From contig OZ024741.1 in NCBI GenBank assembly GCA_964016885.1, forward strand, positions 233,368,001-233,432,000: DNA of 64,000 nucleotides, written 5' to 3'. Both the position numbers and the translations under genes were made by a program. This stretch comes from Eledone cirrhosa (lineage: Eukaryota). The notes under the pieces were generated by a model. That model did not search any database and was not told the DNA's origin. It worked only from the letters and a program-made list of their open reading frames with translations. Of the stretch, positions 1 through 64,000 are shown piece after piece. Within the stretch, counting starts at the first letter, position 1. The number at the start of each line of letters is the position of its first letter.

Positions 1-1574
1 TCTCCAACAAATCAACTTCTGCATGTATGTTTGTGTTTGTGAGAGAGAGAGAAACATACATACATAATAACACTTTACTGCAAAAAAGTGATTGTTTTGT
101 TTAATCTCCTGTGTGGTGTTCTAGCATGGCCTTACCCATGATGGCTAAAAACAACTAAGGAACTGAATGACCACATATTACTGGTACACAATTTTATTTA
201 CTAATTTGAAGCCATGTTTCTTTTCTTTCACAAATTTACATGTTTTATACATCTTATACCTAGTCATAGTATATTCACCAGAGCTGAGTGCTCAACATAG
301 ACTGAAAGAGTTCCCTGATCTCTGCCCATCTGAGAATACAAACCTCACACCTTCATTTAGGTGCCTGCAGCTATCTCATACACTAGAAAACAACTGTGTC
401 ACACTAATTCTGCCTGAGAATTACATTAAAAGTACATATGTCTATGGAATATTCAGCCACTTACATGCTAATTTAATGAGCAGGCCATTCCATTGATTGA
501 ACAACTGGATACTCATTTGTTGAAGCTGACAGAGGATCTATCATCATCTTTCTTTCTCTACCTCTAGCTATTTAATTATGAAGGTTGGATTGTATCTTTT
601 TGTTTGCCAAGCAGACTGAGGTTAGCACAGTGATGTATCTTGTCCATAGATACAACACAATGTTTCAAGCTCTTCATGTTGTCACTAGTTTACCTAATTA
701 ACTTCACTGTTATTCAGCCCTGTTTTTTTTTTCTATCAGTTAGTTAGAAGGAAGGTCAGTGAGTTTTATCATTTTAAGGATTTATAACTGGTAAGAAGAT
801 GAGAAGGTGCCCTCAAACTATACATGCATACACACATATATCTGACTTGTCTAGCCTCAGAACATGAGAATCTGTTTAATTCATGCAAGCATGTAAAATA
901 GATGTAAAACAGTGATGATAATGCATATCTAAACTATAATAAAGTAAGGAGCGCGGGACTGCGTACGGTTTATAATTTTTTTATCCCATTAGTAAAATAA
1001 GTTGGACTACTTTGAATAAATAATGAATGAATATTACATAATTTATCTACTAAATTTCGTGGCTGTTGATTAAATATATTTTATTGTTTATTTTAAGATT
1101 CACTTCTTTAAAATTTTCAAATGTCAACACTTCCGGTTAGCAATCACTTAAATAAATATTCATATATTTCTATAACTAATTTTCTCCTAATGCAGTTTAT
1201 ATATAATATCGTCTTTTTTTAATGTATCATGGATTACGTTACTGGTTACATAAGAGAGTGTAACACAGTCTTCGTTCAATTTCTGTGTATATTGTCAATT
1301 ACGATTTTATTTGATCATATCTACATGCATATATACTTGCGTATAATATCAATATACACACTACACATGCTAGCAGAAAACCAACCAAGGGTGGTTTTTC
1401 TGCTGGTATAATATAATCATCATTATCATCATCACTGTTTAATGTCCATTTTTCCATGCTTGCATGGGTCAGCTGGGTCGCCGAGAAAGTGCCATGTAGA
1501 AAGATAGAACCCAAAGCCACATGATTGTGAAACAAACTTCTTAACCACATAACCATGCCGTTTTCCTTTTTCAT

Positions 1575-1896
1575 CTTTGCCCACTTATTCCTATGAGGGT
1601 TTTGGGGACAGTGTCCTCAGACACGCCTTCCAGAGGGTCCTATCAGAAGCTCCAATTGATTCAGCTGGATCACCAAGCAAGATCATCCAAGCTCAGCGAT
1701 CTTATCCAACCATCTTGTTCATGATTTACTTCTGGGTCTCCTACCAGTTGACTTTGCCCATAAAATCTGTCCAGTGATTTAAAGCACAGCCATGCCAGCT
1801 GGACAGATTTGCACTTTGTGTATTGTTAATGTTCAGCTGGCATGGCTGTGCTTTAAATCACTGGACAGATTTTATGGGCAAAGTCAACTGGTAGGA
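1575..1896 (-). mobile_element. RTE-like LINE 3' fragment with an inverted duplication
   Basis: The minus strand reads QILWAKSTGRRPR...TRWLDKI, typical of an RTE C-terminus; perfect 63-bp inverted repeat 1739-1801 / 1834-1896. Confidence 0.55.
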
Positions 1897-1902
1897 TATA
1901 TG

Positions 1903-2878
1903 ATTAATGTCTGTTCAGGTTTGTATAGGATGAACATTTGTCCACATCTGTATAGGATTAACATCTATTCAGATCTGTATGGAATTAACATCTGTCCAGA
2001 TCTATAGGGGGTTCATTTCTGTCAAGATCTATATAGAGTTAACATCTGTCAAGATCTGTGTCGTGTTAATGCTTATTTAGATCTGTAGAGAGTTAACATC
2101 TACATATGTATATATAGGTCTGAAGAGTTTTTGATTCCAGAGTCGGGCCTGATCGATACAGATCGAACCTTGAGCTGATCAATAGCAAAACGCGCATCAC
2201 CAATCAATAAACGTAATGAAGGCTTAACAAATTGTCCTTGTATATTTACACTCTGTTTAACTCTAAACCTCGCTACAAATGGGAACCTAAACATCGAGTG
2301 ATCATCTGGGTGAACCTACAGTAACTCCACATTACACTCCCTGGATAATATATATATATATATATATAATTGTTTCTACTTTTGGCACAAGGCCAGCAAT
2401 TACCCAGTGTATTACTGGTACTTTATTTTATCGACCCCATAAGGATGAAAGGCAAAGTTAACCTCGGCGGGATTTGAACTCAGAATGGCAAGGGCCATAT
2501 ATAATGTATAATAAACAATACAATATAATTACCTCATTACCAGAGGTTTCCCAAATAAGACGAATACGAAAAACGTCCTCATTCGTTCGTCGGACAAGGC
2601 AAATTTTGCTCTGGTACTTACAGAGAGCACTCTTCACTCCTATGACTTTTTCAATTTTCAACGGAAACTTCAATACTTATATATATATATATATATATGT
2701 AGGGAAAAGAAATTTAAATGCAACTTGAGTCTTTTAAGAATATTTATTTAAGTAAATAAATAAATATTCTTAAAAGATTCCAGTTGCATTTTCAATTTCT
2801 TTTCCTCATACTTTCACCCGTATAGGACATCTTGTTTTTTTCTTTTGTTTTTTTTTATTAAAAAAACCCTCATTTTCT

Positions 2879-2910
<32 letters not shown>

Positions 2911-3035
2911 GTTAACACCTGTCAAGATCTAAATAGTGTTAATGTCTGTTCAGACCTGTATAGAATTAACGTTTATCCAGATCTGTAAAGAATTAACATA
3001 TGTCCAGATCTGTAAAGGCTTAATGTCTATTTAGG
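1903..3035. repeat. Degenerate 30-bp minisatellite (1903-2100 and 2911-3035) split by insertions
   Basis: TTAACATCTGTCCAGATCTGTATAGGA-like units on both sides of a hammerhead element, a SINE and a hairpin. Confidence 0.8.
2117..2201 (+). ncRNA. Degenerate hammerhead related to 4984-5077
   Basis: GGT CTGAAGA ...TTGAT..ATCAA.. AAAA CGCGC ATC ACC, then AATAAA; G12 is mutated. Shares CAGAGTC.G...GATC...CCTTGA.CTGATCA with the 4984 copy. Confidence 0.5.
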
Positions 3036-4375
3036 TTTAATGGCAATATATTCTCATTGAGAAATATTTTGCAGTTTTAGACGTTCTAAGTGGTTGTTTG
3101 GCTTGCTATAAATATCATTGAAATATCCACCATCTTAAACAGGAAAATACACATTTGATAATGTAGTTTTAGAAATCTTTAAACTGATGAGATGATCACT
3201 ATAGGAATGCTTTTGAACATAGGTTTTTTTTCAATCACAGTTGATTTAGGGCTAGTGAGCTTCATAGTCAAGTAACAGGAGTACTGCCTAGTGCATGAAA
3301 GTATAAACATGGAACAGAGGAGTATGATGAAGGAATATGTTTAGTTAAGGAGGGAAAGAACTGTGCCCCTATTTCTATTCACTGTTTAGTCAGGAAGGGA
3401 AAGACCTATGCAAACGTCCGTTTTCAAATGAGAGGAAGGTATTCTTGAACCATAGACCTGATCTGAATACTTGCAATAGAGTGGACTCTGTTAACGTCCC
3501 TCAAGAGCCTGCTACTGGTGTTATACTGGGCAATGGATTAAGTCTACAACCAAAGTAGGATTTGAACTGACAACACAATAGGCCAGAACAAATACCACAA
3601 TCTATCTCATCCAATGCTCTAATGATTCTGTCCAGCCACAGCTAAAGTCTGATATTTTGATTTGTTAACCCTGGAAAGGATGAAAGGGATAGTTGACCAT
3701 GGCAGGATTTGAATTCAGAGCGCTATAGAACAAATATTGCAAAGCATCATTCCCTACACTTTGCACTGAAACCATGACCTCCAGTGGTCAACTGGTGAGA
3801 AGAGACTGTATTGCATCCATTTTTTCCATTGCCTTCGTCAACCACATTTGATTCGTTGTATGATCTTAGCCATGCTGGACACTTTCAAATTAATATATAT
3901 AATATATATATTTAAGTTGTATCCTATATAACACACATGATTATGGTGAGATAATCTAGGTAAGTGTATGTGTGTGTATATATATATATAGCTGTTGTAA
4001 GGTTGCAATAAATGCGTCCATAGGCGGTATGCCGTTTGAGTACTCGATGCTCACGCGGAGCAGAGTATATTATTATAGACAACAAGGCATCAGTGATGCA
4101 TTAAAACACAATTTATTAACATATTACATATGTTTCTCCGACGATCAGCTCAAGGCAGGATCTATTATAGATCGAACCTGACTCTGCATTTGTGTGTGTA
4201 TGTATGTGTGCATACATGTGTGTGTATATATGGATGTATGCAAGTGTGTGTATCTATATGCATGTATGTGTGTCTGTATGTGCGTGTGTGAGTATATATA
4301 CATATGTGTGTGTGTATGTTTATACATATACATGTGTATGTATGTATGTACGCATGCATATATGTGTTTGTCTGT

Positions 4376-4724
4376 GGAGGCACATGGCTTAGTGGTTAGA
4401 GCATTGGCCTTGCAATCGAAAGGTTGTGAGTTCAATTCTCAGACCGGGTGATGTGTTGTTTCCTTGAGCAAGACACTTTATTTCACATTGCTCCAGTTTA
4501 CTCAGCTGTAGAAATGAGATGATAGGGACTGGGGTCCCTATCATTCCACTGCAAAGTGGTTGTGTAGGTGCCACGACAAAAAAGCACCCAGCACTCACTG
4601 TAAATGAGGTTGGTGTTAGGAAGGGCATCCGGCTGTAGAAATCAAGCCAGTATCAGTTCCCGTCCCACCCTTGCAAGCAGGGAAAAAGCGGACGTGAAAT
4701 GAAATGATGAATGATGATGATGAT
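4376..4724 (+). mobile_element. tRNA-derived SINE family A with RTE-type 3' tail
   Basis: A box TGGCTTAGTGG, B box GAGTTCAATTC; tail GCAAGCAGGGAAAA..GGACGT.AAATGATGATG shared with RTE LINEs. Confidence 0.88.
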
Positions 4725-4983
4725 GTGTATGAGTAGACTTGCACTATGGCAGATACTTTTACATGCCTGCACCAGCATAGTAGTAGTTTGCTCACCAAGT
4801 TCGAGTGATGGACAGGTCACGCGTGAATGAATGCAGCCAGTGGTCACATTTGACTGTTCAAGGAAGGAGGTGATGCCTCAAATTCTTAGCCAATGAGTAG
4901 GCCACATAAACAGGATGATGTCAATTGCTGGGGATGAAATGGACCGAATATTGTCAGTTGGAAGAAATGCGTTGAAAACAATA

Positions 4984-5077
4984 AACATATCTGAGGACCT
5001 TGTGAATGCAGAGTCAGGTTCAATCTATAATAGATCCTGCCTTGAACTGATCATCGGAGAAACATATGTAATATGTT
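4984..5077 (+). ncRNA. Type I hammerhead ribozyme with extended stem II
   Basis: Stem I AACATAT/ATATGTT; CTGAGGA; long stem II region with an inner TCAGGTTCAA/TTGAACTGA hairpin; GAAAC-ATAT-GTA (GUA triplet, after 5070); AATAAA follows. Confidence 0.75.
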
Positions 5078-5119
5078 AATAAATTGTGTTTTAATGCTTC
5101 ACTAATTCCTCGTTATCTA

Positions 5120-5161
<42 letters not shown>

Positions 5162-5315
5162 AAAAATTGAACAGGGACAGAACAGAGAGGCAGTACGACA
5201 AATGTTTATTAGATTATATATATATATATATATTGCTCTACGGTTCTTATATATTTGATATATATTTATCCTTATCGAGGCCTCTTTGGATTTTAGTCTT
5301 CAAATTTATTATTAT

Positions 5316-5350
<35 letters not shown>

Positions 5351-5530
5351 TGGATGAATACCTCAACAGGTACAATGTACTTGTAGAAATATGCAAGTTG
5401 TTTATAATATTTGTGGTTCAATGGTACTAATTCGAGATGCCAGAACAATATAAAAAGTAGCGGAGCAAGCGGTTATCAAACAATTCTCTAAATAAATTAA
5501 AAAACGATTTAAATAATCACCTGTTCCATT

Positions 5531-5611
5531 GCTGTTACCGACGGTTTCATCATTCCAAAAGATTGGAAATCCAGAGAATTTCCAATGGAAAGAAATGAAT
5601 CTTCAGACAGC
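5531..5611 (-). ncRNA. Type I hammerhead ribozyme
   Basis: On the minus strand: GCTGT CTGAAGA T-TCATT...AATGA-T GAAAC CGTCG GTA ACAGC. Stem I 5 bp; nested ATTGGAAAT/ATTTCCAAT hairpin in stem II; GUA triplet. Confidence 0.8.
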
Positions 5612-5761
5612 TTATTTCCACACCATAAGGTTGCAAGCCCTATAGTAAGTAAATATTTCGCTTCCTTGCCCAACACATGCGGTCAAGCCGTTAAAATGAC
5701 ACACACGCAAAATCAGGTCGCTGATAATAGCTGTATATTTTTATATATATATATATATGTA

Positions 5762-5820
<59 letters not shown>

Positions 5821-5825
5821 GTATA

Positions 5826-6008
5826 CAGGTAAATTTTGTTATAACAAATACCATTATAAAAAAGTTTTCAGTATAATGAAATATTTTCAATCCCCAAAGT
5901 AATAACAAACAAACGCTCAATTTGTTTTGGTCGATCTCGTTATAAAGAATTTTTCGTTACAATGGATTTTTTTTTTATACCCCGTGAATTTTGTTATAAC
6001 AGAATTCC

Positions 6009-6012
<4 letters not shown>
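5826..6012. mobile_element. Tc1/pogo-type MITE
   Basis: Imperfect TIRs CAGGTAAATTTTGTTATAAC / GTTATAACAGAATTCCATTG within a (TA)n tract. Confidence 0.55.
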
Positions 6013-6059
<47 letters not shown>

Positions 6060-7351
6060 ATCATCATCATTTGATATCCATTCCCTTGCTAGCAAGGGCT
6101 GGTTGGGTTGTTACAGATGGGTCAGTACTCAAGTAGAGCTACTGAGCACTCAAATAAGTCATGTAACCATATTTCGCCCACCTTCTCGAACTCTATCAGG
6201 TGCATTTTATCATGGTACCAGCACTAGGGTAGTTGTCATGTCTTTGATACAACTGGAGAATCCTCCCAAATCTTTATTTGGCAAGTTTTCTACATTCGAT
6301 GACCTTCCTATCTACTTCATAGCATGTACTGGGTGTGTTTATCATGTAGATCACCAACCCTAAAGAGGTTCTCATGTCTATAACACAACTTAAAAGTCCT
6401 TCTGATACTTTGTTTGGCAAGTTTTCTATATTTGTATGAACATGTAACATGTAAGTGTTGGTGTATTTATGGATGTATACATAAATATGCAAGAAAGAAC
6501 TAGTGATAAAGGGTTACACATGCATACACTCACACACACATACATGGCCTTACACATACATGGCATCATACATACATGCACTCTCACATACATATACACA
6601 CACACACATGCACACAATCCCATATGGACACCCTCACACATACACATACATGCATATATACACACTCATAGACAAGCACGTTAGTGTTTTAATTGGTGTG
6701 TGGTGGTGTGGGTGATGTTCAAGTTTAGGGGATTTGAAAATAGTTTCTGAAAGCTGGAATGATCAGTAGAATTGTGCTAATGTTGGTGAGGAATTGTTCC
6801 ACACCTACCCCCTTCTTTCTATTTATCTCTCCTATGACCCCTTATCTGTAATCATTGCCATATGCCCTCTCCCCTCCCTGGCTTGTTTTTATTCCACCCA
6901 AAGTCAAGGTCAGTCCTGGAGTAGACATGATCAGTCATTCCATCTTATGTTGTTGTTTTTGTCCAAAGTTTATCTGGGACTACATTAGCCAATGCTGTTT
7001 CTTTTTTAAAACCATAAAATATGACATGAGAGAAATTTAGCTTCTGTTTCTAGGAAGATGAGCAAACCTCTTCGAAGGAACTTCATTGGTTTGTGTCATC
7101 ACTTTTGGGATACATGAAGCTATATGTAAGGTAAATGTAAACTATGGTGCTGATGATGCTTGTAATTTGGAAGGGGTTAAGTAAAATATAGTAGTAGTGT
7201 TTGAGGAGGAGGATGAGGAAGAAGAGATGTGATTCAAACAAGAGGTGCATTGTGAATGACGCATTGGTTACGTTAGCTGCGCAGTAACATGTCAGTACCA
7301 TCTGCTTTACTATTCTCACCACAACACAGCCTACAGCGACTACCACCAGCC

Positions 7352-7386
<35 letters not shown>

Positions 7387-10300
7387 CAAATATAAATATA
7401 AATATATATATATATATAAATTAATTTAAATAAATAGTGTTCAGACATGCTATATTGGTTATTTTGTGTGTTGGGCATTGACTTCACTGTTTCTGCCACA
7501 CACCATCACTACCCGGACATCAGCTTCATTATAATAGACACCAGCATCATTATCATTGTCAACACTAGCTATAACAGTTGTACCACTAACAGTTTAACCA
7601 CCAACACCAGCACCACATCCGATACTATTAATTCTACTTACCCCGGACCAATATAAATAGTATCTCTAGTCCCTTATTTCTAAGACCACTATCAGAATCA
7701 CTGCTTCTCTTAACACCACACCCAACACCACTACTAACACTACTAAAACTACAGTAACACAACCAATACCATCACCATCAACTCTATCATCTAAAGAACA
7801 CCACAACCACCACCACCTCTATTGACAAGCAGTCTACCAAATATCGATCTCTCAATAGTGTCAAATCATAGAAGCAACATAGAAAAAAACAATGGTTCCT
7901 GTGTTGGTATATTTATCTTTTGTTAGAGCTCTCTCCCTCTCTCATTCTTACTCTCTCTCTCTCTCTCTCTCACACACACTCACTCTCTCTCACTCACTCA
8001 CTCACTCACATCTCTCACTCTCATTCACTCTCTTTCTCTCCAGTGAAATAGACTGGTGGACAAACAAAAAGGCAAGCAGACACACAGACAAACACACAAA
8101 CTGACAGGCACAGACAGGCTAATATAAACAACATTGGACCTTGTTACACATTTCCATTTGTAAGGTTTTCTTAGTGATTAGGTCAATTTTGTAGAGGGGC
8201 ATGTTATTATTTTTGTTGTTTAACCCAAGTTCAACCTTCATTGAGCAGACCTATGATCAAGAAATATTTCCAATCATCTATTAAACAGTTGATCAGGAAC
8301 ATCATTCCACAGTCTATTAAACTCTGGATTAATTATACCCCTTCCCTGTCTACCAAACTGTGGATCAGCAACACCCCTTTCCAGTCCATGAAACAGAGGA
8401 TCAACAGTATCCCAGTCCATATATCACCCTCCATTAAACAGTGTTGATGCTATAAATTTGTAAGATAGCTTTCTTTTGTTTACTGCTATCTTCTGCATTA
8501 TGTAGTAGCTAGTTTAATTGTCTCATCTGTAGATATTCTTGATAGGATTGAATGGAGTGACTACAGTTGGTGGCATATTTTTAGGTAAGTAACTGTTAAT
8601 GTGGGAGATGGTTGCTGTTGTTTAGCCCCAGGTCAGCTTTCATTAAATAGACCTATAATCAAAGGTCTTCCTGTCATAACTACTCTGTCTTTTTATATAT
8701 TTACATTGTCCAGTGTGTCCTTTCGTTTTCAGTATCAGGATGCTACAGTGTGATTTAGAGATTATCCTTTTATTTCAAGTTGACTGATATTTCTAAACAA
8801 GTTGGCTTTCTTATTGGCTGAAAATGAGTTATAGTTGTATTGCTACTACTATGTCTACTTGAAACTGCTCATGGTCCTACAATACAAAGTTGTTTGTTTT
8901 AAAGTGTTTATACTCATCTAAAAACATTCCATCATCATTTTATATATGAACCTTTAAGATTTGCTCCAAATACCAACTTGATAATTAGAAAGTTAAATCC
9001 CTTCAAATTCTTTATTATTTTCAAAGTGATTTGTAAATCATATGCAGTGTCTTTCATTAGAAATATGGTAACAAAAGTGTTAAGAACATGCCTTTCTAAA
9101 ATTGATGGGGGTTTGTTGGGGGACATTGTCTGCTACACCAAATGGCTGGTTATATGAAACAAAGCTTTGAAAGGTTTTATATTTAAATTTAAATTTTCAA
9201 ACATATTTCTGTACAAGAGCTATATGTTAAGTTACTATATTTGGGATGAAATAATAATAATAATTTTAGTAAATCCCTCAATATTTTTCATTGGTTAATT
9301 GAAATAGTTTATTTGATTAGCAATATGGTCGTGGAAGGGTTAATCAATACCATTTGCAGTAAATGAGAGGAGGCAAATGGTAAAAACAAACACCTGGCAA
9401 GAAAACTGAAAAGTTTGCTAACTACTAGTGAGTAGAAGCCCCCTACACACATATGCACACACACCAACTCTGTATGTATGTGTGTATGACGTGGAGGTAG
9501 GTGGCTGTGGCTTTGAGCCCAGCAGATGGCTTGAAACCAGTTTGCAAAGAAAGCCATAAATACAATACTACTATAATTTAATCATCGTGATGATGATAAT
9601 GATGGTGATAGTAGTGATTGCAGTGAGTGGGAGTGTTTGATGGTGGTGGTGGTGGTGGTGACGATGGGGGTGATGGTGATTACGATGGTTCTTAAGTACC
9701 ATTCTGCTGTCCGCCGGGGCTGTGGGGAGGCCAGCACGTGGTACCCCATTTGCTCACCATACAGAGAGATGGGGAAGGCGAGAGAGATGGAGCGATGACA
9801 ATGGGAGTTCGGCTCTTCCACGTTCATTATCTATGGGATAGCTGGTATGTCTATCATAGATAACTTTTCCATGTGGTCCAAATATAAGTGCTTACTCTCT
9901 ACTACCTTATTGTGTACCATATTTGTATAAATTTCTGTTATCTACTGAGAAAAATGTTTTTCGTTTGTTTGTTTTTTTTCTCTTCTGCATGGTAATGTTG
10001 TTGGTTTCTAGCCCTAGGCCAATTCTGATCAGTCAGATCTGTGATAAAAGTCATTCCAGCTCTGAACTATCTCATCTCTTTAGAGAAGTGTCGTTTATCT
10101 ATTATTCAAGGCAGTAGAACGGGATTTAAGAGATGTTTGGCTGCTGTTTCTAACATGTTGAATGACTACGTAGTCTACCTCATTAGTTCGGTGTTTCTAA
10201 GAATACATTATCCAATGTACCCTACTTTTTTTTTCTAAGCCAGTTGGATGTGCTTTGTCGAAGCTTCCAATTGAAACAAACTCTACTCTAACTCTAAATC

Positions 10301-12699
10301 CCACATTAGCTCTTGCGGGCGAGCCCGTCGCCTAGAAGGGTCACTTGGTGTCACTGTCCCTACTAATTTAAATGGTGCACACTCAGATTTAGAAAATAGA
10401 GTATTTAAACACTTCCTGAAATACGTTTCTTATTAAAGTTGCACCGACCCAGAATGATAGCTATAATGAAACTATTAATAACGAACCCAGTATATCTAGG
10501 ACTACATTATCTAATGTGTATTTCCTATCAAGTTTATTTTTAAATATAGAACTTTGGCTGCTATTTGTAGCGGCCCAAGCGACTTCATCCAAGTTCCTTA
10601 CCGTAGACAAACAAAGCTTGGTGCCTGCTTGCGGGATAATAACGATGAGGTGCCGACTCGGCTGCTATTTCTAACATCGAGCGATTACATAGAAGCCCCC
10701 CCCCCCCCTCCTCATTGGCTATCGTACTCCTCAGTATTTAGATATGCGACCAGTATTTTACTGAAGAACTAACTTGAGAAACACAGATAAAAAATAAACT
10801 TCAGTTTAGTTTTTGGTGGTGGGAGTAGAGAACGTGTTAGTGCCGGTGTATTCTACTTCTCTCTATCTCCTAACATTATACATTATATATATATATGTAT
10901 GTATGTATATATCAGTTCTAGATTTACTATGGGGTTGTTGCTGTTTTGTTTACCGTACATGGCTTCTAACTTTTTCACTGACTCACTGACTGACATTCCT
11001 CCCAACACCTCCCATTTCTATGTTAATACACTCTACTACCCACGCTCTCTCTCTCTTTCTCTCTCTGTAATTATCTGTATTGGGTAGGATGGGGGGCGAG
11101 GACAGGTGCCTTACGTAGGCATATGGCTTTAGGTTTTATTTTACGTGGTTGTGTAAGGTTCATGCCTTTCCCACAGACTGGTCGTATTGTTGTTTGTCTA
11201 CTGTAAGGAATTAGTATGTAGACGTTTGACTCGCTACAAATTGCAGCCAAAGCTCCTTCGAATCATTTCTTACTATCTTTAGAAATAAAGTTGGTAGGAA
11301 AGACTCATTAGATAATGTATTCCTAGATATACTGGGTTTCGTCATAATTGGCTAAACATATAGAACTGTTGAATCATAGCTGTCTAAAGTTTAAAGTCTG
11401 TCTCAAGCCCGGCGGCGCGTTGTGTTCTTGGGCAAGCAAGACACTTTATTTCGCGTTGCTGCAGTCCAGTTTCCATAGAAACCACAGGAGACGATCAACG
11501 ATTCGGGGGGGGGGGGGGAATAAGTTACGGGAGATAAGACACGGAGGAGACATGGTCTAGGTCTAACGTGGAATAAAAACAATTGAAAGGCATTCTATGG
11601 TGAACATTTCCTGGCAACGGCGAGCTGCTCTGCTAGTATATCATTTCACATATAAACATTTAAAAAGGCTCAAGGCCAACAAAAAAACATCAGTATCACC
11701 CACCCCCATTACCAACCCCTCCTCTCGTGTCACCTGGCTCTCATCCTTGATATCCCTCTTAGGATATCTGCATTAAAACCAAACAGGCTAGGATTCTGTT
11801 CTATTGACTTACTGTAAAATCCATGCCCTCTGTGCAGGTGAGTAAGTACCTCTTCGTTATGGATGTCCAGATTTTTATTTGCCTTTTGTCACCCCTTGTA
11901 TGATATCTTGGTGTGCAATCAACAGCACCCATTCAATAGCATCTTAGCGTGTGGTCAATCACTGGAAACTACCTCTTCAATAATATACTGGAGTGCAATC
12001 ACTTCACTTAACATCAGCCCTTCAAAAGTGTCCTGGTGTCCGTTCAGTCATTCAACATCACTCATTAACATGATGAATTTCACTCATTTTAACTTCATCT
12101 GGTTTACAGAGAGAGAGAGATTTAAAAAAGGAGAGATCATCATCATGTTACCCCCACTTTCCCATGCTTGCATAGGTTGGATGGGTGTTTTCCAGTACAG
12201 CATCCCTCCATTCGTTGTGTTCCTTTGTCATCTGCTCTTGAGATTCGGTGATTTAAGATCAGTTCTTACCACCTCTACTCGGGTTTCCATTGGTCTTCCT
12301 CTATTGCAGCTACGTTCCATTAGGATTTCTTTACCAAACGGATAAAGGCGGGTGCGTTTGTAGATATATTATAAATAAATTTACATGTCTGTCCAACTCA
12401 TAAAAGGCTGATGGTTATCATGATAACTAAACTTACATTTAACCTAGTTGTGTAAATAGAATCTGTATTTAAAACATGTGACTTTTTCTCCTCTCCCCTG
12501 TTTTCTCGTTCCCTCCTGCTATGCCTGTCTCCATATACAAAATCCAGGCCCATGCAATTCTAGTAATAGACTCAGGCCAGATATGAAATATAGGCTCCAT
12601 TAAACACTTCTTAAGTATTTTAGCAATCAGTACTAAATACATATGTATGTGTGTATGATAAATCCAGATATATACACGTGTATAATGTATTTACGAGCG

Positions 12700-13120
12700 A
12701 AGCGTAAATTGTATGATGCTTGCCTGGAGTTATGTTTCATGGCAGCAAGACAAGGGCGGTAATTGCTGAGGATATACAGACTGGAGAGAAATGAAGCAAG
12801 ATGCTCCTTTGGATGTGCACTGTTAGTGTTCATGATCGACGGAGTGTGGATGAACTGAGAAAAGCTGGATATAAGAGAAATCAGATGTGGTTTGGACACG
12901 TGCTTCGTATGGATAGGGAATAATGGGTGAAGAAGTGCTAGGTGATACCAATAAAGCTACAGAAGAAGACCTGAGAAAAACCTGGGTAGGGGTAGTTAAA
13001 ATTCATCTCAAAACGTTGACCCCCATAGAGATGACGAAGGAATGTTAGTAGTGGAAGAGGTGGCTGTGCTGAAAAGGACGCGAACAACCCATGTATGGAA
13101 CAGCAAACGTAAAATGATGT
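12700..13120 (+). mobile_element. Decayed RTE 3' fragment
   Basis: RLERNEARC..WMC...FGHVLRMD motifs; AAAATGATG tail. Confidence 0.7.
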
Positions 13121-13183
13121 TCCCTAATATCTACTTATAAGTCAAGATTACACTACATGTAAATAAACATTCACCACAAAAGG

Positions 13184-13350
13184 CGGTGGTTCCCAAAGTG
13201 GGTTCCGTAAAGGGGTGTCTAGGGTACCCTGAAAAAAGGTAGAGGAGTATATTTAAATTGTGACTATATAACAGTATTAGACTTTGGGGTTCTCCAAAAA
13301 GTTTCTGGACCAAAAAGGGTTCCGCGTTTGAAAAGGTTTGGGAAACCCTG
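13184..13350. mobile_element. hAT-like MITE
   Basis: Ends CGGTGGTTCCCAAAGT / AGGTTTGGGAAACCCTG resemble hAT (Charlie/MER20-type) termini. Confidence 0.5.
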
Positions 13351-16349
13351 GTATAAGGTATTGTCTTCCATACCTAGCATCTGGGCGTAAGTATGCGCGT
13401 GCTGGCGAACTGTGGGTATAGTAAAATGTACTCACCAATCTTACCCTGATTGCTGAGGCAGCTGTGACAAAATGTGTTTATTATATATAAGCATACGGTA
13501 TATTAGTTCATATACACCTTTACAGGATACCCCTGAAAAGACGGAATAATTAAGGTTGGAATAACATTGATTATAGATTTGCTGAATCAGGACTGACCTA
13601 GGGCTAAACAATGTCAGTAACATGTATAATGTTTTAAACTTCAGAGAGTTTGTCAGCTGGAGTAATATCTATGGCAGTTTCTTTGGCCTGTGTGTGTTGT
13701 GCGTGACGGTTTCTGGCGCATGTGTGTGTGTGAGGGTTTATTTTGCGTGTATGTGTGTCTCGACGTGTCAACGTCTCCTTGGTGTATGTGTGGGTGTGAC
13801 TTTATTTTATAGCTGTCTATCGTCTGTCGCTGCTGAGAAAACACCCACCTTTAGCAAGCTTCTTAGCCATAAAAACCGTAAAGTCACCTAACCACTGTCA
13901 TAAATATTCAGGTCACTTCGACCACACTCCCAACATTGCTACTACTACTGCTACTCTCCATTCTTCACACTCTGCCACCACAGCCCTTCTCTCTCTCTCT
14001 CTCTCTCTCTCTCTGCCATTCCTCTGTTTCTTTTTCATCTTTTCCTTTTCTCGCTTTTTCAATAAATAAATACATCTCATTCTATATAATCTGTGACTAT
14101 TGTTATGTACCTCTCAAGTGCACACAAGTCTGAAGGTATTAATTTTCGCAGCCCCCCCCCCCCCTCTTCTTTCTTTTTCTCTCACGCGTCCTGACAGGGG
14201 AAAATGTTTTGTACTGTTCAATGAAGACTAGCTGGGATCATCAAATCCCGCCGAGGTTAACTTTGCCTTTCATCCTTACGGGGTCGATAAAATAAAGTAC
14301 CACTAATGTACTGGGTAATTGCTGGCCTTGTGCCTAAAGTAGAAACAGTTATTTATTTGGGATGGAGGGTCTGAAGGTGCAGCTAAGATATGCCGCCCAG
14401 CCTATGGTGTACAATTTGACCCATGAGGGGAAAATGTTTGATGCAGCAGGTATCGTTAGCTATTGCACAGCTGAGATATACCGTCCAACATTTCTCTGCC
14501 TTTTTTTAGTCATGGTGAAATGAATAAAAATGTAAAGAATTAATAAGTTACTCAATTTTGTCCTCTGTCCTATTCCGATAATAGACAACTATGGTGTCCC
14601 GTTATCTATTTCTCTTCGAAGTTAGCGACGTGGGTTTTTGTTTAGCTCAAGGCCAGCCACGATCAAAGTCGTTCCAGCTATTACGATCCCGTTGGCGGGG
14701 GATGGGTTGTTTCTGTAGCGTAGTGGTTAGGATGTTGTATTTACAAACATTTTTTTTTTTTCTATTGAGAGGTGATAAGTATTGATTTATATCATTGTAA
14801 TAAAACACATAACATAACAATAGTACTCACTCTAGGCCTAGGGTGCCGCGGTATTGGGGATGCACCCCTCGGACAATACCTCAAAAGTCGTGGGTTCGAT
14901 TCCTGGACTGGGCTGTGTTATGTTCTTGAGCAAACACTTGATTTCACGTTGCCCCAATACTCAGCTGAAACTTATAGCTAGGAATTTGGCTCTACGAAGG
15001 ACGGAGGGATGTTTTATACTCTCAGAAAGAACCCGGAATAAACACCGACCTTAAGCGCCCCCCGGCTTGAGACAGACTTTAGTATTTAACCCTTTTGACA
15101 CCAACCCACCAAAAACAGTTTCTGATTCTATGAAACAAAACTGTCCATTTTAAAGGGCCACTATTTATATTAAAATCTTTCAACATAATTTAATATGAGA
15201 ACCTTTTGATAAGCTGTGTTGCAAATATAGAGAAAATAAAAATGTACAACTCACCCATGCAACTTTAGCTGACCTCCTACAAGATTGTATTTCGTTGGAG
15301 GTTTCACGGGTGTTTAATGATACAGACCCTAGTCCTATCATGAAAAGCAACAAGAAACGAAGAGTCTTGCTCAAGAACATAGGCCGAGCTACCACATTGA
15401 GTGACTCTAAAATGAATGAGCACTAGTTAAGACTAGGAACCAATGAAATTATGATCTCAACTCATTACAAGCTCATTTCTTATTGTTAACCACTTCCAAT
15501 TTTAATTAAGTGGGTTACATGAAAGAATTTCAATTCAATTTTAACAGAATCCAACTCTCATAAATATGATAAGGCTGGACCTTTAAATTACAAGTATAAT
15601 CCATTTAATAGGTTCCTGGAAATGTCTGCCTATTTGGGGTCGAAATTGGGGCTTCGTGATTGCGAATCATATCTTAAAGATTCAGCCTTATTTACATCCA
15701 TATGAACAATGTGTTTATACACTCATAATATATTACGTATATGCAGGGTTGTATTATTAGGTGGATTGGCAGTATCGGTAGAAGGTCGGACGCCATGCTT
15801 TGCAGTTACGCCCCTTTATGGTCTGAGTTCAAATCCCGCCGAGGTTCACTTTGCTTTTCATCCTTACGGGGTCGATAAAATAAAGTACCAGTAATATACT
15901 GAGATAATTGCTGGCCTTGTGCCAAAAGTAGAAACAATTATTATTATTTATTTTTTTCTTTCCTCCAAGGTCAACTTTCCTTTCAATCCTTATGGAGTCG
16001 ATAAAATCAAGTACTAATAACGCACTGGGATCGATTTAATCGACTTTCCCCTTCCCCCAAATTGTTGGCCTTGGTCCTAATTCCGAAATAATAATTATTA
16101 TTAATTTCTCTTCCCCATCGTGGTCAACTTTGCCTTTTATCTTCAACACAATAAAATACCAGTAGAGTACTAGGGTCGATTTAATCGACTGTCCCCTCCT
16201 TTTAAAATTGCTGGCTTTGTACTTTTATTAAAATCAATTATTGATTTCTCTAAAATAGAGATGTGGTTTTTGTAATCAGTATGCAAAACTACGTTTATAT
16301 TGAAATTACACTAAAATCGAACTTAGTCCCTGAAACGGAAAAAAAATTA

Positions 16350-16638
16350 AAGCCGGGTTTCAAACACGCGGCCTGCAAACAATTTTCTATGACCCATGGC
16401 AAAACTTTTATCGTTACAAATTAAGGAAAATTTGTACTCCTACATTTTGTACTAATTCACATATTCCACTTATTATCATATGCATTTGCATTTTGATGAA
16501 ATAAATAAATTGCAGTCTATCAGCTGAGTAGCATTATAGCTAGTGGAAATCGTCCCACCCCCATCTCATTTTTAACCCGCAGTGGCATGTCCCCAGGACG
16601 TAATGACCCTTTTGAGTCCTTGAATTTGAGATCCCTGA
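16350..16638. mobile_element. hAT-like MITE
   Basis: GGGTTTCAAACACGCGGCC ... TTTGAGATCCCTG termini. Confidence 0.45.
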
Positions 16639-17171
16639 TCTAAAGTATGTGCAAGGTCGGTGTTCTGGATAAGACTTGCAGTCATCGCCTGCTGCGAGTC
16701 TTTCAACATCAGACACCCGCTTATTTGTCTTCCCCTTAGCATTTACATTACTCTATATTTCCTATTGTATTTTCACGGTAAAGGCTTTATCTCACATAAT
16801 ATCTCGCATAATATCGAATCTGAGATTTTGATATTATTTATTTTGAGAATAATACCATAACATCAGTATGAGTAGCCAATTACGGCTGGTTTGAACAGAA
16901 AGATTTCAGAGAATTCTGGCCGTGTACGGCCGGTTTAAATGCTAAAGGATTAAGAAAACTGAGGTGACGAATTGATAGAGTCGTTAAAACATCAAAAAGA
17001 ATGCCTTGCAGTATTTGTTCCGTCTCTGCATTCTGAGTTCAAATCCCGATGAGGTCAGCTTTGATTTTCATCCTTCCGAGGTCTATAAAAGAAGTAGCAG
17101 TCCAGTATTAGCGTCGATTATTTCTCTATATCTCCTTCTCATTTCCGCTCTATCATTCTCTCCTCTGCAAG

Positions 17172-17322
17172 AAATTGGTTGTGTTCAGACCTGCAGAGGA
17201 GATGGTCTCCGCCAATGCCCAAGAACGTCGTATGTCACAACGGCGCACTCGCTACTCCACCAAGAGTTACAAGTTCATACATGCAATATAGAAACTTACA
17301 TAATACGACGACTGTGGCCTGA
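17172..17322 (+). CDS. Candidate terminal coding exon of an unidentified gene (..NWLCSDLQRRWSPPMPKNVVCHNGALATPPRVTSSYMQYRNLHNTTTVA*)
   Basis: Long pyrimidine tract 17121-17167 then AG; non-repetitive, relatively GC-rich sequence; tandem TGA TGA; AATAAA near 17586. No homology recognised. Confidence 0.3.
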
Positions 17323-17783
17323 TGACGTCCATCACCCACCCTACCAGTAATTGGAACAGACTGGTTGTTGTTTGGCTGAGAGGACTAGGGATTGTTTTTT
17401 ATAGACATGTTTGAATTTAATCTATAGTTGATGCAGAACGGTTTTGTGAGTGTGGTTTGATTGATGGATTTCGGTTAGTGAATTGCATTGCCTTGGTTTA
17501 GATTTTTATTTACTTTTTATTTGACTATATACAGGCTTAGCTATACATATCGTTTCTGGAGTGAAATATATTGACTAAAAATCAAAATAAAACAAATGTT
17601 TTATTTGAAATAAGAAAAAAAATCTGTTAGAGCTTAAAGCGGGAACTGGGCAATTTGACCTATCGACTGTGTGGGTGTAGATAAATGGAACTGCATAGTT
17701 GTGTATGCGTATGTTTAAAGGACGGCTATCTGGGTTGTGTATATGTGTGTGAACGTGCTGCTTTTCGCTGTAGTTGTCTGTTA

Positions 17784-17817
<34 letters not shown>

Positions 17818-18045
17818 AAGAAGGTTAAGTGTATGTCTGATTTTGAAGGCAAGTTTGTAAATATCTTTGTGTGTGGATGTATTTCTATATAGCTGTGTGT
17901 TCGTGTGGAAGGATGTTTCTGCACTTATGTGTAATTGACTTTCGCCCCCCCCCCCCCCCCCCTTCTCTCTCTCTCTCGCTCTCTATCTTTCTCTTTGTGC
18001 GTGTGTGTGTACTTGTTTAGGATGTTTCTGCAGTTGTGTGTAAAT

Positions 18046-18086
<41 letters not shown>

Positions 18087-18239
18087 TGTGTGACTGATCC
18101 ACTGACAATCTGACAATGTTGACATAACCTGTTTCTCAAGCTATGACGAAGCAATAGAGATAATCGGATCCCTTCCCTGATAACTATATATATATATCTT
18201 TCTCTTTCTCTCTTCCACTAACATTCTCTCTTCCACTAA

Positions 18240-18288
<49 letters not shown>

Positions 18289-19194
18289 GGGAGTGTATTA
18301 TGTTTGTGAACTGGGTGTTGTATATAATCATGTCGATAGATGAATGTGCGTGTATCCGTGTTGAAATGTATTTTGTTTCAAATCCTTAGAAGGAGGGAAA
18401 TATATGCTAATACGTGGGTTCGCCTCGCGATTTTAAGGTAGCGAGTGCGATTCTCAGCAATCCTTGAGGGAGACACTTTATTTCACGTTGTTTGCAGTTG
18501 GGAAAAAATTGTTCATATAACTCAAAGGGCCACCCTTGTCGCAGACTGAGACATGTTAAATATCCCTGAGTATTACGTTGAGTATACGTGTTTGTGGAAT
18601 GCTCAGCCACTTGCCAGTTTCACGAGCAGGCTGTCCCATTAGTAAAAAAAACTGGAATACACTCGCTGAAACCGTCGGAGGTCTTACTGTGCGTTGATAG
18701 TGAGTGTGATATACTCGCAAAATCAGTCTTACGAACGTCTGTTATCTAACTCCAGAATAACACCCGTCTGTTGCTCTGAAGAAGCGACATATTAACAGAG
18801 TCGTTAGCACGTCGGATCAAGTGCTTTGCAATATTCGTTTCGGCTCTCTGCGCTCAATTTCTGTCAAGGTCAATTTTGCCTTTCATCCTTGCGATGTCGG
18901 TGAAAATAAAAGTTCCAGTGCCATTTTTTTTTTTTTTACAAAATTTTCAAAATACAAAACCTGACAATATCATGAAAGGCCATTGACATCATCAAAATAA
19001 TTGAACAGTATTTAATAAAAACAAAGCACACTACTAGTTGGATAGGGGGAGGGGGGGCTTTGGCTGTCGCCGGCTCAGGCCTTTTGTCTGCATCCCATTA
19101 CACCCTACACACACACTCTCTCTCAGGCCGCTTGCGTGTGTGTGTGTATGTATGAATATGTCTGTGTGTGAGTTGGCAAATCTATACGCATGTT

Positions 19195-19244
<50 letters not shown>

Positions 19245-19585
19245 TATATATATATATACACAACACATACACCATCTGTGGTAGACTGCCCTCAAATGAA
19301 TTTCTGGTTTTGCTTGATTAACAAGTTTGATAAGCAGATTCTGGCTGAAGTCGGGTCTATAACAAAAATATGGATCTTGAGCCACTCATTTGTGAAACAT
19401 TCGTAACTGAGTCTAATCAATGAAACCTCGTTTTGTTTTTAATTTATACAGCCTGCTATAGCATAGCGTGTTAATATTGGTACCTTCCTGAGTAAACCAC
19501 AAATTAACTGAATCCCCTAATCTCTCTCTCTCGCGTGAACCTAATACCTTTCGTAACTGCACTCCTTGTTGTTGTTATTTACCTT

Positions 19586-19633
<48 letters not shown>

Positions 19634-19732
19634 CTCCATTTCAAAAAGTCGGTACAATGCAATAGAAATATACAAAGGGCAAATAAAACAACAAAGTAAT
19701 CGTTCGTTTTTGTTTTGAACCGTTTCTCCTTC

Positions 19733-19770
19733 ACATTTGAAAAGGGGGTTTTAACCCCGAAATATCATGT
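19733..19770 (+). ncRNA. Minimal hammerhead motif, U3-A8 core
   Basis: ACAT TTGAAAA G-GGGGTT-TT-AACCCC GAAAT ATC ATGT. Stem III is essentially absent, as in minimal Penelope-type hammerheads. Confidence 0.6.
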
Positions 19771-19925
19771 TGAGTTCAAATCCTGCCGAGGTTAGCTTTG
19801 CCTTTCATCCTGACGAGGTTGATAAAATAAAGTCCCAATAATGCTCTGGGATTGATTTAATCGACTTTCCCTTTCCCCCAAAATTATTGACCTTGTGCCT
19901 AAATCAGAAACCAATAATTATACTA

Positions 19926-20027
<102 letters not shown>

Positions 20028-20554
20028 ATATATATATATATATGTGTACAAATATATGTATGTATGTATACATATTTGTATGTGTGTGTGTATATATATG
20101 CATATGTATATATATATATATATATATACCACGCTGTAATGTGGCCGTATAGGTAACACGGTAAAAACCTCCCAGTCCACACTGTAAACGTGGTTGGTGT
20201 TGGGAAGGGCGCCAGACAGTCCTATGCGAGCAAGACAACCACTCTTGCCTCAAGTGGGAAAACTCCCGTCCAAACCCATGCAAGCGTGGAAGATGGACGT
20301 TAAACGATGATGATGATGATGATATATATACAATACAAAGAAATATACAGACACGTGCAAATACATACATATACCCACATATATCCCTGAATTTGTGTGG
20401 TGCCAACCTTAACCGTTGTTGCTCTATGAATAATAGGGACCAAATAATCTGTATGGATTAGATTGATTCAATATCAGAGCTATATAATACATTATAAAGA
20501 AAGAAGAAACATTAAATATAAATAAACAGATATAATATACCTAAATTCCTTCAT

Positions 20555-20650
20555 TATCCTCGACTACGTAGTTTCGTGGCTATTATGCAAAAACATTACA
20601 TCATAGAGATGCAGTATTTTTGTGAGGTTTGCCGACTTATCAAGAGGATA
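20555..20650 (-). ncRNA. Type I hammerhead ribozyme, antisense copy of 20961-21056
   Basis: Near-exact reverse complement in the left arm of the 20481-21130 inverted repeat. Confidence 0.78.
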
Positions 20651-20960
20651 CCTCATTTAGAGTTTCAAAACACGTCCGTAGGACGCGAGATAGAATCCCG
20701 AAAGGCGGAGGGGGAACTTATCACGTGATACAGCGGTCAAGAAACAGAGCTAAGCCTCTTACAACCAAGAGAAAAATACCATAAAAGGCGGAGGGGGTAT
20801 TTATGTCAAGGCCGTAGAAGAGTTGGCTAGGAGGGCGAGAAGTGTGATTAGTGTAAGCTTAACAGCAGTCACTATACGTCAGTGGTTACTCTACCATAGG
20901 GAGTTATAAACAGGATTCTATCTCACGTCCTACGGACGTGTTTTGAAATTCTAAATGAGG

Positions 20961-21056
20961 TATCCTCTTGATAAGTCGGCAAACCTCACAAAAATACTGC
21001 ATCTCTCTGATGTAATGTTTTTGCATAATAGCCACGAAACTACGTAGTCGAGGATA
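20961..21056 (+). ncRNA. Type I hammerhead ribozyme, U3-A8 core variant
   Basis: Stem I TATCCTC/GAGGATA; core TTGATAA; stem II GTCGGC...GCCAC enclosing about 50 nt; GAAAC-TACGTA-GTC (palindromic stem III, GUC triplet, cleavage after 21049). Confidence 0.8.
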
Positions 21057-22012
21057 ATGAAGGAATTTAGGTATATTATATCTTTTTATTTATATCTAAT
21101 GTTTCTTCTTTCTTTATAATGTATTATATATATATATATATATATGTAGGTATACATATTTGTATGTGTGTGTATATATATATATATATGTATGTATATT
21201 TGTATATATGTGTGTATATGTATGTATATTTGTATATGTGTGTATATCTGCATGTATATATATATATGTGTGTATATGTATACATACTTATATATGTGTA
21301 TGTGTGTATAAAGAACCTTTATCCTTCTACAGTCAACTTATACTCTTATGTGGACAACTTATTTTACCGACACATCAATCACTTAAGCCACACCCCTGAC
21401 AAGGGCCAGTCCACTACAAATAGTTTTGTCAACAGTCTGAAATTAGCGGTCGAAAAACCCTGTACAACCTGTGCATGGTCAGATCGTCGGTGACTAAACC
21501 GGCAACCCCACCAAGCTTTCTTACTTGGGGAGGGGGGTGATTTTGGACACCCTGTGGGATGAAAAACAAAACCCATCAAAGGGTGGAGGAACTCAGGAGA
21601 GTCAACGGCCATCCAATAAAGTATTTTATTAGAGTGGCTATGGAGTGAGAGAAACCCTAGTCATCTCTAGAAGAAGGTTACTCTGATGTAAAACCTGCAG
21701 CTTTGTTTGCATCCAATGATGTAGATCAGTTCTACTTTTTCGGTAAATACATTCGAAGTTCAGAAAGTGGGATTGGCTTTGTACAAAGCCTTTCCTCACA
21801 TAAAATAGCTTCAAGCACAGGCATCGCTTAATAAGTAACATCTTTTGTGTTACATGGCGTGGCTATCCTAGGGTTTTGGAACAGATAGTGAAAGGGTCTG
21901 GTCCGGCAGGTGTTCTAGGGCCCAGTCGTCCTGCTACTGCGAGTCCTTAACAGGATTAAACACATTCGTGCTGCTCATGCTTAAGTATCAAGCAAAATTA
22001 AGTAATGCTATC

Positions 22013-22381
22013 AGGCACATGGCTTAGTGGTTAGAGCATTGGCCATGGAGGCACATGGCTTAGTGGTTAGAGCATTGGCCTTGCAATCGAAAGGTTGTGA
22101 GTTCAATCCTCAGACAGGGTGATGTGTTGTTTCCTTGAGCAAGACACTTTATTTCACATTGCTCCAGTTTACTCAGCTGTAGAAATGAGATGATAGGGAC
22201 TGGGGTCCATATCAATCCACTGTAAAGTGGTCGTGGAGGTGCCACGGCAAAAAAGCACCCAGCACTCACTGTAAATGAGGTTGGTGTTAGGAAGGGCATC
22301 CAGCTGTAGAAATCAAGCCAGACTCACTTCCCGTCCCACTCTTGCAAGCAGGGAAAAGTGGACGTAAAATGAAATGATGAT
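22013..22381 (+). mobile_element. SINE family A with a duplicated 5' head
   Basis: Full copy from 22047, preceded by a 32-nt repeat of the head (22013-22044). Confidence 0.88.
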
Positions 22382-22384
22382 ACG

Positions 22385-23505
22385 CATTCATTAATACATA
22401 CATAGAAATGTGAAGGTTACATCATTGGCTCACAGAAGTTACAGAAATATGAACTTAACCCATAATTTCTTTGTGGATGACCTGAAACTCTATACCAAGA
22501 AAATAAATGGGATGAAGAAAAATCTTGACCTGGTTACATTTTCAAAGGATATAGGAATGGAGTTTGGCCAGGATAAATGTTCATATATGATTGGTTTGTA
22601 GTTTTTCCCCACTTTACAATCTAGCAACATTTTTATCAGTGGCCTAACTATCTCACTGATATCCAACGAACACCGCTACAGATAGATGGGGATAGATGAG
22701 AATATATCCCATGATGGTATCTGTAACAAAGAACACGTAACCAGGAATGTTACACTAGATTAAGAAAAATATGGTCATCTGAAATCTCTGTGCACAATAA
22801 AACATTGGCTCACAAGTGAAAATTATGCTTTTGCAATGCAAGAATAGGAAATCAATACAAAATACCTAATTCACAAAAGAGATAGGGATGCAAGCAAAAC
22901 ACCTAGATGTGACAACAAATGCAGACTCTGCAGAATTAATATCAAAGATGTCACCCATGTCATAAGCAGCTGTCCAAAGATGTCATCATAGTACTATCTA
23001 CTGATGTAGTTGCTAAAACACTATACAATGCAATCCATAGAAAAGATAGCCCCGACAATAAACATATTAAAAGCTACAGCATTGTGAAAGACGTACATAA
23101 TATGAAAGAGTACTGGTGGAATGTTCCAGTCAAAATCCCCAATAAAATGCAAACATAACAGATAAGATATAATATATGACAGGGAAAAGAAGCCTTGCAC
23201 AGTAGTGGATGTTAGCTGCCCAGTAGATGCCAATATAATATTAAATATTAGTGAAAAGGAGAATATCTATGCAGAATTAATGAGGAATCTGCAGATACTC
23301 CACCCTGACTATACCTTCAGATTTATACCTGTGATTATTGGGGTACTGGGATATGTTAGTAACTACCTCAGTACAAATCTTGAGAAGCAAGGCTTCACAG
23401 AAACAGAAAGGACACGAGTAGTTAGCAAATTACAAGTACAATCCATTAATGGAACAGTAAAAATATGTAAAACATTCCAAAAATTCTGCATGTAATAACT
23501 GCTTG
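22385..23505 (+). mobile_element. R4/R2-type (restriction-like endonuclease) LINE relic
   Basis: FFVDDLKLY and DIGMEFGQDKC (RT); CRLC...H..S.C zinc knuckle; VDVSCP.D.N...KE..Y..L and IPVIIGVLG (RLE); many stops. Confidence 0.82.
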
Positions 23506-23509
23506 TACA

Positions 23510-26500
23510 CGTCGTCATCATCATCATTTTACATCCGCTTTTCCGTGCTTGCAAGGGTGGGATGAGTCCTATTCAGCACAGCATCTCTCCACTTGTCGAG
23601 GTCTGCTCTCACCACCTCCACCCATGTTTTTCATGGTCTTCCACTACTGCGTCTTCCTTCAACTGGCATTTCTTGGCACTTCTTTACCCAGCGGTCATCC
23701 TCCTTGCGCATCACATGTCCATACCATCGCAGTCTTCTCTCCCGCACACTACAACTTATCCCTCTTAAACAGTTTCTCTCTGAACACATCCATGCTTGGT
23801 CGTTCACTGACATTGCACATCCAACGGAGCATGCTTGCCTCATTTCTCTCCAGCCGTCACATATCCTCTGCAGTTGCTGCCCATCTCTCACTACCATGCA
23901 GTATCGCACACCTCACACAGGCATCATATAACCGGCCTTTCGTACGCAGGGAGAAACCCTTCTTCATCAGCAGAGGAAGCAACTCCCTAAGCTTCTTCCA
24001 ACCCATCCTTATTCTAGATACTATGGCCTCGGTCCACCCCCCCCTCCTATGCTAATCTGATCACCTAGGTACCGGAAGCTATCAACCACTTCTATAGAAC
24101 CTACCTGCATTTGAAAAATGTGTCTATCAATGCGACTTCTACTGTCAAATTTCCCTGTACATCTGCTGCATACGTATTTTCCCCTACCTGTTAGTTTGCC
24201 TGCTATCCCACTACATCTCTTGTGTACCCAAGATCTGCATTGTGTACATTTTATAGAATTTATGCCAGTTCCTTTTCTGCATATCGAACATGGCCATTTC
24301 CCTGAGTTTTGTCCTCTTTTCTACTTATCAACACTTTTGTCTTAGCTAGGTTCATTCTCAGTCCTCTTAATTCCAACTGCTGTTTCCAAGCCAGAATTTA
24401 TTCTCTAGCTCCTCTACTGATTCTGCTATAAGAACCAGTTCATCCACATAGAGAAGTTCCCATGGGCAGCCAGTCTTAAACTCCTCTGTTATGGCTTGGA
24501 GGACTATAAAGAACAAGAGCGGGCTGAGGACCGAACCCTGATGTATACCTACTTGTATCTGGAATTCCTTGTTGTACTTTTCTCAGGCACAAAACCAAAC
24601 TGCATCTCATCTAGTTTGACCTTTTCTCTAATTAGTTGCGCTAATATCCTTTCTGCCACTTTCATAACCTGATCCATCAGCTTTATGCCCCTATAATTGC
24701 TCCTCTCTAGAGCATCCCCTTTACCTTTGTAACAATTTATGAGAATACTGCTGCCCCAGTCTTTGAGTATGACACCACCATATATAGCTTGATTAATGAT
24801 GCGTGCAACTAGTTTAGTGCCTACTTCTCCTGAAGCCTTCAGCATCTCAGCAACTATCCCCGACGGCCCAGCAGCCTAACCATTCTTCATTTCCTTAATT
24901 GCCCCTTGTACCCTATATTCGTCAATCTCAATAGCTGGTCCCTCTGTCGGGTCTACTGGGGGTAATTCCTCTCTGTCCCATTCGTTCTTTACATTCATCA
25001 GTCTCTCATAATGACATTTCCAGGCCTCCTTCTTTTGATCATTCGTGACACTAAGTACACCGGCATCATTCTGGACACACTTATCTCCAACAACATCCTG
25101 ATTTGCACTGACACACTGCCTTGCAATGCGGAACACCGCCCATCTCTGATCTTCCCATTGCAGAACATTGGCAAACCTCCTACTCTCAGCCTCCCTGCGT
25201 GCTAAGTACACCTGATGTCTAGCTTCTTTCTTAGTGGCTGTGTATCCGTCTCTACTCCCACCATTTTTCCAAGCTTTCCATGCCAGTCTTTTGTCTCTAA
25301 TGGCCCTATCTACGGTGCTGTTCCACCACCAGGTCACTCTCTGTCTGGTTGGAGCTCTGCTCCAGCCACAAGTTTCTTCAGTAGCTTGCAGTAATTTGTC
25401 ACGCAAGAAATTCCTGTTATCATCTATGTCATACAACTCTAAATCGTCTTCTTTTTCGTTGTACACATCTTGTGAAAGGTCTTTCAGCTTCCAGACATTT
25501 CTTTTCCACATCTTCCTGTATGTCTCATGCTTACTGAGATATCACTAACGACTAACCTGTGCTGTGGGGTACATTCTATCCCAGGGTATGCCTTGGTATT
25601 TGACACCATCTGTCTGTCTCGCTGCCTAACTAGCAAGAAGTCAATCCGGCTTATGTGCTCGCCTGATTTGTAGGTTATTAGGTGGTTGGCAGGTTTCTGG
25701 AAGTTAGTGTTGCAAATGGTTAGTGCACTTGCATCACAAAATTCAAGAAGCCTCACTCCTTCTTCATTCTTGAGCCGTAACCATGTACTCCAGTGTATCC
25801 ATCCTGGAGCTGTCCAACATGACCATTGAAGTCCCCTGCTAGCATAACGATGTCTCCATCCTCTGTCATTGTGGCTGTTAGTAAAAGTTGCTCGTAAAAG
25901 CAGTCTTTCTCTTCTTTACCTAGGCCTACCTGGGGACCATAGGGAGAGATGATTGTCAGTAGTCTCTTGCCTACAACTAATCTAAGCTTAATTATTCTAT
26001 TACTAACTCTAACTACCTTTATTGTCTTATCTATCCATCTCTCAGCCAGTAAAATGCCTACCCCACCTAACCCATCATCATTACCCTCTCAGAAAAGCTT
26101 ATAATTAAGATGTTTGCTTGCGATTAGTCTTGCAGAGGCACCTCTCCATCTCACCTCTTGCACATAGCACACATCCACATGCCTTCTCTCCAGCATCTCC
26201 ACTATCCCACCATATCTACCTGTTAGACTGGCAACTCTGAGATGCGACGTTTTCATATTCTTGTTCTTTTTCCTGTAGTGCGATTGCTTGGGGGTTCTCG
26301 CACATGGCTGCACCAGCCACGCCACTACCGTGTGCAGCCCTAACATGGTTAGTGTTATTGCTGTTGACGCAGTTGCTGCAATTCTCATTTGTTGTGCTCA
26401 TAGTTTTTGGCAGTAGTATATATACTGGTTGGATGCCCTTCCTAACACCAGCACCACTTTACAGCATGGACTGGGTGCTTTTATTCGTACCACCAGCACT

Positions 26501-26560
26501 AGAGGGGTTGTCTTACTGGACACAGGGGCCCTATCCACCCCTCAGATACAAAACATATGC
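23510..26560 (-). mobile_element. Near full-length decayed RTE LINE (EN + RT) with internal deletion
   Basis: Fragments [35 protein letters not shown] and RRLRWYGHV in several frames; (ATG)n tail at about 23512-23528. Confidence 0.9.
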
Positions 26561-28346
26561 TCGCATATAACTCAAAACATACACATCCACAAATACAATA
26601 ACATCCATACCTGCACACACACACGCGCGCGTATGTGTGCATACATATCTACCTAGTTGATGTTTCAATCCCAATGAGAGAGTCTTGTGTCAGTTAGAAA
26701 CCGACTCTCTCTCTATTAGTAAAAATTAATAAAATGATAAAACTAGAATAACATACATACATACGTGTATGTGTGTATTTATATACATTTTTCACAGACG
26801 TAAACTATAAGTCTTTGGCCTTCTCAGTTTGTATTTGTAAACATGATTCTAAAGTAAAAGGGACGTTCTCTCCATCCAGCCTTTAATTCTCATTTACTTT
26901 CATGCTGAATAAGCGCGTGTTAATAATGGGACGTAACTGAGATGTCAAAGTTCAAATCCCCTTTTAGTTACCTCCCCTGAAACTCTACAAAAATATATTT
27001 TTCGACGGAAGCGTTTCGCAAATCTCTGTTTATTTTCACAATTGTCTGTGCATATATATATAGAGAGATAGATATAGATATATATTAACGTGAATTATAT
27101 TTCTGTATATTCGACTGAAACACATTCAGTAAATTACTGGAACTTATGTTATTACCGTTGAAAAACAACGTTGAATCCGTCGGTTTTTAAACTCGCGAAT
27201 CGTGAGGGAAGCAACAACCTTATACTGTAAGGTATTTTATTCAGGCCATATACCATTAATCCAGCACCTATACTGTTCCCCTATTTCTAACATCCTTAAA
27301 ATATAATTTTTGTGTCCTGCATATATTTATATTCTGTTCGTATTGAAAACAAATCCATCCGTCCTGAAAGTGTTGGTGTACTTGTCTACAAAATTGTTGT
27401 TCAGTAAATTTTACTTCGTAGCTTCCCATAATTGATTACCTACATTAATCTTCTTTAACGGATATTTAAATATATCTTAATATTTCTTTACAGTTCCATT
27501 GGGCTGCTTTTCTAGTTTGTGTTTTTTTTTTAGTTGTGGCTTTATAAATGAATGCTGTTGAGCATTTTACGAGCCAACAAGAAATCCTATCAGGTAGTTT
27601 TACCTGCTAAAAGTGACAGTGAGTTTTCGAATTACACCCTCGAAAAACGACCCTGTAGGTAGACGTGGGTACACTTTCTGTAAAAATTGAAAAAAGACTA
27701 TTTGTATAGCTTGAGTTCTTTTGATCATAGCTATGTTTGTTTAAGGCTGATCTAGGAGTAAACAACATTTGATAGTATTTCACTTTCATTCATTTAGTGT
27801 TCGTATTACTCTGGCCAGACCTCTAAAATTCAACTTCAATTTTAGCTAGTTTATATCAACAACAAACATGCTTATTGCTGTCTTCCGTTATCATTGAACA
27901 TTTCGTTCACATTTATAGCATGGACGCCACATCTTTCCATCCTCTCCCTCATAATTTTGTTATTTAATGACTCACTTGAGAAAAAAATAAACGCTTGTCT
28001 AGAAGTGTTTATGTTGGTTGGTTGAGACGTTGGATACTTTTCACACGTAATGGTTTCTTATTCCAGAATTATAATTAAAAAGATTTAAAAAAAGGAGCTA
28101 TTTTTACTACCACGTGGTTTCATTCTGCATTGTCCCGTGTCTGGCCTGAAAGCTATTCTAACAAGGGTTGATGTATATAATGTGCATATGTCTGTTTATG
28201 TGTATATGTAGTTACTTGAGTATGATTTCGTGTTGCTAAAGAATGGTCCCTTGATATGTAAACTTACATATTTCAAATTACATATATAATAAACGGCTTT
28301 AATCATACATTATGAAACTTGGGCTGTTAAAAATATACACATCTCT

Positions 28347-28440
28347 CATTCCTGAAGAAAGGCTTGAGCCCGACACGTCGAACTTTCTTTCCTCTTTTCC
28401 ATATAAAGCGCGAAACTAATAAGACTTGTTGTCTCCTTGA
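28347..28440 (+). mobile_element. Penelope-like end with a degenerate minimal hammerhead
   Basis: TTC CTGAAGA AAGGC-TTGA-GCCC GACAC GTC GAA. Downstream AAGCG..AAACTAATAA is shared with 34535-34620; ends at (TA)n. Confidence 0.5.
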
Positions 28441-28450
28441 ACTATATATA

Positions 28451-28490
<40 letters not shown>

Positions 28491-28976
28491 CGAAGCTGTG
28501 TGTCACCACGGCAAAAACTAATCATTAACTATGTATGTTTCCGTAAATATCTGAAATAGCAGTTAATTAAATAGTTTTAAAAAAAATTAAACTTGGTCTA
28601 AGGGAGGTAAGTCTGTGATATTATATAAATTTATAATCCTACACTTCCCTATCTCCCCTCTCCACTAGTTAACTTTAAACCCTTCTGATTTGAGTAAGAT
28701 GTTTTATCGTGTCCCTAACACTAGAGAGGTGGTTGTGTCCTTGACAATTGAAGTGTCCACTCAACCTTTTTAGCATGGTTTCAACAGCTCGATGCCCTTT
28801 CTATCACCAACCACTATATAAGGTGTACTGGGTGCATTTTTCGTTGCACTAGCACAATAGAAAGTATTGTGTTGTGACTGAAGGGTCCTCTCAAACATGT
28901 CTATGGTTGGAAGCTCTTCCTAATATATATGATGTGTGTTTATGTGTATGTATATATTTATATACATACATACAAT

Positions 28977-29298
28977 GGAGGCACATGGCTTAGTGGTTAG
29001 AGCATTGGGCTTGCAATCGAAAGGTTGTGAGTTCAATTCTCAGACCGGGTGATGTGTTGTTTCCTTGAGCAAGACACTTTATTTCACATTGCTCCAGTTT
29101 ACTCAGCTGTAGAAATGAGATGGCATTCCACGGCAAAGTGGTCGTGTAGGTGTCACGGCAAAAAAGCACCCAGCACTCACTGTAAATGAGGTTGGTGTTA
29201 GGAAGGGCATCCAGCTGTAGAAATCAAGCCAGAATCAGTTCCCGTCCCACCCTTGCAAGCAGGGAAAAGCGGACGTAAAATGATGATGATGATGATGA
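28977..29298 (+). mobile_element. SINE family A
   Basis: Near-identical to 4376-4724 with a short internal deletion. Confidence 0.88.
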
Positions 29299-29524
29299 TA
29301 CATGGTGCTTTATATTCTAAGTTCAAATCCTACTGAAGTAATCGACTTTTCCTTCTCAAGATTGCTGACCTTGTGACTAAATTAAAAGCAATTATTGTGG
29401 ATTGGCAGAATCATTAGAGTTTTTACACCCTGAGTTCAAACACTGCTGATGCCAAATTTTCCTTTGTCTTTTTTTACATCCAGAGTTAATAAAATAAAGT
29501 ACCAGTAATGTAGTGGGGTCATTT

Positions 29525-29765
29525 TAATCTTGGGTTGTGCAGTGCTTAGTAGAGCTAATTTCCATATGTTGTATATATATTTGTAACTCCTGGGATTTTA
29601 GTTATGTATCTCTGTGTGAGTGGGTTTTTTTTATCATTCCCAGAGCACCTATTATTATAGGGATCGTTTCTGTTTTCCTCATGAACATTTGGGTTATTTC
29701 TATCTCAAGATCTTTATATTTGGATAATTTCTCCATTTCCTTGAGAAATATATATTGTCATCTAT
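29525..29765 (-). mobile_element. R4-like LINE 3' end fragment
   Basis: The minus strand reads KLSKYKDLEIEI...TIPIIIGALGMIKK...ALLSTA, the RLE C-terminus. Confidence 0.6.
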
Positions 29766-30016
29766 GGGTATTATTACTATTATCGTTGTTATTATTGAAG
29801 AGTCCATTGAAAGATAAATGTGAATGGCAAGCACAGTGTGAGTAAAGAGGCCTGCTCTAAGCATATACATTTGAGGATTACTGGGATGAGGCACTTGCCC
29901 TCAGGATCAGGGTGGTTGTACCTTTTCCCACATGACTCCCTCCTATTGGGGAATTTTCTTTGTTATTGTTATTTAAATTTGTATATGCTAAAACACCCTG
30001 TATCATCCTGCGGCAT

Positions 30017-30049
<33 letters not shown>

Positions 30050-30320
30050 TTGGTTTATTTATTTTTTGTAAAGAAAGTAGTAGTACTAGAATGGCAGAAT
30101 CATTTGGACATTGAGTAAAAGGCTTTGTGGCACTTATTTCGGCTCTTTATGTCCTGAACTTAAATCCCACTGAAGTCAACTGTTCTTTTCATCCTTCTGA
30201 GGTTGATAAACTAAAGTACCAGTCAAATTCCAGTGTCTATATAACCGACTTACCTCTCCCATCAATTGCAGGTCTTGTGCTTAGATTAGAAATCATTATT
30301 ATTGTTATTGTTATTGTAAG

Positions 30321-30535
30321 GGCGGTGGATTGGCAGTATCGGTAGAGGGTCGGACACCATGCTTTGACGTATAGAGTTACAGCCCTTGCCATTCTGAGTT
30401 CAAATCCCGCCGAGGTTAACTTTGCCTTTCATCCTTATGGGGTCGATAAAATAAAGTACCAGTAATACACTGAGTAATTGTTGGCCTTGTGCCAAAAGTA
30501 GAAACAATTATTATTGTTATTGTTATTATTATTGT
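30321..30535 (+). mobile_element. tRNA-derived SINE family B (Nin/Deu-like core domain), representative copy
   Basis: TTGGCAGTATCGG A box, GAGTTCAAATCC B box, core CTTTGCCTTTCATCCTTACGGGGTCGATAAAATAAAGTACCAG, (ATT)n tail. Other copies at about 2368-2500(-), 14240-14352, 15760-15945, 32210-33115(-, three in tandem), 36153-36330(-), 40380-40562(-), 44941-45255 and 46880-47062. Confidence 0.82.
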
Positions 30536-30640
30536 TGTTTTTTTTATTTCCAGTAAAGTGAGACAACCTCCTTCAACCAGTAGCTGCTGCATTATCAACA
30601 GCCATTGTCCCCTCTTTCGGCTGCTGTTCTCTACCCAACG

Positions 30641-30763
30641 ATGGAACAAAAGAACGTTCTACATGCACCTTTGAAGGCTCCTCCTGCAAGGTCCCGGTTC
30701 CGCAAGTTTTACATCTACAGGGACCCTAGTGACTTCCAGTTTGTTGATCGTCATGCCATTGCT
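30641..30763 (+). CDS. Hillarin/KY-like transglutaminase-fold protein, first identifiable coding exon (MEQKNVLH...DRHAIA)
   Basis: ATG at 30641 with an upstream in-frame TAG at 30581. Acceptor tttatttccag|30554 and donor |gtgagt at 30764 (phase 0). Peptide 'IYRDPSDFQFVDRHAIA' resembles the region preceding the TGc domain in hillarin/KY-type proteins. Confidence 0.8.
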
Positions 30764-31018
30764 GTGAGTTACATTCTCTGTTTCTGCCTCTGTATATATA
30801 TATATATGTCTATCTTTCTATCTGTGTATATATTTGTCTATCTTTCTCTCTCTCTGTATATATGTCTGTCTTTCTGTCTGTGTGAACATATGTCTGTCTT
30901 TCTGTCTGTGTGTATATATGTCTATCTTTCTGTCTCTGTGTATATATGGCCGTTTTTGTGCCTCTGTATGTATATGTGTCTGTCTTTCTGTCCCTGTGTA
31001 TGTGTCTGTTATTGTGTC

Positions 31019-31053
<35 letters not shown>

Positions 31054-31130
31054 TTTGTTTAACGTCCATCTTCCACGCTAGCATGGGTTAGACGGTCAAT
31101 GTATGTATATATTTTTGTCTCTATGTATAT

Positions 31131-31397
31131 TGAAGCATGGAACAAACTACCTGCATCAGTTGTTAGCTGTCGAGACACTGCGTCCTTTAAAACCTCCATG
31201 CTTCCTGAGATTCGCCAACACTGCACCTGATGTCCCCCCTCCATACACACGCACACATGTATTTCATGACTCATACACTGTTCATTTTCCTGACATGAAC
31301 ATTATTCTATGTACTATACATGCATATTTGATGAATTGTAGTGCACCTGAGCACTGTACACAATAATTTCATTATTATTATTATTATTATTATTATT
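31131..31397 (+). mobile_element. CR1/L2 LINE short 3' end copy
   Basis: Highly similar to 35867-36110; (ATT)n tail. Confidence 0.85.
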
Positions 31398-31416
31398 TAT
31401 TTGTCTGTTTTTGTGT

Positions 31417-31453
<37 letters not shown>

Positions 31454-31715
31454 CCTGTCTTTCTGTCCATAGGTATATGTATGTCTGTCAACATGGATCT
31501 ATGTCTCTCTGTTGTCTGCATGTTTGTATGAATGTCTGTTTGCTGGAGTTGTTATTTATCTGTTTTCATATGTGTGGATGTATGCAACTTTTTCTGTATC
31601 CATAAACATATCACAGCATTCCTTACGATACTCACAAATATATCTCAGCATTCCTTACTATACTTACCCCAGCATTCCTTACTGTAATTATACTTTATTT
31701 CGATTCAAACTGCAG

Positions 31716-31804
31716 GTTGCGCAAAGGGACTTCAATACATTTGATGAACTCCTAAATGAATTAATTATCAAGCCTGGATTCAACACTGAGTTAGAGAAAG
31801 CAAG
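31716..31804 (+). CDS. Hillarin/KY-like, coding exon 2 (VAQRDFNTFDELLNELIIKPGFNTELEKAR)
   Basis: Acceptor ctgcag|, donor |gttggt; 89 nt, phase 0 to 2. 'TELEKAR' joins exon 3 to give the family motif ELEKARVIFRWMT. Confidence 0.88.
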
Positions 31805-32433
31805 GTTGGTATTTTGTTGCCTTGTCACTGTCCTGTTTCTGAACCTTCTTTCTACAGTTACTATGTTACTACAGTGGGCACCTCTCCCACAGTTACCATG
31901 TGGCAACTCAGGGATTTCTTCCCACAGTTGCCATGATACTGCACTGGCACCTCCCCTCACAGGTACAAAGAAGTGAACAGCCCTTTACAATCTGAGTTCA
32001 AATCCTGCCATGGTTAGCTTTGCCTTTCGTCCTTACAGGGGTCAATAAAATAAAGTACCAGTAATGCAATATATATGTGTATATATGTCTGATTTTATTT
32101 GATGTATCATATCTACATGTATGTATATTTGCGTATAATATCAATATGCACACTACACGTGCTAGTAGAAAACCACCCGAAGGTTGGTTTTTCTGCTAGT
32201 AATACTAATAATTGTTTCTACTTTTGGCAAAAGGCCAGCTATTATCCCAGTGCATTACTGGTGCTTTATTTTGTCGACCCGGCAAGGATGAAAGGCAAAG
32301 TTAACCTCGGCGGCATTTGAACTCAGACCATAAAGGACCGTAGCTCTATACTGCAAAGCATGGCATCAAACCCTCTACCGTTACTACCAATCCACCACCC
32401 TTGTAGTAATAATAATAATAATAATAATGGTTT

Positions 32434-32690
32434 CATTCTCCACCCCCATCTTCCTTTCCAAGTGAAACTTGAAAAATTTGATGAGGGATTGACCAAAGAG
32501 AAAAGTGTCTGTCTTCAGTCCTTTCAACCTGGTTCACCATACAACCTCTTTCACTACTGCCATCAGACAGGAAAATTGCCTACTCTTCCTGGCCAAAAGA
32601 AGGCACTTGGTCGATCTTCTATGGACTCGGCCGATAGCCGGATCCGTTCTACACGCGACAACAGCTGTTTGATATAACTCCACAAGTCAG
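32434..32690 (-). mobile_element. Tx1/L1-like fragment
   Basis: Reverse complement of 38085-38335 (GCTGAGTCCAT, GAAAGG.CTGAAGAC). Confidence 0.7.
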
Positions 32691-33339
32691 TAATGCACAG
32701 ACACTAATAATAATAACAGTAATTATAATAATTGTTTCTACTTTTTGGCACAAGGCCAGCAATTATGCCAGTGTATTACTGGTACTTTATTTTATCGACC
32801 CCGTAAGGATGAAAGGCAAAGTTAACCTCGGCGAGATTTGAACCTAGTCCGGAAAGGGACGTAACTGTGCTGCAAAGCATGGCGTCCGACCATCTACCGA
32901 TACTGCCAATAATGGTAATTATAATAATTGTTTCTACTTTAGGCACAAGGCCAGCAATTACCCAGTGCATTACTGGTACTTTATTTTATCGACCCCGTAA
33001 GGATGAAAGGCAAAGTCAACCTCGGCGGGATTTGAACTCAGATCGTAAAGGGACGTAACTATGCTGGAAAGCATGGCGTCCGACCCTCTACCGATACTGC
33101 CAATCCACCACCCTTAGTAATTATAATAATGATTTCTAATGTATGCACTAGCCCATTAATTTAGAGGAGGGGAAAGTTGATTATATTGATACAGTATTTG
33201 TCTGATACTTTATTCAATTAATCCTTGATATAGATGAAAGGAAAGTTGAACTTGGCAGTATTTTGTGGCCTTGTGCCTCAAGTAGAAACAATGATTATTA
33301 TTATTATAACACTGAAACCTTTTTCTTTTTACACCTCAG

Positions 33340-33486
33340 AGTGATCTTCCGATGGATGACAGCAAGAAATATGTACACCATCAAGTTTGGTTCTTATCAG
33401 AAAGGTAAAGGCTGTCCAGAAGAAACTTTGGAAGCATTTAAAAACAAGAAGGGGACATATGCTCGCATTTTCGAGACCATGTGTGG
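33340..33486 (+). CDS. Hillarin/KY-like, coding exon 3 (VIFRWMTARNM...KGTYARIFETMCG)
   Basis: Pyrimidine tract + cag acceptor, gtaagt donor; 147 nt, phase 2 to 2, frame matches both neighbouring exons. Confidence 0.9.
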
Positions 33487-33529
33487 GTAAGTCACATCAA
33501 TTTGGTTTATTCTCATTTTTATTGTGTAT

Positions 33530-33885
33530 AATTTAACCGGAGTTAACAGATCGGACTACAAATAACAGATTTAATGAGAGTTGCTAGATTGGGCTACAAA
33601 TAGCAGATTTAACCAGAGTTGCTAGATTGGGCAACAGATAGTAGAGTTGTCATATTACAAATTAGAGGTTTAACAAGAGTTACTAGATTGGGCTACAAAT
33701 ACCAGATAACCAGAATTGCTAGATCGGGCTACAAATAGCAGATTTAGCCAGAGTTGACAGATTGGACTACAAATACCAGAATTGCTAGATGTGGCTACAA
33801 ATAACAGATTTAACCAGTGTTACCAGATTGGGCTACAAATACCAGATTTAACCAGAGTCACCAGATTGGGCTACAAATAGTAGAT
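33530..33885. repeat. Degenerate minisatellite, about 36 bp
   Basis: CAGATTTAACCAGAGTT.CTAGATTGGGCTACAAATA repeated about ten times. Confidence 0.9.
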
Positions 33886-34149
33886 TACACTACTTTTCAT
33901 GCCTATAGGCTAATGTTTTTTTTTCATTTGGGTTACTTGGTATTTAAAAATTCTTTTGCCACCAACCACTTTACAAAGTGTACTGGGTGCATTTTATTAT
34001 GTTGCCAACACTAGAGAGGTTGGTGTGCCCTTAACTTTATATATATACTAGAATTTTTCAACATCCTGACACATATATGTGTGTGAGGTTGTGTGTATAT
34101 AGATTGTACACACAAGTGTAGTGAATGTTAGATGCTCTTCTCTGTAGTT

Positions 34150-34332
34150 TATCATCACCCTTCCCCCTCAATCATCTCTAGTGTGTGACGTCATCACCCC
34201 TTCTTCCTCAGTCATCTCTAGTGTGCGATGTCATCACCCCTTCTTCCTCAGTCATCTCTAGTGTGCGATGTCATCACCCCTTCCTTCCTCAATCATCTCT
34301 TGTTCATGACGTCATCACCCCTTCCTTCCTCA
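34150..34332. repeat. Minisatellite, about 39 bp
   Basis: GTCATCACCCCTTCTTCCTCAGTCATCTCTAGTGTGCGAT repeated four to five times. Confidence 0.9.
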
Positions 34333-34534
34333 AGTGGTTGAGGAAGGATGATTGTGATGTGTATATATATTATATATATATATATATATCATACACAAAA
34401 TGCCAGCATCAACAATTTTCTAAGAGATGAGCAACATGAATGAACCTGTTATTTTGTTCTAAAAAAAATTTATTTTTCCATTTCCGCCCTGTCTGTCTCC
34501 TCAATCTTTCTGTTTCCTCTTTAATTTCTCATTC

Positions 34535-34625
34535 TATTTTCTGATGAAGGACTAGCATCTGAAACATTTAATACTATTTTCCTACTATATTAAGCGTAAA
34601 ACTAATAATATAGTTCTTCATTGCA
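34535..34625 (+). mobile_element. Penelope-like end with a degenerate minimal hammerhead (same family as 28347)
   Basis: TATTTT CTGATGA AGGACTAGCATCT GAAAC ATT TAATA; shared downstream AAGCG..AAACTAATAA. Confidence 0.45.
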
Positions 34626-34665
34626 CTGTGTTGTTTGCTTTGTTATTTCTGTTAATCTTTTGCAT

Positions 34666-34698
<33 letters not shown>

Positions 34699-34772
34699 CA
34701 CACACACATATATATATATATGCAATGTCTCATCTGAAATACATACTAATATTGTTTCTCTCTCAATTTCAG

Positions 34773-34965
34773 GTACTCTGGATTGTACTGTGTTGTAATC
34801 ACTGGTTTGGCCAAAGGTCTAGACTACCGTCCAGGAGATGAGTTTAAGGGCACTGAATACAACCACAGCTGGAATGCAGTCAACATCGAAAACAACTGGT
34901 ACCTTGTTGACTCTCACTGGGCCACTCGTTATTTAGTCTCAGATAAAGATCAACCAGAAAACTTG
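34773..34965 (+). CDS. Hillarin/KY-like, coding exon 4, TGc core (YSGLYCVVITGLAKG...NHSWNAV...WYLVDSHWA)
   Basis: tttcag acceptor, gtaagt donor; 193 nt, phase 2 to 0. HxWNAV and WYLVDxxW are the His/Asp motifs of transglutaminase-like domains. Confidence 0.93.
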
Positions 34966-34989
34966 GTAAGTCATAGAAACAAAAGCATT

Positions 34990-36115
34990 ATCAACATTCT
35001 CAGTCGAAGAGAGGTAGTCACGGTTCTGGGACAGCATTCCTCACCATATGAGATGTCATCTGTGTACCACAGGGATCTGTTCTTGGCCCCCTTTTGTTTG
35101 TGGCATATATTAATGACATAGATGCCAACTTAAAGAATGCCACAGTACTAAAGTATGCAGATGACATCAAGCTGTGCCTTGAGATAAAAAGGAGAGATCC
35201 TGAACACTATAGATCTTGCTTGCAGTCTGACCTGGACACAATGCAACAATGGATCTCAGACTGGCAACTCAAGCTAGATGTGGACAAGTGCACCACCATG
35301 CATTTTGGGAGTAAAATCCCAGCGTCCACACACTCCCTCCACAGCACTAATATCAAGAAGTCTTCTTGTGAACGTGACCTGGGCATTACGGTCAGCAGCG
35401 ATTTGCGTTGGACGAAGCACGTTTCTAAAATTGTCAAGAGGGCTGAGGGTGTCTTAGCATCACTCAGCAAGACTTTTGTCAGCCGCTCTCCAGCTATCTA
35501 TTTAAGGCTGTACATGGCTATGGTGCTGCCACACTTAGAATTTGCATCACCAGTCTGGAACCCCTATCTTGCTCAGAACATTGATCGCCTGGAAACTGTT
35601 CAGAGACGTGCAACCAAGCGAATACCCTCCATCAGGCATCTACCATACTCTGAACGCCTTGCTTCCCTGGGCATGGATATATTGAAGCTCCGACACCTGG
35701 CAACTGACTTGGTAAACACCCACAAAATTGTTAACCATCTTGCCAACAACAACCTTGAGTACCTTTTTGATTTCCATGTGTCTAACACACGTGGACATGC
35801 CCACAAGGTCAGAAAACAGCACAGTTCCCATGACTTTCGGAAACATTTTTTCATGCTCAGAATTGCTGAAGCATGGAACAAACTACCTGCATCAGTTGTT
35901 AGCTGTCGAGACACTGCATCCTTTAAAACCTCCATGCTTCCTGAGATTCGCCAACACTACACCTAATGTTCCCCCTCCATACACATACACACATGTATAT
36001 TATGACTCATACACTATTCACTTCCCTGACATTTGTATATTTTTCTATGTACTATACATGCACCTTTGATGAGCGTAGTGCACCTGAGCACTTTACACAA
36101 TAATTTCATTATATA
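34990..36115 (+). mobile_element. CR1/L2-clade LINE 3' portion (RT ORF 35094-35966) in intron 4
   Basis: VPQGSVLGP-like, KYADDIKL, ERDLGI, LEFASPVWNP, VQRRATK, TRGH and WNKLP motifs; 3' UTR with an ATT-rich tail. Confidence 0.9.
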
Positions 36116-36451
36116 ACATTATATAAACAATATCTAGGCAACCAATCTATATTATTGTTTCTACTTTTGGCACAAGGCCACCAATTGCCCAGTGCATTAC
36201 TGGTATCTTATTTTATCGACCCCGTAAGGATGAAAGGCAAAGTTAACCTTGGCGGGATTTGAACTCAGAATGGCAAGGGCCGTAACTCTATGCGTCAATG
36301 CATGGCGTCCGTCCGACCCTCTACCGATTGGATACTCAGTAGGACTGACAACTCAAAGGTATTGTTGGTAGGTTACCAGTCTCATAGATGTGACATTATT
36401 ATCATTACTGTTCAACATCTATTTTTCATGGTTGCATGAAAAATAGATGTT

Positions 36452-36640
36452 AGTGGTTGTGTAGGTGTCACAACAAAAAGCACCCAGTACACACTACAAA
36501 GTAGTCTTGTAGGAGAAACGCCCAACCGACACTGTAAAATGGTCTTGTAGGTGTCATAACACAAATCACCTAGCCCACACTGTAAAGTTGTTGTGTAGGT
36601 GTCACAACAAAAAGCACCCAGTACACACTGTAAATGTGGA
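36452..36640 (+). repeat. Tandem amplification of the SINE/RTE 3' UTR sub-repeat, about 39 bp
   Basis: GTAGGTGTCACAACAAAAAGCACCCAGTACACACTGTAAA repeated about five times. Confidence 0.75.
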
Positions 36641-36699
36641 TGAAAGTCATTTGATGGGGCCGAGTGGCAGAGGCGGAGAATGGCAACAAAACCACAATT

Positions 36700-38690
36700 T
36701 TGTCTTTGGTGAACTGCGATGGGCATATGTTACTTGATCCCAAGAAAATGTGTACAGTTTTTCAGTTTGGGAGTAGTGACAGACCGGATTAAGTGATCGA
36801 TTTCAGTACCTACCTTGATAGCCTGCTTTGGCTCTCGGCGAGGGCGAAAAGCCAATAACAGCCGATGAAATATGGGACATAACTAGCTGGACAAGAGGCA
36901 AATCACCTGGTTCGGATAGTCTGCCCTATGAGCTTTACACAAATATGCCAAATATGTTTGGTGATATCTTAGCGGATGTCTATGCTAATTGGCAGCAAAA
37001 TGCTAGAATATCTAGTTCTGTGAACCATTGGACAGTGGTGCTGCTGAGAAAGGACCTAGACAAAGGGGACTATATAGATAATTTCAGGCCCATAACTCTG
37101 CTAAATGCAGAGTTTAAAATTTTGGCCTTGGTGTTAGTGATAAGGTTGACCCTTGTCATCAGTGATCTGGTTGGAGAGGGACAAACATGTGCCATTCCAG
37201 ATAGATCCATCTACAACAACCTCCACCTAGAGAGGATGGCTAAGAAACCTGGCACAGGTGAGGCCCTGATCAACTTAGATCAGTCGAAAGCTTTCAATAG
37301 GTTCGACCATTGGTACCTGGTGGCAGTCCTTAAAGCAACAGACTTCAGGCTTGTATTCAGAGGATGGATTGCTGCAATACGCAACAACATCCATTCAGTG
37401 GTTAGAACCATTCAACATCTTGTGCTCAGTTCACCAAGGTTGTTCTCTCTTTACTCTGTTTTATGTATTGGCTCTCGAGCCACAACTACACAAATTGGAG
37501 ATGTTGAGAGACATCCCATGCAAACTAGGATGTGGAAGATCCATGTCAGCATATGCCGATGACATCACCATAGTGGTGTCTAGCACCAAACATATTGAGT
37601 TGATCAGCACCACTCTCAAGGAATATGAAGCTATAACAGGAGCAAAAATTAATCAAGAAATATCAGTGGGCCTGCGGCTTGGCACCTAAAGAGGCAAGCT
37701 TATGCCATCCAACAACAGGGTCAGGAGACAGAGAGAGCACTTGGAAACTGGAATGTCTCACAGCCCTCTACCAATCGAGTGGTACGATTTGTGGAAACTC
37801 CATCTAGGCCTTCTATAGAGGGTTAGTGGCAGATAAAAGCAACAACATTCTTGGCATAACTCTGGGCAACAACCAAAATCAGCTAGTTACTCTTTTCAGG
37901 AGGACTTTTGGTCCAAGGCCCACAGATAATTTCTAGAAATGCCTGGCTGGCAGGGCTACCAGGGAGCTTTGCTAGTTTGAGATAAACTGTACAGGCATGG
38001 TAATACCATCAGCCAGGCCTGTCCAAAATGTGCACAGGGTGACAAAACCATCCTGCATGCACTCATCCAGTGTCCGAGCATTGCTGACTTCTGGATTTAT
38101 GTTGAACACCTGTCGTGTGTAGGATGAACCCGGCTATCAGCTGAGTCCATTATGAAAATCACCCCACTGCTTTCCTTTAGCCAGGAAGGGCAGGCTGCTT
38201 TTATCTGTCTGGTGGCTATGGTGAAAAAGGTTGTATGGTGAACACGTCTGAAAGGGCTGAAGACAAGCACTTTCTTCTTCAGCAAAGCCTGATTAATTTT
38301 TTCAGGTTTCACTTGAAGAGGAAAATCAGAGTAGGGATGGAAGTACTGCCTACCAAGCAGTTTGTTGAAAGGTGGATGTGAGAGACAAGCATGGCTCGAG
38401 TGAATGGGTCCACTCTGTATTTGCGACTGTATATTGCAGGAGGACAACTGGAACAGGGCACTTGCCCTAGAGATCAAAGTAACCATGGTTTTATGGAGGT
38501 TTTTTCCATGAGTAGCCCTCAAATGCCTCCTCCTTATTGAGGAATTCGCATTGTTAAAATGTTTTATTGTTACCTTTCTTTTTACTAGGTTTACATGCAA
38601 AACCCATACACTGACACACATACACACACTATGTTTTCGTCCTAACATTTTCTTAATGTAAACCCTTTGGTGAATAAAGAAATCATCATC
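36700..38690 (+). mobile_element. Tx1/L1-clade LINE relic in intron 4
   Basis: GKSPGSDSLPYELY, NFRPITLLNAEFKILA, DQSKAFNR and SAYADD; C-terminal CPKC..HALIQC knuckle; AATAAA at about 38672. Confidence 0.85.
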
Positions 38691-38740
38691 ATTATTATTA
38701 TCATTATTAATATTATTATTATTATTATCATTATTACTAG

Positions 38741-39199
38741 GTGTATGAATATGATGACTTCTATTTTTTGACTGACCCTGAGCAACTGATCTACAGTCAT
38801 TGGGCTCATAGACCTGAATGGCAGCTTCTTACCCACCCACTGAGCCTAACAGAGTTCCAGGAACTGCCACTAGTGAAATCCTATTTCTTCAAGTGTGGCA
38901 TGTTTTTCCAGTCTCACCAGAAAGGTGTGGTACAAACAACTGGTGGACGCCTGTCTCTGGGCGTTGGTTTCATCAAGCCAACCACTTTTAGTTACAAAGT
39001 AATTGATGCCACGACCAAGGAAGAAGTCTTCAACGGCCGCAAGATGAAGGACTATGTCCTGCAAATGACCCATGACAACCAGGTGATCACCATCTTCCGA
39101 GCACCGAGGAAAGGTTCCTACTATTTGACCATTTTCGCTCAGCTTCTCACTGGAGATGTTGGTGTGAAAAATGTCTTCACAGCATCAGCAGAATATAAG
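38741..39199 (+). CDS. Hillarin/KY-like, coding exon 5 (VYEYDDFYFLTDPEQLIYSHW...EWQLL...AEYK)
   Basis: 459 nt, phase 0 to 0, tag acceptor and gttcgt donor. The YFLTDP..LI..H.....WQLL motif is typical of KY/hillarin and is followed by a beta-rich Ig-like segment (P..GSYYLTIFA). Confidence 0.93.
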
Positions 39200-40569
39200 G
39201 TTCGTAAATTTTTAAGACTTCTCTCTTTCACATTCATGCACACACATGTACATGCAGATACACACACACACATACATAGTCTCTCTCTGCTCACTCTCCC
39301 TCCCTTCACTCACTCTCCCTCCTCTTTCTTCCCTCCCCTCCCTCTCTCATCTCCTTCTCACTCTATTATTTCTAGGATTCAATTTATAGCAGAGTGAGAG
39401 TAGTTAAACCATTTCTATCTGTGTGTGCCTTTGTGCCAGTTCTAGACTCTCATAGCACTTGTCCAAGATCTCATACACTATATTCTGATATGATAAATTC
39501 TAACCTAGACTGATGAGAGTGTATTTCTTTAAATAAACAGCCAGCCACCATATAACTCTCCTTAACAAAATTCTAATACTGCCAGTACTTAGAATATGTT
39601 CTGTTACTGGTTTCTGTCATTAAACTGCAGCCATGCTGGAGCACTGCTTTTTATGGATTTAGCTGAAGACATCAACTCACTCCCACCTAGAACTTATCTT
39701 TTTTCAAGTGTGGTACTTTTTATGTCTTTTTGTCTAACTGCCAAGTCACAGGACACAAACAAACATAGATATGGATACACGTAGACATTTATCCCACTAA
39801 CCCCTCCCACCACCACCACCACCACATCAACACCACTCCTTTCTCTATGTTGGTACCACAACATCCAGTAGTAAATAAATGAGGTCGTGTAGGTGTCACG
39901 ACAAAAAAAACAGTCCACACTGTAATGTGGCCATATAGGTAACAGTAAAAACCTCCCAGTCCACACTGTAAACGTGGTTGGTGTTAGGAAGGGCATCTAG
40001 TCGTAGAAAACCTGCCACACAGTCCTATACAAGCGAGACGACCAATCTTGCCTCAAGTGGGACAATTCCCATCTAAATCCATGCTAGCGTGGAAGATAGA
40101 CGTTAAATGTTGTTGATGATGATGATGATGATAATGATGCACACCCATATATATGTCTATACAATGGGCTTCCACACACTTTCCATCTACAAATTTCACT
40201 CTCAAAGCATTGGTCAACCTAAGGCTATAGAAGAAGACACCCAATGTGCTACACAGTGGGACTGAACATGAAACCATGTAGATACAAAGCAAACTTGTTA
40301 ACCACAGAAACATGCCAATGCTTTATTTACATATTTTAATCATTTTTTTTTAGTCACTGTGTATTTAATAATAATAATAATTGTTTCTACTTTTTGGCAC
40401 AAGGCCAGCAATTACCCAGTGCATTACTGGTACTTTATTTTATCGACCCCGTAAGGATGAAAGGCAAAGTCAACCTCGGCGGGATTTGAACTCAGATCGT
40501 AAAGGGACGTAACTATGCTGGAAAACATGGCGTCCGACCCTCTACCGATACTGCCAATCCACCTTCTTT

Positions 40570-41220
40570 TATTTGCTACAAGGGCTTCAAATGAGGAGAT
40601 ATTACAAAGAAAAATTACATAAAGTGTGAGGGTTTACATAAGAATTGGATAAGAAAAAAATTGATTATGTCCTCCAAATAGGGAAAATCTTGTAGCCCAA
40701 CAAGTTCGCAGTCACCCTCTTTACCGTGGGTGAATGCCATTTTCTGATTTTCCCTCTTTGACCTACAGGTTCATGTTGAGAGTAGAACCATGCATTCATG
40801 CCATTTTCACCACAGTCACTCATCTTTTATAAATTTCACTGGAGGAGAGCATCCCTCTTACTATCACTTTTCTTTTCAAGTCATTGTTCTTCCTTGCCAC
40901 TAGTCCTTTATAAACTGCCGGAGTGGAACCTCCATCAATTACATTACCCTACTGGTAGAGGTCAGTGAGCACTTGATGACATTCCAGATGCCGGGTACTC
41001 AATCTCAATTATTGCTTGACCAAGGACTGCTGCTCAGTGAAAGGGACAAACTGTGGGAAGATGAGCTTTACAAACAGAGACCTTACAAGTCACATTCCAC
41101 ATGCCACTCGTAACATAAGAAACACTAAGATAACACAAAAAGCAAGCTAAACCTTCACCTCAAAAATAAGAACACACACCTCAGGAATATGGAGGTCCAT
41201 CTAGTGATGCAGTAAAAACC
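40570..41220 (-). mobile_element. Tx1/L1-like 3' fragment
   Basis: Reverse-complement similarity to 37740-37870 and about 38310-38330. Confidence 0.55.
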
Positions 41221-42276
41221 TATTTCTAACTGTCAAAGAATTTTTTTTTCTAGCATTGGCACAAGGCCAGCAATTTGGGGGAAAGAAAAATCAATTATAT
41301 TAACTGGTACTTTATTTTATTAACTCTAGAAGGATGAAAAGCAAAGTTAAGCTCAGCAGGATTGGAACTCAGTACATAGAAAGTTGTAACTAAATACCAC
41401 AAAGCATTTTGTCCAGTGCTCTGCCGATTCTGCCTATCCATCACCCTTATAAATGATGATGGGGGTGGTTTTAACGGCAGATAAATTTTTGGTTTATCAT
41501 TCTCTCTTTCCATATGGTTTATTGATATTAATAGTAGTTTCATTACAACTAAATGTCAATATTGAGGCGGTATTGCTTTGGAAATGTTGTGCATTGATTA
41601 TGTTTTGATAATTCTTCAAGATTGTTCTGGCTTCACCTATCTGGTATCAGAGTAGGTTAGAACAATAAAAGAATGGTTCAGTTGTAAAACTAGAAATTGG
41701 TGAACAATTTGGTTTACAGTAGGTAATAGTAAGAGGCTTCTTAACTCCTTATGGGGCTGAAGGTATGCTGACCTGACACACAGGATGTCTTGGGCATTTT
41801 ATTCTTGGCAGATCCCATTCCTCTCTAGGTTTAAAAACAGCTGATTTCTTCTAGAGAAAGAGAGAATGATAAACCAAAACATTGGTCCTAGTAATGAACT
41901 GGTACTTTATTTATTGGCCTAGAAAGGATGAAAGGCAAAGTTGATCTTGGTGTGATTTGAACTCAAAGTACAGTGAACTGGAACAAATATCAAAGCATTT
42001 ATAATCCAATGGCCTACAACTTAGCCAATTCACTGCCTTTGGTTTACAGTGCCTATGTCAAATCTCACATGAGCGTATAACTAAACACAAAATATATTCC
42101 GTAGTATTTCTGTGGACAGTCCAAGCTGCAAGTTTACCTCTATTTATACAACATATAATTTCACCTTTTCCTTTACTGTTTGTGTGGTTCATAGGTAGTG
42201 TTGTGAGGGGGAAGATACTGACTTTGAATATTTTTACCAGGTTACTATTGCTAATAACTTTGAATTTTCTTACCAG

Positions 42277-42768
42277 GTTATTGCTGATAAAGGCTCAGAT
42301 GATGCTGCTCCAATGCCACCATGTTCTGACAGTAACTGGGGCCCCAGTGTTCCAGTCGACCAACTTGGACTTATTCCATCACATGAGGACCCTGTCATCA
42401 CCACCGGTGATGGCAATGTAAAGCTCAACTTCAAGAAGACTCGTCCTGCCCACCTTCTTTGCAAACTTCGCCAACAAGGAAAAGGTCCAGATGACCTTCA
42501 GGAGTTTGTTACCGATAAAGATGAGCCAAACAACATTGTCGTCAATGCCAACCTACCTGCACCTGGTGAGTATGGCTTGGAAATCTACGGCAATGACCCT
42601 TCAAAGGATGGTGATACATATACCCACATCTGCCAGTATTTCGTCCATTATGCCAAGCCTGAAGACCAAGATAGAGCATTCTACAGTGACTCACCTGAAA
42701 GAAGACAGATCTTCTCCAAGTCTCCTCAGTCCACAGCAATTAATGGTTTCAGTCCAACCAGCACCACT
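42277..42768 (+). CDS. Hillarin/KY-like, coding exon 6 (VIADKGSDDAAPMPPCSDSNWGP...LPAPGEYGLEIYGNDP...PTSTT)
   Basis: 492 nt, phase 0 to 0, ttcttaccag acceptor and gtaagt donor. WGP, GL.P.SH and P..GEYGLEIY motifs match KY/hillarin C-terminal Ig-like repeats. There is no stop before the donor, so the gene continues downstream. Confidence 0.92.
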
Positions 42769-43033
42769 GTAAGTACTCACAACCTTATATTATTACATTC
42801 ACTTTCACTAGCATATGAAAAAGTAAAAATCAATTTCCCTCCTTCCCTCCTGGGTTAGTCAGGAACAGCATTATGAAAAAGTTGCTATATTGACATCAAC
42901 CACTAATCCATCAATTACTATATTTTACACAATAAATTCAATATCCTGGGCCTACTTGGTTCTCATCTAGCTGCTTATTATTAATTGCTGTGTGTGTACT
43001 TGTGTTTTCTTGTTGGAGATATATATATATATA

Positions 43034-43312
43034 TTGTGGGTTCAATTCTCAGACCGGGTGATGTGTTGTTTCCTTGAGCAAGACACTTTATTTCACATTG
43101 CTCCAGTTTACTCAGCTGTAGAAATGAGATGATAGGGACTGAGGTCACTATCATTCCACTGCAAAGTGGACATGGAGGTGCCATGGCAAAAAAGCACCCA
43201 GCACTCACTGTAAATGAGGTTGGTGTTAGGAAGGGCATCCAGCTGTAGAAATCAAGTCAGAATCAGTTCCCGTCCCACCCTTGCAAGCAGGGAAAAGCGG
43301 ACGTAAAATGAA
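43034..43312 (+). mobile_element. SINE family A, 5'-truncated
   Basis: Begins at the B box; same body and tail. Confidence 0.85.
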
Positions 43313-43334
43313 AAAAAAAAATGAATATCTATAT

Positions 43335-43927
43335 GGGATAACAAGTTATCGTTATATGTAATGCAGTTAGAGGTTGTGAGTACTCTGTGTCGTGGATAGT
43401 TTTAACGTACGTCTTTGTTTGACTCAACAAGATGTTTCCATAGTTAGGTAGGGAGTTCGCGAGAATTCCTATGCAGGTCATTCTTGGAGTAATAATAGTG
43501 AAAGATTGAAGAATAACATGGTCGGCTGTACAACAAGGGGCTTTATTTCAAGTATTAACAATTGTTTCATTGATCAGGTGAGTCTAGAGGCCGCTAATCA
43601 CTCGAAGTTGCGTCACTCGACCTCCAATACAGTGTTTACCTCTGATCTGCGTCACTCGACCTCCAATACAGTGTTTACCTCTGATCTGCGTCACTCAACC
43701 TCCAATACAGTGTTTACCTCTGATCTGCATCACTCAACCTCCAATACAGTGTTTACCTTTGATCAAATCCTCAGAATATTCTGAGGATTTGATCAGAGGT
43801 AAACACTGTATTGGAGGTCGAGTGATTAACGGCCTCTAAACTCACCTGATCAATGAAACAATTGTTAATACTTGAAATAAAGCCCCTTGTTGTACAGCCG
43901 ACCATGTTATTCTTCAATCTTTCACTA
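43335..43927. mobile_element. Non-autonomous Penelope-like palindromic element plus left tail
   Basis: Palindrome 43496-43927 centred at 43777/43778; the left arm carries extra 39-bp tandem units; the tail 43335-43495 is homologous to 50116-50285; flanked by (TA)n. Confidence 0.75.
43777..43870 (+). ncRNA. Type I hammerhead ribozyme at the centre of a fold-back element
   Basis: TATT CTGAGGA T-TTGATCAG...CTGATCAA-T GAAAC-AATT-GTT AATA. Stem I is only 4 bp because the fold-back junction truncates it; GUU triplet; AATAAA at about 43876. Confidence 0.72.
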
Positions 43928-44174
43928 AATATATATATATATATGGATATAGATATATAGATAGGTAAAATTCAGACCGCAGCACCAAGCAGTTACAGCT
44001 TGTGTGTTCAGCTAGCCTTTTCATGGTTGTCTCCTCAGTCTCAACACTGCAGATTCTCTCTCTCAATATATATGTGTGTGTGTGTGTGTATAATTAAGGG
44101 TGGAGTTCGAATGAGGGTAAGAAAAATGACCGCAGTTTAAAAAGGTACTTAATACGTTGGTACAGTGTAGGCAT

Positions 44175-44286
44175 TTTTATTTTATATAGAAATGACTTCT
44201 ACAGGACTAGAACTATTTCATTCCTGATGATTTCATATGAATGAAACAGTTCTAGTCCTGAAGAAGTTATTTCTGTATAAAATAAA
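44175..44286. mobile_element. Short fold-back element with a 5'-truncated hammerhead (44224-44260)
   Basis: Arms of about 48 bp. CTGATGA T-TTCAT-ATGAA-T GAAAC(T)AGTTCTA GTC CTG; the 5' strand of stem I is lost at the fold-back point. Confidence 0.55.
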
Positions 44287-46382
44287 GATAGAAATATATA
44301 TATATATATGTCATAACACAAACACAAGCCACTCTCCAAAGTTCCCAATGGATAGTGCATCCAAAATATATTGGGATTAATAAATATTACAAAGGTAACA
44401 TAATCTCAAATCTTGTTTTACTTCTTCTTCTCCCTTTATTTGCACTCAATCTCCCCTTTCATTCCTCATTAGATTTTGTTATCTCAATATTTTCAACTCC
44501 ATCTACATTGTAGTGGCTTGCAAGACATGGCATACACACACATATATATGTACAATATATAAATATTGTATAATATTTTAGGTCCCACCCATGCTAGCGT
44601 GGAAGATGTTAAACGATGATGATGATACATACATACATACATGTGTATGTGTGTATATTTACTGAGCTTTGTGCCTTTATTCATGATTTATATATATATA
44701 TAGGAAAATCTTCAAACCCCTGGGGTCTTGAACATTTTCCTATTACTCACTCTACTACCCTAAGTATTGAGTACTCTGGTGCGTTATGGTCCACCTGGTT
44801 CCTTACCACACTTCCTTCGTTTTATATATATATATATATATATTATTATATATATACACACATATCATCATCATCAATGTTTAACGTCTATCTTACATGC
44901 TACCATGATATATATATCTATATCTATATCTATATATATATTGACTTTGCCTTTCATCCTTACGGGGTCGATAAAATAAAGTACCAGTAATGCACTGGGT
45001 AATTGCTGGCCTTGTGCCTAAAATAGAAACAATTATATTATATATATAATATATGTATATATTATTATATATTGGCAGTGTCGGTAGAGGGTCGGACGCC
45101 ATGCTTTCCAGCATAGTTACGTCCCTTTACGATCTGAGTTCAAATCCTGCCGAGGTTGACTTTGCCTTTCATCCTTACGGGGTCGATAAAATAAAGTACC
45201 AGTAATGCACTGGGTAATTGCTGGCCTTGTGCCTAAAGTAGAAACAATTATTATTATATATATACATATATATAATATATATAAAAGATGCTGATGATGA
45301 TACATACATACATATGTAAGTGCGTATATTTACTGAGCTTTGTGTCTTTATTCATGATTTCATCATCATCATCATCACCGTTTTAAGCATGAGTTAGACG
45401 GATTGTCCTGTTGTAGGCAGTGTCCGGTCGGCTGACCTTGTCTTGCTCATACGGGAACTGATTCTGGCTTGATTTCTACAGCTGGATGCCCTTCCTAACA
45501 CCAACCTCATTTACAGTGAGTGCTGGGTGCTTTTTTTCCGTGGCGCCTACACGTCCACTTTACAGTGTGGGCTGGGTGCTTTATTGCTGTGGCACCTCCT
45601 ATATATATATATATATAAATAATATATATATATATATAAACAATGACGATGATCACACATACATACATATGTATGTGTGTATATTTACTGAGCTTTGTGT
45701 CTTTATTCATGATTTATATATATATATATATACATATCATCATCATAAACGTTTAACGTCTATCTTCCACGCTTGCATGATATATATATATCATGCAAGC
45801 GTGGAACATGGACGTTAAACGATGATGATGATGATATATTGTATATATATTATATATATTATATTATATATATAATATATGTATATATTATTATATGTAT
45901 ATATTATCATATATATGGGCGGAGGTGGTGAGAGCAGACCTCAGATCACTGAAGCTCATGGAGGAGATGACGAAGGATCGTGACAAGTGGAGAGATGCTG
46001 TGCTGAATAGGACCCATCCGACCCTTGCAAGCAGGGAAAAGCAGACGTAAAATGATGATGATATATATATATATATATTTATATTATATAATATTTCAGA
46101 CACACTTGTGTATGGGTATATTTCTGTCAGTGTGTATATTCACTGCACCCTGTGCATTTATTCATGATTTCTATATTTTTGTCCCATATATCACATGTAT
46201 ATATATAATACATACATGAAATATGTGTTTGTGTGTCTGTGTGCTATGATCATTGTTTTAACCTGTATTGTTCCAGACCAGCCTAGGTTAGATAAGTCTG
46301 TAATATATATGTCTTCAATCTCGTGTTCTCTATTATCTTGATAATTCTCTCTCTCTCTCTCTCTCTCTCTACATCTCTCTTC

Positions 46383-46421
<39 letters not shown>

Positions 46422-46540
46422 CTGATGATTGTGTTAACTAATATAAATAACTGGAGGCTGACAATAGCTACTAACCCACTCATCTCTCTCTCTCTCACAC
46501 ACACACACCCTCTCACTCTCTCACACACACACCCTCTCAC

Positions 46541-46574
<34 letters not shown>

Positions 46575-47965
46575 CCTCTCACTCTCTCTCTCTCTCTCAC
46601 ACACACACACCCTCTCACTCTCTCTCTCTCTCTCACACACGCACACCCTTTTACTCTCTCTCACACACACACCTCTCTCTCTCTCTCTCTCTCTCTCTCC
46701 ACCACCACCATCAATAACTGAATTACTGGGTTCAGTTCTGGAATGTTGGTAATGGCAGCTGTTTCTGTGTATATTGGTTATATGTGCTTAATTTGTTAAT
46801 GAATGATGATAACACATTAATGATGTGTGTATATACATATATGTGTGAGTGTAGAAGAGAGAGAGAAAGAGAGAACTTTATTGGCAGTATCGATAGAGGG
46901 TCAGACACCATGCTTTGCAGCACAGAGTTACGTCCCTTTACAGACTGAGTTCAAATCCCGCCGAGGTTAACTTTGCCTTTCATCCTTACAGGGTCGATAA
47001 AATAAAGTACCAGTAATGTACTGAGTAATTGCTGGCCTTGTGCCAAAAGTAGAAACAATTATTACATTGATTGTGTGTGTGTGGACAATATGCCCCCACC
47101 CCCTCCCACTGAAAAGTGTCGTGGCGGTTCCACGGCAAAAAAGCACCCAGCCGACACTGTAAAGTGGATGTGTAGGCGCCACAGAAAAAAAGCACCCAGC
47201 ACTCACTGTAAATGAGGTTGGTGTTAGGAAGAGCATCCAGCTGTAGAAATCAAGCTAGAATCAGTTCCCATATGAGCAAGACATGGTCAGCCGACCAGAC
47301 ACTGCCCACAACAGGACAACCCGTCTAACCCATGCTAGCATGGATGAACGGACGTAAAACAGTGATGATGATATGTGTATATAACACACAACAGCATTAC
47401 AGATGTATATATAACAAGAACACTACCTTAACCTTGCTCCTTCTTGTTTATTGGACCAGTGTCTCATTTATTAAATCTTACATTGCTGAACTATTTCTCA
47501 TATATGATACCTTTACCTTCCTTCAAATGAGCATTACATTCTGACTGGTATGTTACCCTACCATCTTCAGGTGGTGGGATTTTTTTGTCTATTTACTACT
47601 TTGAATGTTAGCAATGCACCATGCCCAGTGTGAAGTTTGAACCCTCAGAACCTAACTACTTCATAAAACCAACAACAGTGTGATATGTTACCAGCTGTTT
47701 GTGGTGAGCAGTGTTTGTGATATTTAGTTATGGCCCTTTATATTTCAAGTCATCTTTATCTTTTATCCTTCTGGGGCTGATAAAATATCAATTATATACT
47801 GCGGTTGATATCAATGGAAGTATAATAGAGGATACATGTACACATGAGGCTAGCTGGTCATCTACATTAAGTAAAATGTATTGTATATGAAAGCCTTTTT
47901 AATCTCATTGCTTCTTCTGTCCTTCCTACTTTGTCATTTCCTCTTTCTTACACACTCTGCCCCTC

Positions 47966-48030
<65 letters not shown>

Positions 48031-48614
48031 TTCCCTCTCTCTCTCTCTCTCTCCCTCCCTCCCTCCCTCCCTCCCCCTCCCTCCCTCCCTCCCTCCCTCT
48101 AGAGAGAGAGAGAGAGGGGTATCATCATCATCAATCATTTTTCATCCATGAGTTACAATAGGTTGTCAATATCCAAGACTAGACAGGCCAGGATGGAAGG
48201 CACTTCTTGCTCATGTTTCATTTTTGGCATGATCTCTACAGCTAGATGTCATTCCTAATACCAACCACTTTACAGAGTGTACTGGGTCTATTTTGGTGGC
48301 ACCAGCACATAGCACCCAAATTATATTCAAGAATATCAACTATTAGTAAAGTCATTCTCATAATTTTTCCACTATATTATACTGTACCAAGGATTTTCTC
48401 ATTTTCTACTACTCAGTGTGTGTGTGACAGATAGATATGGATATATGCATGTGTTTCTATGGACACACACTCACATGAGCCCATCTGTTAAATGAACAAT
48501 GAAAACTAAAAAGACAAGATGGTCAAAGCTGAAATGCTTTTGATCATAATTCAGCTTGTCTCAATCAGAGTTGACCTGTTGTTAAATAACAGCTACAACA
48601 CACCATTAAGAACT

Positions 48615-49220
48615 ACAGGCTACCCATGGTAAAGTTTCACCCTAGTTAGACTATGTCTGACTACCCACAATATAGGTTCACCCTAATAAGACAATGTCAG
48701 GCTACCCACAATATAGGTTCACCCTAGTTAAACTGTCAGGCTACCCACAATATAAGTTCACCCTGGTTAGACTATGTCTGGCTACCCACAATATAGGTTC
48801 ACCTTGGTTAGACTGTGTCAGGCTACCCACAATATAGGTTCACCCTAGTTAAACTGTCAGGCTACCCACAATATAAGTTCACCCTGGTTAGACTATGTCT
48901 GGCTACCCACAATATAGGTTCACCTTGGTTAGACTGTGTCAGGCTACCCACAATATAGGTTCACCCTAGTTAAACTGTCAGGCTACCCACAATATAAGTT
49001 CACCCTGGTTAGACTATGTCTGGCTACCCACAATATAGGTTCACCTTGGTTAGACTGTGTCAGGCTACCCACAATATAGGTTCACCCTAGTTAAACTGTC
49101 AGGCTACCCACAATATAAGTTCACCCTGGTTAGACTATGTCTGGCTACCCACAATATAGGTTCACCTTGGTTAGACTGTGTCAGGCTACCCACAATATAG
49201 GTTCACCCTGGTTAGACCTT
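48615..49220. repeat. Minisatellite with a 121-bp higher-order unit (39+41+41 bp)
   Basis: Monomer GGCTACCCACAATATA(G/A)GTTCACC..GTTA.ACT..GTC; three variants cycle in a fixed order about four times. Confidence 0.95.
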
Positions 49221-49853
49221 ATAGGTACATGCCTGGCCAAATATCAATAATCTAGTAAGAACAGTTTTGGCCACATTAGCTGTGAGTTTGGATATATGTA
49301 GTAGCCAAGGTTGGAGTCTGTACATGGTCACTTGATCTCCTACAAATGGCAACTAAATCTCCCTCAAATCACATTCTACCATCTTTAAAAAATGCACAGT
49401 GGACAGTGTAGTTACCTGATATACAAAATGGTAGGATCATAGGTCTGCTGGAAGAGACTTAACCAAAGATTAAAGGATAACAACAAAAACAACGTTTTAT
49501 CATGAAATTGATGATGAAACCCTTTATGTGGTTTTTCTATTTGCTAGAAATCACATTCAAATCAGTAATAGTTGGAATGACTTTGACCATAACTGGCTCG
49601 GTGTTTCATAATGATACATACATACAAACATCTAGACAGTATATTCACCCACTTATATGCACATGCATTTACAAAAATTCAAATACACACACAAAAGCAC
49701 ATATACACATACAGCCAAAGGCACATGCACACACAACTCTAGTAAAGTCTAAATACCTATCTTGCCCTTCCTTTAAATATTTAAGCAAACTAAACAAGTG
49801 TTTCTGGCTGATAATTGGTGGGTGTGTATATATATATCATCATCGTCATCATC

Positions 49854-49904
<51 letters not shown>

Positions 49905-50295
49905 ACACATATATATATATATATATATAAACAGTAATTGATGTCGGTTCTAATTTCAAAGTCCAATATAATTATATTGTTAGTTTGCATCTTTAGTATA
50001 AGATAGAGACATGTAGTGGTCATGTTACACACACACACACACAATTTATACTTTTATATATATATACATATATGTATATATATGTATGTGCGTATATATA
50101 TATATATATATATATGGGATAACACATTATTGCTATAGGTAGTCCACTTCGATGTAGTCCAGTTAGGGTACTCCGAGTAGTGGATAGTATTAACGCTTGA
50201 CTAAGTTTGACTCAACAAGACGTTTCCATAGTGATGCTGCGAGTACGCGGTGATTTCTATGTTGTTTACACTTGGAGTAATAATAAATCAAGAAA

Positions 50296-50628
50296 GAAGG
50301 CACATGGCTTAGTGGTTAGAGCATTGGCCTTGCATCGAAAGGTTGTGAGTTCAATTCTCAGACTGGGTGATGTGTTGTTTCCTTGAGCAAGACACTTTAT
50401 TTCACATTGCTCCAGTTTACTCAGCTGTAGAAATGAGATGATAGGGACTGGGGTCCCTATCATTCCACTACGAAGTGGTCGTGGAGGTGCCACGGCAAAA
50501 AAGCACCCAGCACTCACTGTAAATGAGGTTGGTGGTTAGGAAGGGCATCCAGCTGTAGAAATCAAGCCAGAATCAGTTTCTGTCCCACCCTTGCAAGCAG
50601 GGAAAAGCGGACGTAAAATGATGATGAT
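50296..50628 (+). mobile_element. SINE family A
   Basis: Full head, body and (ATG)n tail. Confidence 0.88.
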
Positions 50629-50669
50629 ATATATGTATGTATATATATATGTATGTATATATATATATG

Positions 50670-50720
<51 letters not shown>

Positions 50721-51673
50721 ATATGTATGTATGTATATATGTATGTATGTATATATGTATGTATGTATATATGTATGTATGTATATATATATGTATGTAT
50801 ATATGTATGTATATATATATGTATATATATATGTATGTATATATATATGTATATATATATGTATGTATATATATATGTATATATGTATGTATGTATATAT
50901 ATATGTATGTATATATATATGTATATATATATATGTATGTATATATATATGTATATATATATGTATGTATATATATATGTATATATATATGTATGTATAT
51001 ATATATGTATATATATATGTATGTATATATATATGTATGTATATATATATGTATATATATATGTATATATATATGTATATATATATGTATGTATATATAT
51101 ATGTATATATATATGTATGTATATATATATGTATATATATATGTATGTATATATATATGTATATATATATGTATGTATATATATATGTATGTATATATGT
51201 ATGTATATATATATGTATGTATATATGTATGTATATATATATGTATGTATATATGTATGTATATATATATGTATGTATGTATATATATATGTATGTATAT
51301 ATATATGTATATATATATGTATGTATATATATATGTATATATATATGTATGTATATATATATGTATATATATATGTATGTATATATATATGTATATATAT
51401 ATGTATGTATATATATATGTATATATATATGTATGTATATATATATATATGTATATATATATGTATATATATATATATGTATGTATATATATATGTATAT
51501 ATATATATATATGTATGTATATATGTATGTATATATATATATGTATGTATATATATATATGTATGTATATATATATATGTATGTATATATATATATGTAT
51601 GTATATATATATATGTATGTATATATATATATGTATGTATATATATATATGTATGTATATATATATATGTATG

Positions 51674-51732
<59 letters not shown>

Positions 51733-51913
51733 GTATGTGTATATATATGTATATATATATATATATGTATGTATATGTGTGTATATATATATGTGTGTAT
51801 ATATATATGTATGTATATATATATGTATGTATATATATATATGTATATATATATGTATGTATATATATATGTATATATATATGTATATATATATATATAT
51901 GTATATATATATG

Positions 51914-51945
<32 letters not shown>

Positions 51946-52120
51946 TGTATATGTATATATATGTATATATATATATATATATGTATATGTATATATATGT
52001 ATGTATATATATATGTATATGTATATATATGTATGTATATATATATGTATATGTATATATATGTATGTATATATATATGCATCTATATATATGTGTATGT
52101 ATTTATATATATGTATGTAT
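50628..52120. repeat. Compound (TA)n/(TATG)n microsatellite, about 1.5 kb
   Basis: Only TA/TG dinucleotide permutations. Similar tracts at 54866-55655, 56005-56650 and 58193-58680. Confidence 0.98.
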
Positions 52121-52268
52121 GTAGATTTTGAGTTTATGTTGGTTGTATACCAACACCTCAGTATGCAGGCTGGAGCACTCGAAGTGCGCAGGTTGGTTTG
52201 GTTACTCCGGAGTAGTGTAAAATAAAGTTAAATAAAAGTCAAATGATTAAAATTTAGCTTCGTTTATT

Positions 52269-52323
52269 ACTGCTATATATATTTCAGTGACAGCCATCTT
52301 TGGCTGTGACCTCTTCAGGCAGT
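52269..52323 (-). ncRNA. Type I hammerhead ribozyme, antisense copy of 52519-52573
   Basis: Exact reverse complement within the left arm of the 52219-52625 inverted repeat. Confidence 0.83.
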
Positions 52324-52518
52324 TTGAATTAGTGTGGTATAGACAAGTACATATGTTGTTTAGGTGTATAATATTGTCAATACTCTGATATGCCCAGTTC
52401 CATATGACTCTAGTTCCTCAGAGAAATAACAACCCAACAAGGAACTGGGCATATCAGAGTATTGACAATATTATACACCTAAACAACATATGTACTTGTC
52501 TATACCATACTAATTCAA

Positions 52519-52573
52519 ACTGCCTGAAGAGGTCACAGCCAAAGATGGCTGTCACTGAAATATATATAGCAGT
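52519..52573 (+). ncRNA. Type I hammerhead ribozyme (canonical core)
   Basis: Stem I ACTGC/GCAGT; CTGAAGA; stem II GGTCACAGCCA-AAGA-TGGCTGTCACT; GAAA; palindromic short stem III T-ATAT-A; AUA cleavage triplet (after 52568); AATAAA follows. Confidence 0.85.
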
Positions 52574-52816
52574 AATAAACGAAGCTAAATTTTAATCATT
52601 TGACTTTTATTTAACTTTATTTTATGTATGTATATATATATGTATTATCATCATCTTCGTTTAACGTCCATTTTCCACGCTAGCATGGGTTTGACGTATG
52701 TGTATATATATATATATGTGTGTATATATATATTTATATATATATATGTATATGTATGTATATATATATGTGTATATATGTATATATATATGTATATATA
52801 TATGTATATATATATA

Positions 52817-52866
<50 letters not shown>

Positions 52867-52872
52867 TGTATG

Positions 52873-54865
52873 TATCATCATCATCATCATCATCAACGTT
52901 TAACGTCCGTGTTCCACGCTTGCATGGGTTTGGACGGGGGTAGTCCCACTTGAGGCAAGAGTGATTGTCTTGCTCGCATAGGACTGTCTGGCAGGTTTTC
53001 TACAGTTGGATGCCCTTCCTAACACCAACCACATTTACAGTGTGGGTCTGGGAGGTTTTTACCGTGTTGCCTACACGGCCACATTACAGCGTGGACTGTG
53101 TTTTTTGTCGTGACACCTACACGATCTCATTTGTTTCGGCCTGGATGGCGCGGCACCAACATAACTTTACATAGAACGGGGTGGTGTGGATGGGGTGGGG
53201 GTGGTGGCGGGACGGGGTGTATTTTGTTAGAGATGCCTACTGGCAAGGCGGGTCTTCTCTGTTACTGAGTACCGCCAAAGGTCTCGGTCCAGTGACATTG
53301 TCTTGGAGAGGTGTAAGTGTGTGAGGTCGGAGTTTATCAGCTCATCCCATGTTTTTCTAGGTCTGCCTATTCCGTGGCTACCGTCTATCTTTATTGCCCT
53401 GCACTTTGTTATACAGCTATCGACTTTCATGCGCATCACGTGTCCATACCAACGCAGCCTTCTCTCGAGTAAACAACATCTGATCCCTCTTATCTCTAAT
53501 TTTTTCCTTAGTTCGTTTATGCTTTGCCGTTCACGTATATTACTGTTACACATCCAGCGGAGCATGCAAGCTTCGTTCCTCTCTAGTCTGCGTATATCCT
53601 CTGCACACAATGCCCAGGTCTCACTACCATGCAACATTGCTGTTCGTATGCAGGCATCGTACAACCTGCCTTTCATTTTTAGGGAGAACCCTTTAGCAGC
53701 TAATAGTGGTATAAGCTCTCTGAACTTTTTCCAACCAGTTCTGACTCTAGCTACAGTACTTTCAGAGCACCCTCCCCCACTGCTGATTTTATCGCCCAGG
53801 TAACGGAAGCTGTCCACTATTTCTATAGAACCCTCTGCGCAATTGAAAGAGCTAGTATTTTGTGGGCACTTGCTGCTACTTATTGCACCAGAACACCGGC
53901 CACATGTAAAATCTATGTTCTTAGTTAGCTTACCTGTGATCCCACTACATCTTTTATGCACCCATACTTTGCATTTAGGACATAAAATGGAGTTTCTACC
54001 TACGCCTTTCCTACACACCGAGCACGACCATTTCCCAGAAGGGACCGCCGCCTTGTTTTCTTTCCTACAAACTAGAACTTTGGTCTTAGCCAGGTTAATT
54101 TTAAGTCCTTTTGACTCTAGGCCGTGCTTCCATGTTTGGAATTTCTTCTCTAGCTCGGCCATTGATTCCGCTATGAGTGTCAGGTCGTCTGCGTATAGGA
54201 GTTCCCATGGGCAGCCTGTCTTGAACTCCTCTGTTATAGCCTGAAGGGCAATAATAAATAGTAGGGGGCTGAGAACAGAGCCCTGATGGACGCCAACTTT
54301 TACGCTAAACTCTTCACTATATTCGTTGTTAATTCTAACCTTGCTGACTGTTTCTTTATACATGGCTTGTATAGCCCTCACAAGCCATTCGTCAACGCCT
54401 ATTTTTCTAAGAGCCCACCAGATAATGGAGCGGGGGACTCTGTCGAAGGCTTTCTCCAGGTCGACAAAAGCTAAGTAGAGGGGTTTACCTTTAGCTAGGT
54501 ACTTCTCCTGTAGTTGTCGTACTATGAAAAGAGCGTCTGTGGTGCTTTTGCCTGACACAAACCCGAACTGCATTTCATCTAGGTCAATTCTCTCTCTGAT
54601 TAGTTGCGCTATTACTTTTTCCGTGACCTTCATGACCTGGTCGATTAATTTAATGCCTCTATAGTTACTCCTATCTAGGGCGTCTCCTTTACCCTTATAA
54701 CAGTTAACGATGATGCTGCTATGCCAGTCCTTCGGAACAACCCCATTCTGTACGACTTGGTTAACTATGCGGGTGACCATGGTGTGTCCCACCGTGCCAG
54801 ATGCCTTCAGCATCTCAGCAACTATTTCCGAAGGCCCAGCCGCCTTACCCGTCTTCATATCCTTG
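52873..54865 (-). mobile_element. RTE-clade LINE, young 3' portion with intact RT ORF (53227-54858, 543 aa)
   Basis: [35 protein letters not shown], a Cys-rich PHD-like insert (CSVC...[12 protein letters not shown]), RRLRWYGHV; (ATG)n tail at about 52875-52895. Confidence 0.92.
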
Positions 54866-54928
54866 ATATATATATATATATATGTATGTATGTATGTATA
54901 TATGTATGTATGTATGTATGTATATATG

Positions 54929-54959
<31 letters not shown>

Positions 54960-54978
54960 ATATATATATATATGTATG

Positions 54979-55011
<33 letters not shown>

Positions 55012-55208
55012 ATATGTATATATGTATGTATATATGTATATATATGTATATATGTATATGTATATATGTATATATATGTATATATGTATATGTATATATG
55101 TATATATATATGTATATATATATGTATATATGTATATATATATGTATATATATATGTGTATATGTATATATATATGTGTATATGTATATATATATGTATA
55201 TATATATG

Positions 55209-55243
<35 letters not shown>

Positions 55244-55254
55244 GTATATATATG

Positions 55255-55287
<33 letters not shown>

Positions 55288-55288
55288 G

Positions 55289-55541
<253 letters not shown>

Positions 55542-55560
55542 GAATATATATATATATATA

Positions 55561-55592
<32 letters not shown>

Positions 55593-55600
55593 AATATATT

Positions 55601-55633
<33 letters not shown>

Positions 55634-55679
55634 ATATATATATTTATATAATATATAAGAAAAAAAGAGGGTTAAAGGA

Positions 55680-55998
55680 AGAGATGATTGCCAGTAGTCT
55701 CTTAATTATTCTCTAACTACCTCTATCGTCTTATTGATCCAGCTCTCAGCCAGTAATATGCCCACCCTACCTAACCCATCATCATTACCCACCCAGAAAA
55801 GCTTATAACTACAATGTTTGCCTGCGATTAATCTTGCAGAGGCACCTCTCCATCGCACCTCTTGCACACAGCACACATCCACATGCTTTCTTTCCAGCAT
55901 CTCTGCAATCTCACCAGATCTACCTGTTAGGGTGCCAACATTAAGCGTGGCAACTCTGAGATGCGACATCCCGTTCTTTTTCCTGTTGTGCGATTGCT
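55680..55998 (-). mobile_element. RTE LINE APE endonuclease N-terminal fragment
   Basis: [14 protein letters not shown]...[13 protein letters not shown] motif. Confidence 0.85.
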
Positions 55999-56477
55999 TG
56001 ATGACGTATGTATGTATATATATGTATTTATATATATATATATGTATATATATATATACATATGTATGTATATATATGTATTTATATATGTATATATATG
56101 TATGTATATATGTATATATATGTATTTATATATATATATATATGTATATATATATACGTATGTATGTATATATATGTATATATATATACGTATGTATGTA
56201 TATATATGTATTTATCATCATCATCATCATCATCATCATCAACGTTTAACGTCCGTGTTCCACGCTTGCATGGGTTTGGACGGGGGTAGTCCCACTTGAG
56301 GCGTGTATGTATATATATATATATGTATTTATATATATATATATATGTATATATATATTTATATATGTATATATATATGTGTATGTATATATATATATGT
56401 ATTTATATATATATATATATGTATATATATATTTATATATGTATATATATATGTGTATGTATATATATATATGTATT

Positions 56478-56513
<36 letters not shown>

Positions 56514-56593
56514 TGTATGTATATATATGAATCTATATATATATATATATATTTATATATGTATATATATATATGTATGTATATATATGAATC

Positions 56594-56647
<54 letters not shown>

Positions 56648-56649
56648 TA

Positions 56650-58192
56650 TCATATTCATCATCATCAAAGTTTTACGTCCGTTCTTCCACGCTAGCATGG
56701 GTTAGACGGGTTGTCCTGTTGTGGGCTGTGTCTAGTTGGCTGACCATGCCTTGCTCATACAGGAACTGATTTGGCTTGATTTCTACAGCTGGATGCCCTT
56801 CCTAACACCAACCTCATTTACAGTGAGTGCTGGGTGCTTTTTCGTGGCGCCTACACGTCCACTTTACAGTGTGGGCTGAGTGCTTTTTTGCCGTGGCACC
56901 TCCACGACCACCTTGCGGTGGGGGCATATTGTCTATATGCTTCAGCTTGTACCCATGGGAGGTCGGGTACTCTGTATTACTGCGTGACGCCAGAGGTAAC
57001 GGTCGTGTGTCATTGCCTTTGAGAGGTGTAATTGGGTATGGTCGGCTTTTATCACCTCATCCCAGGTCATCTTGGGTCTCCCAACTCCGCGGTTTCCATC
57101 GACTTCTAGTGCTCTGCACCTTTTTATTCAGCTGTCATCCTTCATATGCATCACATGTCCATACCAGCGCAACCGCCTCTCCTGCACATAGCATTTGATT
57201 CCTCTTATGCTCAGTCTCTCTCTCAATTCATTTATGCTTTGTCGTTCACGTATATTACTGTTACACATCCATCGGAGCATGCAGGCTTCGTTTCTCTCTA
57301 ATCTACATAAGTCTTCCACCTTCAGCGCCCAGGTCTCACTACCATGCAACATCGCTGTTCGGATACTCGCATCATACAGTCTGCCTTTCATACTGAGGGA
57401 GAAGCCTTTTGCAGCTAGCAGTGGTAGTAGTTCCCTAAACTCCCGTTCTTACCCTAGTTATTGTACTTTCTGAACACCCACCTCCGCTGCTAATTTGGTC
57501 ACCTAGGTAGCAGAAGCTGTCTACTGTTTCTACAGAGCCCTCCCAGAGATTGGTGGTACTTGTTTCCTGTGGCTGTTTGCTGCTTGCTGTCCTAGTACAG
57601 CTGCTGCATGTGAAGCCTACATTCTTAATTAAGCTTCCTGAGATCCCGCTACATCTCTTGTGTACCCATTGTTTGCATTTGGGGCAGAGAATGGAGTTCC
57701 TACATACTGAGCAAGGCCATTTCCCTGAGGGGATCTGGGTTCTGTTTTCTCGTCTACTTACAAGGACCTTAGTCTTTGTCATGTTGACTTTGAGACTCTT
57801 TCTTTCTAGTCCCTGCTTCCAAGTTTGGAATTTCTTCTCTAGTTCTACCATAGATTCAGCTATGAGTGCAAGGTCATCAGCATACAGGAGTTCCCATGGG
57901 TATCCGGTCTTAAACTCCTCCATTATTGCCTGCAGGACTATGCTGAACAGGAGGGGGCTAAGAACAGAGCCCTGGTGGACCCCAACCTGTATGCTAAATT
58001 CCTCGCTATACTCATTGCTAATCCTAACTTTGCTGACTGCTCCCCTATACATGGCTTGTACCGCTTTCACAAGCCATTCATCTACTCCTAGTTTTCTAAG
58101 AGCCCACCAGATTACAGCACGTGGAACTCTGTCAAAGGCTTTCTCAAGGTCGACAAATGCCAGGTAGAGTGGCTTACTTTTAGCTAGGTACT
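56650..58192 (-). mobile_element. RTE LINE 3' fragment with disrupted RT
   Basis: [16 protein letters not shown] and RRLRWYGHV in frameshifted ORFs; its 3' UTR matches the body and tail of the SINE family A. Confidence 0.9.
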
Positions 58193-58199
58193 ATGAATG

Positions 58200-58254
<55 letters not shown>

Positions 58255-58265
58255 GTATATATATG

Positions 58266-58387
<122 letters not shown>

Positions 58388-58439
58388 TGTGTATATATAT
58401 ATATGTATATATGTATATATATATATATATATGTGTATG

Positions 58440-58472
<33 letters not shown>

Positions 58473-58479
58473 GTGTATG

Positions 58480-58540
<61 letters not shown>

Positions 58541-58563
58541 ATATATATATATATATGTGTATG

Positions 58564-58621
<58 letters not shown>

Positions 58622-60798
58622 TATATATGTATGTGTGTATGTATATATATATATATTATAATAGATATATTATATATAAGACTTGTCTCTCGACGCAGAC
58701 AACCTGCCTGGCCCATATAAGCATAGAAAGCCTGTTTAACAGTGATGATGATGATCATCATCATCATCATCATCATCACTGTTTAACCTTTTCCCATACT
58801 TGCATGAGTCAGCCGGGTTGTCTGCGTCGAGAGACAAGTCTTGATGATGATCATCATCACCGTCTAGCGTTCATTTTTCCACGCTACCATGGGTTAGATG
58901 AGTTCTCCTCCTATGTGACAAGCCAGATCAGATGACCGTGTCTTGTTCATGCAGAACTGATTTTGGCTTGGTTTCTACAGCTAGATGCCCTTCCCAACAC
59001 CAACCACATTTACAGTGTGTGTTGGGAGTAATTTTCTTATGACACCTACACAACTACTTTACGGTATGAACTGGGGATGGGGAACTTAACAGGTGAGGTG
59101 TGGGGTATTGGGGAGTGGGTGGGGAAGGTAGGGGAAAGTGGTGCATACTGAATGTGTGTGTATATATATATATATATATATTCATATAAAAATGAGAAAA
59201 CTCATCGCTAGAAAAGCTATTAAAACAGCAAAATGCTGTCAATGACAGCAATGAGCAACAGTGCCACAGAGGCCAGTAGCCAGTAGTCATACCATTTTAA
59301 AATGCTGGATCATGCAACAGAAAAATATATCTTTCTGCTAGTATGATGTGTATGTGATAAAACAAGCAGCACAGATAGCAGAAAGAATACTCAAGCTGTA
59401 GTGTTCCACCACCAGATCACTCTTTGTCTGGCTGGCACTTTGCTGCAACCACAAGTCCCATCAGTAGTTCACAATAGGTTGTCAACATATTATATATATG
59501 AACCCATGCTAGCATGGAAGATGGACGTTAAACGAAGATGATGATGATGATGATGAATGTGTGTGTGAGGAATATATTGAAAGCAGTAGCACTTACATTG
59601 CATGATTCATAATATAGGTATAAATGAAGGCACACACAATATGTTTATGTAGAATACACATAGAGATTTTGCTATGATCTTGTCATAGCTATCTCAGTTA
59701 CTGTGTGAGAATGCCTGGCTCTAGTATTTTCAGGATTTATTATCCATCATCAGTGAGACTAGAATAAGTTATAGCTTATATACTTTGTGTGTATAAAACA
59801 TCTGCTGAAGAAGTTCATTTGCATACAGATGGGATTAGCAGTAGCAGTAACATAATGGGATTCATAATAGAAGTGTATATGGAGGCATATATAATATGTT
59901 TGTGGATGATAAACATATACATGACTAAACTACTCTTAAAAGTAGTGCCCCAGCATGGCCACAATCTAGTGACAGAAACCAGTAAAGGAATATATGTGTG
60001 TGTATGTATGTATATTTGTGTATGTCTGTTTGTATGTGTGTGTGTGTTTGTATGTATGTATGTATGTGTATGTATATACATGCATGTGTATGTGAGTGTG
60101 TGTGCCCAAACACAAATGAAAGCTGATGCAGACAGGAAAACATGAATTCTTTCATCTCAGTCTCTATTGTAACTAAATATAGTTTATATTTTGGTTATTT
60201 TAGCTTCACAGTTGTGTTTCTGTTATAGAATTCACCTTTCTTTTTTTTTCCTTGTTATGTCGTTTCAAACAAAAACTCAAATAGAACAATACCTGAAACC
60301 AAAATAGCGACATTAAAAATCCCCACTCTCCACCATTAGTGCTAATATATAACTCTATTGACCATTTTATTCTTCCATGTCTGTCTGTGAGTCTACAATG
60401 TGCAGCAATGCATTACATTCCCATGACTTGGCATTTAAAACAGAAAATAATGGTGATTAGCACACAATTGCATCTGCTAGAGCACCTGACTGTAACTCTA
60501 CATCACTGCAGCAGCCACTGAGTGACCAACTCAATATGTTGCTTTAACTAGCTGCCTTTAATGTACGTTGTCATGATGATGGTGGTAGTGGTAATTATAG
60601 AGATGATGGTGGTGGTAGTGATTTTGATGGTGATGGAGGTGATGGTGGTGGTGGTAATGATGACGATGGTGGTGATGGTAATGATGGAACATATGAGCAA
60701 AATGTGGTGCCTCATCCAGTCTAATCTTGAACTGTGAAGCCCCATCCAACCGAAGTGAGCAGGAAAAGCAGATATAAAATGATGATGATATATATATG

Positions 60799-61035
60799 TA
60801 GTTTACTAACTAGATAGCTATTTAATTGTCAAAGCTTTTTTGTCACACATTCTGTGACCTTCTCAATGACTATTCCTGCTCCTCTGTGTCTCTTCATTTT
60901 GAATTTGTTTAATTTGCTCTATCTTGTCTTAAAATAGAGAAGAGATACAAGAGAGCAAGAATAGTCATAGATAAGGTTACAAAATGTGTGATGAAAGGGC
61001 TTTGACGATTGAATAAACATCCAATTACTAAACTA
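60799..61035. mobile_element. Diverged fold-back Penelope-like element with two degenerate hammerheads (60828-60870 minus, 60964-61006 plus)
   Basis: Imperfect inverted arms of about 100 bp. Consensus GTCA TTGAKAA G-GTCACA-GAATG-TGTGAC GAAA..GC TT TGAC, then AATAAA. Confidence 0.6.
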
Positions 61036-61036
61036 A

Positions 61037-61897
61037 TCTATCTATATATATAAAACTGTGTTTGTCTGTCTGTCTATCGATTTTTGGCACACATCTCCTC
61101 TTAGAATCTCTCACGGAATTGCACCGAAATTGCTATACTTGTACATTGAGCCCTAGCGAAGACATCGGAAAAAAAAAAATTTCAAATTGACCCACCCTAT
61201 GTGACGAAATCGAATATAATGTATCGATTTTTGAGCGTAAGTTATCAGTTATTTCCCTTTGTTCTGTTTACATTGAGCGTCTTACGTAAAAAATTACGCG
61301 GGCTTTCTCAGCGTTTAAAATGACACGAACAGTTGTTGAGCCAGCAAAATATTGACCTGCAAAATTCATCAGTTCGAACACTAAGCTTCCGTTTTGCTTC
61401 ATTTCCATTTAAAAGCCTTTTAAAACAATATTTTTACTTGAAAACAAGTCTATTTAAAGACTACGTAAAACAAGCAAATATATGTATCTGTAAATTTCGT
61501 TAGGCGTGCAGACAGACAGTCGTGCAGAGAGGTGATATAGGCGTGCAGACAGACAGTCGTGCAGAGAGGTGATATAGGCGTACAGACAGACATAACTGAT
61601 AATTTGGTTACGCTAATGTTTTTCTCTGCGTTGCAGTGTTTACGTTTTCGATCTTTGTTAATAAATAACCAGTGCAGTTTTTATCCCCAGCATCCTCTGT
61701 TGTTATAACATTCGGGTTATCGTTATGTTTTCTTAACTTCATAAGGCATATTGTTGGTTGAGGGGATATTAATCAAAAACACCATATGCAAGTCTGCACA
61801 GTAGACACTACAGTTTTTAAGCCAATAAAGAAACTTAACATTGAAACTTTAACACAGCTACTGAGCGACCCCGAGCAACGCCGGGCTTTACTGCTAG
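61037..61897 (+). mobile_element. Non-autonomous Helitron
   Basis: 5' TCTATCTATATATAAAAC, subterminal hairpin CCCGAGCAACGCCGGG, 3' CTAG, inserted between A and T; internal 37-bp tandem repeat 61501-61590. Confidence 0.85.
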
Positions 61898-62494
61898 TTA
61901 ATAATAAAACTGGAGTGAAACTCAATTAATGCATGTGTTTTTATTAGCAGCATAACCCTCCAAAAGTATAACAATATATATATATGTGTATGTGTATGCT
62001 TGGTAAACACACATCTGAGCTGAGGGTGCTACTGTACTCCATCTCCAAATGTAGGAGTCAATGTCTTATCAGGCAGTGAAGTAACTCTGAAGCTGTTTTG
62101 GCCCCTTCCACTGTGATACCAGTGCTACTTGAGGCTACCTAACAATGTGACAAAGCTCCTGCACTACAGTATACCTCAACACATTAGAACAGCATGGAAT
62201 TCATTGAATCTGTTGGTGTATCTCCAAGCGAGACATCACCAGATATAGTGAGTTGCTTTCTGACCAGCTTACAATAATTTCTTTGAAACTTATTTCCTTT
62301 CTTTTGCAACCAGCCCAAGGCATTGAGTTCACCCTCCTTCCAACAAATCTGACACCTATCGCTACATCATATATACTCATGTATAAATTACAACTTCATC
62401 TTATATATGATATTTTTGGTTCAATATTTGAAATGCATGCTGGTTTTTCTTTGTTTGGGGGCGTTTTTGTTTTTTCTTTGTTTGGGGGGGGCGG

Positions 62495-62525
<31 letters not shown>

Positions 62526-62875
62526 TTTGATTGATATACAAATATATAAGATATATGTAAGTATTTGTGTGCGTTTACTGGAGAGCATTATGAGAATGGT
62601 TCAGGGAGTGGTTGGAGAAATGGAGATAGTTAAAGTTGATATAACCCTTTGATGTTTGCAACAAAAAACTCAGCCAGTTTCAAGAAAGGGTTTAAAGAGA
62701 CGTAACCTTTATTTACAAAGGGGACAGGTGTGGGACATTTGAAGTGAGTCATAAAACATTGATACTTTATATTGTTCTATTTTTGAATGATGTTTATGTG
62801 TCTATGTGAATGGTGCTTATATGTATATGTGTGTGTGTTTATGTATGAATATATGTGCTTGTGTCTGTATGTATA

Positions 62876-63851
62876 CGAGGTGCATTCAAAAAGTATCCAC
62901 CCTTTGGGCATAAAAAAAACAATTTTGTACATTTCACAAATTTTATTTAATCACCTTCAACATACTCCCCCTCGGAGTTCACACTTCTCCCAACTGTTCT
63001 GCCACAGCTGGTAACACCTTTGGAACTCATTCTCTGGAATGCTATGGGGCTCTGCTGTTACTTTTCTCATAATTTCCTCTCACAACTCAAATCACTTCCC
63101 TTTCAGCGTGGTTTTCAGATTAGGGAAGAGCTAGAACTCACACGGTGCCAAGTTGGGTTGTAAACATAAATCCATGTCTCATCACCAGTGATGATGATCT
63201 TCATTAAATCTGGGTCGTGATTTGCACAGTCCAGCATGTTCTCAGCAATTTCCATGCTTCTACTGCTCTGCCAGTACCTTGGAGATGAATTTCGCCGACA
63301 CTCTCTGCATAAACAAACCCTCCATTGAAATGGAATACATCGATCCTGACCTTATTCCGACTTTGTGAGAAATTTCCAGGATTGTTGCACAACAGTTTTC
63401 TATGATTATCCATCAAACCTTCTCAATCAGCTCCTCATTCCTGCTTGTGGATGACCTGCCTTAGCATGCCTCGCTCTCCACTGAGGTGAAACAATGTTTG
63501 AAGCACTTATACCACTCCTTGATCTGGATTTCGCCCATGGTATCATCGCCAAAGGCCTGCTTAATCTTCTGGATGGTTTGAGCTTGAGTATCACCAAGTT
63601 TTTGGCAAAACTTCATGCAATATCTCTGCACGATGCGTTTGGTTGTTTTGCATGAAAACGAAAATCTGACAAGTGCCCACTATACATCTATACTTTAGCT
63701 ATAACAGCCAGGAACTGACATGGCCTACCGACGCGAAAATGTTCGTGCATGGGCAGAAGAGTAGCATCATCCACCCAAAGGATTTTACCCACACTGCATT
63801 AGTTTTGCCAAGGGAGGAAACTAAAGGCAGATACTTTTTGAATACACCTCG
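62876..63851 (-). mobile_element. Mariner transposon relic, internally deleted
   Basis: TIRs CGAGGTGCATTCAAAAAGTATC / GATACTTTTTGAATACACCTCG with TA on the left; transposase remnants QRYCMKFC..LG, IITGDETWIY.YNP, LAP...LFP.LK and GEYVEGD with stops. Confidence 0.9.
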
Positions 63852-64000
63852 TTTATGTGTGTTTTTGTGTATGTCTGTATGTATAAGATATATATATGTG
63901 TGTCATCATCATCATCATCATCATCATCGTTTAACATCTATCTTCCACGCTAGCATGGGTTTAGACGGGAGTTGTCTCACTTGAGGCAAGATTGGTTGTC

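Follow-up and report, generated by a model that had tools for sequence, protein, structure and literature searches.

A near-perfect palindrome in the genome of Eledone cirrhosa is very probably a 5'-truncated insertion of a Hydra-clade Penelope-like retrotransposon (Penelope-like element, PLE), composed of a tailed and an inverted tail-less ribozyme-bearing end that likely arrived in a single integration event. The insertion (52123..52624, 502 bp, without strand assignment) lies in a 64,000-nt stretch of DNA, hereafter the window, and joins the two copies head-to-head. Its inverted repeat is formed by arms of 184 nt each (52218-52401 and 52441-52624), which differ at one of 184 sites (52334 G / 52508 T) and are separated by a loop of 39 nt, bearing out the near-perfect hairpin with a 39-nt loop that a sequence-only reading of the window had described. 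The boundaries given by that reading (52219..52625) enclosed arms that are real and were incomplete, as they missed 95 nt on the minus strand (52123-52217) that comparison of flanks between copies revealed to be common to other copies and confined to one arm. Because this tail is present on one side only, the insertion is asymmetric.

The tail (minus strand) measures 95 nt here and ∼98 nt in the family, the window copy being without 3 nt, and where copies are long it passes into the ORF at its 5' end. Next to it lies the tailed copy with its hammerhead (52218..52401, minus strand; pLTR positions 40-223), followed by the loop (52402..52440, plus strand), which represents pLTR positions 1-39 of the tail-less copy and starts at the 5' hot spot of the family (CATATG), and then by the tail-less copy itself (52441..52624, plus strand; pLTR positions 40-223), which stops at the upstream 3' end used in the family and adjoins TA repeats. 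At the junction the tailed arm thus runs from pLTR position 40 and the tail-less arm from position 1, with a 1-nt overlap. An exact-pattern search of the genome, which variant copies would escape, returned this junction once; therefore, the palindrome likely arose in place. The claim that the insertion is young is supported by the single difference between the arms and by the 98-99% identity of the window copy to other family copies.

Target site and host gene

Ten pieces of an Octopus sinensis transglutaminase-like/KY-Ig protein align within the window and the 33 kb that follow it (identity 64-94%, at least 84% in eight of them), and the insertion falls within an intron of this transglutaminase-like/KY-Ig (hillarin-like) gene on the plus strand. 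The intron occupies 42769..64000 of the window and is 45.4 kb long, with its donor at 42769 and its acceptor at window-equivalent 88172, ∼24 kb past the window. The insertion sits 9.4 kb from the donor within a TA-rich microsatellite, flanked on the left by a (TA)n/(TATG)n tract (50490..52122, without strand) and on the right by a short TA-rich run (52625-52645); within this microsatellite no target-site duplication could be called at the insertion.

The hillarin-like gene was itself followed from 30641-42768 of the window (plus strand) to window-equivalent 96693 (L073, L074) and contains two transglutaminase-like/KY-Ig modules, and on the minus strand, near window-equivalent 120,000 (L076), there is another KY-Ig gene. 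Elsewhere in the window, a partial tRNA-like match (28986-29043, plus strand; 31 bits to Rfam model positions 8-63) is possibly the head of a tRNA-derived SINE, and fragments of non-LTR retrotransposon ORFs, recognized by eye from RT or AP-endonuclease motifs, were seen at 24879-26088, 35052-35963, 36822-37686, 53230-56125 and 57438-58190.

The hammerhead motifs

Each strand carries one outward-facing hammerhead motif: a minimal type I hammerhead at 52519..52573 (plus strand) and a mirror hammerhead of identical sequence at 52269..52323 (minus strand), with CUGAAGA at 52524 and 52318, respectively. On the plus strand, stem I (52519-23/52569-73) has 5 bp, the CUGAAGA core occupies 52524-30 and stem II (52531-56) has 11 positions, of which the first is a G.U pair and another a C.C mismatch; GAAA and an AUA site complete the motif, with a predicted cut after 52568. 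Helix III has only 2 bp and is closed by the self-complementary AUAUAUAU (palindromic at 52560-67), and the 10.1-11.1 pair is G.U, not G-C. A loose motif scan of the 64-kb window returned these two motifs only, with 4 matches in 20 windows of a shuffled control, and Rfam at its gathering threshold gave no hammerhead match in the window. The sequence-only reading had seen a textbook, canonical ribozyme on each strand: the outward-facing motif is indeed on both, but it lacks the stable helix III, the G10.1-C11.1 pair and the Rfam match of a canonical monomeric hammerhead.

What the sequence does contain is the intact core and the palindromic helix III/loop 3 of minimal dimeric PLE hammerheads. 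Akin to the minimal/dimeric type I PLE hammerheads treated in PMC4209133, the window motif combines a long helix II and a 5-bp helix I with a 2-bp palindromic helix III, and Schistosoma PLE hammerheads are reported there in pairs on opposite strands, 100-700 bp apart. In folding predictions of the isolated ribozyme, helix III formed with a probability of 0.09-0.16, at a cost of 3.4 kcal/mol. Two-strand MFE folding paired the palindromes, but in a non-active arrangement, and did not yield an active double hammerhead. According to the same source, a Schistosoma motif of this minimal kind was inactive as a monomer and showed low activity as dimers, and an anole PLE hammerhead is reported to have required protein (PMC11167929). 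By these predictions and by analogy with these relatives, the window ribozyme is probably near-inactive alone.

Position 11.1 (52556 and 52286 in the window) is U in the subfamily of the window; 5 of 46 arms and 1,523 of 3,730 reads of run X20 have C there, which makes the canonical G-C pair. The subfamily with the wobble pair has nonetheless spread. As a separate observation, the outward-facing hammerhead layout is common in the Eledone cirrhosa genome: the 36 loci scanned contained at least six such pairs from other hammerhead families (L002:1031/1149, L005:2505/2596, L033:1723/1827, L041:4472/4640, L047:6778/7841 and L050:3294/4771), whose helix III is mostly palindromic or near-palindromic.

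Parent elements and clade

A search of the genome with the element gave at least 85 matches (40 of 470 candidates scored), and a 20-nt family motif from the unit start, at whose site the window copy has a variant sequence, matched the genome exactly 4,436 times (control, 0). In the parent at locus L044 the order is pLTR end, tail, ORF, 1.1-kb 3' UTR, pLTR with hammerhead and tail, and an inverted copy of 1.8 kb without a tail precedes the whole; among 20 long copies, 14 likewise have an adjacent inverted copy at their 5' end. A fully open ORF was absent from all 20, whose longest frame measures 856 aa.

The ORFs of long copies contain the motifs RWK, DKT, YRDD, CxCX5C, CxxC..E..N..CxH and GIY-YIG. 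Pfam gave no RT match to RT fragments and the 856-aa frame, a weak RVT_1 match in one of 20 alignment members, and sub-threshold matches to GIY-YIG (E 7e-4 to 4e-3). PDB sequence searches with the element protein returned nothing useful, and the best fold matches of a predicted protein model (mean pLDDT 72) were telomerase RTs (E ∼1e-9, TM 0.3). The RT identity of the ORF is thus indicated by its motifs and by this fold search of a predicted model.

As in EN+ PLEs, the pLTR is joined to a single ORF with telomerase-like RT and GIY-YIG in the parents L044 and L056, which lie outside the window, and the pLTR carries a hammerhead motif in sense to the ORF; the window copy shows the inverted 5'-truncated copy and the one-sided tail, the latter of atypical length (∼98 nt). 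Section 11 of PMC8557442 diagnoses the Hydra clade by RWK, DKT, CxCX5C, CxxC/CxH around E and N, and GIY-YIG. The Eledone family has these motifs, with the CxCX5C linker, a C-terminal GIY-YIG endonuclease (EN), no CCHH as judged by eye, the hammerhead and, from its flanks, (TA)n insertion, and its motifs point to membership of that clade. It differs in its unit of ∼4.1 kb (against <3 kb, which that section gives as a tendency and not as diagnostic), in a 3' UTR of ∼1.1 kb and in a long insert of low complexity that separates thumb and EN. The supplement of the same paper (File S1) lists Hydra-1_Obim from Octopus bimaculoides as 2,507 bp without pLTR, whereas the Eledone family has a clear pLTR, a comparison of listed features rather than of sequences. 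Octopus Penelope families without ribozymes are mentioned in PMC13282606.

In the L056 ORF, the stretch between RT thumb and endonuclease contains long inserts of low complexity and low confidence at residues ∼445-585 and 655-715; they are missing from most relatives and recall the asparagine-rich inserts described for rotifer Penelopes in PMC3846280. Other PLE families lie near family copies (L033:2896-3795, L037:8277-9845, L042:1-1377, L043:8541-9692, L044:7124-8100, L046:1-3295, L046:7661-8959); they encode RT with GIY-YIG, some Hydra-like and some of another type, and likely have the (TA)n target in common. Two solo pLTR stubs with common flanks, 1,023 bp apart at L034:3512-4758, represent a local tandem duplication and not a retrozyme array.

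Ends and junctions across the family

For a census of pairing we took the first 100 of the 4,436 motif matches in the order of contig C1, without selection for context. Within 5 kb, these formed 20 head-to-head pairs (40 of the 100 matches), no tail-to-tail pair and three direct ones, and six of the 20 head-to-head pairs were perfect palindromes centred on CATATG. Among 30 arms, from ∼23 insertions, half (15) started at -3..+4 of the CATATG site, while 14 ended at 223, another 14 at 313-335 (one of them continuing into the ORF) and two elsewhere; not one of the 30 ended at the predicted hammerhead cut, 167/168. A tailed arm was paired with a tail-less one in 23 of 25 junction rows, drawn from 24 of 26 loci; these best-scoring loci form a biased sample, in which the junctions of short palindromes clustered in -1..56. 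With the exception of the perfect-palindrome class, junctions vary from locus to locus, and arms range from tens of bases to kilobases, sometimes with ORF sequence included.

The site of the single mismatch in the window varies in the family, with C in 27 of 46 arms, and partner arms differ there in five loci. Arms from the same locus diverged by 1.9% (26 pairs, four of which are not palindrome partners) compared to 3.6% for arms from different loci (1009 pairs), and at many loci private variants are common to both arms. CCAAT motifs are located at -52 and -182 of pLTR position 1. In raw Illumina reads of run X20, analogous antisense-to-sense joints land at 52401-52407 with several independent starts, and in three runs reads begin at 52402 after TA-rich sequence, so the 5' hot spot is not a product of assembly. 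Joints scored as 'opposite strands' at 52401/52438-52440 represent the normal continuation of the pLTR and were left out of the fold-back evidence.

Formation of the palindrome

These ends can be accommodated by a model in which the RNA would begin at pLTR position 1 and reverse transcription would set out within it at two start sites, one at position 223 and one at ∼322, which are the two ends of the tail, with priming on opposite strands of the nicked (TA)n target. The two short cDNAs would then be joined at their 3' ends, head-to-head. If both were complete, a perfect palindrome centred on CATATG would result; if one stopped early, or if the centre was trimmed, loops such as the 39-nt one of the window would be left. 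The RNA template would have been uncut at the hammerhead. Experiments in vitro with an anole PLE, as reported in PMC11167929, show that reverse transcription starts at two internal sites bounding the tail, that both target strands are extended and that uncut RNA is the main substrate. The single arm mismatch, being at a family-variable site, fits two templates. The CCAAT motifs would agree, as weak evidence, with an RNA start at pLTR position 1, which could alternatively be a hot spot of microhomology with (TA)n targets or a nick site.

Within the same PLE origin, it is possible, if less probable, that the mirror arm arose by fold-back, either because the cDNA or antisense RNA primed itself at the 5' stem-loop of the pLTR or because a perfect palindrome lost part of its centre. 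Self-priming on an antisense template, proposed for such junctions in PMC3846280, and later central deletion of a perfect palindrome would give similar products, and positions 1-53 of the pLTR are indeed predicted to fold into a stem-loop; junctions of short palindromes cluster in -1..56 in the biased sample. The private variants on both arms at many loci point the same way, and the closer similarity of partner arms would also fit fold-back copying. However, the loop in the window is sense-strand sequence of the tail-less arm and not the antisense overhang expected from folding of a tailed cDNA, six of the 20 pairs in the census are loop-free palindromes, the inverted arm stops at the fixed position 223 and not randomly, and in five loci the partner arms differ at family-polymorphic sites. 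We therefore favour the joining of two cDNAs begun at separate start sites.

It is very unlikely that the palindrome moves as a unit in its own right, as a MITE-like or viroid-like ambisense ribozyme element selected for silencing of its ribozymes. Short palindromes of near-identical sequence occur by the dozen, and by prediction the ribozyme fold is lost in the hairpin; yet, as far as an exact pattern that misses variants can tell, the window junction occurs once in the genome, junctions outside the perfect-palindrome class differ between loci, arms reach from tens of bases to kilobases with ORF sequence in some, the second ribozyme is no more than a mirror image in DNA and several other hammerhead families nearby have the same layout. 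A self-copying MITE was rejected on the unique junction and the variation of junctions and arm lengths among loci. A fold-back artefact of assembly or library is very unlikely as the source of the palindrome: a long microsatellite flanks it and no read or contig bridged the exact junction in four runs from other samples (a weak test, with reduced-representation reads and short contigs), but its arms differ at a family-polymorphic base, one arm is tailed while the other stops at the fixed site of the family, and raw Illumina reads show the analogous antisense-to-sense joints at 52401-52407.

Folding of the hairpin

The sequence-only reading had further suggested that the long hairpin out-competes the ribozyme fold, and in silico this was supported: the full hairpin folded at ∼-316 kcal/mol, with a probability of 0.000 for every hammerhead pair. 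Folding of successive prefixes, which addressed its proposed check of co-transcriptional folding, agreed, as the right arm zipped from ∼12 nt into its length, ∼70 nt before the ribozyme emerged. A transcript through the locus is plausible because the locus sits in a plus-strand host intron, and in such a pre-mRNA, masking of the ribozyme by the 184-bp hairpin is predicted as a by-product. The idea of a built-in self-silencing arrangement, understood as design, found no such support: the layout is a standard product of PLE integration, the junction is unique to the locus and helix III of the isolated ribozyme is predicted to form at only 9-16%. Moreover, a single transcript has one sense copy of the ribozyme only, so there is little to silence.

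Viroid-like ambisense RNAs replicate as circles and carry distinct plus and minus ribozymes. The palindrome is alike in having a ribozyme on each polarity and differs in being chromosomal DNA with one ribozyme duplicated. We thus agree that the likeness is superficial, as the second ribozyme repeats the first in inverted DNA and is not an independent antigenomic ribozyme, and a viroid-like replicon was rejected for a chromosomal sequence within a retroelement family of 4,436 matches whose ribozymes are identical mirror copies.

Relation to known elements

Published work already covers the architecture, the ribozyme type and the clade (PMC4209133, PMC8557442). EN+ PLE insertions, as presented in the text to Fig. 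2 of PMC8557442 and for Pen2a_Av in PMC3846280, are alike in their head-to-head inverted pLTRs with a tail on one end, in the partial tandems of long copies, in a palindrome or stem-loop at the pLTR 5' end and in the microsatellite target. The window insertion differs from them in consisting of two pLTR stubs without ORF and in having no callable target-site duplication, and the ∼98-nt tail of the Eledone family contrasts with the 30-40 nt of PLE tails in the published accounts consulted. Non-LTR retrozymes, as outlined in bioRxiv 10.64898/2026.07.22.740005, are likewise small, non-coding, hammerhead-bearing and PLE-related, but they form head-to-tail tandem arrays, and such an array was rejected here since the layout is head-to-head. 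Our literature search returned no description of the pLTR or the long tail of the Eledone family, and the consensus and ribozyme files of PMC8557442, outside its scope, may include a near relation of it.

Taken by itself, this locus is ordinary. Its family is young and abundant, its copies have a single sharp 5' end and two sharp 3' ends, and it offers good natural material on how PLEs form inverted ends. The two-start-site model, which comes from the anole Poseidon, would be extended to a Hydra-clade element whose tail is about three times as long as usual, and in this family the hammerhead cut does not define the ends of insertions. Hairpins of this near-perfect kind in the introns of a coleoid would be natural substrates of ADAR or Dicer. 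More speculatively, and with a doubtful chance of holding in full, the family may preserve the second half of PLE integration in unusual detail: thousands of its copies may stem from a short RNA with one start base and two start sites ∼98 nt apart, copied onto opposite target strands and sealed via a self-complementary CATATG end, whose perfect intronic hairpins would then supply dsRNA that, edited or diced, may help to repress the family.
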